In this document: positions 1 to 64,000 of the stretch, piece by piece | Layout: each line of letters opens with the position of its first letter | Position numbering within the stretch: the stretch's first letter is position 1 | Source: a virus | Taxonomy: Duplodnaviria; Caudoviricetes | Length of the DNA stretch: 64,000 nucleotides | Direction: 5' to 3' (one strand) | IMG/VR virus record: IMGVR_UViG_3300034053_000021 | Span: 203-64,202 of that record | Program-made: the position numbers and the translations under genes | The notes under the pieces: generated by a model | Seen by the model: only the letters and a program-made list of their open reading frames with translations | Told to the model about the DNA's origin: nothing | Database searches by the model: none

Positions 1-1
1 G

Positions 2-454
2 GCCGCTTTGCCTGAGCGCTTCCAGGTTGTCGCGTCCGTAGGCCACCAAGGCAATGGGTGCGCCGCTATTGAAATCTGCCCGCCGTCCGTCCACGTAGTG
101 GAAGTGCGGGCGCCCTTTGAGGAACAGCACACCATCTGCCGAGCCCCAGATCGTTTCGTAAAACATCGCGGTTTCGGTCCGCGCCGGAATCAAGGCAATT
201 CCGTTGCCGTGGTCGCGCATACGCCGCAGCCACTTCACGGCCTCGCGTCCGAATGGCGGGTTGCACCACACACGGCCAAACCACGGCAGCGCCAGCCCGT
301 CGTCCTGCGCCGTGTAGTGCTGTGCCGCTGTTTCCCAAGGCCGCACCGCTGGCGCGCACGGGTCAAGATCGAAGGCACCGAGCGCCCGCAGGATCTCTGG
401 CGGCGTCAGCCATTCGTCGTGTCCGCCGTTCTTCTGGTGCGCACTCAAACCCAT
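2..454 (-). CDS. Phage DNA N6-adenine methyltransferase (Dam-like), 3' end runs off the window
   Basis: Hand translation from ATG 454 (absent from the ORF track): MGLSAHQKNGGHDEWLTPPEILRALGAFDLDPCA...VWCNPPF...IALIPARTET. The EWxTP, FDLDPCA and NPPF motifs are typical of this family. Confidence 0.9.
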   Translation of the reverse strand, partial: MGLSAHQKNGGHDEWLTPPEILRALGAFDLDPCAPAVRPWETAAQHYTAQDDGLALPWFGRVWCNPPFGREAVKWLRRMRDHGNGIALIPARTETAMFYETIWGSADGVLFLKGRPHFHYVDGRRADFNSGAPIALVAYGRDNLEALRQSG

Positions 455-455
455 C

Positions 456-782
456 TCACTTGTCCCCCGTGTGGCACAACCCGTCAGTCGAGCCGACCTC
501 GCGCGATAATGCCGCGCTCGTCGGCTCACTTTTTGCGTTAGAGGGCATGTCCGCCAGTAGCCCAGCCAGCCGTTGCGCGGTACTCCAAACCTTTTTCGGC
601 GGGTTCGGCGTACCGGATCGAATCGCGTCCGGTGTCACCAGCACTGCACGCTGCGGTAGCGTCATCAACTCGCGCAGGAACGGAAGCAATTGGTGTTCTG
701 GCATCGTTCCGGTTTCAATGTGCGGCCCGTGGAACTTGCCACCCTTGCTGCGCCACAGGGCGCGAAGATCGTCGTCTGTCAT
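456..782 (-). CDS. Hypothetical cassette protein; C-terminus read through attC1
   Basis: 108-aa ORF; GAGGA SD just after the attC2 core. Confidence 0.75.
   Translation of the reverse strand: MTDDDLRALWRSKGGKFHGPHIETGTMPEHQLLPFLRELMTLPQRAVLVTPDAIRSGTPNPPKKVWSTAQRLAGLLADMPSNAKSEPTSAALSREVGSTDGLCHTGDK
474..543 (+). mobile_element. Integron attC site 1
   Basis: GCACAAC-5nt-AGT(C)GAGC CGAC...GTCG GCTCACT-6nt-GTTAGAG: R''/L''/L'/R' boxes with an extrahelical C in L''. Confidence 0.9.
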
Positions 783-797
783 GCTGTCCTCTCTGCC

Positions 798-863
798 CTC
801 TAACCCGTCAGTCGAGCGGACTCCGCGCCTGCGGCGCTCCGCTCGCTCACTTTTGAGTTAGTA
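798..863 (+). mobile_element. Integron attC site 2
   Basis: CTCTAAC-CCGTC-AGT(C)GAGC...GCTCACT-TTTGA-GTTAGTA. Confidence 0.9.
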
Positions 864-866
864 GGC

Positions 867-1085
867 TCAGTATTCACAGCACACCTCGAATTCGTGGCCG
901 CATTCCGGGCACTCCACCTCAAGGCTGTTTGCCAGTTTTGTGCCGCTCTCTATGGGTTGCAGACGTTCGTGGTTGACCCAGAAATCGTCGGCCCGCAGTA
1001 GATCAACAAACTCTCCACACTTCGGGCAATCGCAGTTCAAGGAAATGTCCCATGTCGCGCTAACTTCTGCTTTCTTCACCTTCAT
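867..1085 (-). CDS. Small double zinc-ribbon cassette protein
   Basis: CPKC and CPEC motifs; AAGGAG SD. Confidence 0.8.
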   Translation of the reverse strand: MKVKKAEVSATWDISLNCDCPKCGEFVDLLRADDFWVNHERLQPIESGTKLANSLEVECPECGHEFEVCCEY

Positions 1086-1102
1086 CTCCTTTTCGTCCAG
1101 CC

Positions 1103-1189
1103 TTCTAACCCGTTGCTCGTGCGGACCGAATATCGGCGGCGCTCGTTTCTCAATCCGCCTCGCGCGGTCCGCACAGCGCTGCGTTGGGC
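1103..1189 (+). mobile_element. Integron attC site 3
   Basis: TTCTAAC-CCGTT-GCT(C)GTGC GGACCG...CGGTCC GCACAGC-GCTGC-GTTGGGC. Confidence 0.9.
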
Positions 1190-1365
1190 GCCTTCTTCAC
1201 GCCGTCAAATGGTGGAACTTTCAGCCAAATATCTGCGGCATCTTCTGCCGCCATCTGGCCGCTGAACTCCATGCGGAAGCCTCCGTTCGTTTTGATCGAC
1301 ACAACCACAAGCGCCGTTCCTTGCTCGGGGTTCTCTCTCGGCATCGTTGCTCGCCATTTCTTCAT
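1150..1365 (-). CDS. Hypothetical cassette protein; stop codon inside attC3
   Basis: 71-aa ORF ending APNAALCGPREAD. Confidence 0.65.
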   Translation of the reverse strand: MKKWRATMPRENPEQGTALVVVSIKTNGGFRMEFSGQMAAEDAADIWLKVPPFDGVKKAPNAALCGPREAD

Positions 1366-1414
1366 CGCAGTCCTCTCAAAGCGGCATTGCCGCGTAAATT
1401 TTGCAAGTTGCAGC

Positions 1415-1484
1415 GCCCAACTAGGCGTGCAAGCGGGGCGCTGCGCGATAGGGCCGCGCAGCGCCCCTTCACTCGGCGTTGGGG
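1415..1484 (+). mobile_element. Integron attC site 4
   Basis: GCCCAAC-TAGGC-GTG(C)AAG..GGGCGCTGCGCG/CGCGCAGCGCCC..CTTCAC-TCGGC-GTTGGGG. Confidence 0.88.
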
Positions 1485-1488
1485 GTCT

Positions 1489-1740
1489 TCATTGCCGGCA
1501 TCCGATCTGCTTGCCTGCGCTGTCAATTCGTGGCGTCAGCCCTCCGCTCACCGCTTCGAGGTACTGGCAGCCGGTGAGCGCGTCGGTTCGCACCGCTACG
1601 CCGCTTCGCTTCCCCCATTCTCCGGGGTCACTGTCGTCTCGGCTGATCGGCAGCTTTCCTATCAGCACGACCGAGAAATAGAGCACGACGGCCCACTTTG
1701 CCAGCCACTTGGTGTAGTTCTTCAGTTCCTCAGCAGCCAT
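1489..1740 (-). CDS. Membrane-anchored cassette protein (DUF6440-like)
   Basis: Start at MAAEELK; N-terminal TM segment, then TDALTGCQYL..SGGLTPRIDSAGK. Confidence 0.7.
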   Translation of the reverse strand: MAAEELKNYTKWLAKWAVVLYFSVVLIGKLPISRDDSDPGEWGKRSGVAVRTDALTGCQYLEAVSGGLTPRIDSAGKQIGCRQ

Positions 1741-2227
1741 CGCGTTTCCCTTCAAAAGTCGGTGCTGGCTGGACGGCGACCCCCAACCCGTCGTTGCAGG
1801 CGCGACCTCCTTCGGCGGCGGCCTGAACTCGGGCGTTGGGGGCCTTACGCAGCGCCAAGTCCAGCCGCGCCAGTGCATTCCATGCCGCATGTGCCGCGTG
1901 GTGCAGTCCGGTGTCCGGGTCGCATTCCTCGCCAGTCGCCTCTCGCATCAGGTGCCGCAGCATCGCGTCCGTGTAGCGGCGTTCTCCGTCCGGCACTTCC
2001 ATCCAGCCGTTGTCGGTGTACTTGTTTGCGCCGTAGGTGCCCACAGCGCCAACCTCTTGCAGCGCCCGTGCAAACCCACATAACACCAACCCGAGCCGGT
2101 TCTTTCCGGCATCCAGCTTTGCCCCGGCCTCGTTCGGCTTCTTGCCGTTCGGGTCGGCCTCCAGTACCCCGAATGTCTCGGCTCTGTGCTGGTCGTCGGC
2201 GGTCATATGCATTTGGTTCTCCATCAT
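1730..2227 (-). CDS. dATP/dGTP diphosphohydrolase-like protein (DUF5664)
   Basis: GAKLDAGKNR..L...ALQEVGAVGTYGANKY..NGW...YTDAMLRH...DPDTGLHHAAHAAWNAL; the tail reads through attC5. Confidence 0.88.
   Translation of the reverse strand: MMENQMHMTADDQHRAETFGVLEADPNGKKPNEAGAKLDAGKNRLGLVLCGFARALQEVGAVGTYGANKYTDNGWMEVPDGERRYTDAMLRHLMREATGEECDPDTGLHHAAHAAWNALARLDLALRKAPNARVQAAAEGGRACNDGLGVAVQPAPTFEGKRDGC
1781..1841 (+). mobile_element. Integron attC site 5 (last of the array)
   Basis: CCCCAAC-CCGTC-GTT(G)CAGGC...GCCTGAAC-TCGGGC-GTTGGGG. Confidence 0.88.
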
Positions 2228-2230
2228 TCA

Positions 2231-2683
2231 TCAGTCCTCAAAAGTCTGCGCTGGCGATACGGCGCCGACTTTTGCGAGAACATCTCGCGCAATCTGGTTG
2301 CCAATGCTGTTTCCGTAGTGCGGTTCATTGCCAAGCCTCGCCAGCTTTTCGAGTGCCGCAGCAAGTTCGTCGCGCTGCTGCTTCATAGCGAAAAGCTCTT
2401 CCTGAGTTTCTACCAGAGCTGCACCGTTGATGTCCGCCGTCTGCTCGGATGCGGCGAGTTTATATTCAGCATCGCTCAAATCTTTTACAACGGAATCACG
2501 CATCTCCTTTGTTGCTTCCAGTTCAGCGCGCATGTGAGTAACGGCAGCCTCTAGGTGGATGATGTACTCTTGCTTATTCTTAAGTTCAGCGCGTAGTGAT
2601 TCGATTTCATGATGCAAAGGCTTTGTTGCCTCGTCGATTTCTCGCTGCCGCATCTGCCTAGTCAGATCTTGTGTTTCAATCAT
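2231..2683 (-). CDS. Hypothetical coiled-coil protein
   Basis: 150-aa heptad-rich ORF with GGAG SD. Confidence 0.75.
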   Translation of the reverse strand: MIETQDLTRQMRQREIDEATKPLHHEIESLRAELKNKQEYIIHLEAAVTHMRAELEATKEMRDSVVKDLSDAEYKLAASEQTADINGAALVETQEELFAMKQQRDELAAALEKLARLGNEPHYGNSIGNQIARDVLAKVGAVSPAQTFED

Positions 2684-2881
2684 CTCACTCTCCTTGTATT
2701 AGGACCACCCGCATTGTTTCTCCTTCTTCATCCCCCTCTATTGAGATTAAAAGGTGCGGGTGGGTTGATAGGTGGGGTACTCGTGCCCGGGTGATGCCTT
2801 ATGCCGTTGGAGCACTCGACCGCGAATCCGCAATCCAGAAGTGTGGCACATAGGACTTACTCCACTTTCCCCCATTGATCG

Positions 2882-3088
2882 TTAAATCTTCTTGCTTCTC
2901 GTTGCAAATCCACTCGCTCTGGCATAGACGCAATACTCTCCGCCGCTATGCGAGTGGGTGCTGACTACCCTCTGTCCTTCTACGACTGGGCATGCCTTTG
3001 GCTCAGGAGTGTGCATTCCTACGTACATCCCGCCGAAGAAACATCCGACTCCGAACGTGATGACGAAGAGAAACTTCTCGGCGGTCAT
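2882..3088 (-). CDS. Small membrane protein
   Basis: Start reassigned to MTAEKFLFV (GGAG SD); N-terminal TM segment. Confidence 0.65.
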   Translation of the reverse strand: MTAEKFLFVITFGVGCFFGGMYVGMHTPEPKACPVVEGQRVVSTHSHSGGEYCVYARASGFATRSKKI

Positions 3089-3240
3089 CGCTGTATCTCC
3101 AGCAATTGCAACTCCGCATCCCACTGGTCCCACTCGCGTTTGTACTGCCGCACGACACCCGGGTTCATCCCGGTGCTGTTGGCGATGACGTAGGTGAAGT
3201 GGGCGAACCATGCGCAGAACCGGGTGAAGTGGTAGTTCAT
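3085..3240 (-). CDS. Small hypothetical protein (51 aa)
   Basis: MNYHFTRFCAWF...; ATGA overlaps at both ends. Confidence 0.6.
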   Translation of the reverse strand: MNYHFTRFCAWFAHFTYVIANSTGMNPGVVRQYKREWDQWDAELQLLEIQR

Positions 3241-3377
3241 TCCTCGCCCTCCCGTGAGTTTCTAGTTCCAGACCCTTTACATTTCCAACATACCGCGCCG
3301 TCGTACTGTCCTTCGCCTGATCCGCTGCATTCCGGGCACAGATGATCCTCTTGTTCCACCCACTTGTCAATAGTCAT
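3237..3377 (-). CDS. DnaJ-type zinc-finger miniprotein (46 aa)
   Basis: CPECSGSGEG...CWKCKGSG; ATGA-coupled. Confidence 0.7.
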   Translation of the reverse strand: MTIDKWVEQEDHLCPECSGSGEGQYDGAVCWKCKGSGTRNSREGEE

Positions 3378-3646
3378 GGTTCGATCTCCAACTGGTCAGA
3401 AGAGAAACACTTGTTGTCTTGGTACACCTGCCCGGTCACAGCGTCGACGAGAACGTCGTGCCCGCGGTATTTGCAGGGGTACATGGCCCGGACCACGCGC
3501 TCGCGGTTCATGATCTTGACCGTTCGCTTGACGGTCTTCTCCTTGCGGTTGCGCATGTCGGTCAGCCGCGCCGAGCGGATCACCCGCTGCGGGTAAGTCT
3601 CGGAGTCGAAGTCCTTGAATACGATAGTGCGAACGGTTGTCATCAC
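3374..3646 (-). CDS. Hypothetical protein
   Basis: 90-aa ORF in the coupled operon. Confidence 0.7.
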   Translation of the reverse strand: MMTTVRTIVFKDFDSETYPQRVIRSARLTDMRNRKEKTVKRTVKIMNRERVVRAMYPCKYRGHDVLVDAVTGQVYQDNKCFSSDQLEIEP

Positions 3647-4086
3647 ATTACTCCTTGCGCGGTTGGTCTACGTCTAACCTTTTGGGTCATAGCCTTCTCT
3701 ACAGGCCATCGCCGTAAAAATATTCGTGCGAAAAGCGTCGAGTGCTTTATTCCGAAGCGGCGTCCCCATGCCGCCACAGTTTTTGTTTCCCCTGCGTAAG
3801 TGACTTGTAGGTTTCCACGTCGGTTGTTACCTTGTTCGAGCATATCCGCCCACCGACAATTTTCAACATAGTACCCTTTGGAGTTATCCACTCTGTCTAA
3901 GGTTTTACCTGTAGGCTTAACCCCCATGTCGGCCAAAAAATTCTCGAACACAAGCCAGCGATCGCAGACCGTGATGCCTCGGCCACCATACCTACTATAG
4001 TTGTGGGCTTTATGGTTATTGCACCGCCGCAACATATTACGCCAGCAGTCATACGTCGGGGTTCCAGTCATACCATGGGTCTTCAC
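3643..4086 (-). CDS. HNH homing endonuclease
   Basis: THGMTGTPTY..W..ML.RC...YGGRGITVCDRW..FENFLADMG...TLDRVDN..GY..ENCRWA. Confidence 0.92.
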   Translation of the reverse strand: MKTHGMTGTPTYDCWRNMLRRCNNHKAHNYSRYGGRGITVCDRWLVFENFLADMGVKPTGKTLDRVDNSKGYYVENCRWADMLEQGNNRRGNLQVTYAGETKTVAAWGRRFGIKHSTLFARIFLRRWPVEKAMTQKVRRRPTAQGVM

Positions 4087-4943
4087 CTCATCACCCCTCT
4101 CATCTGTGCAAGGATTGCATCCACACTATTTGCCACAATTTCTCGTAGGGCAGTGTCTTTCTTCACCGCGTTTTTATCTAGGTTTGAAAGTACTTGAACG
4201 ACTTCATCCCGTGCAGCAGCTACCTCCACATCCTCAAATATGTTGAGCCCCGGCAACCTGTTCATTAGGTCAACTACGTTCTCTATCGCCGAGGTGTGGA
4301 AGTGGCCACTAGATTTTAACCTACTGCTCAGGTGTGCGAGACTGCTGGCAACACTTTTCCTAAGCTCACCCATCATGGCCTGCACCCGCCCGTTGATCTC
4401 GCCCTCGATCTCAGAACGTATCTCAGCCACGGCATCGTCTGCCATCTCCACGCGGAAGTCCCCCGCCGTCGGGAGCGGCATGATACTCCAGCTCATGGCG
4501 AACTTGTTGCGGACCTCGGACACTGGCGGATAGTCCGCCTCGTTGAACAGGCTGTTGAGCTTGAACCGGGCACGCTCGCGGTGCACGTCGTACTCGGCGC
4601 AGAACGCGTCGACCGCCGTATTGAACTCATGCTGGAAAACACCGAGCTTCTGCACCACGTCGAAGTAATTGACCGACGACACGACGTTGATGCCGTTGTG
4701 CCCCCACGGGAGCGTGTGCTTGTCGAAGAAATCCCGGGCCTTGGATGCGATCTGCTGGATGGGCAGCAGCGCGGCCTTATCGATCGTCTGCTTGTTGAAC
4801 CGCCCGGCGTCGGTCGACGCCTCGTGGGTGTCAGTGACTTCCTTGGTCGCCTGCCGGTCGAGCTTGCGGAACGTGGCTTGGGAGATGCTCAGGCTGATGA
4901 GCATGGCTTTGGATGCGATTTGTGTCATGGTATTACTCCTCAA
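4083..4943 (-). CDS. DUF3150-like phage protein
   Basis: MLISLSIS..TFRKLD, TLPW..NG, FN..DYP motifs; usual companion of AAA/VWA genes. Confidence 0.7.
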   Translation of the reverse strand: MRSNTMTQIASKAMLISLSISQATFRKLDRQATKEVTDTHEASTDAGRFNKQTIDKAALLPIQQIASKARDFFDKHTLPWGHNGINVVSSVNYFDVVQKLGVFQHEFNTAVDAFCAEYDVHRERARFKLNSLFNEADYPPVSEVRNKFAMSWSIMPLPTAGDFRVEMADDAVAEIRSEIEGEINGRVQAMMGELRKSVASSLAHLSSRLKSSGHFHTSAIENVVDLMNRLPGLNIFEDVEVAAARDEVVQVLSNLDKNAVKKDTALREIVANSVDAILAQMRGVMR

Positions 4944-5127
4944 GTGAATGGATCAAGCGAATATAACCTTCTGCGTCGGCGAACGTGGTGAACTCGTCCG
5001 TATCTTTGTTGTGACACGTGTCACAAAATGAGACTGTGTAGTAGTTGCGGCGGTTGTCGTGGTCAACATGGAACGATACGAGGGCGTAGTACCTCCAACC
5101 CCCGAACGTATCCGCCTCAAACCGCAT
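4933..5127 (-). CDS. Small hypothetical protein
   Basis: Start MRFEAD. Confidence 0.55.
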   Translation of the reverse strand: MRFEADTFGGWRYYALVSFHVDHDNRRNYYTVSFCDTCHNKDTDEFTTFADAEGYIRLIHSLEE

Positions 5128-5137
5128 CCCCTGCCGT

Positions 5138-5341
5138 CTAAGTCTGCCCACGATGTTCCAGCGCAAATATCAGCGCTGCCTGCGCGGCTTCGTAGGTATC
5201 GAACTCTTGTGTTTCGCCATGAAGTGGCTCGACACGATACGGCGGTGCCCCATTGGTATCGATGTACATAAACGGTTTGGGCAAGGCGCCGTCGACAACG
5301 ACAGACACCAGCCCTTCGTGTTCTTGGAATTCATAGCTCAT
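5138..5341 (-). CDS. Small hypothetical protein
   Basis: Start MSYEFQ. Confidence 0.6.
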   Translation of the reverse strand: MSYEFQEHEGLVSVVVDGALPKPFMYIDTNGAPPYRVEPLHGETQEFDTYEAAQAALIFALEHRGQT

Positions 5342-5343
5342 AC

Positions 5344-6150
5344 TCACCCCACAAGAATAAGTTCGTTGGCCGAATAGTGATCGGCACACTTCAACTTAGC
5401 CTGGTCACGGTAATGCTCGCGCTCAAGATCGAAATCCACGATACACCGGCAGAGCTGCCACATGCGGGTAACTTCATCGATATCTTTGTTCATAAGTATG
5501 GCATCCTCCACCATTTTGACCTCATCGCGCAAGAACACATCCCACATTGCGGACATACTCGGGTACGCCCTCGACTCGACGACCATCACCGACAGCCGCA
5601 GCTTGGCCTCGGCCCACAGATTCTTCCACCGTGCCTCGAACGCCTTGAACCGCTTGGGGTTGTCGAAGCTGTACTTGATCTTGTGCGAGGTGTATCTACC
5701 CTCGGGCGCGTAATGGTACGGCTTACCCTCAGGCGAATCGTATCCGATGGACCCCGACTTGAGTACGACCTTGTGTTCAACGTCCACCCACAACACAGGA
5801 TTGTCCTCGATACGGCTGACAGGTATCTTACGCCCGGTATGTGGACACTGCAACTTACTTACCAAGTCCTTGGCCGGACGAATCAGTACCCCATACCGCT
5901 CCTCGTTACGCTCTCGCCACGCGGGGTCACGGTCGCCGACATTACACACTTGCAGCTTACCGTCAGCCGCTACGCACACCTGCCCCGCGTCATCGACGTG
6001 CATCTCGAACAGTACTACCGCGCTGTCGGCGGAACCACGCGCGTTGCCTGATATAACCTCAAGTTGTCTGGACACATCGTTTCCGTAGCTGTTCTTGTAC
6101 TGCTGCGTCCAGTACGCACTGGTCATGAACGCCGGGTCTTTGAGTTTCAT
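5344..6150 (-). CDS. Hypothetical protein
   Basis: Start MKLKDP, ATGA-coupled to the upstream gene. Confidence 0.75.
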   Translation of the reverse strand: MKLKDPAFMTSAYWTQQYKNSYGNDVSRQLEVISGNARGSADSAVVLFEMHVDDAGQVCVAADGKLQVCNVGDRDPAWRERNEERYGVLIRPAKDLVSKLQCPHTGRKIPVSRIEDNPVLWVDVEHKVVLKSGSIGYDSPEGKPYHYAPEGRYTSHKIKYSFDNPKRFKAFEARWKNLWAEAKLRLSVMVVESRAYPSMSAMWDVFLRDEVKMVEDAILMNKDIDEVTRMWQLCRCIVDFDLEREHYRDQAKLKCADHYSANELILVG

Positions 6151-6755
6151 ACTGCCTCCGCAAAAAGTCTGCCGATAATTACGTGTGTATGACATCCTGA
6201 CACGATCGTCAGGATGTCCCGTGGGGATAGCTGCGACTTGGGTATCTTGCCGCGAGCGTAGTCCTTGACCGATTGAGTTATCGCCCCCTCGGGGTGCCAC
6301 GTGCCTAGCTCGTACATCATGCGATGCTTGGGCGGCAAGTCATCGAGGGTGACCATCACCAAATTAGCCAGCGCTCCCGCTTCGAGCGCGACAAACTTCT
6401 CCGGTCGCACCAGATACCGGTTACAGTCGAACTCGATCGGGCCGTCGACGGGATAACGCCCCACCCAGATGTGGTTCTTGCTGACACAGCACCGGTCACC
6501 TGTCAGCGCTTCGATGATCTTCACCGACGGCTGCGTATGCCAGCCGTGAATGTCGATGGTCACGCTGTTGTCCTCGCGCAGCGTAGCGACGGAGTGGTAG
6601 TTGCCTTCGAACCACACTTGGATATCGCCGACGAGGTTGGCATCTCGGAACTTCGCCCACAGCTCTGGGCTGTCGTTGATCTTCAGCTCGAACGTACGGC
6701 CTCGGGTTTTCTCGCGGATCTTCCGTGCGAGTTCGGGATAGCTAGGTAAGCTCAT
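6147..6755 (-). CDS. Hypothetical protein
   Basis: 202 aa; preceded by the repeated leader with AGGAG SD. Confidence 0.8.
   Translation of the reverse strand: MSLPSYPELARKIREKTRGRTFELKINDSPELWAKFRDANLVGDIQVWFEGNYHSVATLREDNSVTIDIHGWHTQPSVKIIEALTGDRCCVSKNHIWVGRYPVDGPIEFDCNRYLVRPEKFVALEAGALANLVMVTLDDLPPKHRMMYELGTWHPEGAITQSVKDYARGKIPKSQLSPRDILTIVSGCHTHVIIGRLFAEAV
6190..6219. repeat. 12-6-12 palindrome, copy 1
   Basis: TGACATCCTGAC-ACGATC-GTCAGGATGTCC. Confidence 0.8.
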
Positions 6756-6821
6756 TTCAATCTCCTAAGTAAGTGCCGCTGGACCGCAGCGGCTACGGGT
6801 TTTTGTGACGGACGTCACAAA
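6753..6821 (-). promoter_or_regulatory. Repeated 5' leader, copy 1 (TTTGTGAC-N4-GTCACAAA palindrome, GCCGCTG hairpin, CACTTACTT, SD)
   Basis: 51 nt identical to 9467-9517. Confidence 0.8.
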
Positions 6822-6857
6822 GGGACGGACGGCAGGCTCGTGAGAGCCGCCGGGGTG

Positions 6858-7967
6858 TCACAAATAGACAACGTCACCCCACGGCGGGGTATGCTTCTCC
6901 GTCGAGACCCAGATGACTGGGAACTCAGGCGGCACCTCGTCAAACGGGGTCTCCAAGTCAGTCAGCCAGACCATGACCGACGGCTGTACGTCGTGTGCCT
7001 CAACCCAGCGGAACCCGGTACGCAAGTCAGTACCCCCGCCGCCGCAGACCTTGTGGGCGATCGTATCCCCCGGCTCGTACTCGTCCATGCGCTGGACTTT
7101 ACTATCGACATGGAGCACGACGATCTTCTCCGGCGAGCAGTCTTCGCAAATCGCCTGGATCTCAGCGAGAAATTCCGGCGCACGGTCGAACACGGACCCG
7201 CTGGTATCCAGACCAATGACGATAGGCCCCATGCTGGGGTTGTGCATGGCCGGCAGGTAGAGCCCCTGCGCCAAGAACCGCCGTTGCCCGCGGTTCCACG
7301 ACTGGTCGTCCTTGCGAACCTGAGTCATGAACCTGCGCAGCTCCTCGCGCCAGTCAACCTTGGGCTTGAGGACTTCGTCGACTAGATCCGCCAGCGCGCC
7401 CGGCAGCTTGCCCATGGCCTTGGCCGCGTTGGCAGCCTGCTTGATCTTGATCTTCGTCTCCGCCTCGGCTTGCGCCTGCTGCGCCGCATCGCCGGGCGCT
7501 GGCATGCAGTCATCGAACTGATCGCCCGACATAGTGCCCTGCCCACCGCCGCCCTGACCCTGATCGTCGGGCATGAGGTTGTAGATTTCCTCGAACGACT
7601 TGCCACGGTACGCAGGTGAATCGAGATGCCCGGCCGGCAGGTCGAAGCCTGACGCCTTGATGATATGATTGATCGCCTCGTCCATGGCACGGTTGGCCTT
7701 GCGCGGCTCGCGGTTCCCCCGCCGATAGGGGTGTAGGTACGCCACATGGGATACCTCATGAACCAACACCCCGCAGACCTCGTCGACGGACCACTTCATC
7801 ACCGCGCCCGGATGAAACCATATCGTCTTACCATCGGTCGCCATCGTGGGTGGGTTGAGCGTGGCGCTCTCGACAATAGGCATACCTAACAACAGACTGG
7901 CAAAAAAGGGAGACCGAAGCACGATCCGCGACTTAGCTTTCGCGATTTTCTGCATAGCTTCTGACAT
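6858..7967 (-). CDS. VWA-like / putative metallopeptidase (DUF2201-type)
   Basis: PTMATDG; HEVSH (HExxH); GQGGG linker; DTSGS MIDAS; GGGTD. Confidence 0.9.
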   Translation of the reverse strand: MSEAMQKIAKAKSRIVLRSPFFASLLLGMPIVESATLNPPTMATDGKTIWFHPGAVMKWSVDEVCGVLVHEVSHVAYLHPYRRGNREPRKANRAMDEAINHIIKASGFDLPAGHLDSPAYRGKSFEEIYNLMPDDQGQGGGGQGTMSGDQFDDCMPAPGDAAQQAQAEAETKIKIKQAANAAKAMGKLPGALADLVDEVLKPKVDWREELRRFMTQVRKDDQSWNRGQRRFLAQGLYLPAMHNPSMGPIVIGLDTSGSVFDRAPEFLAEIQAICEDCSPEKIVVLHVDSKVQRMDEYEPGDTIAHKVCGGGGTDLRTGFRWVEAHDVQPSVMVWLTDLETPFDEVPPEFPVIWVSTEKHTPPWGDVVYL

Positions 7968-7977
7968 GAAAAACTCC

Positions 7978-8005
7978 TTGACAAAGATTTATACATCTCT
8001 ATATT
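7978..8005 (+). promoter_or_regulatory. Sigma70-like promoter for the GIY-YIG gene
   Basis: TTGACA-16-TATATT. Confidence 0.65.
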
Positions 8006-8011
8006 GCACCC

Positions 8012-8776
8012 ATGGACAAATTCTACATCTACATCCACAAGCGCCCAAACGGCGAACCTTTCTACGTTGGGAAAGGTAAAGGTCGCCGGGCCTACGTGCT
8101 TCGCCGTGCGTTGAATCCTTGGTACAACAACATCGTCGACAAGTACGGGGCTGCCTCCATAATTATCGAGGTGATCCCCTGTGCATCTGAAGCCGAGGCG
8201 TTCGCATTGGAGTGCGCCAAGATCACGGAGCTACGTGCCGCCGGCCACGAGATTTGTAACCTCACAGCAGGAGGCGAAGGTACTGCGGGCCGCGCCTGTT
8301 CCGAAGAGACCAAAGCCAAGATACGGTTGGCCAATAGTGGGCGTACCACATCCGATGAAGCCCGAGCGAAAATGTCAGCTACTCGCAAGGGTAGAACCCT
8401 GACCGCCGAGCACAAAGCCAAGATAGGTGCAGCGCACAAAGGCAAACTTATATCGGAATCCACAAGAGCGAAGATGCGCTTGATTAACGTGGGGCGTACC
8501 AAGTCTGACGAACTACGCGCTGCAATGTCCCTCGCCAGAAAAGGGCGGAAGCGTAGTCCTGAATCCGTGGCCAAGACTGCTGAAGGGTTGCGCGGCAAGG
8601 CGCGGCCAGACGAGGTCAAACAAAAGGTGTCTGCTTCGCTCAAGGTATTGTGGGCTGACCCTGAGTACCGTGCCAAAATGATAGCCGCTCGCAAGCGTAA
8701 GGAGATAGAGAATCGCGAAGCGGCATTAGCACAGTGGAAACTCGACAATCCTTCGCTTGCCGCCAAACTACTGTAG
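8012..8776 (+). CDS. GIY-YIG homing endonuclease with NUMOD3 repeats
   Basis: FYIYIH..P.GEPFYVGKG..RRA; NLTAGGEG; repeated SEETKAKI/TAEHKAKI. Confidence 0.9.
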   Translation: MDKFYIYIHKRPNGEPFYVGKGKGRRAYVLRRALNPWYNNIVDKYGAASIIIEVIPCASEAEAFALECAKITELRAAGHEICNLTAGGEGTAGRACSEETKAKIRLANSGRTTSDEARAKMSATRKGRTLTAEHKAKIGAAHKGKLISESTRAKMRLINVGRTKSDELRAAMSLARKGRKRSPESVAKTAEGLRGKARPDEVKQKVSASLKVLWADPEYRAKMIAARKRKEIENREAALAQWKLDNPSLAAKLL

Positions 8777-8914
8777 ATCATGACCCTCTCCCTTCACGTT
8801 CAACTCCAGTCGGTCGGCCAGCTTGCACAGCCGGGTCTCGGTCCGGGCCACTCGTTGCTGCATGTCCTTGACGCGGGACAGCAGCTCGGCCAGCAGTTCG
8901 TAGATGATGTTCAT
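8768..8914 (-). CDS. Small coiled-coil protein (48 aa)
   Basis: MNIIYELLAELLSRVKDMQQRV...; ATGA-coupled. Confidence 0.6.
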   Translation of the reverse strand: MNIIYELLAELLSRVKDMQQRVARTETRLCKLADRLELNVKGEGHDLQ

Positions 8915-9270
8915 GATGCGTCCTTTGCTTTCAAATACTGGGTATATGTCTCAGGCTCGTAGCCCTCGACGACGGCAGCCTTGGTCTTGAGGTAGTCGAG
9001 ATACCCCTTGCGCTTGCCCTCATCCGTCGGACAGTCGGCGATGAACGGCCCCTCCAGCGGCTGCATGTTGAAGTCCATCTTCTTAGGCATGAGGATGCCA
9101 TACGGGATACCTGTCACGTTCTCGGTATCTACCTTGGTCGCGCCGGACTTGACGAGCAGGGTGATGATCTGACTTGCCGCATCGACGGGCAGGACGTACT
9201 TACCGTACCAACCCACGGACAACATGACGAGGTCGTCGGATTGTCCACCTGATGTAGTATGTTTAGTCAT
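8911..9270 (-). CDS. Hypothetical protein
   Basis: Start MTKHTT (GAGG SD). Confidence 0.7.
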   Translation of the reverse strand: MTKHTTSGGQSDDLVMLSVGWYGKYVLPVDAASQIITLLVKSGATKVDTENVTGIPYGILMPKKMDFNMQPLEGPFIADCPTDEGKRKGYLDYLKTKAAVVEGYEPETYTQYLKAKDAS

Positions 9271-9469
9271 GACTCGCCTCATCCCATCTGGAGTGCAGCT
9301 CGGCACACATACGCTCAAACGTGACCCCATACGTTTCAACAATAAATTTAGCCAACTGGGCAAACTCATCCGATCCTATCGCTTTAGTTCGGCTAACCAA
9401 CCGCATCGCTCGGATTAGCGCCCAATCTACATCGGTAAGTTGCTCGTATGTTTTGGGGTGAGTACGCAT
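9263..9469 (-). CDS. Small protein, paralog of 12157-12360
   Basis: KTYEQLT..DWALIRAMRLV...TFERMCAEL. Confidence 0.8.
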   Translation of the reverse strand: MRTHPKTYEQLTDVDWALIRAMRLVSRTKAIGSDEFAQLAKFIVETYGVTFERMCAELHSRWDEASHD

Positions 9470-9534
9470 TTCAATCTCCTAAGTAAGTGCCGCTGGACCG
9501 CAGCGGCTACGGGTTTTGTGACGGGTGTCACAAA
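9467..9534 (-). promoter_or_regulatory. Repeated 5' leader, copy 2
   Basis: Near-identical to 6753-6821. Confidence 0.8.
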
Positions 9535-9540
9535 CGCAGG

Positions 9541-9861
9541 TTACCAATGGAGTGCAAACCCGAAATTAGTATGCTTCGGACCCTTACCACAATCGTCTAC
9601 CAACGCGCGGGGAACATATTCTTCGCCATAACGACAGAACTGCACCCTGTAGCCTAACGCATGCAACTTGTCCATAACCTGAGATTGCAACTGCGTTGGC
9701 TTAACGCTACGGTGCGTTTCCTCTGAGCCAAGAAGAAAGAACACGTTACATCTACCTTCGTTAGCAGCGTTTATGATGACGGGTTCAATTTGAAGCAGTT
9801 GCTTCTCCGCTTCTGCACCCGAACGATCGTATAACGCTCTGGCGTCTCTTGCGGGTATCAT
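9541..9861 (-). CDS. Hypothetical protein
   Basis: 106-aa ORF with GGAG SD. Confidence 0.7.
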   Translation of the reverse strand: MIPARDARALYDRSGAEAEKQLLQIEPVIINAANEGRCNVFFLLGSEETHRSVKPTQLQSQVMDKLHALGYRVQFCRYGEEYVPRALVDDCGKGPKHTNFGFALHW

Positions 9862-9867
9862 GATCGT

Positions 9868-10926
9868 TTACTCCTGCCACACGCCAGCGTTGGCCACTGC
9901 CCACTTACTGAACGCTGCGGTCATATTCGCCTTGGGCTCGCGGCGTATCGCATCCTTGATGAGCAGCATCGAGAACTCCTGCGGCAGCCGGGCGCTGTAC
10001 TCCACGAGCTGGCCAAAGTTACCCTTGGTGCAGCGCGATGCCAGCGCAGCGCATGTCGAGTACAGGACATCCGGCCGCGTCGGCACCGGAGCATTGGTCG
10101 GGTCCATCAGGATGCCGTCTATCGACGGCATGTCTTCCCATACCCGCATGAACGCCTCCAGTTCGGTCGCCACGCCTTCGCCGATCGTACCGGAGAGCAG
10201 CACCCAACGCAGGTTCGCGGCGTCGGCAGACTGACTGACCTTAGGGAACTCGGACACGATCTCGCATGCAGTCTCCCAACTGCGCGGAGTGGCAAACGCG
10301 ACGTCGGCCTTGCTTGGATCAAATGTGTTCAGTAGGTCCGGCTTGAACCTCAGGAATGCGATCGGTAGTGCATCGAGCCCCTTGACGAAGGCGTAGCTGC
10401 ACCAGTCGTCAAGGCTAGGCACCAACTCCACATGGGTAAACCGATTGGCCAGCGGAGTCGCCATACGATGCGCCCCGCCGCGATCCACCTGCCGGTTGGA
10501 TGCCGCCACGATCCGCACGTTGGGTAAAAGTGCATGCTCGCCGCAGCGACGATCGAGAACCAGCTGGAACGCGACAGACTGAACCGCAGGCATGGCTTGC
10601 ATGATCTCGTCCATGAACAGCCAGATGGTCTTACCCGACTTCGGGCCGGACTTGTCGTTGTCGAACGCCGGGTTACCGATAAACGGCAGGATAGCCGGCG
10701 GATTCCACACGGTCTGGTTCTTGGACACCGAAGGTACGCCACGCATGTCGACCGCATCGAAATTGGCGAGCCTGATGTCCACGATTACATCGGCGTTGTC
10801 CTGTGCCAGCTGGTTGATGATGCTGGACTTACCAATACCAGGACTTGACCAGATCATGAGCGGCTTGTCCAGCTTTGCAGACAGGGTGATGGCCTTGGAC
10901 AACAGATTCGGGGTGAGTTGTTGCAT
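9868..10926 (-). CDS. MoxR-like AAA+ ATPase
   Basis: SSPGIGKS Walker A; LFMDE Walker B; AASN; PLANRF arginine finger. Confidence 0.92.
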   Translation of the reverse strand: MQQLTPNLLSKAITLSAKLDKPLMIWSSPGIGKSSIINQLAQDNADVIVDIRLANFDAVDMRGVPSVSKNQTVWNPPAILPFIGNPAFDNDKSGPKSGKTIWLFMDEIMQAMPAVQSVAFQLVLDRRCGEHALLPNVRIVAASNRQVDRGGAHRMATPLANRFTHVELVPSLDDWCSYAFVKGLDALPIAFLRFKPDLLNTFDPSKADVAFATPRSWETACEIVSEFPKVSQSADAANLRWVLLSGTIGEGVATELEAFMRVWEDMPSIDGILMDPTNAPVPTRPDVLYSTCAALASRCTKGNFGQLVEYSARLPQEFSMLLIKDAIRREPKANMTAAFSKWAVANAGVWQE

Positions 10927-10948
10927 GGTGATACTCCTTTAAGTAAGT

Positions 10949-10978
10949 GGACGTTCTGACGGAATTGTCAGGTTGTCC
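10949..10978. repeat. 12-6-12 palindrome, copy 2
   Basis: GGACGTTCTGAC-GGAATT-GTCAGGTTGTCC, immediately upstream of the AAA gene SD. Confidence 0.8.
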
Positions 10979-11099
10979 GGGTTGATGCAAGAAAGAACAC
11001 TGTTTCGAAATCGTCGCCGGTGGCAACCACGCCGGCATGCGCAAGGTTGCCGTAGCCGTTGCCGTTGCCGTCGCCGTCGCCGTTGCCTCTCCAGAACAC
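10968..11099 (-). CDS. Possible GNGDG-repeat peptide (43 aa, GTG start)
   Basis: VFWRGNGDGDGNGNGYGNL...; in frame with the upstream gene after a TAG. Confidence 0.45.
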   Translation of the reverse strand: MFWRGNGDGDGNGNGYGNLAHAGVVATGDDFETVFFLASTRTT

Positions 11100-11114
11100 G
11101 TCAGTTACCCCAGC

Positions 11115-11282
11115 CTAAGTGAAGTCCAGCCCAAGCTGTCGCGGGACCACATGCGGCAACAGGCTCAATCCGACGAATTCGCCGGACCGGGTGACCCGCA
11201 CACGGTCGGACATCAGCGCTTCATACAGCGCACATGCCCACATGCACCGACGGTGGCAGTATTCTTTATGTGTCAGTTTCAT
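11115..11282 (-). CDS. Small protein (55 aa), paralog of 11846-11979
   Basis: MKLTHKEYCHRRCMW...SGEFVGLSLLPHV; AAGGAGG SD. Confidence 0.7.
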   Translation of the reverse strand: MKLTHKEYCHRRCMWACALYEALMSDRVRVTRSGEFVGLSLLPHVVPRQLGLDFT

Positions 11283-11317
11283 GGCTCAGTCCTCCTTTAA
11301 ATAAATGTGTGGCTGTT

Positions 11318-11347
11318 GGACACTCTGACCAACGTGTCGGGTTGTCC
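11318..11347. repeat. 12-6-12 palindrome, copy 3
   Basis: GGACACTCTGAC-CAACGT-GTCGGGTTGTCC. Confidence 0.75.
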
Positions 11348-11351
11348 GACG

Positions 11352-11642
11352 TTACTTCGTTTTATGCTCGCGCTCAAAATCTCCGAACCCCTCGATCTTG
11401 TCGATCGCGATCCTGTAATACCCGCTCGGGACGCGTTCTGCATTCCCCCACTTATTGGTAGAAAACTCGCCGGTCTCGAACACCCACATAGCGTCCTCCA
11501 GTACGATGTACTTTTCCATCTCTACATCAACGACGCGCCCCGTATATGCAAATGAATCGCAGTTGAAATACAGCGCATGCCCCATAACCTCAGCGCATGC
11601 CGCACGATCCATAAAGTACTGCTTGAGTGTTTGCTTTGTCAT
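11352..11642 (-). CDS. Small beta-rich protein (possibly Sm-like fold)
   Basis: YTGRVVDVE..YIVLEDAMWVFETGEF; preceded by leader copy 3. Confidence 0.7.
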   Translation of the reverse strand: MTKQTLKQYFMDRAACAEVMGHALYFNCDSFAYTGRVVDVEMEKYIVLEDAMWVFETGEFSTNKWGNAERVPSGYYRIAIDKIEGFGDFEREHKTK

Positions 11643-11645
11643 GTG

Positions 11646-11685
11646 AATCTCCTAAGTAAGTGCCGCTGGCCCGCAGCGACTACGG
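11646..11685 (-). promoter_or_regulatory. Repeated 5' leader, copy 3 (partial)
   Basis: AATCTCCTAAGTAAGTGCCGCTGGCCCGCAGCGACTACGG. Confidence 0.75.
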
Positions 11686-11693
11686 TTATTTCT

Positions 11694-11849
11694 TCAGTCC
11701 CTTCCGGCCCAAGCCCAAGCCCCAGCCCTAGCCCCAGCCCCAGCCCCAGCCCCAGCCCGAGCCCTAGCCCGAGCCCTAGCCCGAGCCCTAGCCCCAGCCC
11801 CAGCCCTAGCCCTAGTGTGGAACATCCGACGGTATCGTTTAGGTGTCAT
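11694..11849 (-). CDS. (R/G/W)-A dipeptide-repeat peptide (51 aa)
   Basis: MTPKRYRRMFHT-RARAGAGARA...WAWAGRD, encoded by an (NGGGCT)n tract; ATGA-coupled. Confidence 0.6.
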   Translation of the reverse strand: MTPKRYRRMFHTRARAGAGARARARARARARAGAGAGAGARAGAWAWAGRD

Positions 11850-11979
11850 GGCACAGTGCGAAGAAGTCGAGGGTTTACGTGATCCAGCAACGACAACCCG
11901 ATGAATGTGCCAGACTTGGCGGTCCGGACGCTGTCCACATGGCGCGACGGTGCAGGTACTGCTGATGCGTTCGGGTCAT
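11846..11979 (-). pseudogene. Frameshifted paralog of 11115-11282
   Basis: MTRTHQQYLHRRAMW, then in another frame DSVRTAKSGTFIGLSLLDHVNPR; about 31 nt missing. Confidence 0.65.
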
Positions 11980-11982
11980 GGC

Positions 11983-12144
11983 TCAGTCCTCCTCGTCGAG
12001 ACCATAGACCGCCAGCACGATGGCCAGCAGGAGAATACCGACCACGACAGTGACAAGCCCCGCCGCCGGGGTCACGGTGCCGAAGGTCGCGCCGGTCAGG
12101 ATGATGGTCAGCGCTGCGGCATACAAGATAGTTTTGATGGACAT
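11983..12144 (-). CDS. Small two-TM membrane protein (53 aa)
   Basis: MSIKTILYAAALTIILTG...GILLLAIVLAVYGLDEED; GGAG SD. Confidence 0.65.
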   Translation of the reverse strand: MSIKTILYAAALTIILTGATFGTVTPAAGLVTVVVGILLLAIVLAVYGLDEED

Positions 12145-12156
12145 GTCAATCTCCAA

Positions 12157-12360
12157 CTAGTTGCAGGTAACAGGGCCAAGCTCGGCGTACAGCTCACTGC
12201 ACATGCGCTCGAAGGTCTTACGCTCGATATTGGTGTAGGTCCAGTCCATCAATTTGTAGAACTCTTGCGAGTAGCACCGCGTAGTGCCTGCCACCAGTCG
12301 CAGGGCGCGGACAAGCGCCCAGTCGTGGGCAGTGAGTTGGTCGTAGGTTTTCTTTGACAT
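12157..12360 (-). CDS. Small protein, paralog of 9263-9469
   Basis: KTYDQLT..DWALVRALRLV...TFERMCSEL. Confidence 0.8.
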   Translation of the reverse strand: MSKKTYDQLTAHDWALVRALRLVAGTTRCYSQEFYKLMDWTYTNIERKTFERMCSELYAELGPVTCN

Positions 12361-12393
12361 GATGGACTCCAATCAGTAAGTGAGGGTTTGCCG

Positions 12394-12423
12394 GGACAGC
12401 CTGACATCGGCGTCAGACTGTCC
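12394..12423. repeat. 12-6-12 palindrome, copy 4
   Basis: GGACAGCCTGAC-ATCGGC-GTCAGACTGTCC. Confidence 0.8.
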
Positions 12424-12470
12424 GAACTGCCGGCGGTACGTGCTGCAGGCATTACTCAACTGCAGGTTAC

Positions 12471-12498
12471 ATTATACCATACATGTAGGGGAAGTCAA
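12471..12498 (-). promoter_or_regulatory. Strong sigma70 early promoter
   Basis: TTGACT-16-TATAAT with extended -10 TG. Confidence 0.8.
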
Positions 12499-12505
12499 GC
12501 GGACG

Positions 12506-13027
12506 TCACCGTGCATGCAGGGGTTTCGGGCGCTTGGAACTGCGGACTGTCCGGCGCATCTTGAGCGCGAACGTGACCGACCACGTTTTGAACTGCTTGT
12601 CGTAGGTGAACGTGATCGAGGAGATGTCCAAATCCTCGGGCAGCGGCTCAGGGTTTTCAAACTGTATTGAGGCGCCGGGGTAGCCAGAGGCATAAACCCA
12701 CCCGGCCTCATCTTGGTAAATGGCGCCACGGTTGCTGCTGCGGTAGCGAAAGCTCGACTGTAGTTCAGTATTACATGTATCGAAAGATAAACCTGCCATG
12801 CCGAAATTAACGTAGCCAGACATACGCTCCGCCTCCGGCACGAGATTCGCCAGCCGCTTGCGGTCGAGTCCAAACAGGCTACCCGCCACAGGGTTTTGCT
12901 CGCGCTGCTCCGCCCACGCGTTGCGAATTTTTACGACGGCCACCAAATTCTCATTTAGCCACCGCTGCTGCTCCGGGGTGGTCGTCCGAAGCGTGAAAGT
13001 ACGGGTCACAATATTTGTAGTACTCAT
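12506..13027 (-). CDS. TnpB N-terminal (WED/REC)-like protein lacking RuvC
   Basis: TRTFTLRTTTPEQQRWLNENL..VKIRN, SFR, ISSITFT...WSVTF resemble the IS605 TnpB N-half; ends before the GxDxG RuvC-I motif. Confidence 0.6.
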   Translation of the reverse strand: MSTTNIVTRTFTLRTTTPEQQRWLNENLVAVVKIRNAWAEQREQNPVAGSLFGLDRKRLANLVPEAERMSGYVNFGMAGLSFDTCNTELQSSFRYRSSNRGAIYQDEAGWVYASGYPGASIQFENPEPLPEDLDISSITFTYDKQFKTWSVTFALKMRRTVRSSKRPKPLHAR

Positions 13028-13099
13028 GGTATTTACCTCACATGTGTTAGAAGAGACTACAGTTTACCACATGGCGGATTCAGGGGACCATCAGACTTC

Positions 13100-13700
13100 G
13101 TTATAGTAAGTTCGGCAAAGTTACGGTGCATGGTATGAATAGAACATAGGGAAACGCTACTATAGGTATTGTATAGATACAACGACTATATGTTGTATGA
13201 ATGGCACGAATGGTATGCTTACGACTATCAAAGCGGTATTTAGAGTTTTGGGGGGAGGCTGATCGAGGTTTAACTGTGACGAATGTACTAATACAGTTGT
13301 ATATGTGATGGAAAGAGACGGGGCGCCAGAACGAGACCAAGGGCGGCGGGGTCGCGCGCGTGAAATCCTTGTTTTTCTATTCTATTCATACTATATATAT
13401 TAAGCACAATACATACATAGAGGTGGTTTTTGCCTCTCGTGGACACCCTCCCCCCACTGGTACGGGCACTACTTTGCATGTTCGCCTCAACTAACACATA
13501 TACAAACATCTTAATTGTCGTATATATCGTTAATACATGTTTTAGAAATCTTGTACCGCACTGTCGTACTGTCGTACCTGTACTGTTCGGTCTGTATTAC
13601 TGTTTTAAGTGTCGTTCCCGTTCCCGTTCCCGTTCCCGTTCCCGTTCCCGTTCCGGGTACTATGTCGAATTTCCTACGCGGGACTAAATTCGGTTTTGAA
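13100..13700. other. AT-rich, apparently non-coding region (possible origin or terminus/packaging region)
   Basis: TA-rich runs, short CTGT(C)GTA repeats, no ORF with a convincing SD. Confidence 0.5.
13614..13654. repeat. (GTTCCC)6+ tandem hexamer
   Basis: Six perfect units plus GTTCC. Confidence 0.95.
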
Positions 13701-13723
13701 ACGCGCCGCCAAAATCAGGATGC

Positions 13724-13752
13724 AAAAAAGCCCGGCCATTTCTGACCGGGCT
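13724..13752 (-). terminator. Intrinsic terminator
   Basis: AGCCCGG-loop-CCGGGCT followed by T tract on the minus strand. Confidence 0.75.
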
Positions 13753-13787
13753 GCGATTTTGAAACACGCCGGCATTTTCTGCCGGCC

Positions 13788-13817
13788 GGACATTCTGACT
13801 AGCTAGTCTTTTTGTCG
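13788..13817. repeat. 12-6-12 palindrome, copy 5 (degenerate right arm)
   Basis: GGACATTCTGAC-TAGCTA-GTCTTTTTGTCG. Confidence 0.6.
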
Positions 13818-14443
13818 GATATCTTGCGATTGGGTTTGTTGGCACCTGAAACCTTGGTCACGATCGCACTGGCAAGCGCCGGCCAATCTTCGCAGATTAG
13901 GGTACAGAGTCCGGCCGCGTCGCCCTGCGCGGCAAGGTAAGCAATGCGCTGTGCCAGTGGATTCGCGGTTTTCACTTTGGCTAGTACGTTCTTCGTCATC
14001 GTGGCCGCATCCGCCTTGGCGGACTTCTCGGCCACCTTGGCTTTCACCTTGAGCGCATCGGCCGCTGTAATGTCACCGGCGGCCGCCAGTGCGGCTAATT
14101 TGTCGGTGGATAGCGTGGCAGCTTGCGCGATTTTTGCAGCCGCAGCTTTGCGACTTTCCGCCTTATCTGCGGCCGCTTTGCTCGGGGCTTTTGGCTTTTC
14201 TAGTCCGAATTCGGCCGACATGCGCGCGGCAACTCGAGACCACGCTTTGGCGCCGCCGTCGGCTTGTGGCCGCACTGCACAATATGCAGCTTGGAATTCC
14301 GCGCGGATTTTTTCCCAATCGGCAAACGTGGGCGCAGTGCCTATAGCGTGCGCGACGCCAGCGATAGCAGTAGCAGCCTCAACTTCGGAGCGAGCGAATA
14401 CGGCGCCGGATTCGGCAACAGTCAAGAATTTAGCGGTTGTCAT
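13799..14443 (-). CDS. Ala/Lys-rich hypothetical early protein
   Basis: Start MTTAKFL (AAAGGA SD). Confidence 0.75.
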   Translation of the reverse strand: MTTAKFLTVAESGAVFARSEVEAATAIAGVAHAIGTAPTFADWEKIRAEFQAAYCAVRPQADGGAKAWSRVAARMSAEFGLEKPKAPSKAAADKAESRKAAAAKIAQAATLSTDKLAALAAAGDITAADALKVKAKVAEKSAKADAATMTKNVLAKVKTANPLAQRIAYLAAQGDAAGLCTLICEDWPALASAIVTKVSGANKPNRKISDKKTS

Positions 14444-14524
14444 GATGGTTTCCTTTAGTAAGTCGATATAGAACAGTTCCATACCGTGAGACCATTATGC
14501 CCTATATGTGGGGTAATGTCAATG

Positions 14525-14554
14525 GGACAAGCTGACTTCGTTGTCTCGTTGTCC
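14525..14554. repeat. 12-6-12 palindrome, copy 6
   Basis: GGACAAGCTGAC-TTCGTT-GTCTCGTTGTCC. Confidence 0.7.
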
Positions 14555-14718
14555 CGGATGGCGGCAGGCCGCCACGCCGAGGGGCGGGGGGAGGGCAAAT
14601 CACTTTCGTGCGTGGCGGGGGGTTGTGCCACAAGAAATCCCAGTGAATTTGACCTACCCTTGTTTTCCCACGCTTTCACCTACGCAGGCTTACCTACATG
14701 CCGCCGCAATCAAACCAC

Positions 14719-14748
14719 TTGACACATCTCACCCATTCCCTGTACAAT
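14719..14748 (+). promoter_or_regulatory. Sigma70-like promoter heading the late operon
   Basis: TTGACA-18-TACAAT with TG. Confidence 0.6.
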
Positions 14749-14755
14749 CCTACCT

Positions 14756-14962
14756 ATGAGTACTAAATACTGCCCCGGCTGCAAGTCCGACCGACCGACA
14801 TCCGAGTTCCCCATCAACCGCTCCAGAGCGGATGGACTTGGTGGTTGGTGCCGTCCGTGCATGCGGCAGTACACCCAGCAGTGGAAGAAAGCGAACCCGG
14901 AACTCAACGCCCTCCACAGCAAGATCCACCGGGCGAACAAGAAACTGAAGGCCGCAGAGTGA
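14756..14962 (+). CDS. Small zinc-binding protein (N-terminal endonuclease-type Zn module only)
   Basis: CPGC..DRPTSEF.......DGLGGWCRPC. Confidence 0.65.
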   Translation: MSTKYCPGCKSDRPTSEFPINRSRADGLGGWCRPCMRQYTQQWKKANPELNALHSKIHRANKKLKAAE

Positions 14963-15588
14963 TCGACGCCCCCACCCAAGAACCTGAGATCGACCTGCAA
15001 GGGTTGGAAGACCTCGTGGAAGCCACCACGGCCGACACGGGCCTCTCCACGCTGGCCGATGCCATCACGACCCCGCCAAGCAGCTTCAGGCGCCGCGACG
15101 ACCCGTCCCTGCCGTTCTACCCTCGTGGACTCATTCTCGATCTGGCGATGAAGTCCGCACCAGTCAAGGACATCCTGCAGGCATACAACATCTCGGTGGA
15201 GAAGTTCAAGAGTCTCACCCAACACCCGCTGTTCAGACAAGACCTCCGCGACATGTCGGAGAAGCTGCGCAACGAGGGCTACTCGTTCAAGGTCAAGGCG
15301 CAGGCCCAAGCCGAGGCGTACCTGAACGAAGCATGGCGGATGGTCCACGACCCCGAGACACCGGCGAACGTCAGGCAATCCCTCATCGCGGCCACCGTCA
15401 AGTGGGCCGGTTTGGAGAATCCTGTCTCTACGCAATCAACCACATCCCAAGACCTGACCAAGCTAGCCGAAGACCTGAAGAACCTGCCGGCGGACCAGAT
15501 CGAACTCAGGGCGATGTCCATCATCCTCCGCAAGTCCCAGAACGCCCCCACCGACGCTACCTCGTCTGGCCATGTTATCGACGCTTGA
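14959..15588 (+). CDS. Probable terminase small subunit
   Basis: GTG start; helical protein directly upstream of and overlapping TerL. Confidence 0.65.
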   Translation: MIDAPTQEPEIDLQGLEDLVEATTADTGLSTLADAITTPPSSFRRRDDPSLPFYPRGLILDLAMKSAPVKDILQAYNISVEKFKSLTQHPLFRQDLRDMSEKLRNEGYSFKVKAQAQAEAYLNEAWRMVHDPETPANVRQSLIAATVKWAGLENPVSTQSTTSQDLTKLAEDLKNLPADQIELRAMSIILRKSQNAPTDATSSGHVIDA

Positions 15589-17200
15589 TCCCGACCAGAT
15601 CGACTGGACACAGTTCACCAGCGAGGAGGCTGTGGTCATCCGCGAGTACCTGCGGCGCAAGGCGCTTCAGGCGAAGGGACAGTCATTTCTAGATTTTGTA
15701 CAAGCGGTTGCCCCAGAGACGTTCATCATCGAGGAAGTTCACATAGCTATTGCAGAACGGCTGGACAAGATCATCACAGGGCAGATCGACCGGCTCATGC
15801 TGTTCATTGCACCCCGGACAGGGAAGTCTCAGTTGGCAAGTGTGTATTTTCCAGCGTACTACATGGGTCACTTCCCGACGCGGCAGATCATGCAGGTTGG
15901 TCACAGCGCGACCATGTCCGAAGGGTTCGGTCGGGAGGCTCGTAACCTGTTGGCGACACCTGAGTACCGAGAGATATTCCCGAGCACGGAGCTGTCGAAG
16001 GACTCCCGATCGGTCTCTGCGTGGGCGACAACAAAGGGCGGCAAGTACAGCACGGCAGGTGTAGATACAGGTATTGCGGGAAAGGGCTTCGCGTTGGGGG
16101 TGCTGGACGACCTACTGAACGAGAAGACTGCCATATCCCCAACGGCAAAGGCCGGTGTGCGAGACTGGTACGGCCCCGGGTTCTACTCACGGAAAATGCC
16201 GCGTGATCCCAAGACGAACGTGGGCAGCGCGATAATTAACGTGCAAACCCGATGGGCGACGGATGACCTCGCGGGGCACCTGTTGGCGCAGGAAGCAATC
16301 AACCCGCATGCTGATAAGTGGGAGGTTCTGTCCATTCCGGCAGTGGTCGATGAGGCGTCGGCGGCGATGCTCACGCGGATCAGCCACGACCCGAAGTACG
16401 CGAAATATCTGCCGGATACTTGCCGCACGTTCAAGGTTGGGGATTCGTTTGCACCGCGAAGGTTTCCGCTGGAAGACCTGATGCGTACCAAGCATGGGTC
16501 GATGATGACCCCTCGTGGATGGAGTGCTTTGTATCTCCAAAACCCGGTTGCAGAAGAAGGTGGCCTGCTGCGTTCTGAGTATTGGAAGCCTTGGCCGGAG
16601 GGCACCATTCCTGAGATTGACTACGTGCTCCAGAGTTACGACGTGGCGGCGGAGACAGCCAAGCATAACGACTTCACTGCCCGGACCACATGGGGTATAT
16701 TCAAACGCAAGAGCGACGGTAAGATGTGCATGTTCCTGCTGGAGCACCTAGAACGGCGCATGGACTTTCCGGAATTGTTGGCGAATGCGCTGGACTCATA
16801 TAGGGAATACAAACCCGATCGTGTAATTGTGGAAAAAGCGTCAAGCGGCATTCCGTTGTATCAAGAAATGCGCAAACGAGGTATCCCTGTCTCACCTATC
16901 AAGCCGACAGGTACGAAATACTCCCGAGCCGACGCGGCGACAATACCGCTTTCGCAAGGCGTGGTGTATTACCCAAAGGGTAAGCGGTGGGCGATGAATG
17001 TGGTTGATACGTGTGCTGCGTTCCCGGCGGGAGAGCACGATGACACGGTCGACTCTGTGACAATGGCGCTCAACTACGCACGCCGGATGTTTATGTTGGA
17101 AGCCCCGGATGACGAGGAGTCAGACGATGACGACGACCTTGACGCGCCCACCAAGCCCGCCTATGCTACGCGGCGCAGCCGCCTCCCTGCAGCGGCATGA
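15572..17200 (+). CDS. terL: Terminase large subunit
   Basis: APRTGKS Walker A; VLDD; QSYD, VEK.SSG and HDD..D nuclease motifs. Confidence 0.95.
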   Translation: MLSTLDPDQIDWTQFTSEEAVVIREYLRRKALQAKGQSFLDFVQAVAPETFIIEEVHIAIAERLDKIITGQIDRLMLFIAPRTGKSQLASVYFPAYYMGHFPTRQIMQVGHSATMSEGFGREARNLLATPEYREIFPSTELSKDSRSVSAWATTKGGKYSTAGVDTGIAGKGFALGVLDDLLNEKTAISPTAKAGVRDWYGPGFYSRKMPRDPKTNVGSAIINVQTRWATDDLAGHLLAQEAINPHADKWEVLSIPAVVDEASAAMLTRISHDPKYAKYLPDTCRTFKVGDSFAPRRFPLEDLMRTKHGSMMTPRGWSALYLQNPVAEEGGLLRSEYWKPWPEGTIPEIDYVLQSYDVAAETAKHNDFTARTTWGIFKRKSDGKMCMFLLEHLERRMDFPELLANALDSYREYKPDRVIVEKASSGIPLYQEMRKRGIPVSPIKPTGTKYSRADAATIPLSQGVVYYPKGKRWAMNVVDTCAAFPAGEHDDTVDSVTMALNYARRMFMLEAPDDEESDDDDDLDAPTKPAYATRRSRLPAAA

Positions 17201-17217
17201 TTTCTAAAGGATAAGCC

Positions 17218-19950
17218 ATGTTCAGATCGACGCAAACCAAAGACGATTCCCCGCTGCCTGACGAAGAGACGATCGACGAGGCGATGTCGATGGATGACAT
17301 GATCGACGGGATGATGGAGGAAGATACCATCGAGTTCGACCCTGAGACGGGGGAGCTTGTTATCGAGCAGACGACGGCGTTGATCGACGTGATCCCGTTC
17401 ACGGCGAATTTGGCGGAGGTTCTGGATGAAGACGAGTTGGATGAAATCGGCTCGGATATCTGCGAGAAGGTGCAGCAGGATACCGACTCCCGCAAGGAGT
17501 GGTACGACACGCTCAAGAAGGGCATGAAGGCTCTTGGGATCTACGCTCCCGACGATGACGCGGACACGGGTATCAGCAAGGTCAAGCACCCGCTGCTGAT
17601 TGAGGCGGCGACGCAGTTCCAGGCTCGGGCGATGGCGGAGTTGCTCCCGCCCGGAGGCCCGGTGAAGACGACGGTGGTAGGCCGACAGACTGAAGAAGTG
17701 CTGGCGCAGTCCAAGCGCGTGCAGGACTATATGAACTACCAGCTCACGGTGGAGAGCCGCGGGTACTACGATGAGCGGGACCAGATGCTCTACCTGCTAC
17801 CGTTTACCGGCAGTGAGTTCGACAAGCAGTATCCTGATCCGGTGACGCGCAAGGTGGTGTCCCACTGGGTCCGCTCGGACGACTTCATCGTCCCCTACGA
17901 CACGAAGTCGCTGGAGTGCGCGAAACGCTACACCCACCGCATCACGATGACCGCCAACGAGTACCGCAAGAAGGTCGCGGCGGGGTTCTATTCGGACGTG
18001 TTGCTGGACAAGGACATCGACGATACCGAGGGTAACGCCACGGACGAGCACGATTCGCCGATGACGGAGGTGTTGACGGATCTGGATGGGCAGCAGAAGC
18101 CCGGGGCGCGACTTGCTGGGGACAAGGAGTTCGTGTTTTACGAGACGCACATCGAATACGACCTCGACGGGTTCGAGGAAGATGTGGCGCTGCCGTACGT
18201 CATCACGGTGGACTCGGAGACGAAGCGGGTTCTCAGCATCTATCGCAACTGGCGCGAGCTGGATGAGACGAAAACCAAGCGGATCTGGTTCACACACAAG
18301 AAATTCCTGCCCGGGTTCGGGTTTTACGGTTTCGGATTGCTGCACTGCATTGGCGATCTCGGCGAAGCGGCGAGCGAAATCCTGCAAATCCTGCTGGACA
18401 GCGGTGCCTACGCCACGCTGCAGGGGGGATTCAAGTCCAAGGACGCAAAACTACCCGGCGACGTCGTTCTGACCCCGGGGGAATGGCATGATTGTGAGAT
18501 GACGGCCGAAGAGCTGTCGAAAGCGTTCTATACCCCACCGTTCAAGGAGCCCAGCCCTGTATTGGTGCAGCTGTTGGGGACGTTGGTTGAGCTCGGGCAG
18601 CGTTTCGCAGCGACAACCGAGACGATGGTGGGGGATGCGGCGACGACAGGCCCGGTGGGGACGATGGTGGCCCAGATCGAGCAGGGCTCGAAGGTGTTTT
18701 CCGGCATCCACAAGCGTTTGCACAAGGGGTTTGGCGACGAATTCATGCACATCGCCGAGTTGAACGGTGAACATTTGCCTGATATGTACCCGTACGTCCC
18801 CTCAGATGGGGAGCAGCATGTGCTGCGGCAGGACTTCGACGGGCGGGTGGACGTGTTGCCGGTGTCCGACCCCAACATCTTTTCCAGCGCACAGCGGATT
18901 GCGATGTCGCAGGCGGTTCTGCAACTGTCGCAGGCCATGCCGGACATCTCTGATCGACGGGAGGCGGCGGTAGGTCTGCTCAATGCGATGAGGTTCCCGA
19001 ATCCGGAGAAGGTGTTCCCGAAGCGGCAAGACGCGCAGCGGCTGGACCCGGTGAGCGAGCATGCAGCGATTCTGCTAGGGAAACCGATCAAGGCGTTCGT
19101 GGAACAGAATCATCAAGCGCACAACCAGACCCACCAAGGGCAGATGCAGCAGCTGCCGCCCCAGTTCCACCCGCTGATGCAGGCGCACATGCAAGAGCAC
19201 GAGGCGATGCACCAGTACCTTGCGATGCAGCAACGACTGCAGGCGCAGGTGCAGCAGGCCCAGCAGGCACAACAGCAGGCGATCCAGCAGTACCAGCAGC
19301 AGGTTCAGCAAGCCCAGATGCAAGGGCTGCCTCCGCCGCCTCCGCCGCAACTCCCGCCGGTGCCGCAAATCCCGCAGCTCCCAGCGCCGAACTGGAACGC
19401 GAAGAACGAAGAGCCGGTGTTCACCGAGCTTCCGCCGGAAGTTGAGAATCAGGTCGCGCAGGCCGCGGCGCAGGCGACTCAGCAGATGATGCAGCAACAG
19501 CAAGCCCAGCAGCAAGCCCAGCAGCAAGCCCAGCAGCAAGCCCAGCAGCAAGCCCAGCAGCAAGCGCAACAGTCTCAGCAGAAGCCGCAAGCTGACCCTG
19601 CCGCGGAAGAGGCCCGCAAGCAGGCTGCGTTCGACGCCGAGGAGAAGCGCAAGCAGGCCGCGTTTGACCTTGAGCAACAGCGCAAGAACCAAGGGTTGGT
19701 GCAGGACGTCGACAGGGATGACGCGCTCGCCGGAATCGAGCCGACGCTGGTGAAGCAGGCCGGCGAATTTCTGAAGGCGGTAGGGGTGCAGATGAGTCCG
19801 AGAGAACTGGCTGTCCTGAGTAAAGCCTTGGGACGGCCGTTCTCGGAGACGATCCAAGCCATAGCAAGGATGCAGTCTGGAGGCCAAGGCGCTGGACCGG
19901 CGCCCATTGCCGAAGGGATCAACAACACACAGAGGGCTAAATTCTCATGA
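17218..19950 (+). CDS. Portal protein (podovirus type) with Q/P-rich C-terminal extension
   Basis: Follows TerL; HPLLIEAATQFQARAMAELLP.GGPVK, FLPGFGFYGFGL motifs. Confidence 0.9.
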   Translation: MFRSTQTKDDSPLPDEETIDEAMSMDDMIDGMMEEDTIEFDPETGELVIEQTTALIDVIPFTANLAEVLDEDELDEIGSDICEKVQQDTDSRKEWYDTLKKGMKALGIYAPDDDADTGISKVKHPLLIEAATQFQARAMAELLPPGGPVKTTVVGRQTEEVLAQSKRVQDYMNYQLTVESRGYYDERDQMLYLLPFTGSEFDKQYPDPVTRKVVSHWVRSDDFIVPYDTKSLECAKRYTHRITMTANEYRKKVAAGFYSDVLLDKDIDDTEGNATDEHDSPMTEVLTDLDGQQKPGARLAGDKEFVFYETHIEYDLDGFEEDVALPYVITVDSETKRVLSIYRNWRELDETKTKRIWFTHKKFLPGFGFYGFGLLHCIGDLGEAASEILQILLDSGAYATLQGGFKSKDAKLPGDVVLTPGEWHDCEMTAEELSKAFYTPPFKEPSPVLVQLLGTLVELGQRFAATTETMVGDAATTGPVGTMVAQIEQGSKVFSGIHKRLHKGFGDEFMHIAELNGEHLPDMYPYVPSDGEQHVLRQDFDGRVDVLPVSDPNIFSSAQRIAMSQAVLQLSQAMPDISDRREAAVGLLNAMRFPNPEKVFPKRQDAQRLDPVSEHAAILLGKPIKAFVEQNHQAHNQTHQGQMQQLPPQFHPLMQAHMQEHEAMHQYLAMQQRLQAQVQQAQQAQQQAIQQYQQQVQQAQMQGLPPPPPPQLPPVPQIPQLPAPNWNAKNEEPVFTELPPEVENQVAQAAAQATQQMMQQQQAQQQAQQQAQQQAQQQAQQQAQQSQQKPQADPAAEEARKQAAFDAEEKRKQAAFDLEQQRKNQGLVQDVDRDDALAGIEPTLVKQAGEFLKAVGVQMSPRELAVLSKALGRPFSETIQAIARMQSGGQGAGPAPIAEGINNTQRAKFS
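19501..19560 (+). repeat. (CAAGCCCAGCAG)5 coding QAQQ
   Basis: Five perfect 12-mers. Confidence 0.95.
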
Positions 19951-20147
19951 GGATGGTTCAGATCAGGGAAGCACTCCGCGACGACATTGTTGCGGAAATG
20001 CGCAAGGTTTCGGACGCGCTGTCGTCCGGAAGGGCAGCCGATTTCGCGGACTACAAGCGGATGGTCGGCACGGTGCAGGGGTTGAGCAAGGCGTTGGAGC
20101 AGATCGACGCCCGGTTCAACAAACTTTTTGACGATGGAGGAGACTAG
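19947..20147 (+). CDS. Small conserved head-region protein
   Basis: ADFADYKRMVG..QGL; ATGA-coupled. Confidence 0.75.
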   Translation: MRMVQIREALRDDIVAEMRKVSDALSSGRAADFADYKRMVGTVQGLSKALEQIDARFNKLFDDGGD

Positions 20148-20313
20148 AGTGGTCGACGGCGTGCCATCGGTATCTCAATACGAGGGGTTTTTGAATAAGG
20201 TCGACGAGTTTCGCGGCATTGCTCCGAACGATCTTGATTACGCTAGGAAGATCGCCGCGCTGAAAGCAAAACGGCTCGCGGAAAAAAGCGTATGTGCCCG
20301 AGGTTCTTCGTGA
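20128..20313 (+). CDS. Small hypothetical protein
   Basis: 61-aa ORF in the operon. Confidence 0.5.
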   Translation: MTMEETRVVDGVPSVSQYEGFLNKVDEFRGIAPNDLDYARKIAALKAKRLAEKSVCARGSS

Positions 20314-20512
20314 TCCGAACAAAGACTATCGGTGGTGTGATCCACGATCCGAGCGGTTTCCATATCAGGTGGTGAAAGGGTTTGTCCCGGTGGTACACGA
20401 CGGGCGCCTCGTTCACGACAACGAACTTATCCTATGTGCTCGGGATAAGCAGGCGGTGGAACCGCTTGTGGTTGAGCGCGTGACGGTAACACAACTTCTC
20501 GAAGGAGATTGA
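20294..20512 (+). CDS. Small hypothetical protein
   Basis: 72-aa ORF in the operon. Confidence 0.55.
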   Translation: MPEVLRDPNKDYRWCDPRSERFPYQVVKGFVPVVHDGRLVHDNELILCARDKQAVEPLVVERVTVTQLLEGD

Positions 20513-20513
20513 T

Positions 20514-20930
20514 TTGAAACATTCTGACGAAGGTAATTCCGGCTGGAGCAACACAACCACGGAGCTGCCTGACGGGTTTTGGGACGACCTTCCCCAACCC
20601 ACATATTGGCGCTTGCTGGTTGCTCCCATGCGCCCCAAGGAAGTGTCGAAAGGCGGTATTGTCCTCGCGCTGGCAAACCAGGACGCGCAGGAAATCTTGA
20701 ACTTTGTGGGGCAGGTCATTGCGGTGGGGCCGACGGCCGGCACGCATGAGCGCCTTGGTGGTGACGGCAAGAATCCGGCGCCCGGATTCCCGAAGGTAGG
20801 GGACTGGGTAGGCTTCGGACGATACGCCGGGCAGCGCGCTATTCACAAAGGGGTCAAGATTCTGTGCATTAACGACGACGAATTGCTGATGACGATACCC
20901 AATCCCGAAACCCTGCAGGTTAGCCAATAA
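20514..20930 (+). CDS. GroES-like co-chaperonin
   Basis: P..WRLLV.P...KEVSKGGIVL; GQVIAVGP; KVGDWV.F.RYAG; INDDELL. Confidence 0.9.
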   Translation: MKHSDEGNSGWSNTTTELPDGFWDDLPQPTYWRLLVAPMRPKEVSKGGIVLALANQDAQEILNFVGQVIAVGPTAGTHERLGGDGKNPAPGFPKVGDWVGFGRYAGQRAIHKGVKILCINDDELLMTIPNPETLQVSQ

Positions 20931-20939
20931 GGACACATC

Positions 20940-21956
20940 ATGGCACTGGAAAATGAAGACCTCGACATGAACGAGGAAGTTTTGGATCAAGACGAGCCGC
21001 TAGGCGATGACGTCGAAATCATCGTTGATGAAGACGACGAAGGCGAAGGCGGAGAGGAAGCCGAAGCCGGCGAGGAAGCTGCGGTTGAGGCCGCTCCGGA
21101 ACCCGAGGAAGAAGCCGCTCCGGCGGATGACGACGAGGATGCCGGTGATGCTGAACTCACGGCGATGCCGGACAAGATCAAGAAGCGGTTCATGCGCGAA
21201 AAGCGCCTGCGTGACGAGATCATCAATGAGCGCGAGCAGATCAAGGACGTAGCTCTGCGAGTCGCGCAGGTGGCGCAGCAGCGGGAGACGGAAGTCCTCC
21301 AACTCAAGAAGGCGCAGGCCGCGCTGCAGAAGCAGCATGCGGACACGCTGGAGTTTGCCTACGAGCAGGCAATTCAGATAAAGTCAGGTGAGCTGCGCAA
21401 GGCGCGGGACGACGGCAGTTACGACGACGAACTGAAGGCTCAGGGCGAGCTCGATAAACTGCGGTTCCAGCAGAACCAGATTCGGGAGAGCAAGCGAAAC
21501 CTTGTCGACCCCGAGTCTATCCAGATTCCGCAGCCGCAGGCGTTCCAGCAACCGCAGCAGCCGGCGCGAAAACCGGATGCCCCCGAGCCTCTCGCCGTCA
21601 AGTGGATCGACACCAACAAGGTGTGGTTCAACAACAAGTCGTATGCCGGGCACCGGGCGTTTGTGTTGGCAGAAGATGCCAAGCTCGTCGAGGAGGGGTA
21701 TGACAAGAAGTCGCCCGCGTACTACAAAGAGCTGGATCGGCGTATCGATCAGGCGTTTCCGACGCTGCGCAAGCGTGCGGCGCCCAAAGGGGCACCTGTT
21801 GCTGGGGTTAGTAATACGCCGGCTGCCCGCACTTCCAGCCGTACCATCAAGCTGAACAAGGCTGATCTGCGCAACATGCGCATGTTCGGACTCGACCCAT
21901 CAAACAAGGAGCACCTCCGTGAATTCGCTCGATCGAAACGTACCGCTTCCGTCTAA
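20940..21956 (+). CDS. Capsid scaffolding protein
   Basis: Acidic N-terminus, coiled coil, W...N.WF motif; position upstream of capsid. Confidence 0.75.
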   Translation: MALENEDLDMNEEVLDQDEPLGDDVEIIVDEDDEGEGGEEAEAGEEAAVEAAPEPEEEAAPADDDEDAGDAELTAMPDKIKKRFMREKRLRDEIINEREQIKDVALRVAQVAQQRETEVLQLKKAQAALQKQHADTLEFAYEQAIQIKSGELRKARDDGSYDDELKAQGELDKLRFQQNQIRESKRNLVDPESIQIPQPQAFQQPQQPARKPDAPEPLAVKWIDTNKVWFNNKSYAGHRAFVLAEDAKLVEEGYDKKSPAYYKELDRRIDQAFPTLRKRAAPKGAPVAGVSNTPAARTSSRTIKLNKADLRNMRMFGLDPSNKEHLREFARSKRTASV

Positions 21957-21966
21957 AGGAACAAAA

Positions 21967-22470
21967 ATGGACAAGACCCTATCGCAAGAACGTGCCGCTC
22001 CGCCGGTGCACGAGACCCGCGCCTATGAGACGTGGGATGACGTCGATGTGCATGCCGAAGAAGCAAAGCCGTGGGTTCGCCCCACGTCGCTCGAAGCTCC
22101 GCCGGCACGCGCCGGATTCACGCAACGCTGGATTCGTGTAGGGATGAACGGCCAAGATGACCCGACCAACACAGCGCGCAAGTTCCGCGAAGGTTGGAAG
22201 CCGCGTCCGGCGTCGTCGATCCCGGCGAGCTATCACGCTCCGACGATCGGACACGGCAAATGGTCTGGCTGCATCGGTGTCGAGGGCATGCTGCTGTGTG
22301 AGATGCCGAACTCGATGGTCGAGAAGCGGCGCAAGCACTATCAGGCGAAGACGGACAACACGACGAACGCGATCGCCGAGGAGTTGCAGAAGCATGCACG
22401 CCCAGGTATGCCGATCACGCAGGAGCGTAGTAGTCAGTCGCGGCTGGTAAAAATCGCAGACGATGCTTGA
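21967..22470 (+). CDS. Conserved head-region protein
   Basis: WVRPTSLEAPP.R.GF..RWIR...EGW.P; GMLLCEMP. Confidence 0.75.
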   Translation: MDKTLSQERAAPPVHETRAYETWDDVDVHAEEAKPWVRPTSLEAPPARAGFTQRWIRVGMNGQDDPTNTARKFREGWKPRPASSIPASYHAPTIGHGKWSGCIGVEGMLLCEMPNSMVEKRRKHYQAKTDNTTNAIAEELQKHARPGMPITQERSSQSRLVKIADDA

Positions 22471-22494
22471 CAGAACCCGTCTGAGGAGTATGAT
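22467..22494 (+). promoter_or_regulatory. Promoter of the second GIY-YIG gene
   Basis: TTGACA-16-TATGAT. Confidence 0.65.
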
Positions 22495-22523
22495 CCTCCC
22501 ATGCTAACGCTGTGAAGCGCTGC

Positions 22524-22555
22524 GCCCGTCCTTGGAAACAAGAGGCGGGCTTTTT
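22524..22555 (+). terminator. Terminator-like hairpin in the GIY-YIG leader
   Basis: GCCCGTC CTTG-GAAA-CAAG A GGCGGGC TTTTT. Confidence 0.7.
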
Positions 22556-22571
22556 CTTCGTGGAGGCAGCA

Positions 22572-23252
22572 ATGACTTACGGTATTTACTGCATAGAGCA
22601 CATAGAGTCTGGACGGAAGTATGTAGGCAAGTCGAAGCACATCGAGCGGAGGATTTACGAGCATTTTCGTAAGTCGGGCAAGTCCAAGCACTGCTTTGCC
22701 CACGCACTTCGCAAGTATGGAGAAGCGGCGTTTCGGTGGGAAGTGCTGGAAGAGATCATCCCCGAATGCCCAAAAGCACTGGCTGCGGCGGAGCTACACT
22801 GGATCGACACGCTCGGGGTGTTTGCGAGTGACAAAGGGTTCAATGTCAAACGGGATTCTTCGAGTTGCACCGAGTTCGCTCCTGAGGTAAAGGCAAAAAT
22901 ATCTGCGTCGCTTACCGGGAAGAAGCACACGGAAGAAACTATCGCTAGGTTCAGGCTACGGGCGGGGGGCAACAACCCCTTTACAGGGAAAACCCATACC
23001 GACCAGACCCGTGCGACCATAGGCGAGAGGTCTAAAGCTGTGTGGGCTGATCCGGAGTACCGCGAGAAAATGAAGCAGCGGAAGAAGGCCGCTTCTCGAA
23101 AAGGTTCAGTAACCCCAGAGGATGTCCGGGCGAAGCAGTCAGAATCTGCAAAACGCCGTGCTGCGCGCGGACTATCACCGGAGACCAGACAGAAACTGTC
23201 AGAGCGAGCAAAGCTGCAATGGGCTAGGCAGAAGGGCTTGACACAGGTGTAA
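22572..23252 (+). CDS. GIY-YIG homing endonuclease with NUMOD3 repeats
   Basis: YGIYCI....SGRKYVGKS..IERR; KKHTEET/GKTHTDQT. Confidence 0.92.
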   Translation: MTYGIYCIEHIESGRKYVGKSKHIERRIYEHFRKSGKSKHCFAHALRKYGEAAFRWEVLEEIIPECPKALAAAELHWIDTLGVFASDKGFNVKRDSSSCTEFAPEVKAKISASLTGKKHTEETIARFRLRAGGNNPFTGKTHTDQTRATIGERSKAVWADPEYREKMKQRKKAASRKGSVTPEDVRAKQSESAKRRAARGLSPETRQKLSERAKLQWARQKGLTQV

Positions 23253-23266
23253 ACGTCGTGTAAGTT
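23238..23266 (+). promoter_or_regulatory. Promoter at the 3' end of GIY-YIG, reading into the capsid genes
   Basis: TTGACA-17-TAAGTT. Confidence 0.55.
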
Positions 23267-23389
23267 TCGCCCTACACAGAAGTTTTGGTGTCCCGAACTT
23301 CTGGCAGGCGAGCACGGATGCTGACAAACTTCCTTTCGTGCAGATGATGGGACGTACTTTAGTTTCATTTTCTCCGAAAGGAAAATATT

Positions 23390-23941
23390 ATGGCTACAAA
23401 TACTGATCGGCCGAATGGCTTCACGCCTGTCGGGCATAAAGGTGGCGGCACGGTACGTGCTGCGGAATTTGAAATTCTCTACAGCTACGCTACCGCGGTG
23501 TACTCCGGTGACGCGGTTATCCTGTCGTCTGGTTATGTGAATCAGGCGGCGCAAGACTCGGCTTCGGTGCTCGGCGTTTTCGCCGGTTGCCAATACGTCG
23601 ACAACTCCGGCAACGTCATCTTCTCCCCGTATTGGCCTGGGGTTGCGCTGACTGACTCTGGCAAGAAGGTCAAGGCTTTCGTGTACGTCGATCCGGATAT
23701 CCTGTACGAAGTGCAGACCGACACCGGCACGACCTCGACCATCGCCAGCGTGGGCGTCGCCTACGACATCGAGCTTGACCACTCGGGATCTGCCACGACC
23801 GGCCGTTCGGGCATGGAGCTGGATATCAGCGACACCGGCACTGGTCAATTCACGATCTACGGACTGGCTGATCGTCCGGATAACGCTTGGGGTATCAACG
23901 CCAAGGTCATCGTGTTCAACAACGTCCCGACGATGGGCTAA
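23390..23941 (+). CDS. Virion structural protein (capsid decoration-like)
   Basis: N.DRPNGFTPV; LGVFAGCQY; VYVDPDILYEVQ; immediately before the MCP. Confidence 0.75.
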   Translation: MATNTDRPNGFTPVGHKGGGTVRAAEFEILYSYATAVYSGDAVILSSGYVNQAAQDSASVLGVFAGCQYVDNSGNVIFSPYWPGVALTDSGKKVKAFVYVDPDILYEVQTDTGTTSTIASVGVAYDIELDHSGSATTGRSGMELDISDTGTGQFTIYGLADRPDNAWGINAKVIVFNNVPTMG

Positions 23942-23958
23942 CCCAAGGAGAATAGATC

Positions 23959-24870
23959 ATGGCTATCAATCGTGCAGCAATTAAGAAGCAACTCCAAGAG
24001 GGCCTGAACGCCGTCTTCGGGCTTGAGTACAAGATGCAGCCTGAGCTGTGGAAAGACGCTTTCACCACAGTCAAGGAGTCCAAGAAAGCCTACATCGAGC
24101 AGGTGCTGATGGCAGGCTTGGGCGCTGCTCCGGTCAAGGCTGAGGGGGCTGGTGTCGCCTACGACGAGGCTCAGGAAGCATGGGTGTCGCGTTATGTCTT
24201 CGAGACGATCGCGCTGGCAGTGGCGATCACCGAAGAGGCGTTGGAAGACGACTTGTATGCCGATCTCGGCGCACAGATGGCGAAAGCTCTGGCCCGTTCG
24301 ATGGCGTACACCAAGAACGTCAAGGGCGCGAACATCTTGAACAACGGTTTCACTGCTGGCTACACCGGCGGCGATGGCAAGGTTCTGTTCGCAACCGATC
24401 ACCCGCTGGTGGGTGGAGGTACTCTGGCCAACACCCTGACGACTCAGGCTGACATGTCGGAGACCTCGATCGAAGATATGCTGATCCTTATCGGTGATGC
24501 TGTCGACGACCGCGGATTGCCGATCCACCTGACTGCGAAGAAGCTCATCACCCCGACCGAGCTGCAGTTTACGGCGCAGCGCATCCTCAAATCGGACGGC
24601 CGTGTAGGTACTGCCGACAACGACATCAACGCCATCAAGTCGATGAGCCTGATTTCGGGTGGCTTCAGCACCAACGTATTCCTGACCGATCCGGACGCTT
24701 GGTTCATCATCACTGATGCCCAGCAAGGTCTCCAGTATGTTGAGCGCAAGGCCATGCAGAAAGGTATGGAGGGCGATTTTGAGTCAGGCAATAGTCGTTA
24801 TAAAGTTCGCGAACGCTACGCGTTCGGTTGGACGGACCCGCGTGGGGCCTACGGCACCAGCGGCGCTTAA
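23959..24870 (+). CDS. Major capsid protein (HK97 fold, Mu gpT-like)
   Basis: MAINRA...EGLNAVFGLEY; GGDGKVLFATDHPL; DPDAWFI; RERYAFGWTDPRG. Confidence 0.92.
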   Translation: MAINRAAIKKQLQEGLNAVFGLEYKMQPELWKDAFTTVKESKKAYIEQVLMAGLGAAPVKAEGAGVAYDEAQEAWVSRYVFETIALAVAITEEALEDDLYADLGAQMAKALARSMAYTKNVKGANILNNGFTAGYTGGDGKVLFATDHPLVGGGTLANTLTTQADMSETSIEDMLILIGDAVDDRGLPIHLTAKKLITPTELQFTAQRILKSDGRVGTADNDINAIKSMSLISGGFSTNVFLTDPDAWFIITDAQQGLQYVERKAMQKGMEGDFESGNSRYKVRERYAFGWTDPRGAYGTSGA

Positions 24871-24885
24871 CCCCTGCGGCATACG

Positions 24886-24908
24886 AGCGGGCTTCGGCCC
24901 GCTTTTTC
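24886..24908 (+). terminator. Intrinsic terminator after the MCP
   Basis: AGCGGGC-TTCG-GCCCGCT TTTT. Confidence 0.85.
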
Positions 24909-24937
24909 TTGACGTGTATCTTTCGCTAACGTACAAT
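24909..24937 (+). promoter_or_regulatory. Promoter of the Hef-like endonuclease
   Basis: TTGACG-17-TACAAT. Confidence 0.7.
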
Positions 24938-24968
24938 TGAGTCCATACCATACAAAGGAGCGAGAGAA

Positions 24969-26678
24969 ATGCCTAGAGTTTTCGTTTTGTCGCAGTTGCT
25001 TGGGGAGCTTCCTGCAGCGCGGGTTGCAGAGTTGGAATGGCCGGCGGCTGTTTTGGTTGATGGGAAATTGAGGGTCAAGTGCCGCGAGCATGGAGCCGAG
25101 TACATGATCGCACCGGGGAACCTGCGTAGAGGGCAGAAAGGGTGTCCTGTATGCGCAGCAGCTGGGCGGGCGGAGGGGATAGTTGTAAAGAAGGCGCAAG
25201 CTATGGCTGCGGCGTTGGCGGAGGCAGCTAAAGTTCACAATGGGAAGTACGACTACTCGGATTTGCAGACGGACTCTGTAACCCAACTTGCGACGATACG
25301 GTGTCCGGTACATGGAGTATTTCATCAAACCATGGTGAGCCACTCCCGGGGGCACGGATGTGATGCTTGCGCGCAGTTGGTAAGGACAGCAAAGCAGACC
25401 GGCAAAGGGTGGGAGAAAAGGCTGGCGATCATCCGGAAATTCTGTTCCGAGCGCGGGTATACCGTAGCTGAGGATTTGTCGATTCCGCGAGCGTGGCGTT
25501 CAGCTGTGTCGGTGATGTGCAAGCATCATGGGGCGTTCCAGAGCACGGTAGGCTCGCTGGTGCATGGTAAGGGCTGTTGGAAGTGTTTCACCGAATTCCG
25601 TGCCGGGAAGCAAGCGAATGCGGATGGGGCGGCAACTTTTGTAGCGAAAGCCCGTAAAGTGCATGGCGATGCTTACGACTACTCGAAGTTCGTCTACGTC
25701 GATTCGTATGTGAAGGGCGAGGTGTTCTGCAAGAAGCACAACAAAACGTTCCTTGTTGCGCCGGGGAATCACGTTCAGGGCAAAGGCTGCCCTTCGTGTG
25801 GGGTACAGGTTTCGCATAACGAGGACGAGATTGCAGCGTTCCTGAAACAATTCGCAGTGGTGCGGCAGCGCGTGAGGGATGTGATCGCTCCGAGGGAGCT
25901 GGATATATACCTGCCCGAGCATGGACTGGCGATCGAGTACCACGGACTTTATTGGCACACCGAGGATCGTGTCGGAAATATGCACTTCGAAAAGTGGAAT
26001 GCCTGCGCGGATGCTGGTGTTGAGTTGTGGCAGATTTTCGAAGATGAGTGGAACACCAAGCGCGACGTGATTCAGCAGCGACTGGTGGCGAGGCTGGGGC
26101 GCGGGGCTAAGGTGGGGGCAAGGGCCTGCACTGTGGTGGACGTCTGTGCTGACGACGCCAAGGTGTTTTTCGACCGTACCCACTCGCAGGGCGGGCTAGG
26201 GTATTCCCCTGTCAGTTTGGGGCTTGAGCACGACGGCCAGCTAGTTGCTGTGGCGACATTTGGTCGGCAGCGGAATGGTGCGATGACGGTGGCTCAAGGG
26301 TGGGAGGTTTTGCGATATGCCAGCGTTGGGACAGTGTCTGGGGGGTTTGGGAGGCTGTTTGCGGAGTTCCTGCGCCGACACGACCCAGAAGAGGTCGTGT
26401 CGTTCTGCGATCTGCGGTGGGGGAATGGTCGGATGTATCAAGCCGTGGGGTTTGTGCTGGATCGGATCACCCCGGCGGATTATTGGTGGCTCGCGTACCG
26501 GTCGGGGAAGCACCGAATTCCTCGGTATCAGACCCAAAAACACAAGCTGAAAGGGCATGCGGTATTGGGGGCGTTCTACAAGGAAGAGCTGACGGAACGG
26601 CAAATCTGCGAGGCTGCCGGTTGGCAGCGGATTTTGGGCGTAGGGCATCAGCGGTGGGTTTGGACCCGCAAACCTTGA
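24969..26678 (+). CDS. Hef-like/DUF723 homing endonuclease (Zn-ribbon repeats + PD-(D/E)XK + C-terminal domain)
   Basis: Four C..HG.F.....H..G.GC..C repeats; ELDIYLPE..LAIEYHG.YWH; WQIFEDEW. Confidence 0.8.
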   Translation: MPRVFVLSQLLGELPAARVAELEWPAAVLVDGKLRVKCREHGAEYMIAPGNLRRGQKGCPVCAAAGRAEGIVVKKAQAMAAALAEAAKVHNGKYDYSDLQTDSVTQLATIRCPVHGVFHQTMVSHSRGHGCDACAQLVRTAKQTGKGWEKRLAIIRKFCSERGYTVAEDLSIPRAWRSAVSVMCKHHGAFQSTVGSLVHGKGCWKCFTEFRAGKQANADGAATFVAKARKVHGDAYDYSKFVYVDSYVKGEVFCKKHNKTFLVAPGNHVQGKGCPSCGVQVSHNEDEIAAFLKQFAVVRQRVRDVIAPRELDIYLPEHGLAIEYHGLYWHTEDRVGNMHFEKWNACADAGVELWQIFEDEWNTKRDVIQQRLVARLGRGAKVGARACTVVDVCADDAKVFFDRTHSQGGLGYSPVSLGLEHDGQLVAVATFGRQRNGAMTVAQGWEVLRYASVGTVSGGFGRLFAEFLRRHDPEEVVSFCDLRWGNGRMYQAVGFVLDRITPADYWWLAYRSGKHRIPRYQTQKHKLKGHAVLGAFYKEELTERQICEAAGWQRILGVGHQRWVWTRKP

Positions 26679-26739
26679 CACCCCCAAAAATCCCTGATAC
26701 CCTACGTAAATCCTACAACCGCTCTCAAAGGAGATTGAA

Positions 26740-27483
26740 ATGAGCACTGGGTTCAAGGGACCGATCGTCCACGGTACTGCCTCGACGGCAGACGGTTTTA
26801 ATTATCGCGTTGGCATGGGCATGATGCCTACCGCCGAGTTCATGGTATTCCATGACGACTTCATTCTGCCCTTCGCGTCGAACACGACCATCGGCTGGAC
26901 GGCGATCATCGACACCGGCGGCACCAGCATTACCAACCTGACCGCGACGGTCGGCGCCAACGGCGTCATGGCGATGAACTCGGACGATGCGTCCGAAGGT
27001 TCGGCGATCTACGGTGCGAAGGCGTTCCAGCTGGTCGCCAACAAGAAGATGTTCATCGAGTGCCGTGTGCGCTGCGATGACGTCACTGACAACACCTTCC
27101 AATTCGGCCTGTCGGCGTTGACCGCGGTGACCAACCCGGAAGACCTCTGGACGACTACGGCGACTGACTTGGTTACCTTCGGTCTGGGCGACGGCGACTC
27201 GAACCCGAAGATGCTGGTCGACAAGTCCAACAGCGGCACGTCGCAGCAGGTTCAGACGATCAAGGGCATGACCCCCGACACGTGGGCGACATTGGCGATC
27301 TATTTCGACGGCACGAATGTGCACGGCTTCGTCGACGGCACGTGGGTGATGAAGTGGGGTTCGGCGGCTTCGACCATCCCGGTTGGCGTACCGCTGGCTC
27401 CGTTTGTCGGCCACCTCAACGGTAACGGCGCAGGCAACAACACCTCGCTGGTAGACTACCTGAGAATTGTCTCGGAACGCTGA
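26740..27483 (+). CDS. Virion protein, lectin/ConA-like beta sandwich
   Basis: MSTGFKGPI; FHDDF; beta-rich; late operon. Confidence 0.65.
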   Translation: MSTGFKGPIVHGTASTADGFNYRVGMGMMPTAEFMVFHDDFILPFASNTTIGWTAIIDTGGTSITNLTATVGANGVMAMNSDDASEGSAIYGAKAFQLVANKKMFIECRVRCDDVTDNTFQFGLSALTAVTNPEDLWTTTATDLVTFGLGDGDSNPKMLVDKSNSGTSQQVQTIKGMTPDTWATLAIYFDGTNVHGFVDGTWVMKWGSAASTIPVGVPLAPFVGHLNGNGAGNNTSLVDYLRIVSER

Positions 27484-27529
27484 AAGTCCGGGGAGCTGCG
27501 GCTCCCCAACTTCAATCTAGGAGACGATT

Positions 27530-28177
27530 ATGCCGATTAAACCGAAACGCTGGGCGTTCACCCCGGTTACGGGTACAGCCACAAATATCCGCACTGCCTC
27601 GGCCGGCGCGACCGGCGCCTTGGTGCTCGACGGTGCCCTGATTGTTGGCGGCGTACTGCCTAAGCAAGAGCTGGCGTACTACCTGCTGCTGACGACGACC
27701 GCCGCGGACCAAGCGCGTGTGTTGACTATCGTCGGCACAGATGCTGACGGGAAAGCTCTGACGGAAACGATCAACCTGCCGAATGCGACGACTGCGATCA
27801 CAGTCAATGCCTTCCGCTCAATTACCAGCATCACGCTGGATGCCGGCGGAGCGACGATTGGAGATGTGTCCATCGGGACTTCGAATGCTACGCGTGCGGC
27901 GGTTACCCCCTCAATGCCCCTGGATATTTACTCCAAGGACACGGTGTTGGCTGCAGATGTGTCTGGCACGATCAATTTCACCCTGCAGAAATGCTACGAG
28001 ATGCTGAATCGCGGCGAGACGGCGAACTGGCTGACCGCGCAAGCTGCTGGGGCGATCGACGTGGTTACGGTGCTGACGAGTCAGGTGTCTGCGGTACGGA
28101 TTCTGATTTCGAGCTACACCAACACTGCGACGATTGCGCTGAACGTGAGTCAGGCAGGCTACATCGATCTGGAGTAA
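27530..28177 (+). CDS. Virion structural protein
   Basis: 215 aa, T/A-rich, AGGAG SD. Confidence 0.65.
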   Translation: MPIKPKRWAFTPVTGTATNIRTASAGATGALVLDGALIVGGVLPKQELAYYLLLTTTAADQARVLTIVGTDADGKALTETINLPNATTAITVNAFRSITSITLDAGGATIGDVSIGTSNATRAAVTPSMPLDIYSKDTVLAADVSGTINFTLQKCYEMLNRGETANWLTAQAAGAIDVVTVLTSQVSAVRILISSYTNTATIALNVSQAGYIDLE

Positions 28178-28180
28178 CCC

Positions 28181-28864
28181 ATGGCCAGCTCAGGTACGTA
28201 TGGCTACGCCCCAGAAGTCGGAGAGGTCATCGACGAAGCGTTCGAGCGGTGCGGCATCGACCCGGCAACGGTGACGGCGCGGCACCTGCGATCTGCACGG
28301 CGCAGCTTGAACCTGATGTTCTCGGACTGGGCAACCCGCGGTATCCGGCTATGGGCAGTCGACCAGCAGATGCAGGTAGTGACCCAGAGTGATGCGACGT
28401 ACACCGTGCCGGCCGGCACGGTGGGTATTCTCGAAATGGTGGTGCGCCGTGACGGAGTGGATACACCTGTGTGGCCTATGGCACGTGATGAATACCTCGC
28501 GATTCCTGACAAGACGACTGAGGGACTGCCGAATCGTTTTTGGTTTGAGCGCCTTGGTGGAGCCTCCTCGGTCATCCACTTGTGGGACGTGCCGGAGAAC
28601 AGCACCGACACCCTCGTGTACTACCGGTTGCGCCAGCTGCAGGACATCGTGACTTCAGCGGAGACACCAGATGTGCCGTATTTCTGGAACGAGGCGTTGG
28701 TGTCTGGTCTGGCAGCCAAGCTGGCGGAGAAGTACGCGCCGGATCGCGAAGGCGCCCTGATCCAGAAGGCTGAGATGCGGTTCAAAACCGCGAACACCGA
28801 GGATCGCGAGCGTACGCCCACGGCGACGCGGGTCAAGTACGCGGTCGGAATTCGGAGGCGGTAA
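28181..28864 (+). CDS. Head-tail adaptor/connector
   Basis: EVIDEAFERCG...ARRSLNLMFSDWA.RG; G.PNRFW. Confidence 0.75.
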   Translation: MASSGTYGYAPEVGEVIDEAFERCGIDPATVTARHLRSARRSLNLMFSDWATRGIRLWAVDQQMQVVTQSDATYTVPAGTVGILEMVVRRDGVDTPVWPMARDEYLAIPDKTTEGLPNRFWFERLGGASSVIHLWDVPENSTDTLVYYRLRQLQDIVTSAETPDVPYFWNEALVSGLAAKLAEKYAPDREGALIQKAEMRFKTANTEDRERTPTATRVKYAVGIRRR

Positions 28865-29160
28865 TGGCCGGCTATGCAAAAGGCACTCACGCCGTAGGCC
28901 AATGCCAGCGCTGCGGGGGGAAGACCAAGCTCAACCAACTCCGGCCTGACGGGGACAACGGGCTTTTGGTGTGTGCCGATTGCTACGACGTATACCATCC
29001 CGCAAAACGGCCAATCCGGACTGACGACGCAGTCGCACTACGCCGGCCGGCACCTGACCTTGACGCTGAAGCCTCTCGCGAGATCCCTGCACAGTTTGAC
29101 GAGCCTCTCGTCGATGCCCTCGATTGGGCGTCTGGCACTTACTTCGGAGGAGGCACCTGA
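28864..29160 (+). CDS. Small zinc-finger protein
   Basis: CQRCG...LLVCADCYD. Confidence 0.75.
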   Translation: MAGYAKGTHAVGQCQRCGGKTKLNQLRPDGDNGLLVCADCYDVYHPAKRPIRTDDAVALRRPAPDLDAEASREIPAQFDEPLVDALDWASGTYFGGGT

Positions 29161-29813
29161 TGGCCTCAAGTTTCACATACAACACGCTTGTGTCCGCGCT
29201 GCAGACGGTAACCGAGGATACCGGCTCTGAGTATTTGGCATTCATCCCGACGATCATCCAACTGGCCGAGGACAAGATCCTTCGTGACCTCGATCTGGAG
29301 CTGTTTGATACCGTCACTGCACTGGCCTTCACGGCGAGCAACCCGCTGTTGACGAAACCGACTGGTACGATCACAACTCGGTCGCTGCACTACGTCAACG
29401 CCTCGAACAACCGCACGCTGCTCGAACTGCGTAGCTGGGAGTACGTCAATGATTACTGGCCCAACCCGGCGACTACGACGGCAACTCCGAAGTATTACGC
29501 CGAGTATTCCGCAACACAGTGGCATGTTGCTGGGACGCCTAGCGGAACTAATGTGGTATATGCCCGCTGCGTAGTCCGTCCGACCGGGCTGACGTCGGGG
29601 AACCAGAACACGTGGTTATCGAACTACATGGGGGACCTGATGCTCTACGCATGCCTGGTCTGCTCGGAGCAGTATCTGAAGGCGGACAACCGGATCGGCG
29701 TCTGGACAGCAGATTATCTGAGCCGGCTCTCGGCAGCCAAGGTAGAATTGCGGCAGGAAGACCGGGTCGACTACACCCCGATGACTGTGACCAGCGAACG
29801 CGAAGGAAATTGA
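29160..29813 (+). CDS. Probable adaptor/tail tubular protein
   Basis: Y..LVSALQ...IP.IIQLAEDKI.RDL; LMLYACLV. Confidence 0.7.
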   Translation: MASSFTYNTLVSALQTVTEDTGSEYLAFIPTIIQLAEDKILRDLDLELFDTVTALAFTASNPLLTKPTGTITTRSLHYVNASNNRTLLELRSWEYVNDYWPNPATTTATPKYYAEYSATQWHVAGTPSGTNVVYARCVVRPTGLTSGNQNTWLSNYMGDLMLYACLVCSEQYLKADNRIGVWTADYLSRLSAAKVELRQEDRVDYTPMTVTSEREGN

Positions 29814-29814
29814 G

Positions 29815-31818
29815 ATGGCGGATACATATTCGACGGACTTGCGAATTCGGCTACAAGAAGACGGTGCGAACAGCTCGACATGGGGTCAGATAACAAATAC
29901 CAACCTCCAGCTGATCGAAGATGCGATCGCAGGAAAAGTCGACATCGCGACGACCGGCGGAACGACTGTTCTGACAGCGGTCAATGGGGCGACAGATCAG
30001 TCGCGGTATGCCATCCTCAAAGTGACCGGGGTGTTAGTGTCCAACGCGACGCTTCAGGTGCCGGATGTGTCGAAAGAATACCTGATCTGGAATGCGACGA
30101 GCGGGGCATATACCGTCACCGTGAAGGCCACGGCTGGGACCGGGGTTGCGGTGCTGCAGGGGTCGGTGGTGCAGGTGTTCTGCGACGGCGCCGAGGTGTA
30201 TCAGGTCGAGACCCCGCTGAGTGATCTGACAGGTTTGGGGGCCGGGGTAGCGACTTTCCTCACTACCCCTTCGTCGGCGAATTTGCGGTCCGCAGTGACT
30301 GACGAAACCGGCACGGGGTCGCTGGTGTTTGCGAATACACCGTCGCTGGCAACCCCCGTGCTGACCAACCCCTCATACAGCGGCGCCACGGCCAACGCCG
30401 GCACGGTGACGACCATCGACATCAACGGCGGCACCATCGACGGCACCACGCAAGCATCGGGCACGATCAACGGACCGATTGCCGCAGGGGGAACTTGGAC
30501 TGCCGCGGCGGCATGGACACTACCTGCGATTACGCTCGGTGGGACGGTTACATCGAACGGCCAGTCGTTCAGCGGGACCATTGCCAACCTTGGCACGGTA
30601 ACTACGGTGGATATCAACGGTGGCACGGTTGATGGCGCCGTCATCGGTGGGGCTTCTGCTGCGGCAATTACCGGAACGACGATTACTGCCACGACTTCGT
30701 TTGCTGGGGCGCTGAACGGTACAGTCGGCGCAACGACTCCCGCAGCAGGCACATTCACTACACTCACCTCAACAGGTAACGCAACGCTAGGTGATGCTGC
30801 CGCGACAGACGTACATGCGATCAACGGAGCAACAACGGTATCGGTGAATAGTGCATCCGCTGCTTTAACCATCAATCAGACTGGATCTGGTAATGCGCTG
30901 GTTGTTGAAGATGCTACGAGTCCTGATAGTACGCCGTTTGTTATCGATTCCGGGGGCTCTCCGATTGTTGGGCACACTGCAAAAATACTTTCCACCAGTC
31001 AGTGTGAGAGTCATTCTCTAGGTGCAGCCTCAAACTTGACGCAAGCGTTTTATAACTGGTCAAGTTCGACGGGTAGCCCACAGATTCGACTGTATCGCTC
31101 GAAGTCGGGAGTGATAGGAACTCAAGGCGCAGTTGCCTCTGGTGACACGCTTGCTTTTATTAGCGCATATGGAGATGACGGCACTGCATTTATCCCGGCA
31201 GCATCTATCGTAGCAGTAGTAGACGGCACTCCAGGCACCAACGACATGCCGGGGCGTTTGGTGTTTTCTACTACGGCAGACGGGGCTAGTTCTGCGACTG
31301 AGGCTTTGCGGATCAACTCGGCACAATCGGTTATCCCTGCGAAGCTGCTCGACCTCTCAACATCTACAGCCGGCCAGATCAAATTCCCCGCTACACAGAA
31401 CGCCAGTGCTGATGCGAATACGCTGGATGATTATGAAGAAGGGACTTTTACTCCAGTGCTGTCAGACGGCACAAATAACGCAACTGCTACAACTGCCCTT
31501 GGTAGGTATACCAAGATAGGCAGACTTGTGCAGTATGAAATTAGCTTAACCACCTCCGCTTTAGGTTCGGTAACAGGTGATTTGCGGATTACCGGGCTAC
31601 CGTTTGCATGTAATGCCAATATCAGTTGCGCCGCTGCTATTGGGTTAGCTACCGGGTTAAACATTACAAGCGGTCAAAACATAGCGGCACAAGCCAATGC
31701 CGCTAATTCTTATCTGACATTATGGTTAACTGATTCTGCGGCTGGTGTTACAGCGTTACAAGCTACAGAGTGGTCAGATGACGGATCAGCGAGAATTTGT
31801 GGCACATACACCATCTAA
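29815..31818 (+). CDS. Tail fibre protein
   Basis: TWG.ITN.N anchor; TT.DINGGT.DG repeats; DANTLDDYEEGTFTP..YTKIGRLV C-terminus. Confidence 0.88.
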   Translation: MADTYSTDLRIRLQEDGANSSTWGQITNTNLQLIEDAIAGKVDIATTGGTTVLTAVNGATDQSRYAILKVTGVLVSNATLQVPDVSKEYLIWNATSGAYTVTVKATAGTGVAVLQGSVVQVFCDGAEVYQVETPLSDLTGLGAGVATFLTTPSSANLRSAVTDETGTGSLVFANTPSLATPVLTNPSYSGATANAGTVTTIDINGGTIDGTTQASGTINGPIAAGGTWTAAAAWTLPAITLGGTVTSNGQSFSGTIANLGTVTTVDINGGTVDGAVIGGASAAAITGTTITATTSFAGALNGTVGATTPAAGTFTTLTSTGNATLGDAAATDVHAINGATTVSVNSASAALTINQTGSGNALVVEDATSPDSTPFVIDSGGSPIVGHTAKILSTSQCESHSLGAASNLTQAFYNWSSSTGSPQIRLYRSKSGVIGTQGAVASGDTLAFISAYGDDGTAFIPAASIVAVVDGTPGTNDMPGRLVFSTTADGASSATEALRINSAQSVIPAKLLDLSTSTAGQIKFPATQNASADANTLDDYEEGTFTPVLSDGTNNATATTALGRYTKIGRLVQYEISLTTSALGSVTGDLRITGLPFACNANISCAAAIGLATGLNITSGQNIAAQANAANSYLTLWLTDSAAGVTALQATEWSDDGSARICGTYTI

Positions 31819-31829
31819 GGAGAATTCAC

Positions 31830-32045
31830 ATGGCACTCACCGAACAACGTATTCTCAAAGCAGTCACCATCAAGCCGACTCAGGCGGCTATCGAGGTCCA
31901 ATGGGCCGACCAGATCCTTCGCGATGGTGAAGTCATCTCGGAGCAGTACCATCGCAAAGCATACGGTGCAGATCAGTCCGCCGAATTCCTCGTTGAAGTC
32001 GAAGGGGCGGCAGCATACGTTCAGGCGGCAGGATGGAACTCCTGA
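31830..32045 (+). CDS. Small tail-fibre-associated protein (chaperone-like)
   Basis: MALTEQ..., ILRDGEVISEQYHR; follows the fibre gene. Confidence 0.6.
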   Translation: MALTEQRILKAVTIKPTQAAIEVQWADQILRDGEVISEQYHRKAYGADQSAEFLVEVEGAAAYVQAAGWNS

Positions 32046-32311
32046 CCCTCTTCGCCGCGCTGCAAGTCGCTGACGGCATCTCGACGTTCGTGTTCCTCCG
32101 CAAAGGGGTGCTCGAGGCGAATCCGGTACTCGCCTACCTGTTCCAGCGGATCGATCCGCTCGCGGCGCTAATCGGAATCAAGTCGGCGGCAGTGTGGGCG
32201 GCGTATGCGACGATGGGTGTTCCGTACTGGAAAGAATGTGTCCTTACCTTCTGTGTGGTCTATACTGTTGTCGTAGTGAATAACATCCGACTGATCCTCA
32301 ACCACAGGTGA
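32033..32311 (+). CDS. Small membrane protein (DUF5658-like)
   Basis: LQVADGIST...GVLEANPV; three hydrophobic segments. Confidence 0.65.
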   Translation: MELLTLFAALQVADGISTFVFLRKGVLEANPVLAYLFQRIDPLAALIGIKSAAVWAAYATMGVPYWKECVLTFCVVYTVVVVNNIRLILNHR

Positions 32312-32314
32312 AAC

Positions 32315-32620
32315 ATGGACGTACTCAAAGATATCGGACTGCTCGGAATCTCGATCATCGTCGGTGTTGTCGGATGGTTGCTGAAGCAAAAGGATCAGGC
32401 GCAAGAGAAGGAGATCGACTTGCTCTGGAAGAAACATGACGAGGATGCCACGGCGCTCTCGACATTGAAAGAACGGGTAGATCGGGAGTATTACGCCAAG
32501 AGCGAACTCGACACCAAGATGAACGCCATCCGTACCGAAGTCCATGACGGGTTCCGCAAGATTGAGGACAAGATCGACAAGTTGATCGACTCCATGATCG
32601 CGTGTCACAAGAAGCCATGA
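32315..32620 (+). CDS. Membrane-anchored coiled-coil lysis-region protein
   Basis: N-terminal TM segment plus coiled coil. Confidence 0.65.
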   Translation: MDVLKDIGLLGISIIVGVVGWLLKQKDQAQEKEIDLLWKKHDEDATALSTLKERVDREYYAKSELDTKMNAIRTEVHDGFRKIEDKIDKLIDSMIACHKKP

Positions 32621-33036
32621 AACTGACCCTGATCCGCGACATCCTCGGCGTGGATTACACACGCGGGAACCTGCTCATCGATGGGGTAGAGTTCTGCAAG
32701 GTCATCGAGGACCGCGACCGCCAGCTTGAGCGGTATCCGGAGGCTAAGGTATATGGCAAGAGCGCCATTCCGCGCGGCACCTACGAGATCCGGATCACGA
32801 TGTCGACCCGGTTCAAGCGGGAATTACCGCTGCTGGTCGGTGTGTTTGGGTTCGAGGGTATCCGTATTCATCCGGGGAACACGGCGCTGGATACCGAGGG
32901 GTGCATCCTACCGGGTGTCGCTGACACTGACCGTCTGGACCGGGTACTCAAGAGTCGAGACACGTTTGAGTCGCTGTTCAAGCAGATCCGCTCCGCTGTT
33001 GATCGTGGTGAGCGGGTGGAGATTGATGTGAAATGA
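32617..33036 (+). CDS. DUF5675-family putative endolysin
   Basis: T.G.L.IDG..FC..IED; AIP.G.Y; GIRIHPGNT..DTEGCIL. Confidence 0.8.
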   Translation: MKLTLIRDILGVDYTRGNLLIDGVEFCKVIEDRDRQLERYPEAKVYGKSAIPRGTYEIRITMSTRFKRELPLLVGVFGFEGIRIHPGNTALDTEGCILPGVADTDRLDRVLKSRDTFESLFKQIRSAVDRGERVEIDVK

Positions 33037-33500
33037 CTACTATCGCGTGGGATGGAATGACGTTGGCATCTGACTCGCTTGCCGACAACAACGGTTTGCG
33101 CAACACAACCACCAAGTTGCACCGGGGTGTGTTGGTAGATGGTGTTCCATTTTTGCTTGGCGCCGCCGGGGAAAACGCATGGTCCAACATGCTACATGCT
33201 TGGGTCAAGACTCTGGACCTACGTGGCTTACAGCACGCCACCTACCCGCACCAAAACAACGATGGACCCGACCGCAATGATCCTGCCGCGATATTGATCT
33301 TGGGGGAGCGTGGGGTGTATTACAAGGGCGGTGCGGTGTGGGTGCGGCTTGAGGGTAGGGCATTCCATGCTGTTGGTAGTGGTAGGGACTTCGCGTTAGC
33401 CGCGATGCACCTTGGAAAAACCGCTGAAGAGGCAGTCGAATTGGCTATTGAGTTTGATTGTTATTCCGGCGGCCCTATTAGGTCGATGGAACTTAAATGA
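33033..33500 (+). CDS. Ntn-hydrolase / proteasome-subunit-like peptidase
   Basis: N-terminal MTTIAWDG..LASDS; AVGSG..FA.AAM; D.YSGG. Confidence 0.85.
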   Translation: MTTIAWDGMTLASDSLADNNGLRNTTTKLHRGVLVDGVPFLLGAAGENAWSNMLHAWVKTLDLRGLQHATYPHQNNDGPDRNDPAAILILGERGVYYKGGAVWVRLEGRAFHAVGSGRDFALAAMHLGKTAEEAVELAIEFDCYSGGPIRSMELK

Positions 33501-33603
33501 GATCCACGCTGCTCCGACTGCGGGTACAGATGTTGAAATTGCGCCTCGACGCTCCGTGGCCGAGTCAGCACGACTGGCGGCACTATTTGACTTTGAGGTT
33601 ACT

Positions 33604-34005
33604 ATGACTTGGACCCTACTGATTCAACCGATCATGTCAATTATTGACAAACTGATCCCGGACGCTGACGCGAAAGCCAAGGCGCAAGCGGATCTCCTGA
33701 TGATGCAAGCCAAGGGGGAACTCGATGCTCAGCTATCTCAGATCCAAGTTAATCTCAAGGAAGCTGAAAACCCGTCTGTCTTCGTGGCGGGTTGGAGACC
33801 CTTTACCGGCTGGGTCTGCGGGACTGCACTCGCCTACGTCGCCATCGTGGAGCCTGTCGCCCGGTTTGTGGCGTCTGTATGGTTCGGGTATTCCGGTGCG
33901 TTCCCGGTGATTGATACTGACCTGACGCTCCAAGTCCTACTCGGTATGCTCGGACTCGGCGCGTTCAGATCGTTTGAGAAGGTTAAGGATGTCGCTGCAA
34001 AATGA
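33604..34005 (+). CDS. 3TM holin
   Basis: IIDKLIPD..AKA; S.FVAGWRPF.GW.C; LLGMLGLG..RSFEK. Confidence 0.85.
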   Translation: MTWTLLIQPIMSIIDKLIPDADAKAKAQADLLMMQAKGELDAQLSQIQVNLKEAENPSVFVAGWRPFTGWVCGTALAYVAIVEPVARFVASVWFGYSGAFPVIDTDLTLQVLLGMLGLGAFRSFEKVKDVAAK

Positions 34006-35786
34006 CAATCACTGACATCCCCATCAAGCCGGGTTTCTACGCTGACGGCACCCCCCGCGACATCGGCAGGCTCGGGTATTGGAAGGACGGCGACAAGGTG
34101 CGGTTCTTCGCCGGGCAGCCGCAGAAGTTGGGGGGATGGACCCGAGGCGCGATGGACCCGCAGTTTGAGGGTGTAGCTCGCGGGAGTATCGACTGGCGGA
34201 CGACGCGCAGTGAGGTCTTACTGGCGATTGGTACGCACCTAAAACTCTATGTATGGTCCGGAGGGACGTACTACGACGTCACGCCGTTGAGAGATTCCGG
34301 GAACCTGACAGACCCATTCACGACGGTGGCGGGGTCAGATCTGGTGACAGTTGCGGATCTATCTCATGGGTTACTCGCAGGGGATCGGGTGCACTTTTCC
34401 GGGGCCTCAGCAGTAGGCGGGTTGACCATCGATGGTGAGTACGAAGTGACTTCGGTTACTAACTCGAACGAATACACGATTACCGCGGCATCGGCGGCAG
34501 GTTCGTCCGCTGGCCCCGGGGGCGGTGTTGTTGCCTACGAGTACGAAATTCACATCGGGCAGTCGGATTCGATCGCGGGGCTGGGCTGGGGCGCAGGTAC
34601 GTGGGGGTCAGGCACCTGGGGTACGCCGCGATCAGTTACTGATTTCCTCTCGCAAGCGCGCACGTGGCAGCTGGAGCAGTGGGGCGAAGACATCATCGCC
34701 AACCCGCGGCAAGGTGGGATTTACGTGTGGGACTCTTCCGTCGGCACGAGCTTTCGGGCGACGGTTATCAGTCAAGCGCCGATTACGGCGAAAGGTATTT
34801 TGGTATCCCCTGAGGACCGGCATTTGATCGCCCTTGGCGCGCACGATGGATCGAATGACGACCCGCTACTGATCCGCTGGTGCGATCAGGAAAACTACAC
34901 CGACTGGACGCCATCGCTGACGAACACCGCGGGCGACAAACGGCTGGATACTGGCAACGAGATTCTCTGCGCAGCCAAGGTTCGCGGCGAGCACCTGATC
35001 TTCACCGACTCTGCGCTGTTCTCGATGAACTTCGTCGGTCCGCCGGACACGTTCGCCTTCCGGACGTTGGGTGATAATGGAAATTTGTTGGGACCGCTGG
35101 CAGTGCATGTGTTCGAGGGGATTGCGTACTGGATCGGAGATCAGGACTTCTTCATGTACGATGGGGTGACACGGGTGCTGGACTGCACCGTGACCAAGCA
35201 TGTGTTCGATGACTTCAACAAGGTCCAGCGGGCTAAGGTTTATTGTGGCGTGAACCGGGATTTCCGGGAAGTCTGGTGGCTGTATCCGTCCGGGAGTTCC
35301 GACGAGTGCGATCGGTACGTCATCTACCACATCGAGGATAAGTTGTGGTCCTATGGGACGCTGGCTCGGACCATGTTGATCGGGGACTCGGACGTGTTCA
35401 ACTACTCGTACGGCACCGGCACGGACAACTACCTCTACACCCACGAGACCGGGTCGGATGACTACGACCAAGCGATGGATGCCTATGTCGTCAGCGGGGA
35501 TATTGAGCTGGCCCCATCGGGCGGGGACATAGCGCATCTCAGCAAATACATCCCGGATTTCAAAGCGCTGACCGGTTCTGTCGAAGTGACGTTCTCCGGC
35601 AAGAAGTACCCTCAGGCGACTGAGACGCAGGATAGCGGGCCGCACACAGTTACCGACACTACGCAGTTTGTGAATCCGCGGGTTCGCTGCCGGCAGATTT
35701 CGGTTCGTGTCGAGAGTGGTGATCTTGGGGATGATTGGTGCATGGGCACCCTGCGGGTGGATCTGATCCCGCACGGAGGCAGGTAA
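34002..35786 (+). CDS. P22 gp10-like tail/DNA stabilisation (nozzle) protein
   Basis: W.DGDKVRF..G.PQK.GGW; IRWCDQEN..DW.P..TNTAG; EVWW.YPS..S.E.DRYV. Confidence 0.85.
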   Translation: MTITDIPIKPGFYADGTPRDIGRLGYWKDGDKVRFFAGQPQKLGGWTRGAMDPQFEGVARGSIDWRTTRSEVLLAIGTHLKLYVWSGGTYYDVTPLRDSGNLTDPFTTVAGSDLVTVADLSHGLLAGDRVHFSGASAVGGLTIDGEYEVTSVTNSNEYTITAASAAGSSAGPGGGVVAYEYEIHIGQSDSIAGLGWGAGTWGSGTWGTPRSVTDFLSQARTWQLEQWGEDIIANPRQGGIYVWDSSVGTSFRATVISQAPITAKGILVSPEDRHLIALGAHDGSNDDPLLIRWCDQENYTDWTPSLTNTAGDKRLDTGNEILCAAKVRGEHLIFTDSALFSMNFVGPPDTFAFRTLGDNGNLLGPLAVHVFEGIAYWIGDQDFFMYDGVTRVLDCTVTKHVFDDFNKVQRAKVYCGVNRDFREVWWLYPSGSSDECDRYVIYHIEDKLWSYGTLARTMLIGDSDVFNYSYGTGTDNYLYTHETGSDDYDQAMDAYVVSGDIELAPSGGDIAHLSKYIPDFKALTGSVEVTFSGKKYPQATETQDSGPHTVTDTTQFVNPRVRCRQISVRVESGDLGDDWCMGTLRVDLIPHGGR

Positions 35787-36187
35787 TGATTCGTCTCGCA
35801 ACCCGACTGCCTGACTTTGCCGACACCTACGACGGGCGAAAACAGCGGGCGTTGATTCAGCAGCTGGAGCAGCTGTTCTTGAGGATCAAGGTCGACACGA
35901 CGCTGCCGGCGTACACGGTGGCTGGGGACTATACGATTGGCGTTGGTGACGATGTTGTCCTGATAGACACCTCTGCAGGGAACACCACGGCTACGTTGCC
36001 TGAAATCTCCGAGAGTATGGTGCAGGAAAAGTACGAAGTGGAGATCGTCAAGGCGACGGCGGAAAACGAACTGACCATCGTACCTCAAGGCACGGACACC
36101 ATCCTCGGGGATACTGACGTACTGGTGGAGGAGCAGTGGACCGCACTGCACCTGCGAGCGACAACCGGTAACTGGATACTTCTATGA
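35786..36187 (+). CDS. Tail-associated protein
   Basis: 133 aa; TAATG-coupled. Confidence 0.65.
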   Translation: MIRLATRLPDFADTYDGRKQRALIQQLEQLFLRIKVDTTLPAYTVAGDYTIGVGDDVVLIDTSAGNTTATLPEISESMVQEKYEVEIVKATAENELTIVPQGTDTILGDTDVLVEEQWTALHLRATTGNWILL

Positions 36188-37611
36188 CATATTTTGCCAA
36201 CCGGTTCAAGTTCGCGGACTCGACTCAGCTCGACGCTTTCGGGCGGTTGCGGGTGTCTGTGCCTAACACGTTGTTTGACGCCCAGCCGGAGTACGGGCTA
36301 GACCTATTGAGGGTGTGGGATGCTACGGCGAACGGCACGTTGCCGACGGTACTGTCTCCAGATGGGTATGTGGTCAGCGGAGACAACGCAGTAGGCCCTC
36401 GGAGCAGCAGCACCATGCTGACCCCGGTGACGGTGAGTACAACGAACGGGCACTACAGCATTCTGCAGTCGCGGCAGTACACCCGATACATCCCGGGCAA
36501 GAGCCATCGCATTTTGATTACCGGTAACTTCGCATCCGGAGCCAACGCGGAGATGGCGTTCGTACTTCGGTCGTCGTGCTCTGGGAGTGTCGATGACAGC
36601 GTTGTAGCGTCAGCGGATTGGAACGGTAAAGACGCGGATTGGCTGCGCACGAATTTTGACCCGACGATGATCCAGATTTTGTGGATCGATGCCCAGATGC
36701 TGTACGCCGGGCGTGTGCGGGTCGGGTTTGACATCTGCGGGATGGACTATGAGGCGCATGAGTTTGAGATCGCCAATGAGCAAATCCTGCCGACCATGCA
36801 GTCGTTCAATTTGCCTGTGCGCATTGAACATCGCAATACGGGCGCGGCGGAGAGTAAGGCGCGGGTTGGATACTTTGAGACCGGAAACGGGGTGTTCTTC
36901 CAGACAACGCGGGCGGTTGCCGGCGGCACGGTGAACTTCCTCTGCTGCTCCGTACAGTCGGAAGGTGGTGCGGAGTCCCGCGGGTTCCCGTTCTCTGCGT
37001 CAAACGGGGTTACGACAATCGGGGTTACAACCCGGCGCCCGATCTTGTCTATCCGCCCATCGCGGTACTACATGGGTCGCGACAACCGGGCGCATCTGGA
37101 GTTGCAGGATCTTGCGATTTCGGCGTCGTCGAACATGGCTCACTGGGAGTTGGTGATTGGTGGTACGCTGACAGGGGCATCGTGGTTGCGGGTAGGAACA
37201 GCTGTAACCGCAGGGGCGTTTGTTACCGGGGTGCGGTACGTCATCCTTACAGTGGGTACAACCGATTTCACCTTGATTGGCGCAGCTTCCAACACGGTGG
37301 GATTATCGTTTGTTGCATCTGGCGCTGGGGCAGGTACTGGCACAGCCACCCGCGAAGAGAGCGTTGCAGAATACGACGTGTCTGCTACAGCGATTTCTGG
37401 GGGTATTGCGGTAATACGAGGGGATGCTGCGAGCGGTACAGGCTCTAGCCGAAGCGTAACCTCTGGGGGAGTGGATTTCCGTAACCCGCTGACATTGTCT
37501 CTGATTGATGCGCTGACAGCTACCCAGACCAACGTCAGTCTTGTCTGTACGTCGTATTCGGCGACGTCGACGGTGTCTGGCACATTTAACTGGCACGAGC
37601 AATCGATCTAA
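36184..37611 (+). CDS. Tail/virion protein with lectin-like fold
   Basis: LDAFGRLRVS.P.TLFD; QSR.Y.RY.PGKS; GRVR.GF. Confidence 0.7.
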   Translation: MTYFANRFKFADSTQLDAFGRLRVSVPNTLFDAQPEYGLDLLRVWDATANGTLPTVLSPDGYVVSGDNAVGPRSSSTMLTPVTVSTTNGHYSILQSRQYTRYIPGKSHRILITGNFASGANAEMAFVLRSSCSGSVDDSVVASADWNGKDADWLRTNFDPTMIQILWIDAQMLYAGRVRVGFDICGMDYEAHEFEIANEQILPTMQSFNLPVRIEHRNTGAAESKARVGYFETGNGVFFQTTRAVAGGTVNFLCCSVQSEGGAESRGFPFSASNGVTTIGVTTRRPILSIRPSRYYMGRDNRAHLELQDLAISASSNMAHWELVIGGTLTGASWLRVGTAVTAGAFVTGVRYVILTVGTTDFTLIGAASNTVGLSFVASGAGAGTGTATREESVAEYDVSATAISGGIAVIRGDAASGTGSSRSVTSGGVDFRNPLTLSLIDALTATQTNVSLVCTSYSATSTVSGTFNWHEQSI

Positions 37612-37641
37612 TATATACTCAGGCGCGAAGGAGCGACGAGC

Positions 37642-38175
37642 ATGCCGTACATAAATTTACCTTGGGTCGGAACTGTGTGGATAGATCAGGGGGACGGCCC
37701 GGAGCCCGGCGCTGCTGCCGCTGACACGACTTTGTCTGCGCCTGCTGGGACCATTACCGCTGGGCCGATTGCGGCGGCTGCAGAAGAACCGCCTCCGGCA
37801 CCTACGCCTGCTCCTGATACTGCGCCTGCTGGGACCATTACCGCTGGGCCGATTGCAGCGGCTGCGGACACCCCTGCCCCTGCTCCTAGTGTACCGCGGG
37901 TGCCTACGCCCGCGGACTTCGCCAATGCCGGCAACCCTACATATGCCCCGCCTCCGACGCTGAAGGATTACTACGCCGGACAAGTTACGCTGCCGGCGCA
38001 ACCGCAGCAGCCGAAAAACGACCTCTTGGCGGAGCTACTCGCCCAGCACAAAGCTCAGTTTGATACGAATACTTCGAAGGCCGATCCTGTGGCTGCGCTG
38101 CGTTCGAGCGGGCAGACGGCGATGGACGAAGCCCGTCAGCGGTTGGAAGCACTGCGGGCAAGTCAGGGGTTCTGA
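37642..38175 (+). CDS. Pro/Ala-rich internal virion protein
   Basis: APAGTITAGPIAAAA occurs twice. Confidence 0.65.
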   Translation: MPYINLPWVGTVWIDQGDGPEPGAAAADTTLSAPAGTITAGPIAAAAEEPPPAPTPAPDTAPAGTITAGPIAAAADTPAPAPSVPRVPTPADFANAGNPTYAPPPTLKDYYAGQVTLPAQPQQPKNDLLAELLAQHKAQFDTNTSKADPVAALRSSGQTAMDEARQRLEALRASQGF

Positions 38176-38177
38176 CC

Positions 38178-39170
38178 ATGGCGGATACAGAATTCAAGAC
38201 TACCGGGTTGTCCCAAGCAGAGCTTGACCGGGTGCTGGGGGAGATGAACGTCCAACCTCACCTGAACGAGTACAAGACGTGGGCGCAGGAAAACTCTGGA
38301 TACGACGGCACCTCTGGTGCAACACTTACCCCGTGGTTGACCACAGTACAGAACCCTGACGGGACATATACCCGCTACGCCGTTTCTGGGAATGATTTGG
38401 TAGCGCAAGGAACCGGGTCGAGCCTCAGCGACTTGGACACTGGTTGGTCGGGGGTACTGAAGGAAGTCGCTCCCCCCATACTCGCGGCTGTTGGTGGGTA
38501 TTACGGCGCGCAGGCGCTTGGGGGCATGCTAGGAAGCGGCGGGGTAACCGGCGCGGCATCGGGCGCAGCGTCTGGAGGTATGACTCAGGCAGAGATGCTG
38601 GGGGCCATGAGCGATTTCGGCACCGGTGCGGTTGGGGAAGCGGCGGGTGCTGCAGGAACCACAGCAGCGGCTGCAGGGGGGAGTAGCGGCGTACCCTTCA
38701 TGAGCGACAAAGCTCTGGCGGATCTAGCGGCGATGGAGTCCGGAAAATACGGTGTGCCGTTGACAGATGTGGCGGGAGTTGCGGCCGGGGTAGACCCGAT
38801 GGCGACAACGGCGCTTACGAACGCAGGCTGGTCTGGGGAATTGCTCGGGTATACCCCGGCGCAGATTCAAGCGGCCATCGAGGGCAAGGCGAGCTGGAGC
38901 ACGGTAGGGCTAGGCTCTGGGCTAACCGGCGGGAAATCGATTACCGACTTGGTAGGGGATGCGAAAGGCGCGGTTAAGTCTGGTGGCGCGGGGGCAACAG
39001 GGGCCGGCGGGGGCAGCAGCATCACCAACGTCGTCTCGAAGGGCGACAACAATTCACTGCTCGCGGCCATGATGGCTCTGGCAGGCAAACAGCAATCGGC
39101 ACCGGATGCCGGAAGTATCTCTGCCGCGGCTAGGGAAGCAGACCGCGCTGCGTCTTTGGGAAGGAACTAA
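38178..39170 (+). CDS. Gly/Ala-rich ejection (pilot) protein-like
   Basis: Low complexity; position after the tail nozzle. Confidence 0.6.
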   Translation: MADTEFKTTGLSQAELDRVLGEMNVQPHLNEYKTWAQENSGYDGTSGATLTPWLTTVQNPDGTYTRYAVSGNDLVAQGTGSSLSDLDTGWSGVLKEVAPPILAAVGGYYGAQALGGMLGSGGVTGAASGAASGGMTQAEMLGAMSDFGTGAVGEAAGAAGTTAAAAGGSSGVPFMSDKALADLAAMESGKYGVPLTDVAGVAAGVDPMATTALTNAGWSGELLGYTPAQIQAAIEGKASWSTVGLGSGLTGGKSITDLVGDAKGAVKSGGAGATGAGGGSSITNVVSKGDNNSLLAAMMALAGKQQSAPDAGSISAAAREADRAASLGRN

Positions 39171-39171
39171 C

Positions 39172-40527
39172 ATGGCTATTCTGGAAGACCTGACTTCGCT
39201 GAAGGACTCGCTCTTTCCTGGTACTGACTGGAAAGACTTGCTGACCGGAGGAACTGGTGTCGCAACCTTGTTGGCAGCCTTGACCGGGCAGCCGCAAGAC
39301 CAGATTGCCAAGACGATCCAGGAGCAGGCGCAGTCGTCAGCGACGTCGAGCCAGACTTCTGGTACTTCAGATGTCACGTCGATGGGGCAGACGGCCCAGA
39401 ACCAGACAGGCACCACAACGCAGGCGACCTCGGGCAGCACGACGGGAACCTCTGCGCAGCAGCAGACTGGCACGACCCAGCAAGCGACAACCGGCACGAC
39501 CGCCGGTACATCGGCGCAGCAGCAGACCGGCACCACGCAGGAAAGCGGGGTAACAACCCAGACTGTTGGAGGCCCCGCGTGGTGGGAAGCCAAGCAGAAA
39601 GAGTTGGCAGATGATGCGGCGAGGTTGCCGGGGTACAAGGCATATTTCACTGGTAAAACTCCGGTTGTCGGGGCGTTTAGCGCACTGGAGGGGGAAGCTG
39701 TCGGTAGAGGGCGGGAGGCGGGTAAGTCGGTCCTTGATATGGGGATCGAGCGGTACATGAACCCGTATCTCGAAAACGTCCTCGATCCGATGATGCGGAG
39801 GCTGGGGGAAGATCAAGCACTTGAGCAGCAGCAGTTAGCGGCGCAGAGGGTTTCGCGAGGGGCGTTCGGGTCAGGACGTGCTGATATTCTGGCCAACCAG
39901 CAGCGCGAGCGGCAGACTTTGGAAGAACAAGATGTGCTGGCGAAAGGTTACCAGCAGGCGTTCAACAGCGCGACAGGGCTTGCCGAAGGCGATGCCGAGC
40001 GCATGCGCCAAGCGGCGTCGTTCCTCGCCTCAATGGGGGGCACCCAGCGCGGAATCGAGGACACCCGTATCAACCGGCTGTATGACGAGTACCAGAAACT
40101 GCAGAACGACCCGCGTGAGTTGGCGAAGCTAGAAGCAGGGATTGTCGGTGGACTGAAGCCCGCGCAGACGACCGCAGGTACGACCAGCACACTGGGCACG
40201 ACCGCGCAGAACACTTTGGGCAGCACGACGGGAACCTCGGCGCAGAACACCCTTGGGTCGACAGCTACAAACACGACGGGCCAGACGACAGGGACTACGC
40301 AACAGGCGACGACCGGTACGACGGACATGAATACGACTGGCACGACGCTGAATCAGTCACTGGGTACGACGACCGGGCAGCAGTCGGGAACGTCGACTGG
40401 TACGACCGCAGGCACAGTAACCGGGGTACAATCCGGCACCGACTTGACCGACGCACAGAAGCTCGCCGCAGGGATGGCGGGGTTGACCACAGCGCTGTAT
40501 CCGACGCAACCTGTGCGGACGCCGTAA
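39172..40527 (+). CDS. Thr/Gln-rich ejection protein-like
   Basis: TTGT/QQTG repeats; YMNPY..VL..; GAFG..R motif. Confidence 0.65.
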   Translation: MAILEDLTSLKDSLFPGTDWKDLLTGGTGVATLLAALTGQPQDQIAKTIQEQAQSSATSSQTSGTSDVTSMGQTAQNQTGTTTQATSGSTTGTSAQQQTGTTQQATTGTTAGTSAQQQTGTTQESGVTTQTVGGPAWWEAKQKELADDAARLPGYKAYFTGKTPVVGAFSALEGEAVGRGREAGKSVLDMGIERYMNPYLENVLDPMMRRLGEDQALEQQQLAAQRVSRGAFGSGRADILANQQRERQTLEEQDVLAKGYQQAFNSATGLAEGDAERMRQAASFLASMGGTQRGIEDTRINRLYDEYQKLQNDPRELAKLEAGIVGGLKPAQTTAGTTSTLGTTAQNTLGSTTGTSAQNTLGSTATNTTGQTTGTTQQATTGTTDMNTTGTTLNQSLGTTTGQQSGTSTGTTAGTVTGVQSGTDLTDAQKLAAGMAGLTTALYPTQPVRTP

Positions 40528-40537
40528 GGAGATTGAG

Positions 40538-41689
40538 ATGGCTGAAATTGACTGGTCGGGATACGGGGGGGAAGGGGTTGTTGAGGGGGGGTATAGCAAC
40601 CCAAATAACCTGTTTGTGCATACCCCTGAGTCTGTAGCACAGCTCGTTGTGGCAAAGGCGGCGCCGCCTGCAGAATCCGTAGTCGCGCAAATCCCCCAAG
40701 GTGTCATCCCCCCGATCGCGCTTGCTATGCGAGGCGGCGGTGCGGGGGTGCGTGCCCCTGAGTATTACGAGTACGATCCCGCGGCGGAGCAGATGATGCT
40801 GCGCAATGCTCGGGACACACAGTCGAACCAACTGATACGGGCCCTTGAAGCGCGGTCGGCGCCGGAGACGTTGCGGCAGGCGGCGCAAGCCCAAGAATTC
40901 CTCGACAAGAATCCGCGCAAACAGGTGGATTGGGGTGTTGAGTCCGGCAACTGGACACCGGGCGTCATGGCGGCGGTGCAGGGGGTCATCGAAGGTTGGA
41001 AGCAAGGTGGCTCGCCAGCTCGGGGGTTGCTCTACGCCCCCGGCGCGGTCAAAGCAGCGGTCGATGCCGAGCAGGGCAAGCTGGATAAGGAAGGCAAGGA
41101 CAAGTGGGAGAAATTCTCGCAAATCCTTGGGCTTGAACGAGGCGATGTGGAGTCGCGCAACGCCGCCAACGCTTTTGCAAATCAAGCCCTGCTGGAGAAA
41201 GCCAAAGCCGAAGGGCTGGTATCCGAGGCCGATGCGGAGATCGCTCGCACGGGCATGACGCTGGGCCAAGGCAACGCGGCACAGAAGAACCAGTTCGCCC
41301 AGCGGATTTTTGGGGAGCAGTCTGCGAACTCGCGAGCGAATGCTGCCACAGGTATGACACAGGCCAAGCTCGCTCGGCACCAGCAGTTGCAGGACATGTT
41401 ACTGCAAGAAGAAGCCGGCAAGATCCGACTGAGCCCTCTGCAGAAAGCGATGGCTATGTCCGAGCTTGGGATGAGTACGAAGCCTGAAAGTTTGCCGCCG
41501 GCAGTAGTAACGCAGATTATGGAGAGTTTGCCGAGGCGGATGCAGGAGCAAGCAAACCTACCTGCCGCGGCACAAAAATCAGCGGCAACGCTTGCAGCGG
41601 ACGAAGCCGCGCTTGCCCGGATGATTCAGAGAGGTGGTGCCCCTACAGCAGCGGTTCCTGCGCTGACTAAATCCCCTTTCGCTAAGTAG
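40538..41689 (+). CDS. Internal virion protein
   Basis: 383 aa, helical, GGAG SD. Confidence 0.65.
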   Translation: MAEIDWSGYGGEGVVEGGYSNPNNLFVHTPESVAQLVVAKAAPPAESVVAQIPQGVIPPIALAMRGGGAGVRAPEYYEYDPAAEQMMLRNARDTQSNQLIRALEARSAPETLRQAAQAQEFLDKNPRKQVDWGVESGNWTPGVMAAVQGVIEGWKQGGSPARGLLYAPGAVKAAVDAEQGKLDKEGKDKWEKFSQILGLERGDVESRNAANAFANQALLEKAKAEGLVSEADAEIARTGMTLGQGNAAQKNQFAQRIFGEQSANSRANAATGMTQAKLARHQQLQDMLLQEEAGKIRLSPLQKAMAMSELGMSTKPESLPPAVVTQIMESLPRRMQEQANLPAAAQKSAATLAADEAALARMIQRGGAPTAAVPALTKSPFAK

Positions 41690-41697
41690 GTATCCTA

Positions 41698-44600
41698 ATG
41701 CCGTCTATCCAAGATGTTCGTAAGCAGTACCCCCAAGATACCGCCGGACTGACGGATTATGGTATTGCCGAGAAATTCGCTTCTGCCAACTCGGTGCCTG
41801 TTTGGAAGGCTGCGGAAGAGCTTGGTGTTGAGATCCCTCGCGTCGAGACAGGGCTGTTCGACAGCCTGCAGCGCGGACTGGGTATCGGTCTGACCGGGGT
41901 TGGGTCGATCGCACGAGATGTACCAATATCCGCAATCCAAGATGCCGCGGGCTGGGTCGAACGCCAAGGGCGTGGGGTCATCGAGCGCAACCCAGCCCAG
42001 TACAACACCACGGAAGACATCATGGCGTCGCCGATCTCGGCGTTTGCCGAGAAGGCTGCTGAAGGCGTTGGTCAGTTCCTCCCCGCGCTCGCCGCGACGG
42101 CGGTGACCAAGAATCCCTACACGCTTGGCGCGATCATGGCGGCGAACTCCGCTGCAGGCAACGTAGGCGAAACCCGGTCGCGGCAGCGCGAGTTGGGGCA
42201 AGACTCGTCGGAAGATATCTTGAGAGCGTGGGCGTACGGTGTACCCCAAGTGGCCCTCGATGTGGCGCTGGGTCCGGAGTCGCTGCTGCTCAAAGGTCTC
42301 GCCGGAGGTGCCGGGCGCGGGCTGACCGAGGCAGCTGCACGGGAAGTTGCCGAGCGGGGCGTACTGGCGACGATGGGTCGCGGGGCGCTCTACGGTGCGC
42401 AAGAAGCTCCGCAAGAAGTCGCGCAGTCGGTGTTGGGGCGGATGGCGACGAAGGAAGCCTTGACCGGGGCAGACGCCACGGAAGAATATGCGATGAGCGC
42501 CTTTGGCGGGCTTGCCGGAGGCATGACGATGGGTGCAGGTATTGCGCCTGTGCAACGCGCTGGAGCATCCAAGTTCGTCGACCAGATCGATGCTGCACGA
42601 CAGACGCTTACGACCGGAGTACCTCAGACTTACGAAGAGGCCCAGCAGTGGCTGGCACAGCGGGAGCAGGCAACTGACTTCCTCCGGAATGTCACGGAAA
42701 ACGACTTCGGGCTTCACCAAGCGGAAGCGTTTGCTGCACAGCAGGTAGGGCAACAGCGCACTATCCTCGACGAAGCCGCCAGCCAACGACAGAAGGAAGT
42801 CGACGCACGCATCGCCGATCAGCGGGAGACGCAAGAAATCGAGGCCATGTACGAGGCCGACACGCAGCGGCAAGAGCAGTTGGCGATGATGCCAAAGGCC
42901 CTTAGTGAGTTGGCGAAGCAGCGCGAAGGCACTATCCCATACACCCCGGCATCGCTGGCAGATATTCCTGAGCCGAATTTGTCTCTCGGTGTGTCTAAGC
43001 TGCGCTCGCGGCTTCCTGTAACTCCCGAAACCGCGGAACTGCCGGCGATCGAATTCGCGTCTGTCACGCCTCCGGCGCCAGCTGAGGTTGCGTCTACCCA
43101 GATGTCGTTGCCGGGGATGCCATATGGCGGGGTACTAGAAGCTCCGACCCCTGTGTTTGCCGAAGCGGATCGATTTCGTGCGGCGTTGGCTCAGCTACAG
43201 CTGTCCGGCATGCCTCAACCAGAGGTACAAGCGGTTACACGGGACTTGCAGAAAGTGTCGGGATTCCAACCGGAAATCGGGTTTGGAACGCAGCCGTCGT
43301 TATCACAGTTGGAGCTACTGACCAAGCCAGCGAAACCCACGACCGTGGCCAAGCCGATGCCAGAAGTTGCCGCTGCCAGCCGCAAGCCGTCGCGAGCGGC
43401 AGCCGCCAAGATCGCTGTAAGCGAGGCTCTGGCCCGCCAGAAGATCACCCCCGAGCAGGCACAGGATTTCATCAACGAGATCGACGCCTCCGACGGCAAG
43501 AACGCCCCTGCGGTGTTGGAGACCCTCAATGGCCTATCACGACCCCCTGCCGCCGCTGCTGAGCAACGCACTGAAGGCCAAAATCCTGACGCTGGAGCAA
43601 GCGTGGGAACTGCAAGCGTTGGAGGAGTGCAGCCTGCAACTGATGGACAACCTGGAACCGCCGGAGGAGTTGTACCTAGCGATCAACAACCTAACCCTGT
43701 GGCTGCTGCGGCTGCCACGCCAGTAAAGGAGAACCAAGATGGCCTGCAAAAACCACAAGGGCAAGCGCCCGCCCAAAAAGTAAAGGAGCCTCGTCGTGAT
43801 CGCAAGACCAAAAATCCCCAAGCAACTCAAGCCCCTCAACGCCCCCAAGGCGCCGAAACCGCTGAAGCCCCTGCGGCCGTCCAAGCCGGCGAAGAAGCCG
43901 AAGTATTGACCGGAGGAACTCCCGATGCCGTTCAAGAGCAAAGCGCAAGTGAAGGCGTGTCACGCCGCCAAGAACCCGAAGTGGGACTGCAAGAAGTGGG
44001 CGAAGGAAACGCCGTCGATGAAGTCCCTGCCGAAGAAGGTCAAGCCGAAGAAAAAGTAAGGATGGCGTACCCGGATAACACCGGGTACCCGCCGGAAGCC
44101 GCAGCGTATCGTAATTCGGTAGTCGACGCCATGAACGGGGATATTTCCCGTGCAGAACTGAAGGTCAAGGCCGTCGAATCTGGGCTACCCGAAGGTCAGC
44201 TGCGGGCGTTCACAAGCAGGTTCGATGGTGGATTCACCAATACGGAACACAAGGAGATTGAAGATGCCCGTAAAGCCGCAGAAACCCCGGTGCCCGCACT
44301 GCCGCAAGAAGCACTCACCAAGCGGGAAGTGCCCGATGAAGTAGCCGACCTTGATACTTCGGAACAGGATCTGAAGGGCGAACTTACAGCGTTGCTCGAC
44401 CCGAAGTACGGGGTCAGGACGACGGCAAAAGCAACACGTACCCGTCTGCAGACATTAGTCGACGACTTTGACCAACCAGACAACAGATCAACGCCGGAAG
44501 ACCGTGTGGCGTACCAAGGCTACGTGCGCAGGGAGATGGACAAACTTGTAGGTCGGGAGGGTATCGACTACTCCAAGACCGTCCCCAACACCGCGGAAGA

Positions 44601-47600
44601 GCGCACAACGCCGCAGAAGATCCGCCAAGCACTGCGGAGCTGGTTCATCACGCCCGAGCAGGCGTCGTCACGGTTGGTGGTTTCCGCGACTCCCGACGAA
44701 TTACCGACAGGTGTCAAAGCTAAGGCGGAAGCCGCCGAGGGATTCACCGGATGGGACCAAACCCAAGCCTTCGTCCTCGACGGCAAGGGCTACATGATCG
44801 CGGACAACATCGCCGCTGGTAACGAGCTGGCGGTATTCATGCACGAGATCGGCGCACACATCGGTCTGGACGGGCAAGAGTCCGCGATCATGGGGCGGGT
44901 GAACTTGTGGAGCACCGCCAAGGAAGGCACCACGGAGCGGCAGGTCTACGACGCCATGCAGAGCCGCATGGAGGCCGCAGGCGAGACTTCCCAGACCGAG
45001 CAGGTGGCATACGCTGTCGAGGAGGCGGTGAAGGCCGGCGTGACCCCCAAGGCTGTCAAGACAGGCATGAAGCTGTCGGACGTGAAGACCGCCCAAGACC
45101 TCGTGAATTGGCTCGCCCAGTACTTCAAAGCCGCAGTCGACAAGGTGTTCAAGACCAACACCCGCGGGTTCAATGCCCAGCAGTTGGTCGACTTGACGTA
45201 CGGCGCAGCGCGGGAGGCGATGGATACTCAGGAAGTCGGCGCTGGCAAGACGGCGATGTCGAAGACAGAACCGCAATTCTCCAAGTCCGCAGAGGTCATG
45301 CCTCAGACGTACAGGAAAATCCTCGGCGACGGCGGGGTGCAGGTATATGACCAATTCCGCGAGCTGCTCTCCAAGGTGGCCAACGAAGGCGGGTCGCTGT
45401 CGAACATGGTCCGCCGGATGGAGAAGACTTTCCCGGTCATGAAGCAGTGGCACGACGTAATGATTGACATTGCCGAGGCGCGGACGGTGCGCGAGCAGGT
45501 GGCAGATGACATTCTGAGCCGGGCGTCGCTGATGGGCAACGACTCATACAAGCGGGTAGCCGAATTCGTCTACAACTCGACATGGGACCAGAAGTGGGCG
45601 TACGACCCGGAATTCACCAAGACGGTGGTCGAGGGCGACAAAGAGACGTTGGAGAAGGTTGAGGTCAAGGTCGATCCGACGTTCGCCAAGGAGTTCAAGG
45701 CGCTCTCCGCCGAGGAGCAGCAGCTGGTCAAGGACATCTTCGCTCACGGGCACAACAACCGTGAGGCGCTGCGCGGCATCATGCGCAAGCTGAAGCTCGA
45801 CGACAGGCTCTTGCGGGTTACCCAGCTTGACGGCCCCTACGCGCCGCTGCGTCGCTTCGGCCAGTACGTCGCCGAGGTCAAATCCCAGCGCGTGATGGAT
45901 TTGGAGCGACAGCTGGAGGCAGCGAAGGACACCGACGACGAGACCCAGAGCAAGGGGTTCAGCGCGATCCGCAAGGAACTGACCGAACTGAAGCGTCAGG
46001 AGCAGCACTATTCGCTGACCTTCCACGACACGATCGGCGTCGCCAAGAAGAAAGAGCGCGACATGCTCGCCACCGGGCGGTATTCGACCGACCCCAAGGC
46101 GCACTACGCAGGCGAGCGGCTGGATCAGGCGTTCAGTCAGGACGAGATGCCGCAGGATGTCTTGCAGCGGGTGATGGGCGAGATCAAGGCCGCATCCCTG
46201 ACCGACGACAAGGTGGCGCCGATCCGCGCCCAGCTGGAGAGCATGGTTACCGACATGTACCAGCGCACGACCGAAGACCACTTGGCCCGGCAGGCGATGA
46301 AGCCTCGGAAGTACCGGTTCGGCGCGGACACGGACATGATCCGCTCATTTGGTATGCAGGCCAAGGCGGATGCAATCTTTCTCGCGCACATGGAACACGG
46401 TGGCCGGCTGAACGGGCTGACCAGCGAGATGTACCAAAAGGCGCGCAAGTCCAAAGATCCGAAGATCGTCAGTGCAACCAATACTGCACTGACGCACCAG
46501 CGGCTGATGGCTGAGTACAAGGAAACCCCGGTTCAGGACACCCTCAAGGGGGCGATGTCGATCTGGCAGCTCGGGCTGAACCCGGCCTACCACGTGCAGA
46601 ATGCGACCCAGACGGTGATGAAGTCCGCCCCGATGATTGCCTCTGAGTTTGCTGGCGACCCGGGGTCGAGCTGGACGGCAGACTACGTCCAGACGATGAA
46701 GCTCATCACCGAGGGGTACAAGGACTGGGCCAAGTACGTCAAGGACGGCAAGATCCAGTTCGAGCGTATTCCCGCAGGGCTCCGCGAAGCCATGCAGCAC
46801 GCGGCGCGGCGTAACCTCATTGACGTGGGTCTGATCGACGACTTCGACCAGCTCAACCGGTGGGACTCTGGGTTCGAGAGTGTTAACGCCCTGACCCTGC
46901 AGGCGCGCAAGTTTGCGCACCGGGTACGGCAGGTGGCTCGGCACGTCGAGCGGATGAACCGGGTCACGGCGGCGTCGGCCGCGTACAAGATGGCGATCGC
47001 CAAGGGGCGCACGCAGGAGCAGGCGGAATACTTCGCCATCCGCGTTCTGGAGGACACCCAGGGCGACAACTCGCGGCTGGATGCCCCGCTCATCATCAAG
47101 CGGCTGCCTAAGGTGCTGACGATCTACAAGCGCTACCAGCTGATGGTTGCGGCGCTCTACACCAAGGCGTTCCACGATGCGTTCCGGGGCGCGGATGCGG
47201 CGACCCGGGCTGTCGGCCGGCGGATGTTGGGGCTGCAGTTGATGCACGCATTCGCGATGGGTGGGGTGCTCGGGCTACCGCTGGTGAATATCGCGCAGCT
47301 GGTTCTGCCACACTTGTTTGGCGATGACGACGCGCCGAAGGATGAGGACTGGCTGGAGCGGCAGTTCCGCGAGATGGGCGTGCCCACAGCACTACTGAAG
47401 GGCGGACTCAACGCCGCGATCGGGTTGGACATGGGTGCCAAACTGGGTGACCAGAACGTGTTCTCGATCCTGCCCTTCACCGACATCGACTTCACCAGCA
47501 AGAAGGGCGTCATGGACATGGCGGTTGGCATGATGGGACCGGTGGGCACCGAGGCACTGCGTATGGCCGACGGTCTGGAGCTCATCAAGCAGGGCAACAC

Positions 47601-48069
47601 CGCCAAGGGTGTTGAAAAACTGGTGCCTCGCGGCGTGACCAACGGGATGCAGGCATGGCGCCTCGCCAACGAGGGGATCACGGTGCGTAATGGCGACGTT
47701 CTGGTGCAGCCGGAAGACCTCAGCACATACCAGCTCTTCCTGAAGGGCCTCGGCATGCCGCCTGCACAGCTCAACGACTACCAGTGGATACAATCGCAGC
47801 AGATCGAGGTGTCCAAGTTCTACCGCGAGAAAGAGCAGACGCTGCGCAACCGATACGCCCGCGCTGCCAAGGCGGGGGACACTGCCGAAATGCAGGATCT
47901 TGCCGATACGTGGGAAAATCTGCAGGCAGCCAAGGGCAACTTCGCGCCGTACTTCAACAACTCCCCCAAGGAACTGAAGGCCAAGCCGCTTCGCATCCTG
48001 CGCGAAGCCCCCGAGAAACAGCAGAAGCGCGAGGCCGATGCCCAAGCGCGGATACCCGAGGAAATATGA
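41698..48069 (+). CDS. Large polyvalent internal virion protein (zincin-like HExxxH + PLxRFG-type domain)
   Basis: 2123 aa; VFMHEIGAHIG; YAPLRRFGQY. Confidence 0.8.
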   Translation: MPSIQDVRKQYPQDTAGLTDYGIAEKFASANSVPVWKAAEELGVEIPRVETGLFDSLQRGLGIGLTGVGSIARDVPISAIQDAAGWVERQGRGVIERNPAQYNTTEDIMASPISAFAEKAAEGVGQFLPALAATAVTKNPYTLGAIMAANSAAGNVGETRSRQRELGQDSSEDILRAWAYGVPQVALDVALGPESLLLKGLAGGAGRGLTEAAAREVAERGVLATMGRGALYGAQEAPQEVAQSVLGRMATKEALTGADATEEYAMSAFGGLAGGMTMGAGIAPVQRAGASKFVDQIDAARQTLTTGVPQTYEEAQQWLAQREQATDFLRNVTENDFGLHQAEAFAAQQVGQQRTILDEAASQRQKEVDARIADQRETQEIEAMYEADTQRQEQLAMMPKALSELAKQREGTIPYTPASLADIPEPNLSLGVSKLRSRLPVTPETAELPAIEFASVTPPAPAEVASTQMSLPGMPYGGVLEAPTPVFAEADRFRAALAQLQLSGMPQPEVQAVTRDLQKVSGFQPEIGFGTQPSLSQLELLTKPAKPTTVAKPMPEVAAASRKPSRAAAAKIAVSEALARQKITPEQAQDFINEIDASDGKNAPAVLETLNGLSRPPAAAAEQRTEGQNPDAGASVGTASVGGVQPATDGQPGTAGGVVPSDQQPNPVAAAAATPVKENQDGLQKPQGQAPAQKVKEPRRDRKTKNPQATQAPQRPQGAETAEAPAAVQAGEEAEVLTGGTPDAVQEQSASEGVSRRQEPEVGLQEVGEGNAVDEVPAEEGQAEEKVRMAYPDNTGYPPEAAAYRNSVVDAMNGDISRAELKVKAVESGLPEGQLRAFTSRFDGGFTNTEHKEIEDARKAAETPVPALPQEALTKREVPDEVADLDTSEQDLKGELTALLDPKYGVRTTAKATRTRLQTLVDDFDQPDNRSTPEDRVAYQGYVRREMDKLVGREGIDYSKTVPNTAEERTTPQKIRQALRSWFITPEQASSRLVVSATPDELPTGVKAKAEAAEGFTGWDQTQAFVLDGKGYMIADNIAAGNELAVFMHEIGAHIGLDGQESAIMGRVNLWSTAKEGTTERQVYDAMQSRMEAAGETSQTEQVAYAVEEAVKAGVTPKAVKTGMKLSDVKTAQDLVNWLAQYFKAAVDKVFKTNTRGFNAQQLVDLTYGAAREAMDTQEVGAGKTAMSKTEPQFSKSAEVMPQTYRKILGDGGVQVYDQFRELLSKVANEGGSLSNMVRRMEKTFPVMKQWHDVMIDIAEARTVREQVADDILSRASLMGNDSYKRVAEFVYNSTWDQKWAYDPEFTKTVVEGDKETLEKVEVKVDPTFAKEFKALSAEEQQLVKDIFAHGHNNREALRGIMRKLKLDDRLLRVTQLDGPYAPLRRFGQYVAEVKSQRVMDLERQLEAAKDTDDETQSKGFSAIRKELTELKRQEQHYSLTFHDTIGVAKKKERDMLATGRYSTDPKAHYAGERLDQAFSQDEMPQDVLQRVMGEIKAASLTDDKVAPIRAQLESMVTDMYQRTTEDHLARQAMKPRKYRFGADTDMIRSFGMQAKADAIFLAHMEHGGRLNGLTSEMYQKARKSKDPKIVSATNTALTHQRLMAEYKETPVQDTLKGAMSIWQLGLNPAYHVQNATQTVMKSAPMIASEFAGDPGSSWTADYVQTMKLITEGYKDWAKYVKDGKIQFERIPAGLREAMQHAARRNLIDVGLIDDFDQLNRWDSGFESVNALTLQARKFAHRVRQVARHVERMNRVTAASAAYKMAIAKGRTQEQAEYFAIRVLEDTQGDNSRLDAPLIIKRLPKVLTIYKRYQLMVAALYTKAFHDAFRGADAATRAVGRRMLGLQLMHAFAMGGVLGLPLVNIAQLVLPHLFGDDDAPKDEDWLERQFREMGVPTALLKGGLNAAIGLDMGAKLGDQNVFSILPFTDIDFTSKKGVMDMAVGMMGPVGTEALRMADGLELIKQGNTAKGVEKLVPRGVTNGMQAWRLANEGITVRNGDVLVQPEDLSTYQLFLKGLGMPPAQLNDYQWIQSQQIEVSKFYREKEQTLRNRYARAAKAGDTAEMQDLADTWENLQAAKGNFAPYFNNSPKELKAKPLRILREAPEKQQKREADAQARIPEEI

Positions 48070-48070
48070 C

Positions 48071-48445
48071 ATGGACTTGAACCCGAAAGGCCCTATCGCC
48101 CAAGCCGCTGGTCGTGACATGAGCCGCTCCGTCATGGACTACACGCCAGAAGAGCACGAGCAGCGCCAGAACATCACGACGGCGCAGGACATCGTCGACA
48201 TGCTCTCGAACCTGATCCCTGCCAAGGGGGCTGCAGGCTTCGCGGGTGCCGGCATCCTCAAGGGTATGCGCGGATCACAGGGCGGACTCAACCCAGCGTC
48301 CGTTGCCGGATTGCTACAGAGCCTGAATCGTCCGAAGGAAGCCAAGGCGCTCTACGGGCTGGCCCAGAAGGACATCCAGACCGCCAAAGACCCCGACTTC
48401 CTCGAAATGCTGTTCCGCGAGAGCGGCATCACCTCGCAGAAATAG
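48071..48445 (+). CDS. Hypothetical protein (last late gene)
   Basis: Start MDLNPK. Confidence 0.6.
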   Translation: MDLNPKGPIAQAAGRDMSRSVMDYTPEEHEQRQNITTAQDIVDMLSNLIPAKGAAGFAGAGILKGMRGSQGGLNPASVAGLLQSLNRPKEAKALYGLAQKDIQTAKDPDFLEMLFRESGITSQK

Positions 48446-48491
48446 CGTATACTGCGGTCTCTCCTCTCCCACCGGCGCAAAGCCGGCTTGG

Positions 48492-48527
48492 CCCCGGATC
48501 GAGCCTAGCTCTCCGGGGCGATTTTTT
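48492..48527 (+). terminator. Terminator between the converging late and replication blocks
   Basis: CCCCGGA...TCCGGGG followed by T tract. Confidence 0.6.
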
Positions 48528-48804
48528 ACCTACTGACACCTTCCAGTCTGTCAGCCACCAACTTCGCATACCCTGCGATATCCACCCAAGAGTCGGCGTA
48601 GTCCGGGTCGCCGTTGATGATTCGCCCGATCTTGTGGAAGATCATGTCGAGGGCTTCTTGCTGGTCAGGGGCTAAGCGTTTGTTTCGGGTGCATAGCGCC
48701 TCGAACGCGACGGCCTTTAGCCCGCAGGTCACTTCCGCATGGCCGGTAAACTTCCCATACCGGGCTCCCCGCTCGACTAGCACGGTTGTGATTTCTGTAG
48801 TCAT
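48526..48804 (-). CDS. DUF6378-like protein
   Basis: ERGARYG.F; HKIGRIINGDP.Y.DSW.DIAGYA.L. Confidence 0.8.
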   Translation of the reverse strand: MTTEITTVLVERGARYGKFTGHAEVTCGLKAVAFEALCTRNKRLAPDQQEALDMIFHKIGRIINGDPDYADSWVDIAGYAKLVADRLEGVSR

Positions 48805-48951
48805 CTCAATCTCCAAACAAAAAGGCTTCACCTGCACAGTCATCCCGAAGGAAGTTGGAGGACGGGCGAGTACCCGCACTGCGCATGTGAAGCCTTACTC
48901 GGTGTGTCCCTCCAAGGACTGGAGGAATCCTACCCGCGTTTTGCTGCGGCG

Positions 48952-51783
48952 TCATGCTGTCTTCACCGCAGTAAGGGAAACGGCACCGGTGACGATCTTG
49001 CTGTCAGCGGCGATCAGGTAACACTGCGACCGGCCGGTGATGAATTCGGTCTCGTCGCCCAGGCACTTGTTGGTGTTGTCCGCCAGCAGAACGCCGCGTT
49101 CCTGCAAGTGATCCAGAATGACCTGCAAGTCGTGGTTGTGCTCGACGCACCAGTTGCGTATGTGCCCCTTGGTGATCCAGATTCGGGCAGTATCCAGTTC
49201 GTGGCGTATCATCATCGTGCGCTTGGGTTCGCGGACCACGTCGGCCATGCCGTTCGGGGTGTGGGTTATGACGATGGTGTCCGTGATGTGCTGGTTCATG
49301 TACTCGACCAGCAGGTCGACCGGGGTCTTGGTCTCCAGAATCATGCCGCCTCGGGTTTCGAGAATGATGCGCTCGGCGTGGGCCTCGATCGCCTCTGGCG
49401 AGTAGTCGTGCAAGCCCAACATCTGGCCAATCTTCGCACCGACGATCGCTTGGGCGCACATGGCTGACCAAAATCGCTCCGGCGATTGGGCCTCGACCCG
49501 ATCACAGAATGTACGATAGGTATCTTGCGCCAACTTGCGCGCCGCGTCGACGTTCTTCACCAGCCACTCGGCGATGACGCCGCCGGCCAGCCCATAGTTG
49601 GAGTCAAGCGGGTTGAGCAGCTCCCGGGCCTCGGCCAGCGAGTAGATGCTCTGCTTGCGCACGGCGCGTTCGAGGATGCGCAGGGTCTCACCCGAGCCAG
49701 TCCCTTTGAGGTTGGTCAGCTTGGGTACCAGCGGGGCGTTGGACGTGCAGAACATGGTCGTCTGCCATGTCGTGGTGTTGGATCGCAGCGAGCGGTCTTG
49801 CTTGAGGGCTTCCTTGCCGCGGCCGTTGGACATGGCGTAGCACAGGTCGGACAGTTCCCAAGGCTCGATGTTAGTGATCTCGTCGTAGGTGACCGGCAGG
49901 TTGTTGTAGCACCCGATCACGGCGAGCTTGGCGTTGTTGGTGTCTTGGTGCAGCAGGGACTTCTCTGTCGGGATACCATAGATCGAGTGAATCATCTTGA
50001 GCACGGTGGACTTGCCCGCGCCGCCGTCGCCATGGAGGTTGAAGATCGATCCCTCGTAGCCGAAGAATTTGAACACCAGCTGCCCGAAGCCCATCATCAG
50101 GGCGAAGGCGTAGTCCTCGTACCCCTCGCGGTTGTATAGATTGGCTACCTGTCGCCAGACTGCCAGATCGCCCTTCTGGTCGAACTTGGGCACCACGTTG
50201 TTGAACTGTTCGTTGATCTTGACGGGCTTCATGCCGTCCTTGGTGTAGCGCCGGTTGCCGATGATGATCTCCCGGTCGTCCTTGCGCCAGCCGAACTGAC
50301 TGTAAATCTGATCTGCCGGCATCTGCCTCTGCAGGTTTTGGATGTAAGCGAGCATATACCCCACCAGTCTGTCTTTCTGTGCCATGTCGGGGAGGACTCC
50401 CCGACGCCCCAACAACTCCATCATTTTCTTGCTGTCGTACACCAGATACGCTGGTACAGGGTACTCCTGCCAGCCGTCTTGTGGTAGCCATGAGCGGAAC
50501 CAGATCACCTCAGTCTGCTCCAGCTCATCATACATCCGCCGCGTGGGGTGGATGTCGAAATCGTAGATCACCTCGGGGTCGATTTCCTTACCGTTCTCAT
50601 CCTTGACCCGGATGGCGATGGCCCCTGACGTGGTGCGCATGTAGGGATACGGCGGCTTGGGTAGCTCGATCGTGCTGGACTCACCGTTGCCGTGGTCGAT
50701 GACCATGGTGGGCTTGTCGTCGGCCTCCTTGAGTACCCGCCCGAGGACGATGGGGCTCTTGATCTTGCCGCGGTGTTCGCAGCCGTTACAACCGCCGGGA
50801 TTGCGGGAGTCGAACGTGTCGCACAGCGTCGGTCCGACGTTCTTGTCGGCCATCTGCTGCATCTTGAGCAGCGTCGCATCCTTGTCGTAGCCGGGGTGTT
50901 TGTGGCTGACCACAAGGGCCATTTTCTCAGCGTCCTTGCAGTGCCTGACGACTTGCAGGGTGGCGTACCAAACTGGTTCAGCCGTGGTCTCTTGATGTGC
51001 GACAGCTTGGTGAATCTGTTGGCACTTTTTGACGACATCCTTGAACTCTGCGGGCTCACCAGCGACCTCGAAACTCCCCAGCCCGGTATCCACTTGAGGC
51101 GCCGACGGCGTTGGTGCGGTGACTGGCTTGGCGTTGAACTGCTTGCTGGCAGCGGCGACTATCGCCATAAACGTCTTGGGGTCAGTGTCTGGCGCCGGGA
51201 TAGTGTTGAGGATCTTGACCTCTCGCGGGGCTGACCGGTCCTTGAAATTCAGGGTTCCCGGCACCCGCAGGACGCTAGAGCTGTCGGCAGTACGTACCGG
51301 ATCAGCATGCAGCCCATAGGCCACGGTCAGGGCTTTGAACAACCCGGCGCACCTGCGCCACGTCTCGGCACCGATCTGCTGCGTCATGGGCCAGTAGGCA
51401 TGCACCCCGTAGCCGGAGGACACCACGATAGGGTTGGGCAGCCCGCACTCGGAGCGGAACTTGGCCAGATGTTTGATCGCCTCAAGCTGGGTCTTGTACG
51501 CCTTGGTCTCCCCGACGTCGAGGTCGAGGAAGAATGCCTTGAGGGATGAGATGTTCTCTGCGACTCGGACGCGCTTCTTGCCAGCAGCATCGACGATCGA
51601 CTTTTCTTTCAGGGTACCGAGGGCGAAATAGACATCCTTCTGCTCCTCGACCAACATACCAATCATCCACTTCAGTTTGCCCTTGTCATCAGTGGCGAAG
51701 TGGTTAAAGCCTTTGTACTGGTTTGGGGACGCCACGCACACAAAGCCTGCAGGCGACAGAACACGGGATAGAAAGTCCAACAT
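48952..51783 (-). CDS. Primase-helicase (N-terminal primase, DUF927-type helicase)
   Basis: LDLD, SSG.G.H.YW, VLRVPGT.N.K primase motifs; GDGGAGKS Walker A; YDE. Confidence 0.9.
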   Translation of the reverse strand: MLDFLSRVLSPAGFVCVASPNQYKGFNHFATDDKGKLKWMIGMLVEEQKDVYFALGTLKEKSIVDAAGKKRVRVAENISSLKAFFLDLDVGETKAYKTQLEAIKHLAKFRSECGLPNPIVVSSGYGVHAYWPMTQQIGAETWRRCAGLFKALTVAYGLHADPVRTADSSSVLRVPGTLNFKDRSAPREVKILNTIPAPDTDPKTFMAIVAAASKQFNAKPVTAPTPSAPQVDTGLGSFEVAGEPAEFKDVVKKCQQIHQAVAHQETTAEPVWYATLQVVRHCKDAEKMALVVSHKHPGYDKDATLLKMQQMADKNVGPTLCDTFDSRNPGGCNGCEHRGKIKSPIVLGRVLKEADDKPTMVIDHGNGESSTIELPKPPYPYMRTTSGAIAIRVKDENGKEIDPEVIYDFDIHPTRRMYDELEQTEVIWFRSWLPQDGWQEYPVPAYLVYDSKKMMELLGRRGVLPDMAQKDRLVGYMLAYIQNLQRQMPADQIYSQFGWRKDDREIIIGNRRYTKDGMKPVKINEQFNNVVPKFDQKGDLAVWRQVANLYNREGYEDYAFALMMGFGQLVFKFFGYEGSIFNLHGDGGAGKSTVLKMIHSIYGIPTEKSLLHQDTNNAKLAVIGCYNNLPVTYDEITNIEPWELSDLCYAMSNGRGKEALKQDRSLRSNTTTWQTTMFCTSNAPLVPKLTNLKGTGSGETLRILERAVRKQSIYSLAEARELLNPLDSNYGLAGGVIAEWLVKNVDAARKLAQDTYRTFCDRVEAQSPERFWSAMCAQAIVGAKIGQMLGLHDYSPEAIEAHAERIILETRGGMILETKTPVDLLVEYMNQHITDTIVITHTPNGMADVVREPKRTMMIRHELDTARIWITKGHIRNWCVEHNHDLQVILDHLQERGVLLADNTNKCLGDETEFITGRSQCYLIAADSKIVTGAVSLTAVKTA

Positions 51784-51933
51784 ATTTTTGTTCTCCAGAG
51801 GGGTACTGCGCAGGCTCCGGTGCGCAGTTATCGGAAGCCCTTTAGGCCATGCCCTCCGACAAAGGTGGAGCCTCTGGAGAGTTGATGTGTTGGAGCATCA
51901 ATGGAGGGCATGGGCTAAAGGGCTTCCGGGCGA
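51784..51933 (-). ncRNA. Structured 5'UTR of the primase-helicase (candidate cis-regulatory RNA)
   Basis: 14-bp and 11-bp perfect stems; inner loop has a 10-nt complement to the SD region. Confidence 0.65.
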
Positions 51934-51939
51934 AAGTCC

Positions 51940-51968
51940 AGATTACTCCGGACGATTTACGATGTCAA
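51940..51968 (-). promoter_or_regulatory. Promoter for the primase leader
   Basis: TTGACA-17-TAATCT. Confidence 0.65.
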
Positions 51969-52166
51969 GGCATCTTTGGTTCCCTCCGGGAGCATGACCA
52001 GCTCCTTCGCCGAGGTGCGCTGCCCGTCCTTCACCACAATTTCAACGGTGGAGAACCGCTGATTGCACAGCGAGCACTCCCTTCGTCGGCGGGTCTGATC
52101 CCGCGTGTGGGTCGTTTCGATCACACGCACCTCACGAGGAGGTGCTCCACAAAATTGACAGTTCAC
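51957..52166 (-). CDS. NrdR-like zinc-ribbon protein
   Basis: C.FCG....RVIET.....RRRREC..C..RFST.E. Confidence 0.8.
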   Translation of the reverse strand: MNCQFCGAPPREVRVIETTHTRDQTRRRRECSLCNQRFSTVEIVVKDGQRTSAKELVMLPEGTKDALTS

Positions 52167-52168
52167 GA

Positions 52169-53122
52169 TTACACCAGCCCGTCCAGCATCGAGCCGAGAT
52201 CGTCGTCGATGGCTTGTGCAGCAACCGGTGCCGGCGGAGCCGCCGGAGCGGGGGCCGGAGCGGGCGCGGGGGCAGGTTTCGGAGTTTCAGCTGCAGGTGC
52301 CGGAGCGGGAGCAGCGACATGTGCCGGGGCTTGCGACAGCATAGCTACCGCAGGAGCTTCCACTTCGCCGGACATGTCGACAGAATCCGCCGTGACTTCC
52401 AGCATCGCCTTGACCTCAGGCGACTTGGCCAGCTTGGTGATGCCGCCGATATCTGCTTCGCTGACGAACGACTGCGGCGTGAAGTATAGCTTGGGCACGG
52501 ACGCATCGGTATCGAACGAAACCCGGGTCACCACGCCTTCAGCGCGGACGCCGCGAGCCCCTAGCAACTTCGCATACTCGGCCAGAGTGTAGAGCCCCTT
52601 GGACGGTACGCCGTCACCAAACACGGACAACGCCTTCGCATCCAGTTGGTACACCAGCTGATCCGGGTCACCGGCGAGCATGACCGCCAGCCGCTTCGAG
52701 AACGCGCAAGCCCGCCCCTTGGTGCCATCTTCGTAGACCTTGGAGCCCTTCTCGTTTTGCGTACAGGTCGCGCACTTGGCTGCCTGCGGAGCCTCCGAGT
52801 CCTTGGCCGGAGCGACGCCGTCCGGGGAGTAGCATGCCGGCTTGTCTTTCTTGGCCGGGTCGTACTTGCCGGCGTAGAACGTACGGCTGATGGAGGCGTT
52901 GGCACCGAGGATGATGACATCCAAGAACGACTCGTCCTTGACCGCGATTTCCTGACCGCCTTGGATCAGCCGGAAGCGCGCACCCTTGAGACCGATGCGG
53001 TTGCGGCCATCGCCGAGACCGCCGAGGAGCTGGTTGGTTGCCGAGTCGCTGGTCGCGGCCAGATACGCCGGGACGGTGAGCGCGTTGGTGTTGCCGAACA
53101 GTGCTACGAGATTGGTACTCAT
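52169..53122 (-). CDS. Putative single-stranded DNA-binding protein
   Basis: LDVIIL..N....RT.Y.G.YD; CYS.DG; C.TC..N.KGS; GRAC; PA-rich linker and acidic tail. Confidence 0.65.
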   Translation of the reverse strand: MSTNLVALFGNTNALTVPAYLAATSDSATNQLLGGLGDGRNRIGLKGARFRLIQGGQEIAVKDESFLDVIILGANASISRTFYAGKYDPAKKDKPACYSPDGVAPAKDSEAPQAAKCATCTQNEKGSKVYEDGTKGRACAFSKRLAVMLAGDPDQLVYQLDAKALSVFGDGVPSKGLYTLAEYAKLLGARGVRAEGVVTRVSFDTDASVPKLYFTPQSFVSEADIGGITKLAKSPEVKAMLEVTADSVDMSGEVEAPAVAMLSQAPAHVAAPAPAPAAETPKPAPAPAPAPAPAAPPAPVAAQAIDDDLGSMLDGLV

Positions 53123-53126
53123 TTGG

Positions 53127-53531
53127 TTATTCTCCTTTGGTTGGACGACGTACGGTGATAATGGCCTCAAACATCACATCAAGCCCCGGGGGCAGCTCGT
53201 CGCCATGCTGCTCCAAGTAATCCTTCAGAACCGAGCGCGAGATACGCCGCTCGAACATGTCCAGCTGGTCGTTGGTCTTGACCCACTGGTGAAACGCTTT
53301 CCAGTCTTTGCAGGAGACCTGCATCTGTTTACCCTTGATGGCCGTACCGACGCCGTTCACCTTCAGGTTGTCCACCCCGAGTGTGTTGCATTGCAAGAGC
53401 AGCCATGCTTCGCACTTCTCCATCGCCTCTTTGTACTTGGCGTCCTCGGCCTCGTATGCCTTCTTGATCTCGCTACGCTTGTCGCGTAGCTTGATATACT
53501 TATCGACCACAGTATCAACTGTTAGCGTCAT
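53127..53531 (-). CDS. Conserved replication-module protein (coiled coil)
   Basis: YIKLRDKR; DW.AF..W; LPPGL. Confidence 0.7.
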   Translation of the reverse strand: MTLTVDTVVDKYIKLRDKRSEIKKAYEAEDAKYKEAMEKCEAWLLLQCNTLGVDNLKVNGVGTAIKGKQMQVSCKDWKAFHQWVKTNDQLDMFERRISRSVLKDYLEQHGDELPPGLDVMFEAIITVRRPTKGE

Positions 53532-53585
53532 CTCACTCTCCTAATAACGCCCCTAGCAGCAGGGCATGAACGAACTATACGCCCC

Positions 53586-55139
53586 TTATACGGGGTTGTC
53601 AAGGGTCTTGCGATAAAGGCTCAAAACTTTTTCTTGCCGGCCAGCTTTTGCATCGGCTACCCCATATGCCTCCCATTCTAACGCCGTAGACCCTATATGT
53701 ATGATTGTCATGTGGTGCTTCTGTCCGGGGCGGATCACACGGGCGTCGGCTTGCTGTTTATGCTCCGCAGAAAACGTCGGGCCGTACCAGATACACACGT
53801 TGGCCGTCACCAGTGTCAGACCATGCGCCGCCGTCGCGGGGTGGGCGATGAGCACCTTCAGCTCGCTGCTCTCATCTTGGAACTCGGTGATGATCTCGGA
53901 ACGCTCTCGCGCCCCCACGTCGCCGTTGATGATCGCGCACTTCCACTCCTTGGACAGCTCGGTCTTGAGGTACTCCATGGCCTTCTTGAACGGGCACCAG
54001 ACGATGACCTTGCGCTCGGACTCCTCGACAATCTCCCGCACCGCCGCCACCCTGTCGGGCGCACCGATGAGCTGGGCGTTGCCCTCGTCGTCCATGACCG
54101 TCCCACCGCACACCTGCAGCATCTTGACCAGCTTGACAGCGGCATTGGCCGCTGTGATCGTCGCGCCGTCGTTGTCCGCCACCAGATGCTTGCGCAGGTC
54201 TTCCAGCATCTTGCGCTGTGTTGCCGACAGCTCGCAATCCCGGCGCTGATAGGTCACCGGCGGGAGGTCGTGGCAGTCCGATGTCTTGAATCGGATCGCC
54301 GGCTGCAGGGCCTCGTAGGCCATCTGCGCTGCCTCTGGTTTGGGTATCCATTTGAAGTTGGTCACCTGAATCATGGTCTGACGCTTGAACGCGAGGAAGT
54401 ACGGAGGTACTATGTCGGGACGGACGAGGCGGGCCAGCGCCCATGCATCGGTCGGCGCGTTGGGGCAGGGGCTGCCAGTGAGTAACCACAACCGCATGGT
54501 CGGCTTGGCCACCGCCTTCAGCGTCTTGTACCGGTTGGTGCCAGCATTGCGGATCGCGCTTGCTTCATCATAAATAATTAGGTTGATGCGGTTATCTTTA
54601 CTTATGACGTCAGCGATCGTTGCCAGCCCGTCGTGATTCACGAGGATGTAGTCAGAGTCGCTTGCCGCCAACTCGCGCTTGCGCTCCCGCCCGCCCTCGA
54701 TCACCACGGCTGACCGGTGCATGACTGTCTGGAAAATCTCATCCTCCCATACCTTGTGGGTACAGGACTTCGGGCAGACGATCACCGCACGGTCGACCAA
54801 CCCCTGCTGCATCAGATACTCTGCCGCCCACAGTGCACTCTTGGACTTTCCAACCCCCATTTCTGAAAGGTCGAACCCTCGTCTTGTCGTGGTCCAGAAC
54901 TCCACGGCAGCCTTCTGGTGATCCCAAGGCTGATAGCGCCCGGGGTACTCCCACCCATGGTTGACCGGACTCGGCGCGGCAATGCCGAGATTGCGCAAGA
55001 TCGTCACTGCATCCAACTCATGCTTCACGGCGATATGTGGCTTGCCGCGGTACTCGATCGTGCGCGAGTGAGGCAGCACCGCCCGAACCGCGATGGGGTC
55101 GGGGGCCTCGAAGACGAGATAACCTTTACCTGCGAACAT
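53586..55139 (-). CDS. SNF2-family helicase
   Basis: EMGVGKS; IYDEAS; LTGSP; SF2 C-terminal motifs. Confidence 0.92.
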   Translation of the reverse strand: MFAGKGYLVFEAPDPIAVRAVLPHSRTIEYRGKPHIAVKHELDAVTILRNLGIAAPSPVNHGWEYPGRYQPWDHQKAAVEFWTTTRRGFDLSEMGVGKSKSALWAAEYLMQQGLVDRAVIVCPKSCTHKVWEDEIFQTVMHRSAVVIEGGRERKRELAASDSDYILVNHDGLATIADVISKDNRINLIIYDEASAIRNAGTNRYKTLKAVAKPTMRLWLLTGSPCPNAPTDAWALARLVRPDIVPPYFLAFKRQTMIQVTNFKWIPKPEAAQMAYEALQPAIRFKTSDCHDLPPVTYQRRDCELSATQRKMLEDLRKHLVADNDGATITAANAAVKLVKMLQVCGGTVMDDEGNAQLIGAPDRVAAVREIVEESERKVIVWCPFKKAMEYLKTELSKEWKCAIINGDVGARERSEIITEFQDESSELKVLIAHPATAAHGLTLVTANVCIWYGPTFSAEHKQQADARVIRPGQKHHMTIIHIGSTALEWEAYGVADAKAGRQEKVLSLYRKTLDNPV

Positions 55140-55432
55140 CACGCCCTCACTTCCAGCCACTCGCGCAGTTCCCGCAAGTCCACGTAGTCGCTGCCGTCGA
55201 TAACGAACGCTGGCCCCTTTGCGCGCCGGATCTCGGCGATCGTCAGCTCCTGCCGAGGGGTAGGCTTCTTGCCAGGTGCCTTGGTTTCGACGGCGAAGAA
55301 CCGCCCCTCGTGGCAGCCGATGAAGTCCAGCGAGGGCTTACCCATTCCGTTGGTTACCGGCATGTGGTAGTACGCCTTGTGAGCGTCGAGGAGCTTCTTC
55401 ACAGCGGCTTTGACAAACCCTTCCGGCGTCAT
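55139..55432 (-). CDS. VRR-NUC nuclease
   Basis: MTPEG.VK; G.PSLDFI.C..GRF.AVETKAPGKKPT.RQ. Confidence 0.9.
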   Translation of the reverse strand: MTPEGFVKAAVKKLLDAHKAYYHMPVTNGMGKPSLDFIGCHEGRFFAVETKAPGKKPTPRQELTIAEIRRAKGPAFVIDGSDYVDLRELREWLEVRA

Positions 55433-55608
55433 ACCGGCACCCCAGTCATGTCGGTCTTATACTTCACGGTTTTGCCGCCCGTTACTGGGGCCTCAGCGAT
55501 CTTGGCCTCCAGTCGATCGAACAGCTCCTCGACCAGTGATTTGTCCGCAGGGTTGTAGCGCAACCGCAGCAGCTCGGTGTCCGACAGGTGGCTATACTTG
55601 GTCAGCAT
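55429..55608 (-). CDS. Small hypothetical protein (59 aa)
   Basis: MLTKYSHLSD.ELL; ATGA-coupled. Confidence 0.6.
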   Translation of the reverse strand: MLTKYSHLSDTELLRLRYNPADKSLVEELFDRLEAKIAEAPVTGGKTVKYKTDMTGVPV

Positions 55609-55783
55609 TTTCTTCCTCCTTGACGATCTTGTACTTGTACTTTTCCATGGTGTCCTTGTTGACCACCTCTTCGAACTCCGAAGTCATCCCTTGCATCTTG
55701 GTCATCCCGGTTGCCGGGTCACGTGAGATGATGCGAAATCGCACCTTCGGGTTGGTCAGACTTTGTAGGTAGTACGCCATCAA
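55592..55783 (-). CDS. Small hypothetical protein
   Basis: 63-aa ORF in the operon. Confidence 0.65.
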   Translation of the reverse strand: MMAYYLQSLTNPKVRFRIISRDPATGMTKMQGMTSEFEEVVNKDTMEKYKYKIVKEEENADQV

Positions 55784-56460
55784 TATCTCCTCGATCCCTT
55801 ACCATAAAACTCGCAGGTTGTTACCGGGCAACCCGCATACCCTTTACCATTCGGACGGCACAGCCCCGAGGGCTTGGGAGGATAGATCCCTAGTGCGTCC
55901 GCTTCTTCCATCTGTGCTGCATCGTCGATAAACTCCTGCCACAACTTCTTCTCGTCTGCCCGGTTATACACCGCACTAGTCTTCTCCCTGAACTGAATCC
56001 ACAAGAACCGGGATTTGACCGTCTGCACTTCCAGGTACGCCGCAAACACCAGCAATGCCATCAACTTGAGTTGCGAGCTGGGTTTCACCTTACCGAACTT
56101 GTAATCAATAGCGATAGCATTTTCCCCATCGATACTGAGTACGTCGATTATACCCCGTACCCATCGCAAGGGTGAGTCAAATGCACACGGATTTAGTTCT
56201 TTATCTACAGCAAGCTCGTGCTCACACAGCAGCGTCCCCGGTAGCGACTCGATCCCCACCGCCAACGACTCAAGGTAGGCGAACTCGGACGGTAGCGGCG
56301 TCTTGTCCCGGACGCGATGTTCGAGGGCGAGGTGGCCCCGAGTACCCCACACCGTTGTCGGGTGCTCGGTTTGCTGAAAGTTGCGCGCCACCTGTAGCTC
56401 GTAATACTGCGTGGGGCATGTCAGGTAGGACTTGAGTCGGCTGAACGACCAGTTAAACAT
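55780..56460 (-). CDS. PD-(D/E)XK (Cas4/RecB-like) exonuclease
   Basis: WSFSRLK.Y..CP; GT.GH..LE; RGIID; IDYK.GK; C.GCP. Confidence 0.9.
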   Translation of the reverse strand: MFNWSFSRLKSYLTCPTQYYELQVARNFQQTEHPTTVWGTRGHLALEHRVRDKTPLPSEFAYLESLAVGIESLPGTLLCEHELAVDKELNPCAFDSPLRWVRGIIDVLSIDGENAIAIDYKFGKVKPSSQLKLMALLVFAAYLEVQTVKSRFLWIQFREKTSAVYNRADEKKLWQEFIDDAAQMEEADALGIYPPKPSGLCRPNGKGYAGCPVTTCEFYGKGSRRY

Positions 56461-56710
56461 TTCCATGTCCGAAGATCCCCCTGAAGCCCGCAGTTCCGAA
56501 AGCCATTGACTGCGGGGAAACCCGTATCCGCTCGAACGGGTCTGGTCTTGTCTTATCTGACATCTCCCACGCCAGCCTAGCCGCCTCGGCGGTCTCAAAC
56601 TTATCGGCAGCATTGGCGTCGGAAAACGTCCAGCCACAGATAAACCCATCGGCAAACGCAAACATCCTCGCGCCGTCAGGGAGTGGAATGCCTAGTTTTC
56701 CATCGCTCAT
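56453..56710 (-). CDS. Paralog 3 of a tandem triplet
   Basis: FETAEAARLAWEM. Confidence 0.75.
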   Translation of the reverse strand: MSDGKLGIPLPDGARMFAFADGFICGWTFSDANAADKFETAEAARLAWEMSDKTRPDPFERIRVSPQSMAFGTAGFRGIFGHGNV

Positions 56711-56985
56711 TGGTAAATCCCTCCGAACATCCCCGCCATCCCCCTCGGGGACTTGAGGGCCCTGAGCACAGCCTCGCCGGTGATCTTCACAGGGTCACGG
56801 GGCAACATCTCCCAAGCCATGCGCGCAGCTTCGATCGTGTCAAAGCCGTCGATGTCGTCCGTCCACAGATCACCTTCCCACGCCGCCCAATACTTTCCGT
56901 TGGGTAACTGCCAGATGCCTACATTGGACGGCTCGATTCGGGCAACAGGTTTGGCGCTTATCGGTCCGGGCTTGACTTCAGTCAT
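56707..56985 (-). CDS. Paralog 2 of a tandem triplet
   Basis: FDTIEAARMAWEM. Confidence 0.75.
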   Translation of the reverse strand: MTEVKPGPISAKPVARIEPSNVGIWQLPNGKYWAAWEGDLWTDDIDGFDTIEAARMAWEMLPRDPVKITGEAVLRALKSPRGMAGMFGGIYQ

Positions 56986-57275
56986 GGCATGGCATCCTCA
57001 TAAACCTCTTCAGTGATAATTAGGTTCTGACTCAACGATGTGCGGGTCTGGGTCTCGTGGTTCTTGATCCAGTCTGTGGCAACCCGGATACGGGAAAACA
57101 AGTCCTTCTCCGGCAGGTCCGACATTTCCCACGCCATCCGGGCGGCTTCGGGAGTTTCGAACCGCAGCGAATTTGCTCGGGCTGCGTGGAAATTATGGCC
57201 GCAGACGTACCCGTCGATGAACGTGAACAGCCTCGCGCCGCTGGGAAGTAACTCGCCCGGAGGAACGTCAATCAC
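56982..57275 (-). CDS. Paralog 1 of a tandem triplet
   Basis: FETPEAARMAWEM. Confidence 0.75.
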   Translation of the reverse strand: MIDVPPGELLPSGARLFTFIDGYVCGHNFHAARANSLRFETPEAARMAWEMSDLPEKDLFSRIRVATDWIKNHETQTRTSLSQNLIITEEVYEDAMP

Positions 57276-57529
57276 TTCATGCTCCCGTCTTTGTTCCGCT
57301 TGAAGCCGCGGTTCTTGGACGGCGTCGTGACCCGTATATTGCCGAGGGTGTTCGCACCGCCTTTGCTGATGGGGCGCTTGTGGTCCAGATCGGTCCCGTC
57401 GCCACGCTTCACCATCCCGGCCTTGATCGCCGCCCGGCGGATCTTGGTGCGCTCGGCGTTGCCCTTGGCCTCACCTCGCTTGAGCTGCAGCTCCCGCTCT
57501 CGTTTGTAGTCGCGCTTAATCATAGGCAT
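57272..57529 (-). CDS. Small HNH endonuclease-like protein
   Basis: DLDHKRPISKGG.N..GNIRV.....NR. Confidence 0.8.
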   Translation of the reverse strand: MPMIKRDYKRERELQLKRGEAKGNAERTKIRRAAIKAGMVKRGDGTDLDHKRPISKGGANTLGNIRVTTPSKNRGFKRNKDGSMK

Positions 57530-57540
57530 TTTCTATCTCC

Positions 57541-59409
57541 TCATTTAGCTTCTGAATACCGGAACCCGGTGTGGGCTTCGGCGGACAACGGTACATCTGG
57601 CCACCACGTAGGCGAAAGGCAGAACACCTCGTAGGCGGTCTTGGCTACAACTTCGGCATCCGCCTCGGGCACGACATAAACCGCTTCGTCGTGCACCGAC
57701 AACACCAGCCTCACGTTCGGGTGACGCCTGCACACCTCCAAAGACTGCTCCATGACGATCGCCCGCGCGATGGACTGCACCACGTTCTCCACCACTTTCC
57801 CCCCATATATGCGGGTTCCAGTGAATTTGCCTGCGTCGTACACCCACTCGTCGCCTTGCTGCCGCAGGTTCGGATACTTTATCACCAACCCATGCGGCAG
57901 CACAAGCCCGGAGTTACAACTTACTACCAACCCTGCGGGGTCGAGGGGCTTGTCGTTCCCCTTGCGGATGGCCGGCAACAGATCCTGCGCGGCTTTCCAC
58001 AACTTCACCACCTGCTTGTGCGCGCTGCGGTAGTCGACAACAGCAGACTGCGCCTCATCTTCAGTCATAGGGGGCAGCCCCCACTGGCGCGCGGTTTCTT
58101 TGAACTTTGCCCCACCCATGCCGAATCCGCAGGCCAACTTCAACACTTTTCCAAACTGGCGCTCCTGCACATCCGCCTTGGTAATCGGGCGCCCATATCG
58201 TTTGCTGGCCATGTAGCAGTAGATGTCCGGACCTTCCTTGCGGTCAGCCTTGCGATACACCTCAACCGCCTCGGTCTCGCCGGCCAAGCAGTCTACCACC
58301 CGCGCTTCGATGTTGGCCGAGTCGACGACCACGAACATGTGCCCCGGCGGCGCGCACAGCGAGCTGCGTATCGCACCTTTCTTTGGCATGTTCTGGAGGT
58401 TGAGCTTATCCCCGCCACTGAACCGATGCGACTGGTCAGCTCCGCAGTAATTGAGATACACCGGCAGCGGCCCTCGGCTAGCGATGCCGATCAGCCGCTC
58501 GACACGGGTCTCTGCGATGGTGCTCTTGTTCCCCAGACGCGCGGCCACCAGGGTTTGCACATCCTCATCCTCGTGCTCCAGCAGCTCGGTCATGCCCTTA
58601 TCCGTCTTGGCGAACGCCCACGTCACTTTGCCTGTAGTGGGGCTGATCTTCGTCGGCGGGGATACCCCCAGCGACTGCAGTGCCTCGGCGAATTTGGGAT
58701 TGCTCATCAGCACGTCACGGTCGACACCCCCGGCAGCCAGCAGCTTCTCTCGCTTGGTGCGCAGCTCCGCCAGCTCACTACGCAGTAAGATCGGGTCAAG
58801 CAGGATCTCCGGCTCGGTGAACATACGAATCGTGCGATCTATGAGCTTCAACTCGAAATTGGGGAACGTCGTGATCTGCCGCTCAAGCGGGGCGTAGAAC
58901 CCCTGCGACAACAGCCGGAAGATGCCAAGGGTCAGCTCACAGTCGTTCAGGCAGTACTCCCCATACCGATACCATTCCTCGGGGGTGAAGTCCTTGCGGC
59001 GCTTGCCTAGCGCATTGAGCACCTCGGTGCCCTTCTCCCCGATGTCGAACAACTTTGCCAACTTGGCCAGCGACCCGCCCGCAGAAAACCCGCCCACCAC
59101 CGCCCGGGACATGGACAGCGTGTCCAGCCACAGCGCCGGGTTGATGTTGAAGCGCCACGCCAGTATGGCGCCATCGAAGTGCGTGTGGTGACAGAGGATG
59201 GCGACCTTGTGCCAGTCTTGCTGGGCTGCCCACTCACGGAAATCATCCGCCTCCATCCACGACTGCCGCGCCCGGCCGGCGACTTCTTCGTACACCCCCA
59301 CACCGATAACCTCGAACCGAGGGTCACGGATGTATGCCTCAGTGGTCATCTTGGACAAGGAATACTCCTTGTCGTAATACGTTTCCAGATCGACAACGAC
59401 TATTCGCAT
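57541..59409 (-). CDS. polA: Family A DNA polymerase with 3'-5' exonuclease
   Basis: VDLET exonuclease; DSANIEAR (motif A); RQFGKVLKLACGFG (B); VHDE (C). Confidence 0.95.
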   Translation of the reverse strand: MRIVVVDLETYYDKEYSLSKMTTEAYIRDPRFEVIGVGVYEEVAGRARQSWMEADDFREWAAQQDWHKVAILCHHTHFDGAILAWRFNINPALWLDTLSMSRAVVGGFSAGGSLAKLAKLFDIGEKGTEVLNALGKRRKDFTPEEWYRYGEYCLNDCELTLGIFRLLSQGFYAPLERQITTFPNFELKLIDRTIRMFTEPEILLDPILLRSELAELRTKREKLLAAGGVDRDVLMSNPKFAEALQSLGVSPPTKISPTTGKVTWAFAKTDKGMTELLEHEDEDVQTLVAARLGNKSTIAETRVERLIGIASRGPLPVYLNYCGADQSHRFSGGDKLNLQNMPKKGAIRSSLCAPPGHMFVVVDSANIEARVVDCLAGETEAVEVYRKADRKEGPDIYCYMASKRYGRPITKADVQERQFGKVLKLACGFGMGGAKFKETARQWGLPPMTEDEAQSAVVDYRSAHKQVVKLWKAAQDLLPAIRKGNDKPLDPAGLVVSCNSGLVLPHGLVIKYPNLRQQGDEWVYDAGKFTGTRIYGGKVVENVVQSIARAIVMEQSLEVCRRHPNVRLVLSVHDEAVYVVPEADAEVVAKTAYEVFCLSPTWWPDVPLSAEAHTGFRYSEAK

Positions 59410-59570
59410 CTCGCTCTCCAATAGTTATGATCGGCGGGTTTGGTACATCGCTGCCCGCCGGCAGCGTTATGGAGTAGGGAGGTGCCCACTACTCACCCCT
59501 GACAAACACCTCCCTGCAACGCTCGTGCCCATGTACCCTGCGGCCGTTGGACGTTGGCAATGGAATGCCG

Positions 59571-59837
59571 TCAGGGGGTTTTCTTGGTTCGCTTATTAGT
59601 CTTGGGTACTGGGGTGAACCCGACGTAAAGTCCAGCTGGCTGGTCGCCTGAGAACACCGTAGGTTTTTCGGGTGCGTCGAACTGCGGCCCGGAGCTGTGA
59701 GCATCGCCGTCGTGCCTGTCCTGGGCTAGTATCCACCCAGTAGCGGTGGAGATGATATCGTCTTGGCTACTTCCCACCTGCTGCCCGACGGATTCCAGCG
59801 CCAGCTTGAGCTTCACCATCTGTGGATTGAGCGCCAT
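59571..59837 (-). CDS. Hypothetical protein
   Basis: Start MALNPQ. Confidence 0.6.
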   Translation of the reverse strand: MALNPQMVKLKLALESVGQQVGSSQDDIISTATGWILAQDRHDGDAHSSGPQFDAPEKPTVFSGDQPAGLYVGFTPVPKTNKRTKKTP

Positions 59838-59838
59838 A

Positions 59839-60060
59839 TCAGGCCACCCGCCAGATGCGCGAGCCTTCACCTTCGCTACGCACGGCAAACTTGACAGTGC
59901 CACCCTCACGCTTGGCGTACGCCGTCGCTGCGCTACGCAGGGATGCCGGCTTGGTATCGGCCTTGAAGCTCTCGCCGACGTTCATGACGGCGAACGGGTA
60001 CTTGCTGCGGCAGACGCGAGTGGAAGACATCGGGATACCGGCTTCGATCTTGTAGGTCAT
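59839..60060 (-). CDS. Small putative DNA-binding protein
   Basis: KIE.GIP....KYPF..M.VGESF; F..R.......RIWRV. Confidence 0.75.
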   Translation of the reverse strand: MTYKIEAGIPMSSTRVCRSKYPFAVMNVGESFKADTKPASLRSAATAYAKREGGTVKFAVRSEGEGSRIWRVA

Positions 60061-60257
60061 TTGGTTCTTTCCTTTCGTTTGGTGTAGTCATCGGAACAGT
60101 CTTTGTCGCAAAACCTGCGACCTTTGGGCACACGCGCCAAGCAGTTGTGGCACTTGCCGTTCGGCTCCACGTCGTACTTGACTTGTGATGCGTGCAGTAT
60201 AGCACGCTTCAGCAGTTCTTCCGCCTGATCGTTTGCTCTGTCGATTTCGTCAGCCAC
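60057..60257 (-). CDS. TraR/DksA-like C4 zinc-finger protein
   Basis: MADEIDRAND; CHNC....RFCD.DC. Confidence 0.7.
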   Translation of the reverse strand: MADEIDRANDQAEELLKRAILHASQVKYDVEPNGKCHNCLARVPKGRRFCDKDCSDDYTKRKERTK

Positions 60258-60798
60258 CTTTAGCCCCCTCCACAGATTGTGACTTGTTGTAATTCCCGAT
60301 AGTCGCGTAGCTGCGATGCTTAGGAACCTCTGTGACACGGTAGAACAACGCCTGCCCTGCTCTCATACCGGGACGGATACGAAGCGTGTGGAACCTGTTG
60401 AGATTGACGAACTCCAGAGTCAGCGATGACCCATGCCATCCCGGATCTGCGTGTCCGGCATGTAGGTGTTCCAAGTGATTACGTGCTAAGGAACTGTTAA
60501 GGTAATACTCACCGACGATGTTGTTCGGAAGGTTGAATATCTCTACTGTATGCGCGAGGATTCCTTCTCCTGGAGCGAGATCGTAGTATGAGCCAGTAAT
60601 GTCAATACTTGTGCGAGCTACAGACTGTCGAGGTTTTACCGATAGGTCGATAGTTTCAGTGTAAGCACTGTTTTCGGCAAGTATCTCATTACCTAGATGA
60701 AGATCAATCGACGCAGCATTGATAGCCTCCGGTTTGACGTTGGTAATTACACCCTGTTCAGCCAATTCGCACAACTCTGTGTAGCTTAGTAAGCTCAT
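60250..60798 (-). CDS. dcd: dCTP deaminase
   Basis: INAASIDLHLG; SSLAR; DPGW.G..LTLE..N; G.R.GQ. Confidence 0.9.
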   Translation of the reverse strand: MSLLSYTELCELAEQGVITNVKPEAINAASIDLHLGNEILAENSAYTETIDLSVKPRQSVARTSIDITGSYYDLAPGEGILAHTVEIFNLPNNIVGEYYLNSSLARNHLEHLHAGHADPGWHGSSLTLEFVNLNRFHTLRIRPGMRAGQALFYRVTEVPKHRSYATIGNYNKSQSVEGAKGG

Positions 60799-60937
60799 TT
60801 CAATACCTCTTTAGTTAGAACGTCAATACTTTCTTGTATATTATCGTGAAGCCAATCCGGTATTGGTAGTTTCAAAGAAAACCCCCACGACTCTAAAGCG
60901 GATAACAACTTTATGATGTCAAGCATTTGTTCTTTTG

Positions 60938-61336
60938 TCATTTCTTGTACTCCGGTGCGGCGGCGAGCATGGCTTTGTATTGCATCATTATGTACTGGTC
61001 AGCCGTACATTTCGGCACGCCTACTGAGTAGCTAGCTCGCAGCATCTCTCTTGTCGGCTCGATCGGAACCAACTTCCAGCCTTCAGGTACCGTGGATGCA
61101 GGATGGGCATAGAGCGGGATATCATCTGGCAATCTTTGGTCGCAGTCACACAGTGCTAATTCGCTGTCCATCCACGCTACCGGCTCTGCCTTCTCCATCT
61201 GCTCGATTGCAATCGCCAGCGCGTCCATCGCGGTATCAATCTCTGCTGGCAGCGGAATTCCTATTGGCGGCTTGCTTTGTTCATTTAAGTCCTTCAAAGA
61301 CTCCAGCGCCTGCTTCATTACGTCAATCACATTCAC
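60938..61336 (-). CDS. Mosaic phage accessory protein
   Basis: EPVAW..PLYAHP..VPEGWKLVP.EPT.EML..AMLAAAP. Confidence 0.8.
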   Translation of the reverse strand: MNVIDVMKQALESLKDLNEQSKPPIGIPLPAEIDTAMDALAIAIEQMEKAEPVAWMDSELALCDCDQRLPDDIPLYAHPASTVPEGWKLVPIEPTREMLRASYSVGVPKCTADQYIMMQYKAMLAAAPEYKK

Positions 61337-61518
61337 GATTTCACCTCTCCAGAATTCCTCTGCATCCAGAAGATTTTGTTAGCCAGCAGATGCCCGCCTT
61401 CCTTGATTTCCTTGGCATGGAAGTGGGCCTTGTCGATTTCACCGACATCAAGCAGCCGTTGGACCTCATTGATGTGGTGGATGATCGGTGACAGATAGGA
61501 TTTTAGTTCGTTTGTCAT
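61333..61518 (-). CDS. Small hypothetical protein
   Basis: Coupled ORF. Confidence 0.65.
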   Translation of the reverse strand: MTNELKSYLSPIIHHINEVQRLLDVGEIDKAHFHAKEIKEGGHLLANKIFWMQRNSGEVKS

Positions 61519-61712
61519 TTCATCTCCATCGCTCGGATTCCTGTTTCAATCGGACCATCCTCTTCTGGTTCATGATTCCATGCCACCCTCGCGGCATCAC
61601 AAATCGCCTTGTTGTACATAGCCTTACCAAAATCAAGTAGTGCGGCAGGATCATCGTCTAGGATGAATCCTGTTTCCCCAGTGTATATCCTTCGGATGTC
61701 GTCGTTGGTCAT
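61515..61712 (-). CDS. Small hypothetical protein
   Basis: Coupled ORF. Confidence 0.65.
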   Translation of the reverse strand: MTNDDIRRIYTGETGFILDDDPAALLDFGKAMYNKAICDAARVAWNHEPEEDGPIETGIRAMEMK

Positions 61713-62056
61713 AGTCCAAACACTCCTAAAGTAACAACCTTTTTCCTCGCCTTGTAAGCCCGGATTCGTTCAGCCGGAGTCAGCTTATCTCTTGGCCTGA
61801 CATTTCTCCGCTCACCTAGCGCCCAGATCTTCGTAACACCTCCTTGTCCTTCTGGATACACGTACTCGCAGATGTAAATAACGCCCAACTTCCTGAGTAC
61901 CTTTATCCACCGCCTAGATGTCTCAGCTGTTACGCCTACACCTTCGGCAAGCTGCTCTGCTGAAGATGGGGAGTGGTCAAGGTACTGAATGGCTTGCTTC
62001 AAGTGTGCCGGCAGGTAGGCCAGTGCTGCCTTTGCGATGGCTTCTTGCGATGTCAT
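61709..62056 (-). CDS. Winged-HTH DNA-binding protein
   Basis: SAEQLAE.VGVT.ETSRRWIK.L; IYI. Confidence 0.7.
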   Translation of the reverse strand: MTSQEAIAKAALAYLPAHLKQAIQYLDHSPSSAEQLAEGVGVTAETSRRWIKVLRKLGVIYICEYVYPEGQGGVTKIWALGERRNVRPRDKLTPAERIRAYKARKKVVTLGVFGL

Positions 62057-62190
62057 AGGGTACTACCCACAATGCTTTTAATCGAGGCCAGAATGGCGCA
62101 TATTGATCCAAATAGTATGCGAAAGTTTTTGCTCCATTCATGGCTTAAAGCTATTACCCCACATAGAAGAAGAAGTTGTTGGTCTGTCAT
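62053..62190 (-). CDS. Small membrane peptide (45 aa)
   Basis: MTDQQLLLLCGVIAL...; ATGA-coupled. Confidence 0.5.
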   Translation of the reverse strand: MTDQQLLLLCGVIALSHEWSKNFRILFGSICAILASIKSIVGSTL

Positions 62191-62208
62191 GTCGTGTTTC
62201 TCGGTGTA

Positions 62209-62216
62209 GTTATGCG
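62209..62216 (+). mobile_element. Inferred primary insertion point (G|TTATGCG) of the first cassette
   Basis: Complementary to the attC6 R'' (CGCATAAC) over 8 bp; no attC hairpin on its left. Confidence 0.55.
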
Positions 62217-62569
62217 ACAGTGGGTGTCGGATAATTTAAGTTATGCATCGTCATCAGTGTGCGCAGATCGCAGAGCGCATCAAAACACTGCTCCCTGTCG
62301 TAGCCGTACTTGTGAAACTGCTCCAGCGTATCAATCGCCAGATTCACCGCGCGTTCGCAAAAAGTCGGCGCTGGCGAGACGGCGGGTTCTTCGTCGTAAA
62401 TCGGTTTCCCGCAGCTATCGCACTGGTTCCAGTCCGTTTCCTCAATTCCGTGGCCGGTGCTGCAAGTGCAAAACGGCTCGTCGCCCTCTTCGTCTTCCTG
62501 CATCATCAGCCACTCTTCGTCATAGTCTTCCGGTGGCGGCTGCGCCCCTATCGCGCTTGGCCCCATCAT
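62210..62569 (-). CDS. Cassette gene with zinc finger
   Basis: CTC, CDSCGKPI; TAA stop lies inside the core site. Confidence 0.7.
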   Translation of the reverse strand: MMGPSAIGAQPPPEDYDEEWLMMQEDEEGDEPFCTCSTGHGIEETDWNQCDSCGKPIYDEEPAVSPAPTFCERAVNLAIDTLEQFHKYGYDREQCFDALCDLRTLMTMHNLNYPTPTVA

Positions 62570-62862
62570 TTCAGCCCCGCCTCTGCTCTGAGTTGCCGCA
62601 CTGCCTCATTGTGTGCGTCTGCGATGTATTCAGCGTTCGGCATTCGCATAATCTCAGTCAGGTCTTTCGCGTACTTGCGGATAAAGTTGCGCAAGTCAAT
62701 TACATCTTCGGCGCAGCAATCGTGTTCCTCTGTCTTTATCTTCAGTGCCGTCTCAAGCCGGTGAATCTCTGCCGCACACTCTCCGTGCGGATCGCCATCT
62801 GGCTGTTCATCAAACATTGCCTTCTCCTCTCGCGCCTCGCGCATTGCCTGTCCGAAATTCAT
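62566..62862 (-). CDS. Cassette gene, coiled coil
   Basis: GDPHGECAAEI.RL; GGAGG SD just after the attC6 core. Confidence 0.75.
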   Translation of the reverse strand: MNFGQAMREAREEKAMFDEQPDGDPHGECAAEIHRLETALKIKTEEHDCCAEDVIDLRNFIRKYAKDLTEIMRMPNAEYIADAHNEAVRQLRAEAGLK

Positions 62863-62878
62863 CTCTTCCTCCAAATCC

Positions 62879-62946
62879 GCATAACACGTCGCTCAACACG
62901 GACGCAGGCAATAAAGCCGCCTGCGCCGGTTAGCTAGGCGTTATGC
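62879..62946 (+). mobile_element. Integron attC site 6
   Basis: GCATAAC-ACGTC-GCT(C)AAC(A)CGG(A)CGCAGGC...GCCTGCG CCG GTTAGC-TAGGC-GTTATGC; three extrahelical bases. Confidence 0.92.
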
Positions 62947-63251
62947 CTCGCGTACAGTGGAGTCCATGCCCCGCTGTTTTTTCGCACATACTCGATCTGT
63001 TCATCCATGATCGGGCCTTCGTAGCATCCGTCGCTGCAAAAACGAATCCATGCAACAGGCTTTGCCGTCTCGTCAGCGCCGACTTTTCTGCACTTGTCGC
63101 GCATCAGTTCAATCATCCGCTCGCGCTCCTGCGCTCTATCACTGTGGTGCTCAGCCGTTGCCCAGCAATCACGAAGATCCCTCAGCGCTACCGTGTCGTC
63201 AGTCGGGCAGTACTTCGGGTTTCGTGCCCTCATCCAGTTGTCGAAGGTCAT
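62934..63251 (-). CDS. Cassette gene (KPVAW...WTPLY module); stop codon inside attC6
   Basis: Start MTFDNW; ATGA-coupled. Confidence 0.75.
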   Translation of the reverse strand: MTFDNWMRARNPKYCPTDDTVALRDLRDCWATAEHHSDRAQERERMIELMRDKCRKVGADETAKPVAWIRFCSDGCYEGPIMDEQIEYVRKNSGAWTPLYARHNA

Positions 63252-63973
63252 GGCATCACCACCTTGCTTTCCGCTGGCGGTTTCGGCAACGGCATCCAAG
63301 TTGCAGCGGCCATCTTCTGGTTGCTGTGCCAGAAAATCCCGCCAATCCAAGCGCCGTGAACAGTCTTGCCGCCACGGACAAATAAAACCTCTTGTGCTTC
63401 TTGCGGAAGTTCATCAACCACGTCGCGCCAGCGCGGGGCATCTTCAAGTCGCTCAACCAGTCCAGCCACAAACCCGCCCTGTTCAAGTTCTTCCGTCGTC
63501 ACTCCGGTGCAAGCATTCACGCAGGCCGCAATCCTCCGGGCATCGGTTTTCCGTGGATTCACCATATCGAGCAATTTGCCAACACCTTCGTCGTCCCTCA
63601 GTAAAGAGGTGGAAAGCAGGTTATTTCGGTACATGTATTCCGCAGCCTTTACCGCTACGTCATTGGCCACCGATCCCTTGTTTATTTGCCTGCACAGGCG
63701 GTTAACCAATGCGGCAAGGTTCTCAATCGTGTCGATCAAACCAAGCACCGTCGCAGGGTTCGCCGCTGCGTAGAACTTCGCCAACTTGAGCGAATCATCT
63801 GCCGCGTAATACTGGTCGCAATCAACGGTTGTCACACAATACTTCTCACCGTCCTCGCTAATGTGGCCAACCGCTGCCGCAAGTTCGTCCTCCGCAGGGT
63901 CAAGCCACGCGGTATCGCAGTTGCTCCAGCCTTTCACGTCTTCGGCCAGTGCTTTCAGTTTTCCCAGTTCCAT
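63248..63973 (-). CDS. Cassette gene, Ead/Ea22-like N-terminus + DUF551-like C-terminus
   Basis: AKFYAAANPATVL.LI; NARRIAACVNAC-like motif; W....ELP...WMPLP.PP. Confidence 0.8.
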   Translation of the reverse strand: MELGKLKALAEDVKGWSNCDTAWLDPAEDELAAAVGHISEDGEKYCVTTVDCDQYYAADDSLKLAKFYAAANPATVLGLIDTIENLAALVNRLCRQINKGSVANDVAVKAAEYMYRNNLLSTSLLRDDEGVGKLLDMVNPRKTDARRIAACVNACTGVTTEELEQGGFVAGLVERLEDAPRWRDVVDELPQEAQEVLFVRGGKTVHGAWIGGIFWHSNQKMAAATWMPLPKPPAESKVVMP

Positions 63974-63995
63974 TCCTCGTCCTTTCATCGTTAAG

Positions 63996-64000
63996 GCATA
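63996..64000 (+). mobile_element. Probable start of attC site 7, truncated by the window edge
   Basis: AAGGCATA at the edge is complementary to GTTATGCCT at 62940 if the next two bases are AC. Confidence 0.55.

Follow-up and report, generated by a model that had tools for sequence, protein, structure and literature searches.

A phage-borne attC array whose cassette genes are antisense to the attC top strand

Integrons have been treated as bacterial devices, with a logic in which cassettes enter one way behind Pc. Sedentary chromosomal integrons hold scattered reversed cassettes, typically for toxin-antitoxin systems and with promoters of their own (see PMC13108822); these are exceptions with promoters, whereas in the phage arrays described here whole arrays and the pool they belong to are reversed and apparently promoterless. 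An inverted integron-integrase group is known from Treponema and others (Cury et al. 2016, PMC4889954). In phages, attC arrays were reported in 2023 from TJE1 and PH101, where the arrangement is that of typical bacterial cassettes (PMC9892861). Like the genome analysed here, these two carry an attC array without intI in a phage genome, with a DNA methyltransferase in the cargo, and their sites are of the kind recombined experimentally by IntI1 in that study. We confirmed that the three attC sites of the cultured phage TJE1 lie on the gene-sense strand. TJE1 is thus canonical, whereas the present phage and most related contigs have their genes on the bottom strand, a layout for which no published description was found.

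The window, by which we mean the whole 64,000-nucleotide stretch analysed, comes from a complete, terminally redundant genome of 64,077 bp with a 125-bp repeat, and terminase, portal, DNA polymerase and primase-helicase genes identify it as a phage. The array spans both genome ends, joined across the terminal repeat, and contains seven attC sites within about 4 kb. Six of these are inside the window, and s0 falls just outside because the array wraps round the 125-bp repeat (Table 1). GC skew along the genome tracks gene strand and gives no separate signal for replication direction. The TIGR02249 profile returned no intI match from the complete 64-kb genome, and the array is a CALIN as usually delimited, with at least two attC sites close together and no intI nearby. 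A complete integron would have intI, attI and Pc adjoining the array; here intI is absent and the left end has no more than a bare G|TTATGC, which occupies the place expected for attI or for a secondary attG-type site. We consider it very probable that the array is an integron-type CALIN of seven attC sites with its genes on the recombinogenic bottom strand, and that it belongs to a large pool of cassettes carried by phages. This pool appears to be rich in DNA methyltransferases and to join the attC type of betaproteobacterial integrons to a flipped gene.

Megablast of window positions 1-6000 against GenBank phages gave no match, and the search for backbone relatives yielded one partial match through a 150-aa neighbour gene and one relative through the DNA polymerase (29% identity), both without arrays. 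Contigs assembled from public runs have only cassettes and attC cores in common with the phage, in other contexts; the public sequencing runs listed as sharing sequence include no RNA run, and none contains more than 9% of the sampled words.

Table 1. Positions of the attC sites, array ends and cassette genes. Coordinates are those of the window unless marked otherwise; for attC sites the strand is the top strand.
Feature	Position	Strand	Support and remarks
attC s0	genome 121-183 (outside window)	+	geometry
attC s1	474..543	+	covariance model 46.6 bits, E 6.5e-11; geometry
attC s2	798..863	+	covariance model 36.7 bits, E 5.3e-08
attC s3	1103..1189	+	covariance model 28.1 bits, E 1.7e-05
attC s4	1415..1484	+	covariance model 29.4 bits, E 7e-06
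attC s5	1781..1841	+	46.8 bits, E 5.8e-11; last site, right array end
attC site 6	62879..62946	+	covariance model 41.0 bits, E 2.9e-09; the base at position 16 is C
Left array end	62209..62215	+	bare G|TTATGC, no hairpin to left; complementary to first attC R'' (GCATAAC)
Cassette body 1	62210..62874	-	two small ORFs (62210-62569, 62566-62874), no family match
Two-gene cassette	62934..63988	-	138-aa ORF 62934-63350 and 246-aa Ead/Ea22-like ORF 63248-63988; ends in s0
Dam-type DNA adenine methyltransferase	2..454	-	PF05869 1.7e-09; phrog_111 2e-41; 3' end leaves window into s0
ORF c1, 108 aa	456..782	-	runs through whole s1 to stop at 456
ORF c2, 72 aa, zinc-ribbon-like	867..1085	-	phrog_4173 8e-10
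ORF c3, 71 aa	1150..1365	-	ends inside s3
ORF c4, 83 aa	1489..1740	-	phrog_14094 1e-12; DUF6440 3.4e-05
dATP/dGTP diphosphohydrolase	1730..2227	-	PF18909 7.9e-26; adjoins array on R' side of s5, no attC of its own here

Read along the + strand, every site has the order R'' (7 nt), 5 nt, L'' (8 nt, including a bulged base at position 16), a variable stem, L' (7 nt), 5 or 6 nt, and R' (7 nt). The bounding boxes carry AAC and GTT triplets with flanking complementarity in all seven sites, and some R'' boxes deviate from strict RYYY (e.g. GCACAAC). Position 16 is bulged throughout, with a C in six sites and a G in s5, while a second extrahelical base, a top-strand A at about position 23-25 in a GAC or CGA context, occurs in six of the seven and is absent from s4. 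The rule established for attC sites places the extrahelical bases on the R''-L'' arm (G16 and T23/24 of the bottom strand) and has unpaired spacers of 5-6 nt (PMC5027507). The geometry found here is identical to that of 11 class-1 attC sites on their gene-sense strand. With a bounded palindrome, extrahelical bases and spacers, and for the six in the window a covariance-model score, the sites show the structural hallmarks of attC, and all of them are predicted to be structurally ordinary substrates for recombination by an integron integrase. An Rfam scan of the window gave no match because Rfam contains no attC family. A 26-nt conserved motif beside some R boxes was considered as an extension of the attC stem and dropped, as it accompanies only 13 of 308 sites, in no case on both sides.

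The polarity of the sites was assessed with two tools made in this analysis, a covariance model (R1) built from 30 canonical attC sites and a geometric detector based on a Watson-Crick L box and a stem extension, which are not fully independent because the R1 training sites passed the same geometric filter. The detector was validated on class-1 and IntI-linked arrays and superseded simpler regex and fold scans, which were too strict or gave many false positives. R1 assigns + to all six window sites, with scores of 28-47 bits (E 6e-11 to 2e-5), and on the - strand of the same six sites it gives no match at E <= 1. Across IntI-linked bacterial loci, the same geometry lies on the top strand as defined by intI in 77 cases and on the opposite one in five. 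Stability favours the bottom strand in 290 of 354 viral sites (mean -1.63 kcal/mol), and the GC and AT skews of the top strand are negative in viral sites, in agreement with bacterial controls; this pattern of bottom-strand stability and skew is likewise found in PMC5027507. By its spacers, extrahelical bases, strand stability and purine skew, + is the top strand. The preliminary description had reached this assignment from the extrahelical base of L'', which we see on the + strand in all sites, and the covariance-model check that it proposed for a - top strand instead returned + at six of six.

The cassette ORFs all run along the - strand, against the polarity of the attC sites; besides the genes for Dam and the Ead/Ea22-like protein they include phage orphans. 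A canonical gene cassette is a promoterless top-strand ORF upstream of its own attC, and here the ORFs are on the bottom strand. From the complement of R'' to the Shine-Dalgarno sequence and ATG the distance is 19, 15, 17, 49 and 40 nt for the sites at 474, 798, 1103, 1415 and 1781, respectively, which bears out the earlier observation that each ORF begins just past R'' on the - strand; homology backs this strand for several of them. The dATP/dGTP diphosphohydrolase gene, found in other metagenome contigs too, starts there at the same G|TT and is then followed by an attC, the matches having loose ends at 1832 and 2256. Across related arrays, stop codons are often at or near the RYYYAA|C box. 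In three of five ORFs here the last codons come from the attC of the adjacent cassette, an awkward arrangement if the unit is to be mobile.

Related contigs bear on how such cassettes may be exchanged. The first nine loci shared too few cassettes for an all-against-all comparison of cassette bodies, and more loci were recruited. Homology-block ends between related contigs fall at R' in 36 cases and at R'' in five. Among near-identical attC cores, the left flank alone is shared in seven pairs and the right flank alone in none, so the core stays with the DNA on its R'' side, which holds the start of the ORF and not its end. Each R' box is complementary to the R'' of the following site at 9-10 of 10 positions but to its own R'' at only 4-9 of 10, which speaks against a chance resemblance to attC. 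Together, breakpoints and chimeric R boxes suggest that the polarity is functional, with crossovers at R'. Integrons of Betaproteobacteria and class 1 integrons resemble this locus in attC type and geometry, in crossovers at G|TT of R' and in chimeric R boxes. In top-strand terms the mobile unit would be canonical, TTRRRY-body-R''-L''-stem-L'-G, and as mRNA it would run from the attC hairpin through the Shine-Dalgarno sequence and the ORF to the stop.

Some related temperate phages encode a true IntI, and five of these proteins score 437-479 bits on TIGR02249 (cut-off 265). The IntIs of the phage relatives are 55-65% identical to IntI1, and a viral clade of 41 IntIs has support 100/97, with 14 of 14 bacterial IntIs outside it. 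Contigs with intI hold 74 antisense and 22 sense cassettes. In the relatives, intI is at the canonical end of the array and has the same direction as the cassette genes and the neighbouring phage genes; in every array with called cassettes 5' of intI the top strand of attC leads away from intI, and in relatives such as L235 about 82 bp separate the first crossover box from the intI start downstream of it. Canonical integrons have their integrase at the same end and their attC top strands likewise directed away from intI. In the phage arrays, however, the ORF is on the opposite strand, which puts attC 5' of the gene in the mRNA, and the direction of transcription is toward intI, not away, so that a Pc located at the attI end cannot serve. 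The inverted integron-integrase group shares with the phage relatives the co-direction of intI and cassette genes, but in the phages the top strand of attC runs opposite to intI as usual, at every viral locus with 5'-side cassettes, and it is the genes that are flipped.

The reversed layout occurs in most of more than 100 related contigs. In a census of one attC sequence type by one pipeline, with loci recruited by one attC pattern or one IntI query, the unique cassettes of IMG/VR 'viral' contigs, which may contain bacterial or prophage DNA, were antisense in 223 cases and sense in 63, against 36 and 186 in bacterial genomes (Fisher p 3e-46), with strands of small ORFs called by a codon-usage heuristic that makes about one fifth of viral cassettes sense. 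This is an orientation bias of the kind for which the preliminary description had proposed such a tabulation. Arrays of at least three cassettes divide in the same way, with 37 antisense and six sense among viral contigs and four and 25 in bacteria. When, as an independent check, 150 random viral cassettes were compared with Pfam, the antisense ORFs matched 11 families in about 21 ORFs (the two-domain DHH/DHHA1 pair being counted once) and the sense ORFs gave a single match; the cargo includes 13 DNA methyltransferases among these 150 cassettes, as well as Mom-like, DHH and 3'-5' exonuclease genes. The proposal of a distinct phage cassette class holds insofar as the reversal is systematic in viral contigs, but it is not universal, since the cultured phage TJE1 is canonical.

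The two strands of an attC site differ as transcripts. At least five T occur in the 9 nt after the stem at 65 of 352 sites read as top-strand RNA, against 9 of 352 read as bottom-strand RNA, and eight of the nine terminator-like sites in window positions 1-4000 are on the + strand. Gene order, Shine-Dalgarno sites, and promoter and terminator scans favour the suggestion that the cassettes are co-oriented with leftward phage transcription. The cassettes would be expressed by read-through from leftward phage promoters, and no Pc would therefore be needed. Their exchange may depend on IntI from a host or prophage in the present phage and on the phage's own IntI in relatives. The flip may be favoured in making everything co-directional in the phage operon; the RNA would also carry the strand that looks less like a terminator, and the folding strand may come to lie on the non-template strand or the lagging-strand template.

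We lean, with some reserve, to the view that phages of Betaproteobacteria, and perhaps of other bacteria, keep an integron lineage of their own. This lineage would consist of a distinct IntI clade and a separate pool of bottom-strand cassettes, rich in DNA methyltransferases and other genes of likely anti-defence function, which move between temperate phages with an integrase gene of their own and virulent phages that borrow the enzyme, such as the present one. The reversal would then be an adaptation, keeping cassettes co-directional with operons, keeping terminator-like hairpins out of the transcript, exposing the folding strand during transcription or replication, and insulating phages from the bacterial pool of defence and toxin cassettes. 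A neutral history is the less likely account, though one to be taken seriously: a single early backwards insertion would have founded the pool, which would be kept by isolation and not by advantage, because expressed genes exchange only with arrays of the same polarity. Secondary insertion at GTT is possible in either orientation (10.1101/2022.09.11.507474), the viral IntIs linked to reversed arrays fall into one clade, as would be expected from a single origin, and sense arrays do exist in phages, in TJE1 and in 6 of 44 viral arrays. Yet reversed reading brings about sevenfold fewer terminator-like hairpins and makes intI co-directional with the operon, each of which is a plausible selective gain and argues for adaptation over neutrality.

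It is very improbable that polarity has been misassigned, with - as the functional top strand and ordinary cassettes in which the gene is followed by its own attC. Such an error could arise because R'' and R' are reverse complements, so that both strands read RYYYAAC...GTTRRRY, and several ORFs end inside the downstream attC, as canonical ORFs often do. The R1 matches are nonetheless confined to +, the extrahelical bases are found on the AAC arm of the + strand, as are the spacers (5 versus 5-6 nt), the counts of breakpoints (36 to 5) and of core-flank linkage (7 to 0) point the same way, and in intI-bearing relatives the same polarity leads away from intI as in canonical integrons. We give hardly any credence to the idea that the hairpins are phage intergenic repeats, such as terminators or regulatory stem-loops like T4 PeSL, that merely look like attC sites and are shuffled by homologous recombination. 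The sites are indeed found among small early genes, in a plastic part of the genome, and the phage encodes no integrase, but they have the full attC architecture with both extrahelical bases, their sequence type is identical to that of IntI-linked bacterial arrays, they have chimeric R boxes, broken at G|TT, and a true IntI directly adjoins such arrays in relatives. Just as implausible is a decaying bacterial integron fragment inserted backwards with spurious - strand ORFs, for although GC-rich DNA yields long ORFs on both strands, those on - have Dam and PHROG matches and Shine-Dalgarno sequences, those on + have none of these, and the cargo across the family is of phage type.

If phages do carry a cassette pool of opposite gene polarity, linked to an IntI clade of its own, then they too would use integron recombination, to shuffle early and anti-restriction genes. 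The orientation of a gene relative to its attC would then be set by the source of transcription and not fixed by recombination chemistry, and surveys that assume sense cassettes would mis-annotate phage cargo or miss it. The arrays would also provide a natural experiment on cassette birth, in which typical phage genes gained an attC on their 5' side, and on how strand availability controls the folding of attC.

A single architecture on the + strand is common to the six hairpins of the window and to one in the 202 preceding bases. Read along that strand, each comprises R'' (xxxxAAC), 5 nt, an 8-nt L'', a variable stem, a 7-nt L', 5-6 nt and R' (GTTxxxx). As the preliminary description had stated, L'' carries its extrahelical base on the + strand: the fourth base, site position 16, is bulged in every site and is a C in six of the seven. 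An A at about position 23-25 is also present in six of the seven and is absent from the site at 1415-1484. Our reference for canonical polarity was a set of 11 attC that follow annotated resistance genes of three class-1 integrons, fetched via attI1; their geometry is identical to that of the phage sites and lies on the gene-sense strand, the only one on which the geometric detector matches them. We also built a covariance model, R1, from 30 canonical sites (22 from betaproteobacterial-type arrays adjoining intI and 8 from class-1 cassettes), with orientation set by intI or gene annotation. With filters off, R1 matched 6/6 window sites, all on + (E 6e-11 to 2e-5), and found no match to them on the - strand at E <= 1; the preliminary description had named a - strand call by such a model as refuting, and the assignment of + as the top strand holds. 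Strand stability and skews are features unused in site detection. The - strand hairpin is more stable in five of six folded sites. Of 354 related viral sites, 290 fold more stably on the bottom strand (mean -1.63 kcal/mol), and their top strand has negative GC and AT skews. Bacterial control sites behave nearly the same (-1.51 kcal/mol; 234 vs 40), and published values for mobile-integron sites agree in direction (PMC5027507). These data establish the architecture and polarity of the array.

Every cassette ORF lies on the - strand. Start codons fall 15-49 nt past the complement of R'', each with a Shine-Dalgarno sequence upstream, which together with the family matches bears out the gene placement described earlier. 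Three of the five cassette ORFs (456-782, 1150-1365 and the Dam-type gene) reach a stop only in or after the neighbouring cassette's attC (window 456-543 and 1150-1189; genome 135-183), so their C-termini would alter on reshuffling. A wastewater metagenome contig carries the dATP/dGTP diphosphohydrolase gene as a true cassette; there the match (window 1832-2256) begins at R' G|TT behind a different attC core and the contig continues past 2256 as GTATAAC-ACGGC-GGTCAACA, an attC start; judged from this alignment, the attC of the gene seems to have been lost in this phage.

Features of the array and its surroundings (window coordinates)
Feature	Position	Strand	Match or remark
Dam-type methyltransferase	2-454	-	PF05869; phrog_111, 2e-41
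ORF	867-1085	-	phrog_4173
ORF	1489-1740	-	phrog_14094
Ead/Ea22-like	63248-63988	-	family match
Orphan ORFs	456-782, 1150-1365, 62210-62569, 62566-62874, 62934-63350	-	without family match
dATP/dGTP diphosphohydrolase gene	1730-2227		beyond last attC
Promoter-like sites	3370-3342, 3866-3839	-	upstream of array
CAAAAGTCGGCGCTGGCGGTACGGCG motif	1752-1780, 2239-2274		directly 5' of RYYYAAC box

The conserved motif CAAAAGTCGGCGCTGGCGGTACGGCG (~26 nt) accompanies some cassettes, with 113 further places in viral loci. On the top strand it is flanked by the ORF's Shine-Dalgarno sequence on one side and by R'' on the other; read in the opposite orientation, it supplies the final ORF codons ('KVGAG..'). 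Its density in viral loci is ~4x that in bacterial ones (57 vs 13 per Mb). Of 308 strict sites, 13 carry the motif and none has it on both sides. At 2239-2274 it folds into a hairpin by pairing with a partial complement of its own.

To define the unit of exchange, we searched IMG/VR twice by pattern (the second search matched 104 stretches) and obtained 108 loci with this attC type. R' pairs at 9-10 of 10 positions with the R'' of the next site and at 4-9 of 10 with its own R''; this proves cassette structure and not polarity, because R'' and R' are reverse complements. Polarity predicts both the linkage of attC core to cassette body and the site of homology breaks. Near-identical attC cores on different contigs share the R''-side flank only in 7 pairs (~5 independent) and the R'-side flank only in none among the compared contigs. 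Where contigs share a block of at least 90% identity, the block ends at R' G|TT (within 8 nt) in 36 cases and at R'' in 5, and in contigs of other metagenomes the diphosphohydrolase match begins at 1832-1833, adjoining the G|TT of the site at 1781-1841, behind a different attC core. This linkage and these breaks show that the unit, read along the top strand, is canonical and contains a reversed gene.

Tabulating ORF strand against attC polarity, a comparison proposed in the preliminary description, revealed opposite biases in viral contigs and bacterial genomes. One pipeline, combining the geometric detector with a strand call by codon usage, was applied to all loci. Viral contigs contain 248 antisense and 70 sense cassettes; 7 of 8 class-1 controls are sense. 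The same pattern, searched in one genome per prokaryote species, gave 120 loci, mostly from Betaproteobacteria, with 187 sense and 36 antisense cassettes (49 and 5 at loci containing intI, where the geometric strand is the intI-defined top strand in 77/82). With duplicates removed, the counts are 223 antisense/63 sense for viral and 36/186 for bacterial loci (Fisher p 3e-46), and arrays of at least three cassettes divide 37/6 and 4/25, respectively. R1 agreed with the geometric strand in 16/16 viral loci tested (149 hits). Antisense ORFs of 150 random viral cassettes matched 11 Pfam families in ~21 ORFs (the DHH/DHHA1 pair counted once), 13 of them DNA methyltransferases; on the sense strand of these cassettes, the best ORFs gave one match. 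Individual loci vary: one attC array lies on each strand of the viral contig L057 (9-2948 and 10006-11718), and the 'viral' contigs L287 and L063 resemble canonical integrons. Cassettes are mostly antisense in four contigs from bacterial genomes (L118, L121, L229 and L199), and these could represent reversed-class prophages.

Some viral contigs encode an IntI 57% identical to IntI1. A scan with the viral protein recovered 71 viral loci, and five tested viral integrases scored 437-479 bits against TIGR02249 (cut-off 265). Wherever cassettes were callable 5' of intI, the attC top strand is directed away from intI, which is the canonical integron arrangement, and the cassette ORFs are co-directional with intI (74 antisense/22 sense, 11 of the latter from one contig). 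The IntI tree groups 41 viral sequences in one clade (support 100/97) with 14/14 bacterial IntIs outside, an exclusivity limited by the sample, since the viral IntIs were recruited by similarity to one IntI. Eight antisense arrays belong to this clade, as does one 'sense' case of two cassettes. In the 42.7-kb contig L235, the cassette series closes with a methyltransferase gene whose end is at a GCACAAC box, 82 bp upstream of the intI start codon; in the segment 9912-15197, intI is succeeded in the same direction by the gene for a 640-aa ParB-like protein and next by a second, ordinary phage tyrosine integrase, which identify L235 as a temperate phage. A reverse transcriptase gene lies ~4 kb further along, on the opposite strand. 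A 3'-5' exonuclease, a DHH phosphoesterase and a Mom-like protein are among the cargo of another contig, L045.

The phage studied here (IMG/VR record of 64,202 bp, of which the window covers bases 203-64202; 125-bp direct terminal repeats; unique genome 64,077 bp) encodes a large terminase, portal, family-A DNA polymerase, primase-helicase and helicase. No tyrosine recombinase was detected in its genome with the integron-integrase profile, and its integrase would be supplied by a host or prophage. A bare G|TTATGC at 62209 is compatible with first insertion at a secondary GTT site, a reaction of IntI shown by Loot et al. (10.1101/2022.09.11.507474). Genes lie on the - strand from 1 to ~15.4 kb and ~48-64 kb, so the array is part of an extended run of leftward genes that continues across the ends of the contig. 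Cassettes would be expressed by read-through, as the upstream promoter-like sites suggest; 8 of 9 terminator-like sites in 1-4000 are on +.

Why the genes are flipped may relate to termination. At least five U within 9 nt after the stem occur in top-strand RNA at 65 of 352 viral sites and in bottom-strand RNA at 9 of 352, so that the reversed direction spares the downstream phage genes a series of weak terminators in front of them. This is the one measurable asymmetry in favour of the flip. Co-directionality with intI and the operon could be a further gain, as could exposure of the bottom strand as non-template strand or lagging-strand template. A serious rival to such selective readings is a neutral founder effect, with isolation of the pool accounting for the reversal.

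Single reversed cassettes have been published before. Our full-text literature search returned no account of a phage-linked reversed cassette pool or of a phage IntI clade with the reversed layout. CALINs and integrons in phages (PMC9892861) and an inverted-integrase group (PMC4889954) are already known, and attC sites of the cultured phage TJE1 are recombined by IntI1 (Qi et al., PMC9892861). In this Tetrasphaera phage (L303:244-1519), the three published attC lie on the gene-sense strand (R1 28-34 bits); its array is canonical, whereas that of the phage studied here is reversed. The phage cassette class proposed in the preliminary description therefore stands as an antisense bias of viral contigs and does not extend to all phages: with TJE1 canonical and six viral arrays sense, reversal belongs to a lineage or pool rather than to phages as such.

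Follow-up and report, generated by a model that had tools for sequence, protein, structure and literature searches.

A probable integron-type cassette array without an integrase, carrying genes in inverted polarity, in a complete tailed-phage genome

Genomic context and extent of the array

The stretch of DNA analysed here (the window; 64,000 nt) comprises bases 203-64202 of a 64,202-nt virus record, the ends of which form a 125-nt direct terminal repeat, and the record therefore represents a circle of 64,077 nt, a complete tailed-phage genome. The early or accessory region of this genome harbors an array of seven attC sites (S1 to S7) and six cassettes, or seven where a tentative first cassette is included, with the sites spanning ~3.0 kb of the circle and the array inclusive of the tentative cassette ~3.7 kb. 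No other attC-type sites were detected in the 64,077-nt circle using the covariance model R2 described below, and a search of the window against Rfam, a database unlikely to include attC, returned no matches. A sigma-70-like promoter was not found in positions 1-2700.

No close backbone relative of the phage could be found, with the 150-aa gene at 2231-2683 showing one partial match and the 182-aa gene at 60250-60798 one 40% match. Similarly, no cultured relative was found (best TerL match: 37% identical), and among the top matches listed in cultured phages the methyltransferase is the sole array gene represented.

Sites and cassettes along the array

Site coordinates are given from the first base of the R″ box to the last base of the R′ box on the + strand, on which all seven sites are located, while the cassette genes are encoded on the - strand. 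A lone GTTATGC box (62232..62238, + strand), read from the sequence, is the exact reverse complement of the R″ box of S6 (GCATAAC) and may represent the left end of the array and the start of the first cassette, an assignment that is only suggestive as it derives from a single 7-mer match. This tentative first cassette (62210..62874) incorporates two small ORFs, at 62210-62569 (119 aa) and 62566-62874 (102 aa), the latter without a match in Pfam and PHROG searches. Next on the + strand lie S6 (62879..62946; R2: 67.9 bits; E-value: 1.9e-15), with three extra bases (C, A and A) on its 5′ arm, and a two-gene cassette (62934..63988) with a 105-aa gene (62934-63251) and a 246-aa Ead/Ea22-like gene (63248-63988; phrog_4029 E-value: 2.4e-8; PF13935 weak). 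The first five bases of S7 (63996..64000) close the window, and its other 58 nt fall among the 77 nt of the circle that are absent from it (complete site: L001:121-183; R2: 81.5 bits; E-value: 4.7e-19). A sequence-only reading of the window had proposed a sixth site at 62879 and a probable seventh at the right edge, both of which proved to be real.

Across the junction of the circle, a Dam-like DNA methyltransferase gene (2..454; PF05869: 37.5 bits; phrog_111 E-value: 2e-41) extends over L001:135-656 in full, with its stop codon within S7. S1 (474..543; R2: 48.7 bits) is overlapped by a 108-aa cassette gene (456..782) without a Pfam or PHROG family match, the ORF of which runs on through the site. 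S2 (798..863; R2: 35.9 bits; E-value: 6.6e-7) is followed by a 72-aa Zn-ribbon gene (867..1085; phrog_4173 E-value: 8e-10), and S3 (1103..1189; R2: 35.7 bits; E-value: 7.3e-7), which has a longer loop, by a 71-aa gene (1150..1365) with no family match, the end of which lies within this site. S4 (1415..1484; R2: 59.7 bits; E-value: 3e-13) precedes an 83-aa DUF6440-like gene (1489..1740; phrog_14094 E-value: 1e-12), and S5 (1781..1841; R2: 39.3 bits; E-value: 8e-8) is the last site. A dATP/dGTP diphosphohydrolase gene (1730..2227; PF18909 E-value: 7.9e-26, residues 33-128) adjoins the array. Alignment with its relatives shows that the conserved part of this gene stops at the start of S5, with the ORF continuing through the site, and in relatives the gene is itself a cassette, with flanking sites in L004-L010.

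The five sites at 474, 798, 1103, 1415 and 1781 that were recognized by the sequence-only reading are thus retained (R2: 35.7-59.7 bits). Its single-gene units of 295-357 bp come close to the measured distances between successive site starts (305-366 nt). The cargo was likewise correctly described as phage-type, the matched genes belonging to phage families, and the Dam-like methyltransferase is borne out. The DUF6440 assignment finds a PHROG match but falls below the Pfam cut-off (PF20037: 24 bits; cut-off: 26.5), and the same applies to the Zn ribbons, which lie below the Pfam thresholds, with the 72-aa gene being recognized by PHROG. The proposed DUF551 protein was not found at E <= 0.01.

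Architecture of the attC sites

A common geometry is observed in all seven sites, in which a 7-nt box with AAC at its end precedes a 5-nt spacer, 3 bp and a single extra base, followed by the remaining stem, a second spacer of 5-6 nt and a box that opens with GTT. The AAC and GTT ends are invariant and conform to the R″ (RYYYAAC) and R′ (GTTRRRY) boxes of attC, while the base that follows stem pair three as an extra on the 5′ arm of the + strand is a C in six sites and a G in S5. In attC, extrahelical bases of the R″/L″ arm determine the polarity (C on the top strand, G on the bottom strand). The ends, spacers and diagnostic extrahelical base noted previously are therefore present in 7/7 sites. 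S4, S6 and S7 carry three extra bases on the 5′ arm, spaced 3 bp apart.

Two covariance models were used. With R1, for which S4, S6 and S7 served as the input, the other four sites reached 16.8-30.8 bits, and the best match outside the sites 14.8. R2, derived exclusively from sites of other phages (n = 37), recovered exactly S1-S7, all on the + strand (35.7-81.5 bits; E-values: 7e-7 to 5e-19), with the rest of the 64 kb scoring no higher than 15.5 bits and the - strand at most 15.5 bits. When applied to a class 1 integron, R2 identified only attC_aadA1 (55 bits) and attC_dfrA1 (23 bits), with the correct ends and on the coding strand, and scored 8.3 bits on the reverse strand. The aadA1 and dfrA1 sites share with those of the phage the R″ box, 5-nt spacer, 3 bp, extra C, remaining stem, 5-6 nt spacer and R′ box. 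Class 1 integrons, by contrast, carry resistance genes on the top strand, where they are expressed from Pc beside intI1.

In the 37 sites of relatives, stem positions are paired in 91.4% of cells, as opposed to 70.1% when shuffled (94% over 36 distinct sites), and compensatory changes are observed in 16/17 L-helix pairs. The outer R-box pairs are often unpaired in these sites, as would be expected where R′ derives from the next cassette. A chain rule is also evident, in that the flanking boxes of the gene units match over 8-11 nt at 6/6 junctions in the window, while across all arrays all four variable positions match in 39/52 adjacent pairs, compared with 9% of random pairs and 7/61 own-site pairs. 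Complementary boxes at both ends are the mark of a unit which would be able to close into a circle at G|TT. By their sequence and predicted fold, S1-S7 are genuine integron-type attC sites, at which recombination by IntI is predicted.

Absence of a recombinase

A search for tyrosine, serine and Y1 recombinases (TIGR02249, PF00589, PF01797 and PF00239) returned no matches in the complete phage genome, in agreement with the earlier statement that no integrase is visible. With no TIGR02249 or PF00589 match and no sigma-70-like promoter in positions 1-2700, the locus does not constitute a complete integron. A CALIN is defined by two or more neighbouring attC sites with no intI nearby, and the present locus, with seven such sites and intI absent from the whole genome, conforms to this definition. 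A REP/RAYT or IS200/IS605-type hairpin element was also considered and is not supported, with zero matches to PF01797 (Y1/HUH) in the genome.

As no integrase is encoded in the complete phage genome, the best reading is therefore that of a CALIN probably served by a host IntI. We consider it probable that the locus is an integron-type cassette array without an integrase in a tailed-phage genome, with a host IntI that would carry out the insertion, excision and exchange of its cassettes. This IntI would act in trans on the folded bottom strand, the strand that is the sense strand of the genes in these phages. A betaproteobacterium (Rhodocyclales or Burkholderiales) of freshwater or activated sludge is the probable host.

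Inverted polarity of the phage cassettes

The strand on which the cassette genes are encoded was overlooked in the sequence-only reading, and it is the new point made here. All cargo genes with a family match are encoded on the - strand, opposite the attC top strand (+), such that the canonical cassette organization, with the ORF on the top strand and attC at its 3′ end, is reversed. The cassette unit would here consist of an attC body, a short leader and a gene, placing attC upstream of its own gene, the inverse of the bacterial layout. Across all arrays, the longest ORF is on the attC bottom strand in 47/52 units. Eight viral contigs of relatives contain 54 sites, all on the strand opposite the genes, and L060 adds a further five. 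These arrays are of the same kind but carry other cassettes, and reach up to 14 sites in 7.4 kb.

The record is of metagenomic source, and bacterial chromosomes from comparable habitats carry this attC family as well, which raises the question of whether part of a bacterial integron was fused to a phage contig during assembly. This is extremely improbable, as the cargo belongs to phage families and is entirely co-oriented with the flanking phage genes, the record closes on its 125-nt terminal repeat, the gene polarity is opposite to that of bacterial arrays, and nine related viral contigs from other samples likewise carry their genes on the attC bottom strand. The arrays do come from metagenome assemblies, in which repeated attC bodies could have mis-ordered cassettes.

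Probable exchange of cassettes and attC bodies among relatives

The viral contigs L004 and L005 have exactly two cassettes in common (99.9-100% identity), with both ends of the shared block at AA|C. These ends coincide exactly with the canonical crossover point. As no close backbone relative of this phage is available, this pair of relatives is the only case in which genomes that are otherwise identical show the gain or loss of cassettes. No public sequencing run contained more than 9% of the words of window positions 1-2400, and contigs from four public runs, which cover only single modules in other contexts, contained no excision joint at any site of the phage; joints of low likeness or with short sides were left out of the evidence.

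Near-identical attC bodies also occur at different loci, and in 10/14 such pairs the DNA is unrelated on both flanks, a mismatch for which a crossover confined to the one canonical IntI point does not account. At 77-92% protein identity, the linkage of bodies to genes was uninformative. Around the diphosphohydrolase gene, conservation of the upstream and of the downstream body did not exceed background, which likely reflects the divergence or replacement of the non-coding bodies.

Identical bodies of 49-62 nt which recur in unrelated contexts, with both flanks unlike, are what homologous recombination or gene conversion within the bodies would give, and the sites are located in the transcribed strand of co-oriented genes. 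Both features would fit structural or regulatory intergenic hairpins, such as terminators, RNA processing sites or linker homology, with a convergent or fossil likeness to attC. Intrinsic terminators can be discounted, as there is no T-run after the stems, the five terminator-like sites are not enriched over shuffled sequences (3.5 +/- 2.0), and those on the - strand never coincide with an attC stem. Linker homology leaves unexplained the chain rule, the conservation and fixed polarity of the extra bases and the exact AA|C breakpoints. We hence regard a structural role as very improbable and retain the reading of an integron-type array.

Relationship to chromosomal integrons of Betaproteobacteria

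Two bacterial loci, in the Azonexus sp. MAG JAGOBB010000015.1 and in contig08 of Pelomonas sp. V22, encode IntI (504 and 470 bits, respectively; cut-off: 265), in each case adjoining an array of the same attC sequence family as that of the phage. These sedentary chromosomal integrons contain an exact 20-mer from the 5′ arm of S1/S2, follow the chain rule and have cassettes of 200-1100 nt. They differ from the phage array in the presence of intI and an attI-side junction, and in that their ORFs are mostly on the top strand. Three Pelomonas cassettes with S2-type attC and apparent bottom-strand ORFs were dropped as shared cassettes, as their translations look non-coding and are without phage relatives.

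S1 agrees at 67/70 positions with the first attC (L048:2847-2916) of the Azonexus integron, which is complete, with the AAC-to-GTT part 100% identical, and this bacterial site closes the attI-proximal cassette of the IntI integron. The first Azonexus cassette is an exception among the bacterial ones in having the inverted, phage-type layout, with an 89-aa gene on the bottom strand. Relatives of this gene sharing 85-86% identity are cassettes in the viral contigs L056 and L057. Azonexus and L057 have also co-inherited the upstream attC body, in which a compensatory change is observed. The shared blocks in the Azonexus comparisons end at AA|C. The identity of S1, together with a phage-type cassette in the newest position of the Azonexus integron, points to a two-way trade of cassettes, which would link phages and host integrons.

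This link also bears on the possibility that the array belongs to a phage-specific cassette system with a non-IntI recombinase, for example a small Xer-like enzyme, which was lost here or is borrowed from co-infecting phages. In favor of this explanation, one relative with a complete genome, G001 (the record of L006), has two Xer-like recombinases, one of 223 aa located ~2 kb upstream of the array and one of 375 aa elsewhere. Neither the present genome nor two other complete relatives, G002 and G003, encode a tyrosine recombinase, however, the sites match true class 1 integron attC, and S1 is identical to the attI-proximal attC of an IntI integron. A non-IntI system is therefore very unlikely, and recombination by a host IntI remains the preferred reading.

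Comparison with other cassette arrays

The superintegron of Vibrio cholerae resembles the phage arrays in that its VCRs are near-identical site bodies attached to unrelated genes, and on their top strand the VCRs have the same pattern of three extra bases, 3 bp apart, as S4, S6 and S7. They differ in host and sequence, and VCR cassettes are mostly canonical in polarity.

The sequence-only reading placed arrays lacking intI mainly in bacteria, which requires correction, as CALINs in virulent phages have already been described, for example in Tetrasphaera phage TJE1 (Qi et al. 2023, Front Microbiol, PMC9892861). The phenomenon itself is therefore not new, and IntI1 recombined 5/6 of the phage attC sites tested in that study. 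R2 also detects the three published sites of TJE1, which, like those of the phage described here, are located between small genes in the absence of intI, and methyltransferases are among the phage-CALIN cargo. TJE1 has three sites and its genes on the attC top strand, in the canonical arrangement, whereas this phage has seven sites and bottom-strand genes. The present array is further distinguished from the published phage CALINs by its direct link, at the sequence level, to a host integron.

Biological implications

We tentatively suggest, as a possibility somewhat short of an even chance, that phages of freshwater and sludge Betaproteobacteria maintain their own pool of 'backwards' cassettes, in which attC is upstream and the sense strand is recombinogenic, and that these are traded among unrelated phages and with host integrons via the host IntI. 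The inversion may have a function, in that the folding strand could come to lie on the lagging-strand template of replication-co-directional genes, the orientation of high recombination, or alternatively captured genes could be kept silent in the partner genome. The attC bodies and gene units would re-associate on both sides of the body and as such may represent two independent kinds of module.

Integrons are usually regarded as bacterial devices, and sedentary integrons are now seen as stores of anti-phage defence genes. The array described here suggests that a phage may apply the recombination grammar of the integron to its own accessory genes, such as the methyltransferase and, in relatives, a nucleotide pyrophosphohydrolase, with the uniform backwards polarity setting the phage pool apart from that of bacteria, which is canonical. 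The attC bodies that recur in identical form next to unrelated genes provide a tractable data set for the unsolved origin of cassettes, and their two-module behaviour may bear on how cassettes are made.

Genome content and absence of an integrase

The window covers positions 203-64202 of a 64,202-nt IMG/VR virus record, which carries a 125-nt repeat at both ends and hence represents a 64,077-nt circular genome, 77 nt of which are absent from the window. Its source is a genuine tailed phage, with genes for a large terminase, portal, tail fibre and virion protein, while a DNA polymerase, helicase, primase-helicase and 2123-aa DarB-like protein are also encoded. The closest cultured-phage match of the terminase (TerL) is just 37% identical, and no backbone-identical relative was found. 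The DarB-like antirestriction match (phrog_10089; e-value: 2e-37) covers the C-terminal third of the 2123-aa protein (41698-48069, + strand). Searches of the complete phage genome with the integron-integrase model, and for tyrosine recombinases, Y1 transposases and serine recombinases, gave no matches, in agreement with the sequence-only reading of an array without a visible integrase.

Architecture of the attC sites

The five sites first recognized from the sequence alone (S1, 474-543; S2, 798-863; S3, 1103-1189; S4, 1415-1484; S5, 1781-1841) and a sixth (S6, 62879-62946) are all present. So is a seventh (S7), previously only probable, which begins at 63996 and whose remainder lies in the 77 bases absent from the window (L001:121-183 of the full record). 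All seven share a common order of parts on the + strand. The 5′ side opens with a 7-nt box that ends in AAC, followed by a 5-nt spacer and three stem pairs. The middle consists of one extra base, the remainder of the imperfect stem and the loop, and the 3′ side of a second arm that lacks the extra base, then a 5-6 nt spacer and a box starting with GTT. The AAC and GTT ends, 5-6 nt spacers and extra base that had been described are thus seen in every site. The extra base is a C in 6/7 sites and a G in S5, and three extra bases, 3 bp apart, occur in S4, S6 and S7. A long attC subclass of 120-126 nt, with approximately 60 additional loop bases, was also observed in both phage contigs (L007:4082-4202, 8387-8509 and 10515-10635; L008:2681-2800 and 3122-3242) and the array of Pelomonas sp. 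V22 (L039:6685-6810).

A covariance model trained on three of the phage's own sites scored the four unused sites at 16.8-30.8 bits, with a best match elsewhere of 14.8 bits. The model R2, trained solely on 37 sites from other phages, recovered exactly S1-S7 in the 64 kb (35.7-81.5 bits, all on the + strand), with no other score above 15.5 bits. Among the 37 training sites, compensatory changes occur in 16/17 stem pairs and 91.4% of cells are paired, versus 70.1% in shuffles, while the outer box pairs are frequently unpaired.

Identification as attC and kinship with bacterial integrons

As judged from sequence, the phage sites are attC, with four independent lines of evidence in agreement: a reciprocal test, a chain rule, breakpoints and a link to integrons. 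Applied to a class 1 integron of a Salmonella plasmid (intI1, dfrA1, aadA1), R2 matched attC_aadA1 with exact ends (55 bits), attC_dfrA1 (23 bits) and nothing else, both on the coding strand (reverse strand: 8.3 bits). R2 likewise recovered the three attC sites published for Tetrasphaera phage TJE1. The bases past G|TT in an integron are already part of the following cassette, whose own R″ box is their pairing partner. Correspondingly, inverted boxes of 8-11 nt flank every inter-site unit in the window, and the own two boxes of each site match at chance level. Across all arrays, 39/52 adjacent pairs agree at all four variable positions (random pairs: 9%; own-site pairs: 7/61). Furthermore, the viral contigs L004 and L005 share 99.9-100% identity over exactly two cassettes and diverge on both flanks at AA|C of the sense strand. 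Read on the opposite strand this is the canonical G|TT, the point at which changes between relatives had been anticipated. Homology of the diphosphohydrolase gene also stops exactly at the AAC box in seven loci.

A 20-mer of the S1/S2 arm was found in 16 bacterial genome stretches, mostly of Betaproteobacteria. Pelomonas sp. V22 encodes an IntI (470 bits; cut-off: 265 bits), and immediately behind it lies an array for which the 8-kb stretch retrieved contains at least 14 sites of this kind. An Azonexus metagenome-assembled genome (JAGOBB010000015.1) likewise encodes an IntI (504 bits) with cassettes behind it. S1 agrees at 67/70 positions with the attC that comes first in the Azonexus integron, and between AAC and GTT the identity of the two is 100%. 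In the Pelomonas integron, three paralogous cassettes (L039:1587-1985, 5071-5469 and 5470-5868; 90-99.5% identical) bear S2-type attC sites among otherwise homogeneous Pelomonas-type sites, and no convincing ORF was found in these three.

Arrays of this kind are already known, as 17 integrase-less attC clusters (CALINs) have been reported in phages, virulent ones included, with methyltransferases among their cargo and 5/6 tested sites recombined by IntI1 (Qi et al. 2023, PMC9892861). No account of inverted arrays in phages, or of a cassette matched directly between a phage and an integron, emerged from searches of the literature.

Inverted gene polarity

The strand matched by R2 is the attC top strand, directed away from intI in the class 1, Azonexus and Pelomonas arrays. 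In the window this is the + strand, and every cargo gene lies on the − strand. Among these genes, family matches were obtained for a methyltransferase, a DUF6440-like protein, a Zn ribbon and an Ead/Ea22-like protein. The first three had been proposed from the sequence; DUF551, proposed alongside them, is not among the matches at e-values up to 0.01. In eight related viral contigs 54/54 sites are opposite to the genes. Across all arrays the longest ORF is on the bottom strand in 47/52 units, and a further viral contig (L060) is equally inverted. In contrast, bacterial arrays with the same attC family (Pelomonas, Gallionella and the second Azonexus cassette) mostly show canonical polarity, as does phage TJE1.

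The Azonexus cassette in first position, the latest to be acquired, has its gene (89 aa) on the bottom strand, and this gene has a good ribosome-binding site. Viral contigs L056 and L057 contain relatives of the gene (85-86% identity), again in cassettes flanked by opposite-strand sites. In the alignment, Azonexus and L057 have inherited the upstream attC body together with the gene, with a compensatory stem change, and homology ends at the downstream AAC box, so that the mobile unit comprises body, leader and gene. Such a unit is an inverted cassette whose boundaries lie where cassettes are normally cut.

Cassette-borne elements and recurrence of attC bodies

The 16-nt motif GCCAGCNCNGACTTTT occurs four times in the window (1754-1769, 2240-2255 and 62360-62375, − strand; 63072-63087, + strand), versus 0.02 expected. 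Two copies immediately precede the start codons of the DUF6440-like and diphosphohydrolase genes, and a sludge metagenome contig has a near-copy next to an S1-type site; the motif may be a phage promoter or a cassette-carried leader element. Several cassette ORFs continue into or through the next attC (456-782, 1730-2227 and L001:135-656; − strand), and their C-terminal tails are therefore site-encoded; such tails are unlike among homologues adjoining different sites. The dATP/dGTP diphosphohydrolase domain (PF18909; 1845-2227, − strand) is a mobile cassette in relatives, and its family is associated with phages that modify their purines.

The phage sequences all come from metagenome assembly, in which repeated bodies could put cassettes in a wrong order. 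Fourteen attC-body pairs between loci are at least 92% identical. In 10/14 pairs the DNA on both sides is unrelated and the box bases differ on both sides. The body of S7 (site: 63996 to L001:183) is identical at 49/49 positions in the phage and at sites of contigs L009 (7223-7285) and L041 (3644-3706), with one mismatch in L007 (6746-6808), whereas the variable bases of the boxes and the DNA on either flank are unrelated. The S1 body behaves likewise; it is identical in the Azonexus integron and occurs in four freshwater, wastewater and sludge metagenomes at 97-100% identity, with genes at 86-97%. These ten pairs are at odds with a single-point IntI crossover, which is unable to split a body from its R″-side gene; they would call for gene conversion, top-strand recombination or repeated cassette genesis.

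Proposed mechanism

Arrays of attC-type sites with fixed polarity and cassette-type boundaries are present in three or more complete phage genomes that differ in size (36-64 kb) and lack IntI, and one site, S1, is identical to a site used in an IntI integron. In the record of L006, a complete 43-kb phage, an Xer-like tyrosine recombinase of 223 aa (L030:1483-2154) is encoded approximately 2 kb upstream of the attC array and a second of 375 aa elsewhere; both score far under the IntI cut-off. We infer that the bacterial host bears an IntI; during infection, this enzyme would work in trans, with the folded bottom strand as its substrate. The genome arm that contains the array has a negative GC skew and leftward-running genes. 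If replication were co-directional with these genes, the sense (bottom) strand might be the lagging-strand template, the orientation favouring its folding. Alternatively, inversion could, speculatively, keep cassettes silent after landing in the other partner. Under the proposed action in trans, the host IntI would insert, excise and exchange cassettes among phages and with the host integron.

Follow-up and report, generated by a model that had tools for sequence, protein, structure and literature searches.

The window, that is, the whole 64,000-nt stretch of DNA analyzed, belongs to a tailed phage whose 64-kb genome is complete and carries a 125-bp terminal repeat. Seven attC sites were found in this genome, forming a small integrase-less cluster that runs across the contig junction and is flanked by leftward-transcribed phage genes (Table 1). 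The view that the whole window is one long array was rejected in favor of a complete phage genome with a small attC cluster. No tyrosine recombinase was detected when the TIGR02249 and PF00589 profiles were run across the whole 64-kb genome, and this integrase-less phage is probably lytic. The array begins with a bare GTT core and not with an attI, so that the arrangement differs from a complete integron, in which intI, attI, and Pc adjoin the array. A CALIN (cluster of attC sites lacking an integrase) is defined by two or more such sites in the absence of a neighboring integron integrase; with seven sites and no integrase in 64 kb, the stretch is very probably part of a seven-site CALIN within this complete phage genome. 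A search of positions 1–3000 revealed no sigma-70-like promoter. Among public sequencing runs none was found to hold this phage (best share 0.09), and regions without read cover in the comparison of metagenome runs are uninformative.

Table 1. Cores, predicted cassettes and open reading frames (ORFs) of the array from left to right; positions are those of the window, and the slash in the bare core marks the predicted crossover point.
Feature	Position	Strand	Remarks
Bare core G/TTATGCG, array start	62209..62216	+	No hairpin on its left
First cassette	62210..62940	+	attC 62878-62946 (left box to core)
First-cassette ORFs	62210-62569 (119 aa), 62566-62874 (102 aa)	-	Precede attC
Second cassette, cut by window edge	62941..64000	+	attC left box from 63993
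Second-cassette ORF	62934-63350	-	138 aa
Second-cassette ORF	63248-63988	-	246 aa; weak Ead/Ea22-like and PHROG matches
Methyltransferase cassette	1..537	+	attC1 474-543; core GTTGTGCC 19-26 nt left of window
Dam-like N6-adenine methyltransferase ORF	Start codon 454	-	PF05869 E=2.5e-9; phrog_111 E=2e-41
108-aa-ORF cassette	538..857	+	attC2 798-863; own-end match 11/11
108-aa ORF	456-782	-	Reads through attC1
Zinc-ribbon-like cassette	858..1183	+	attC3 1103-1189; own-end match 10/11
Zinc-ribbon-like ORF, 72 aa	867-1085	-	phrog_4173 E=8e-10
71-aa-ORF cassette	1184..1478	+	attC4 1415-1484; own-end match 9/9
71-aa ORF	1150-1365	-	End lies within attC3
DUF6440-like cassette	1479..1835	+	attC5 1781-1841; own-end match 10/10
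DUF6440-like ORF, 83 aa	1489-1740	-	phrog_14094 E=1e-12
Truncated cassette	1836..2264	+	Core TTGGGGGCC; no right-hand box, no attC
128-aa ORF of truncated cassette	1845-2231	-	Unit abuts next phage gene

Within 55000–62877, covering some 8 kb to the left of the array, the bare core at 62209 is the sole GTTATGCG; it shares bases with the stop codon of the 119-aa ORF. Family searches gave no match for either ORF of the first cassette. The remainder of the second-cassette attC lies within the 202 nt of contig that precede the window. To the right of the truncated cassette a partner box was searched for and not found. Three ORFs have their final codons and stop codon supplied by the adjoining attC.

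Pairing of Cassette Ends

The first-pass annotation of this DNA had observed that the left core of each unit pairs with the unit's own right-hand box, giving unit starts of 538, 858, 1184, and 1479, which are the first T following the G of each GTT. On recomputation, the reverse complement of 796–806 matches GTTAGAGGGCA (537–547) at all 11 positions and that of 1099–1109 matches GTTAGTAGGCT (857–867) at 10 of 11; the shorter pairs, GTTGGGCGC (1183–1191) with 1413–1421 and GTTGGGGGTC (1478–1487) with 1778–1787, are complete at 9/9 and 10/10, all as originally reported. The rule holds for three further units. Eight contiguous nucleotides of the bare core at 62209 are complementary to CGCATAAC, the left box of attC 62878–62946; the core at 62940 has nine contiguous pairs with the left box of the attC divided by the window end; and the core located 25 nt before the window start pairs with 473–480 (8 contiguous, 10/11). 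The first bases of a mobile cassette complement its own inverse core, and this is the case in all seven units of the array.

The companion claim that the two ends of one linear attC pair less well was also borne out, the summed contiguous match being 60 for own-unit pairs vs. 35 for same-site pairs. When boxes were assigned at random, 60 was reached in 4 of 200,000 trials, and the match-of-11 measure likewise gave 4/200,000; the own-end pairing is correctly observed and is not due to chance. Two linear sites, attC5 (8 contiguous) and attC 62878–62946 (7 contiguous), pair nearly as well as own-unit pairs because the adjacent cassettes have a near-identical box. Across 10 arrays, an exact 8-mer own-end pair was present in 18 of 39 neighboring attC pairs, whereas such a pair between a site's own two ends occurred in none of 49 sites.

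Two predictions had been made for sequence beyond the window. The expected core GTTGTGCC is present at contig positions 177–184, 19–26 nt before the window start, and the dinucleotide AC predicted after position 64000 was recovered from the terminal repeat: the window ends in GGCATA within the 125-bp repeat, the other copy of which continues with AC. The proposed folding check on circularized cassettes gave R-box pairs at 8–11 of 11 positions, compared to 0–9 of 11 in the linear sites, and circularization in silico lowered the bottom-strand folding energy by 2–10 kcal/mol at 7/7 attC sites.

Anatomy and Polarity of the attC Sites

Each attC is an imperfect hairpin, and all seven have outer R''/R' boxes with ...AAC and GTT... 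triplets, an AAC-to-GTT span of 53–79 nt (attC sites generally measure about 50–150 nt), short unpaired spacers of 5/6 nt, and variable terminal loops of 3–14 nt. The sites were called with our own hairpin scorer and not with the standard covariance model; a MAFFT alignment of the seven sites was not structure-aware. A first scan for AAC...GTT hairpins by free energy returned 157 candidates, mainly noise in GC-rich DNA; a rigid-geometry scan gave three and a strict local-alignment scan five. The softer arm-alignment scorer used thereafter placed all seven sites among its top nine hits on the 64-kb circle, the remaining two being near 45754 and 49532.

On the + strand, the left arm has 2–4 extra bases and the right arm 0–1 in six of the seven sites; attC2 is scored with one extra base in each arm. 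In the predicted - strand folds, the bulges of all seven sites fall on the 3' arm, so that the imperfect inner palindrome (L boxes) has the one-sided extrahelical bases characteristic of attC, which are located opposite the AAC triplet of the bottom strand (Nivina et al., 2016, PMC5027507). The attC of plasmid R100 that follows aadA1 on its sense strand has the same bulge pattern, and the same polarity call gives the right direction, away from intI, in the arrays of three genome bins. These calibrations establish the + strand as the top strand and therefore the - strand as the recombinogenic bottom strand. The register assigned in the first reading, with the crossover between the G and the TT of the + strand, agrees with this bulge polarity and with the fact that the leftmost GTT core of the array is bare. 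These two features assign each attC to its gene, and therefore all genes are antisense to their attC; family-supported ORFs lie without exception on the - strand, which is not the classical sense layout. Attempts to decide the register by pairing shared gene segments with the left or right attC yielded too few pairs, and an automatic sense/antisense ORF caller, which miscalled the PHROG-supported HTH gene on the + strand of locus L095, was dropped and its counts were unused.

Related Units in Phages and Bacterial Integrons

A mobile cassette is expected to recur as the same unit in different arrays with different neighbors, and the methyltransferase, 83-aa, and 128-aa units do recur box-to-box with other neighbors in phage and metagenome contigs. 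The methyltransferase unit was found in other contexts in L002, L005, L010, and others. L091 is 86% identical to the window over 1478–1792 (the 83-aa unit), with a different attC interior. In contigs of two further metagenome runs, X3 and X5, an attC follows the 128-aa unit (1832–2256 or 1832–2264), and in L102 and L103 the unit is flanked by attC sites; run X1 contains only 1833–2214 of it. In a comparison aimed at empty sites, the left-flank protein had no relative in the viral collection, and the two relatives of the right-flank 128-aa protein in that collection are both cassettes themselves.

In orthologous methyltransferase cassettes of other phage contigs the boxes differ yet stay complementary, which is covariation; at least five different box sequences occur (GTGCC, CGACC, GGAA, ATGCC, AGATC). 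The attC beside a shared gene resembles that of the window to varying degrees: it is partly similar in L005, L002 has a loop motif in common, and L091 and L010 have unrelated attC interiors. In two of three shared units (L002 and L091) the own-side attC interior is not conserved with the gene; copies of the attC1 interior that are 97–100% identical are bounded by other left and right boxes. Exchange between G and TT alone is therefore insufficient, and homology breakpoints lie on both the AAC side and the GTT side of the attC interior. The methyltransferase units of L004 and L007 end in a bare ...AAC box without attC, the opposite end type. In a methyltransferase tree the "boxed" label requires at least six changes, a count obtained with a 70-nt box search window that missed two-gene cassettes (e.g., L009), and a repeated origin is therefore not claimed. 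The AT-rich distant loci L050–L076, which have complementary boxes and no convincing attC hairpin, are outside the argument.

The same attC family adjoins intI in three genome bins, where TIGR02249 matches are above cut-off and attC polarity is as expected. The attC1 interior is identical at 64 of 64 nt to that of the first-cassette attC beside attI and intI in an Azonexus genome bin (L096). In this integron the first cassette lies antisense directly at attI, with an own-end match of 9/10 and normal attC polarity, and the second cassette has the classical sense orientation. For the integron of an Opitutaceae-labelled bin (L093), a PHROG search of its ORFs gave no match, and ORF strand was judged from codon-position GC alone. 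Because the Azonexus chromosomal integron has an attC of identical interior, the host is likely a Rhodocyclaceae bacterium such as Azonexus.

Discussion

Integron integrase cuts the folded bottom strand within AAC, which corresponds to a cut between G and TT on the + strand, and a cassette extends from this TT, through the gene, up to the G of the next attC. In the excised circle, the first bases of a unit (TT and 5–8 more) would rejoin the unit's own attC and pair with its left box, completing the R box. Such pairing would explain why the ends of a unit are complementary over 8–11 nt. Each linear attC is made up from two neighboring cassettes, so that its ends belong to different ones and are mostly non-complementary; hence the boundary signature. 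Hall, Stokes, and co-workers reportedly recognized in the 1990s the complementarity between the opening bases of a cassette and its own inverse core. The recombining enzyme would presumably be supplied by the host. Since the cassette genes appear to lie on the bottom strand, co-directional with the adjacent phage genes, they are probably expressed by read-through from phage promoters.

Origin of the units by recombination, taken together with the seven-site CALIN, is judged highly probable from these sequence comparisons. The earlier contention that the units are more than attC-like repeats is supported by the circular folds, the box-to-box homologs, the covarying boxes, and the intI-adjacent family. 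Its proposal of individual site-specific insertion stands as far as integron-type cassettes are concerned; the units may have entered this phage one at a time or as blocks.

Own-end pairing is mirror-symmetric and does not by itself place the crossover, since it fits equally well an opposite register in which the - strand would be the functional top strand, each gene would own the attC downstream of it, and the crossover would fall at the + strand AAC. Genes would then be read in the classical sense, and ORFs ending in a downstream attC would stay within their own cassette; L004 and L007, where the methyltransferase is preceded by a bare GTT core and followed by an attC, and L002, where homology ends 5 nt beyond the AAC at 480, are consistent with that arrangement. 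It is nevertheless improbable: bulge polarity, calibrated on both the aadA1 attC and intI-adjacent sites, is contrary to it at 7/7 sites, and the array would have to start with an attC whose left box lacks a partner and end with an attC-less box. In L005, moreover, the attC loop and left arm shared along with the methyltransferase are those on the side assigned in the first-pass annotation and not those on the other side, and the Azonexus integron offers a precedent for an antisense cassette directly at attI with normal attC polarity.

The cassette reading with the + strand as top strand must also be weighed against two other explanations. A phage without integrase, cargo genes of phage type, and hairpins that would be transcribed between co-oriented genes, with no sigma-70-like promoter in 1–3000, would suit intergenic RNA or DNA elements of the phage (terminators or processing sites) whose flanks are complementary for another purpose. 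That sites of the same family, including one with the identical 64-nt interior, stand beside intI in bacterial bins makes this very improbable, as do the AAC/GTT triplets, spacers, and one-sided bulges shared by all seven sites with the aadA1 attC and the rank of all seven among the scorer's best nine hits. Just as improbable is an assembly chimera, with an array of bacterial cassettes wrongly joined to phage sequence; the contig does come from a metagenome assembly, and assemblers may be confused by attC repeats, but two precise mis-joins would be required in one circularly closed contig. The last cassette gene shares sequence with the stop of the phage gene that follows, the cargo has its matches among phage protein families, and such arrays surround the same methyltransferase gene in about a dozen other viral contigs.

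As integron-type cassettes, the units share site anatomy and bulge polarity with the aadA1 cassette of In2 on plasmid R100, whose attC is the 59-base element. They differ from classical cassettes in the lack of intI, attI, and Pc, in having genes on the bottom and not the top strand, and in a complementarity of 8–11 nt, compared to 7. In the sedentary chromosomal integrons of Vibrio, toxin-antitoxin cassettes are reverse-oriented, antisense to attC in a normally oriented array; they are a minority there and have their own promoters, whereas in the phage array all cassettes are reversed, and positions 1–3000 yielded no promoter-like site. The integrons of Azonexus L096 and related Rhodocyclaceae bins share the attC family with the phage array, and that of L096 also has an antisense first cassette; the L096 integron has intI and an attI-type junction, and the phage array has neither.

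CALINs have been described in phages, virulent ones included, with DNA methyltransferases among the cargo, and IntI1 recombined five of six phage attC sites tested (Qi et al., 2023, PMC9892861). The present array is likewise an intI-less attC array in a phage with methyltransferase cargo; it differs in its uncultured 64-kb metagenome genome, its seven sites, and its direct sequence link to a Rhodocyclaceae integron. Own-end pairing itself is a textbook integron signature in an already published setting. The relation of gene orientation to attC polarity is not discussed in that study, and the reversal of gene orientation and the independent behavior of boxes and attC interiors are unexplained by the standard model. 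A speculative and rather unlikely extension is that this phage group keeps its own pool of backwards cassettes (attC upstream), traded with host integrons, in which the gene with its two private boxes and the family-conserved attC interior would swap separately. If so, crossovers would occur on either side of the interior, AAC as well as GTT, and either the integrase would use both strands or another process would re-fit the attC interior between box pairs; such separate-module exchange would bear on cassette birth.

The practical value of own-end pairing is that it identifies the hairpins as true cassette borders and sets these borders to the base, and here it correctly predicted sequence beyond the window. 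An integrase-less, probably lytic phage has a methyltransferase and small phage genes in cassette form, with one site identical to one in a likely host's integron, which is consistent with genes moving between phage and host integrons by means of the host enzyme; such traffic may be a route for swapping counter-defense genes.

The attC Array and Its Phage Genome

A soft hairpin scorer, which aligns the arm following each AAC to the reverse-complemented arm preceding a GTT, placed seven attC sites (integron recombination sites) within the nine best hits on the whole circle; one crude energy-based scan and two rigid ones, run earlier, had been uninformative. No convincing attC lies elsewhere in the 64 kb, so the stretch described in the first-pass annotation is part of a small array of ~3.7 kb, and a window-wide array was rejected.

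The record (64,202 bp, of which bases 203-64202 form the window) has 125-bp end repeats that give a 64,077-bp circular map. Since this terminal repeat (window 63876-64000 and contig 1-125) falls within a cassette gene and the opening bases of an attC, the point at which the contig starts is arbitrary, and on the circle the array runs without a break. PHROG matches to large terminase, portal, virion proteins and tail-fibre proteins on the + strand, and to DNA polymerase, primase/helicase and helicase on the − strand, identify the genome as that of a tailed phage. Searches for an integrase in this genome with the TIGR02249 (integron-integrase) and PF00589 (tyrosine-recombinase) models both gave no match. 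A 569-aa HNH/homing-endonuclease-like ORF (window 24969-26678; phrog_559, E=2.6e-89) lies among the structural genes.

Features of the cassette array and of related loci (L002-L010, other viral contigs; L096, integron of an Azonexus genome bin)
Feature	Position or locus	Strand	Basis
attC	62878-62946		hairpin scorer
attC spanning contig junction	63993 to 19 nt before window start		hairpin scorer
attC1	474-543		hairpin scorer
attC2	798-863		hairpin scorer
attC3	1103-1189		hairpin scorer
attC4	1415-1484		hairpin scorer
attC5	1781-1841		hairpin scorer
Dam-like methyltransferase		−	PF05869, phrog_111
DUF6440-like protein		−	family match
Zinc-ribbon protein		−	family match
Ead/Ea22-like protein		−	family match
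Methyltransferase box GTGCC	window, L002
Methyltransferase box CGACC	L005
Methyltransferase box GGAA	L004
Methyltransferase box ATGCC	L007, L010
Methyltransferase box AGATC	L009
Identical attC1 interior	window 478-541 = L096 2849-2912

Pairing of Cassette Ends

As described by Hall, Stokes and co-workers, cassette boundaries are classically recognised by complementarity between the first bases of a cassette and its own inverse core. The four own-end matches noted in the first-pass annotation (units 538-857, 858-1183, 1184-1478, and 1479-1835) proved exact when reread and recomputed, and the rule extends to three further units (7/7 in total): GTTATGCG at 62209, a bare core lacking a hairpin on its left, pairs with the left box of the first attC over 8 nt; the core at 62940 pairs with the left box of the junction-spanning attC over 9 nt; and GTTGTGCC, immediately left of the window, pairs with 473-480 (8 contiguous, 10/11). 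Contiguous matches sum to 60 for own-unit pairs vs. 35 for the end pairs of linear attC sites, and random box assignment attained 60 in 4 of 200,000 trials. The ends of linear sites thus pair less well overall, as had been proposed, but two sites pair nearly as well as with their own-unit partners because neighbouring cassettes there carry near-identical boxes. Folding of the circular cassettes lowers the bottom-strand energy by 2-10 kcal/mol in 7/7 sites, with 8-11 of 11 R-box pairs formed in circularised sites vs. 0-9 in linear ones; the predicted core left of the window start and the AC after position 64000 are both present on the contig. Own-end pairing in this array is therefore real and significant. 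Across ten arrays, an exact 8-mer own-end match occurs in 18/39 neighbouring site pairs vs. 0/49 between the two ends of a single site.

The methyltransferase gene was found in 80 viral loci. In the clade that includes the window, it carries a box-encoded ...VVG-x-N tail and complementary flanking boxes, the variable bases of which differ among orthologues and are matched across each gene; in mismatched locus pairs, a 7-nt box match arose in 0.5% of trials. The boxes show compensatory covariation for a pairing that exists only once the cassette is circular. In cassette-borne methyltransferases, the box and the adjoining attC encode the C-terminus (...VVG-x-N plus tail; contig 135-190; L002-L015), and non-cassette homologues end differently directly after GFVV.

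Crossover Register and Polarity

Complementary boxes are placed symmetrically about the gene, and the same own pair results from reading the + strand (gene plus attC on its right) or the − strand (gene plus attC on its left); the register therefore needs evidence other than pairing. Polarity was calibrated on the aadA1 attC of plasmid R100, 3′ of aadA1 on the sense strand with intI1 divergent upstream, where the top-strand left arm has extra bases and the bulges fall on the 3′ arm of the folded bottom strand. Extrahelical bases sit on the arm opposite the AAC triplet (Nivina et al., 2016, PMC5027507). The aadA1-type pattern occurs in 7/7 window sites when the + strand is taken as top strand, and the call was correct (away from intI) for attC sites adjoining integron integrases in three genome bins. 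The array begins on the left with a bare GTT core, resembling the junction at an attI or a secondary site, and a search for a partner box right of attC5 found none. Bulge polarity and array ends together make G|TT on the + strand, the register originally proposed, the best-supported one. The earlier cassette interpretation is essentially right, except that pairing alone is blind to register and that the units may have entered the phage either one by one or as blocks.

Conserved and Variable Parts

Across contexts, conservation covers the gene and its two boxes. L002, from an otherwise unrelated phage, is 91% identical to the window over a stretch that begins 22 nt left of the core and ends 5 nt beyond the AAC at 480, and another locus (L091) is 86% identical over 1478-1792, from one box to the other, and differs in its attC interior. 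The unit of the 128-aa gene recurs in two unrelated wastewater or sludge runs (1832 to 2256 or 2264), preceded by a different attC interior and followed by an attC; a freshwater run has 1833-2214 alone. In the window this unit (1836-2264) is truncated, its right box and attC being absent, and is fused to the phage gene that follows, whose stop overlaps the start of the 128-aa gene. On the right, the array thus ends in an incomplete cassette rather than at a clean edge of insertion. Own-side attC interiors are weakly conserved with the methyltransferase in L005, with a loop motif in L002, and are unrelated between contexts for the 83-aa unit; the attC1 interior is 97-100% identical in four unrelated runs and the Azonexus bin, with differing left and right boxes.

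Because gene plus boxes and attC interiors vary independently, breakpoints fall at both the AAC and the GTT sides, a pattern that the standard model leaves unexplained. In L004 and L007, the methyltransferase unit terminates in a bare ...AAC box lacking an attC, a possible sign that junctions arise at the AAC side; this box, upstream of the gene (L004 about 5980-6000; L007 5977-5984), mirrors the bare core at 62209. These patterns may stem from occasional top-strand recombination, in which the cut falls in the left box (Nivina et al., 2016, PMC5027507), from conversion among family-conserved attC interiors, or from ordinary phage mosaicism.

Orientation of Cassette Genes

All family-supported cassette ORFs, in agreement with codon-position GC content, lie on the bottom strand, so that the cassettes run antisense to the classical arrangement. 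In three ORFs, the adjacent attC supplies the final codons together with the stop. A search of 1-3000 for sigma-70-like promoters found none, and we infer that the cassettes are expressed by read-through from phage promoters. All cassette ORFs (window 2-2231 and 62210-63988) are co-directional with adjacent phage genes, and arrays in other viral contigs have the same antisense polarity around the methyltransferase and 128-aa genes. A + strand leader, CAAAAGTC...GCTGG, is conserved at two cassette genes, where it separates the right box from the start codon (window 1752-1795 and 2237-2262); four other metagenome runs have the 1752-1795 version ahead of different genes.

Link to Bacterial Integrons

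A 22-mer of attC1 was found in three genome bins (Azonexus, Rhodocyclaceae, and one labelled Opitutaceae), all of which have integron integrases that score above the curated threshold. In the Azonexus bin, the attC that comes first after intI/attI equals attC1 over 64 nt (AAC to GTTA; 64/64), with both boxes differing. This identity suggests that the host belongs to the Rhodocyclaceae and that exchange was recent, and we infer that integrase is supplied in trans by a host of that family. The first Azonexus cassette is antisense at attI, where the core gives an own-end match of 9/10, and has an 89-aa zinc-ribbon ORF running toward intI (L096 2569-2838); the second is in sense orientation. Directly after a degenerate attC of this integron begins an ORF (L096 3354-3393) with the start MKVVRIGLDIAKT, which we take to be that of an IS110-family transposase, an arrangement reminiscent of insertion sequences that target attC sites.

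Phage CALINs (clusters of attC sites lacking an integrase), their methyltransferase cargo, and IntI1 recombination of phage attC sites have been published, with gene orientation relative to attC not treated (Qi et al., 2023, PMC9892861); Nivina et al. (2016, PMC5027507) remark that no cassette inserted facing the promoter had been seen. Like the published clusters in its methyltransferase cargo, the window array is a clean further example of phage cassette clusters already described, and the points of most further interest are its reversed gene orientation and the way in which boxes and attC interiors behave as modules.

Follow-up and report, generated by a model that had tools for sequence, protein, structure and literature searches.

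Our analysis points to the region running from position 62203 through the edge of the window to about position 2240 as being, with high probability, a phage-type integron made up of its attI site and cassettes, with no integrase gene. The window, by which we mean the whole stretch of 64,000 nucleotides analysed here, corresponds to bases 203-64202 of a single 64,202-base IMG/VR contig. The initial annotation had suggested that an array wraps across the edge of the window and had asked for the genome to be closed, and on both points it was borne out. The first and last 125 bases of the contig are identical and the record is classed in IMG/VR under direct terminal repeats (100% complete according to CheckV), from which it follows that the end of the window runs via 77 bases lying outside it to window position 1. 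One copy of the repeat, which has no strand assigned, occupies window positions 63876..64000, equivalent to contig 1-125, and lies within a cassette ORF and outside any attC. As this is unique coding sequence, the closure is no artefact of repeated hairpins. The 77 bases outside the window are gene-free and complete the seventh attC of the array, which spans contig 121-183 and is begun by the last 5 bases of the window. The ends are thus contiguous, a single array of at least seven cassettes begins at about 62241 and, having crossed the edge, reaches 1841, and the integron integrase gene (intI) that it was feared might be hidden in the unseen gap is present neither in these 77 bases nor elsewhere in the genome.

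The array contains seven attC hairpins of 61-87 nt, which were examined by folding and with a strand-specific scan for attC architecture validated on plasmid R100 and on bacterial arrays. All seven have their bottom strand on the minus strand of the window and are designated A1 (62879..62946, attC6 of the initial annotation), A2 (first 5 bases at 63996..64000, remainder at contig 126-183 outside the window), A3 (474..543), A4 (798..863), A5 (1103..1189), A6 (1415..1484) and A7 (1781..1841, previously attC5). In DNA folds of the minus strands we see an R stem closed by AAC/GTT, a short spacer that stays unpaired and an L stem whose 3' arm bears single-base bulges, an architecture that matches the bottom strand of the aadA1 attC of R100, which was fetched as a control. 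Six of the seven sites score 8-9.5 in the scan and do so on the minus strand of the window only; A1 is missed by the scan yet folds alike with extra bulges, its DNA fold having an energy of -21 kcal/mol (z = -3.8) and the same bulges on the 3' arm as the aadA1 bottom strand. The control site of R100 is found only on the strand antisense to aadA1, no further site in the whole genome scores at least 8 and shuffles of the whole genome yield 1-7 scan matches in total at any score. A strict RYYYAAC...GTTRRRY regular expression and two energy-based hairpin finders were also tried and were dropped as too noisy, and the array has no match in Rfam.

The boxes flanking a given cassette agree at 27 of 28 variable positions while the two boxes of one attC do so at only about 15 of 24, and such complementary end boxes in each cassette are the signature of cassettes that were once circular. 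The attCs of a complete integron are expected to have R and L boxes, an unpaired spacer, an extrahelical base and a single polarity, all of which are found here. Individual hairpins are also shared with other genomes. By blastn A1 is 97% identical to hairpins of three integrase-bearing phage loci (L185, L191 and L232), and the A2 hairpin is 100% identical over 57-60 nt both to sites in two phage loci (L165 and L169) and to sites in two loci of bacterial MAGs (L037 and L084).

The attI-proximal cassette, c1, covers 62241..62940 (plus strand), its box at 62241 and the R'' box of the 62879 attC being complementary. In the ORF list it has two overlapping ORFs on the minus strand, at 62566-62874 and 62210-62569, the attI core supplying the last 10 codons and the stop codon of the second. 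Cassette c2 (62941..64000 with 52 further bases beyond the end of the window, plus strand) likewise has two overlapping ORFs, at 63248-63988 and 62934-63260 on the minus strand, the coding strand here being supported by PHROG matches and by codon score. These two left-hand cassettes confirm the earlier observation of two cassettes with two coupled genes. Of c3 the window contains positions 1..537 (plus strand), with a DNA adenine methyltransferase on the minus strand whose ATG is at 454 and which matches Pfam PF05869 (2.5e-9) and phrog_111 (2e-41). The other four cassettes are c4 (538-857, ORF 456-782, closed by A4), c5 (858-1183, zinc-ribbon ORF 867-1085, closed by A5), c6 (1184-1478, ORF 1150-1365, closed by A6) and c7 (1479-1835, ORF 1489-1741, closed by A7), their ORFs all being on the minus strand. 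G+C content is 53-55% in c1-c2 and about 62% in c3-c7.

Every cassette gene lies on the attC bottom strand and points towards attI, as judged from Pfam, PHROG and codon scores. Besides the methyltransferase, three cassette proteins match PHROG families on the minus strand, and the codon scores favour this strand for c2-c7 and for the DUF5664 gene that adjoins the array at its far end. Calling the coding strand by ORF length was dropped as it is ambiguous in G+C-rich viral arrays, and codon scores calculated per locus were used instead. Among 110 cassettes of bacterial control arrays 75 are canonical, 10 reversed and 25 ambiguous, and in the phage loci with an integrase the reversed cassettes, whose genes are directed towards attI, number 59 of 72. 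No promoter-like site and no Pc-like promoter was found in 61700-64000, and the array has no excess of promoter-like or terminator-like sites. The complete-integron arrangement of promoterless top-strand genes reading away from attI from a Pc promoter is not seen in this array.

A collection of loci with an integron integrase served as reference. Bacterial arrays were retrieved via the motif of the edge-spanning attC, and an IntI alignment made from the bacterial loci was used to search viral contigs, which gave 80 loci with full-length relatives at 55-66% identity. Two of the viral IntI proteins were tested and score 466 and 476 bits against TIGR02249, for which the cut-off is 265. The five integrase-bearing records that were checked are phages, with an HK97-type capsid gene in four of the five; two of these records have direct terminal repeats and are 100% complete and one is a provirus that is 96% complete. 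In the bacterial arrays that include intI the attC bottom-strand architecture is on the intI coding strand, upstream of intI, in 8 of 8, and across the 80 integrase-bearing viral loci the same holds for 128 of 144 attC matches. As the bottom strand is the minus strand in the window, the attI-proximal end is the 622xx end, in agreement with the origin proposed by the initial annotation, and the polarity of the attCs relative to attI is that of bacterial integrons.

At this end of the array, positions 62203..62242 (minus strand) are a predicted attI core of the phage type, with the junction to the first cassette at G62240/T62241 on the plus strand. A blastn comparison of the window array with the collected loci shows 62203-62242 to be identical at 37 of 40 bases (92.5%) to L201:7875-7914, a stretch that stands 60 nt upstream of a TIGR02249 integron integrase. 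The pattern derived from L201 has a single match in the window (62209-62242 on the minus strand, 0 mismatches) with 0 chance matches in shuffles, and the window holds every invariant and near-invariant column of an alignment of 15 attI sequences. In the integrase-bearing phage contigs this core is always found between the first cassette and intI. We searched each locus for the junction, taken as the bare box that terminates the array by closing the cassette next to intI, a procedure that recovers the attI1 junction of class 1 in locus L211 as a control. In 21 integrase-bearing loci the terminal bare box is followed by the conserved core, with intI starting 60-160 nt further on. Homology and position thus argue that an attI adjoins the first cassette at a G/TT crossover, as it does in a complete integron. 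The exact attI subtype of the window occurs in only four other IMG/VR contigs, all four of which carry intI, the subtype consensus resting on few sequences and the wider alignment being more divergent. Homology to the loci with attI and intI stops within a few bases past the core, and the distal ends of integrase-bearing arrays have no common sequence from which the native right half of attI might be defined.

The initial annotation took the array to be attI-less and had its first cassette start at G/TTATGCG at 62209. The GTTATGC box with its G at 62209 is indeed present and has no hairpin to its left, however it is not a cassette boundary. The crossover is at an identical box, 62240-62246, which stands 31 nt further right. 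The bases between the two boxes belong to the attI core, and the box at 62209, which can be read as a second GCATAAC box at 62209-62215, is internal to this core and is placed like the GCGTAAC repeat of attI1, about 31 nt from the crossover. With a 40-nt core homologous to the attI of integrase-bearing phage integrons in this position, neither an attI-less origin nor an attG-like seeding site was upheld, the flank being a conserved attI core and not a mere GWT motif.

The intI gene that stands beside the array in a complete integron was not found in this phage, and neither was any other tyrosine recombinase. A six-frame profile search of the whole 64-kb genome gave no PF00589 or TIGR02249 match at E <= 1, and tblastn with IntI1 and with the IntI of L201 against the genome returned noise only and no IntI-like fragment. 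As a rule an attI site works with its own cognate IntI, and it is this cognate IntI that the window phage does not carry. The position at which intI starts in relatives (60 nt from the crossover in L201) is occupied by a 45-aa hydrophobic ORF at 62053..62190 on the minus strand of the ORF list, whose ATG is 50 nt from the crossover and which has no Pfam or PHROG match. Small unannotated ORFs continue on the same strand to the left of the array.

At the far end of the array the sequence after 1841 had been regarded as a return to ordinary phage genes, and the array as having been seeded where a DUF5664 gene of the backbone naturally ends. The gene in question, DUF5664 / dGTP_diPhyd_N (1836..2240, minus strand; Pfam PF18909, 7.9e-26), abuts A7 and has no stop codon of its own, ORF 1730-2227 reading through the A7 hairpin. 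A search of viral contigs with the DUF5664 protein gave 24 loci. The copies in L004-L010 have 79-90% amino acid identity, the same R-box kind of end and flanking attCs, with clear hairpins on both sides in L004, L005, L006, L007, L009 and L010, and one further copy is located in the integrase-bearing locus L190. The L004-L010 contigs share no other backbone gene with the window phage and the genes neighbouring DUF5664 are unrelated. A gene that is flanked by attCs in otherwise unrelated arrays is a mobile cassette gene, and its R-box end is a cassette boundary and not a target in the backbone. Neither of the two earlier claims is therefore supported, as at least six other arrays carry DUF5664 in a cassette. 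From these comparisons DUF5664 is the predicted eighth unit of the array, one that has no hairpin of its own. No attC hairpin was found on its far side, where it would be expected near 2240-2310, and there is no clean distal junction near 2240. A possible vestigial hairpin upstream of DUF5664, at about 2264-2310, was considered too weak to claim. To the right of DUF5664 we also looked for fossil cassettes, both by pairing complementary boxes and by seeking homologues of the adjoining genes in arrays. This gave noise only, the homologues of the 147-aa gene being located, in other phages, downstream of intI and not within arrays.

These observations bear on three other ways in which the region might be explained. 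If the array were attI-less, its first cassette would have been put by an IntI into an attG-like GWT site of a backbone in which 62209 and the DUF5664 end were once joined. A G/TT junction without a left hairpin is present at 62209, there is no intI in the genome and IntI1-3 are able to insert cassettes at GWT sites genome-wide (bioRxiv 10.1101/2022.09.11.507474), all of which would suit such an origin. The 31 nt that follow 62209 on its right, however, belong to a conserved attI core that adjoins intI in relatives and are not cassette DNA; moreover DUF5664 is attC-flanked on both sides elsewhere and is the sole gene shared with the contigs concerned, which makes its end a cassette boundary, and if the two proposed flanks are joined, DUF5664 runs in frame into the 45-aa ORF without meeting a stop codon. 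We therefore consider this origin very improbable. Marginally less improbable, though still very unlikely, is that the 40 nt are a passenger fragment within or beside a cassette and that the array extends further left, into 62200-60000, in the form of old cassettes whose hairpins have decayed. The loss of a hairpin by the DUF5664 unit at the other end shows that decay occurs, and small unannotated ORFs follow on the same strand, but to the left of 62203 we found no attC-like hairpin and no complementary box pair, G+C falls to 48-51%, and in the 21 integrase-bearing loci a core of the same kind comes immediately after the bare box that ends the array, with intI beyond it.

That the array is an assembly artefact, produced by chimeric joins of metagenomic reads across attC repeats common to several genomes, is the least credible of the three. 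In its favour, some hairpins have 97-100% identity to attC sites of other phages and of bacterial MAGs, and the difference in G+C between c1-c2 and c3-c7 could be read in the same way, although cassettes that differ in G+C are normal for integrons. The shared stretches are nevertheless only about 60 nt long, shorter than the 125-base terminal overlap, which is taken to reflect the k-mer size of the assembly, and the terminal repeat is in unique coding sequence and not in an attC. Furthermore the seven sites have one polarity and the end boxes match within every cassette.

An attI and cassette array with no integrase gene, which remains our preferred reading, is not confined to the window phage. 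A second complete phage, L006 (record G001), is also without an integron integrase and has a four-hairpin array that ends at a bare box perfectly complementary to the start of the preceding cassette, followed by a different attI core. This core is of a bacterial type and recurs on the attI side in five arrays of bacteria, three of which have an intI that starts 106-139 nt downstream. The retention of attI by integrase-less phage arrays may hence be a pattern rather than an accident. Backbone relatives of the window phage, which might have shown an empty site, were not found in the viral, GenBank-phage or metagenome collections, and no variant arrays at its attI were seen. The neighbouring HTH protein had no match in viral contigs, and the best results with PolA were one match of 29% identity among viral contigs, 37% among GenBank phages and contigs of up to only 3.9 kb among metagenomes. 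A search with the 18-nt left flank gave one chance match, and the corresponding search for backbone relatives of G001 returned G001 itself only.

With respect to how the array may have arisen, cassettes would have been inserted at G62240/T62241, formerly and perhaps still, by an IntI acting in trans. Such an IntI might come from a resident L201-type prophage, which has a nearly identical attI, or from an integron of the host. intI may have been lost by a deletion or replacement just past the core, or alternatively attI and array may have been acquired as a module without it. Given that the array has no excess of promoters or terminators, the cassette genes would probably be expressed by read-through of the phage early operon. 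DUF5664, located at the far end, would be the oldest unit and would have lost its own hairpin.

The closest published kind of element is the phage CALIN (Qi et al. 2023, PMC9892861). With at least two attC sites and no integron integrase nearby the window array falls within the definition of a CALIN, and it resembles those of phages in having several attCs, no integron integrase and a DNA methyltransferase as a cassette. That study reported 17 phage CALINs, with no description of attI at their ends, and found that attCs of virulent phages are recombined by IntI1 (PMC9892861). The window array differs from these in that it is bounded by a recognisable attI, comprises seven sites and one decayed unit with genes on the bottom strand, and has its attCs and attI in common with phage genomes that carry full integron integrases.

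Compared with the complete phage integrons of L201, L165, L168 and L181, the array is alike in its attI core, its attC family (with hairpins of up to 100% identity), its polarity and the direction of its genes towards attI. The complete integrons, however, carry a TIGR02249 integrase 60-160 nt past the crossover, where the window has the unrelated 45-aa ORF, and their phage backbones are unrelated to that of the window phage. Class 1 attI1, as present in R100 and L211, likewise has a crossover box that abuts the first cassette and the attC bottom strand on the intI strand, together with a repeated box ending in TAAC about 31-32 nt towards intI, the two boxes enclosing a short and imperfect inverted repeat. 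Beyond the boxes, the window site and attI1 have no sequence identity, and whereas class 1 cassette genes point away from attI and are driven by Pc, those of the window point towards attI and no Pc-like promoter was found. Insertion at attG resembles the window in the G/TT junction between cassette and non-hairpin DNA, but attG sites have no more than a GWT motif in common and are unlike both attI and attC (Loot et al., bioRxiv 10.1101/2022.09.11.507474), while the flank in the window is a conserved attI.

The literature describes integron cassettes of phages only in a handful of attC clusters whose entry point was not known, and the window now offers a defined one in its predicted attI core, which it shares with phage genomes that have full integron integrases. 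The system lends itself to direct testing with the cognate integrase, the 40-nt site and any of the seven attCs. Taken together the data suggest that integrase-less phage arrays are not debris, and they may be platforms that are served in trans. Were this the case, phages and their hosts may draw on linked pools of cassettes, with methyltransferases and other early genes on the phage side. We tentatively go one step further, with less confidence than doubt, and raise the possibility that integrase-less phages, including the apparently non-temperate 64-kb phage of the window, deliberately keep a working attI and borrow the integrase of a resident prophage or of the host, in order to load and swap early-gene cassettes whose role would probably be counter-defence. 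Such phages would then be non-autonomous members of a distinct phage integron class in which the cassettes are reversed, with the hairpin upstream and the gene directed towards attI and intI. For the annotation of similar elements, where an array ends in a bare core-site box an attI should be looked for before insertion at a non-canonical site is proposed.

The family A DNA polymerase encoded within the window (57541-59421, minus strand) shares only 37% identity with its best matches among GenBank phages, which are Rhizobium phages of the RHph_TM3 group and Pseudomonas phage Rollin. Against a single metagenome contig of 1.9 kb its identity is 74%. The phage backbone thus lacks close sequenced relatives.

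Full-length integron integrases are encoded on at least 80 viral contigs from IMG/VR (L161-L240), several of them complete phage genomes that carry direct terminal repeats, and these integrases share 55-66% identity with bacterial IntI. The arrays on these contigs lie upstream of the integrase gene intI and on the same strand, with cassette genes directed towards intI in 59 of the 72 cassettes scored. A 147-aa ORF of the window (3643-4086, minus strand) has homologues with 39-49% identity in L182 and L231, both phage loci with an integrase gene, where they are located 1-1.2 kb downstream of intI; the gene thus tends to occur next to phage integrons. In the window this ORF lies on the opposite side of the array from its place in L182 and L231.

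We also observed a recurrent 24-nt motif, with 14 occurrences in the 1.16 Mb of collected loci when up to 4 substitutions were allowed and no match in Rfam. It is usually found where a gene unit begins, immediately following an attC R box, a placement common to phage arrays and bacterial integron arrays. Copies in the window are at 2240-2263, 1754-1777 and 62360-62383 on the minus strand and 63064-63087 on the plus strand; two cassette ORFs each contain the motif, and the coiled-coil gene that lies immediately upstream of DUF5664 has it at its 3' end. Outside the window the motif occurs at L005:2794, L007:2206, L008:3243, L009:2040 (minus strand) and L037:7049, and in L098, L104, L114 and L142.

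In the second integrase-less phage (L006, record G001), the first hairpin of the array is immediately preceded by three direct repeats with an 11-nt unit (L006:5880-5990), the last of which forms the 5' R box of that hairpin. Approximately 2 kb upstream, this phage encodes a 227-aa tyrosine recombinase that is not an IntI, with a score of 16 bits on the integron integrase profile TIGR02249.
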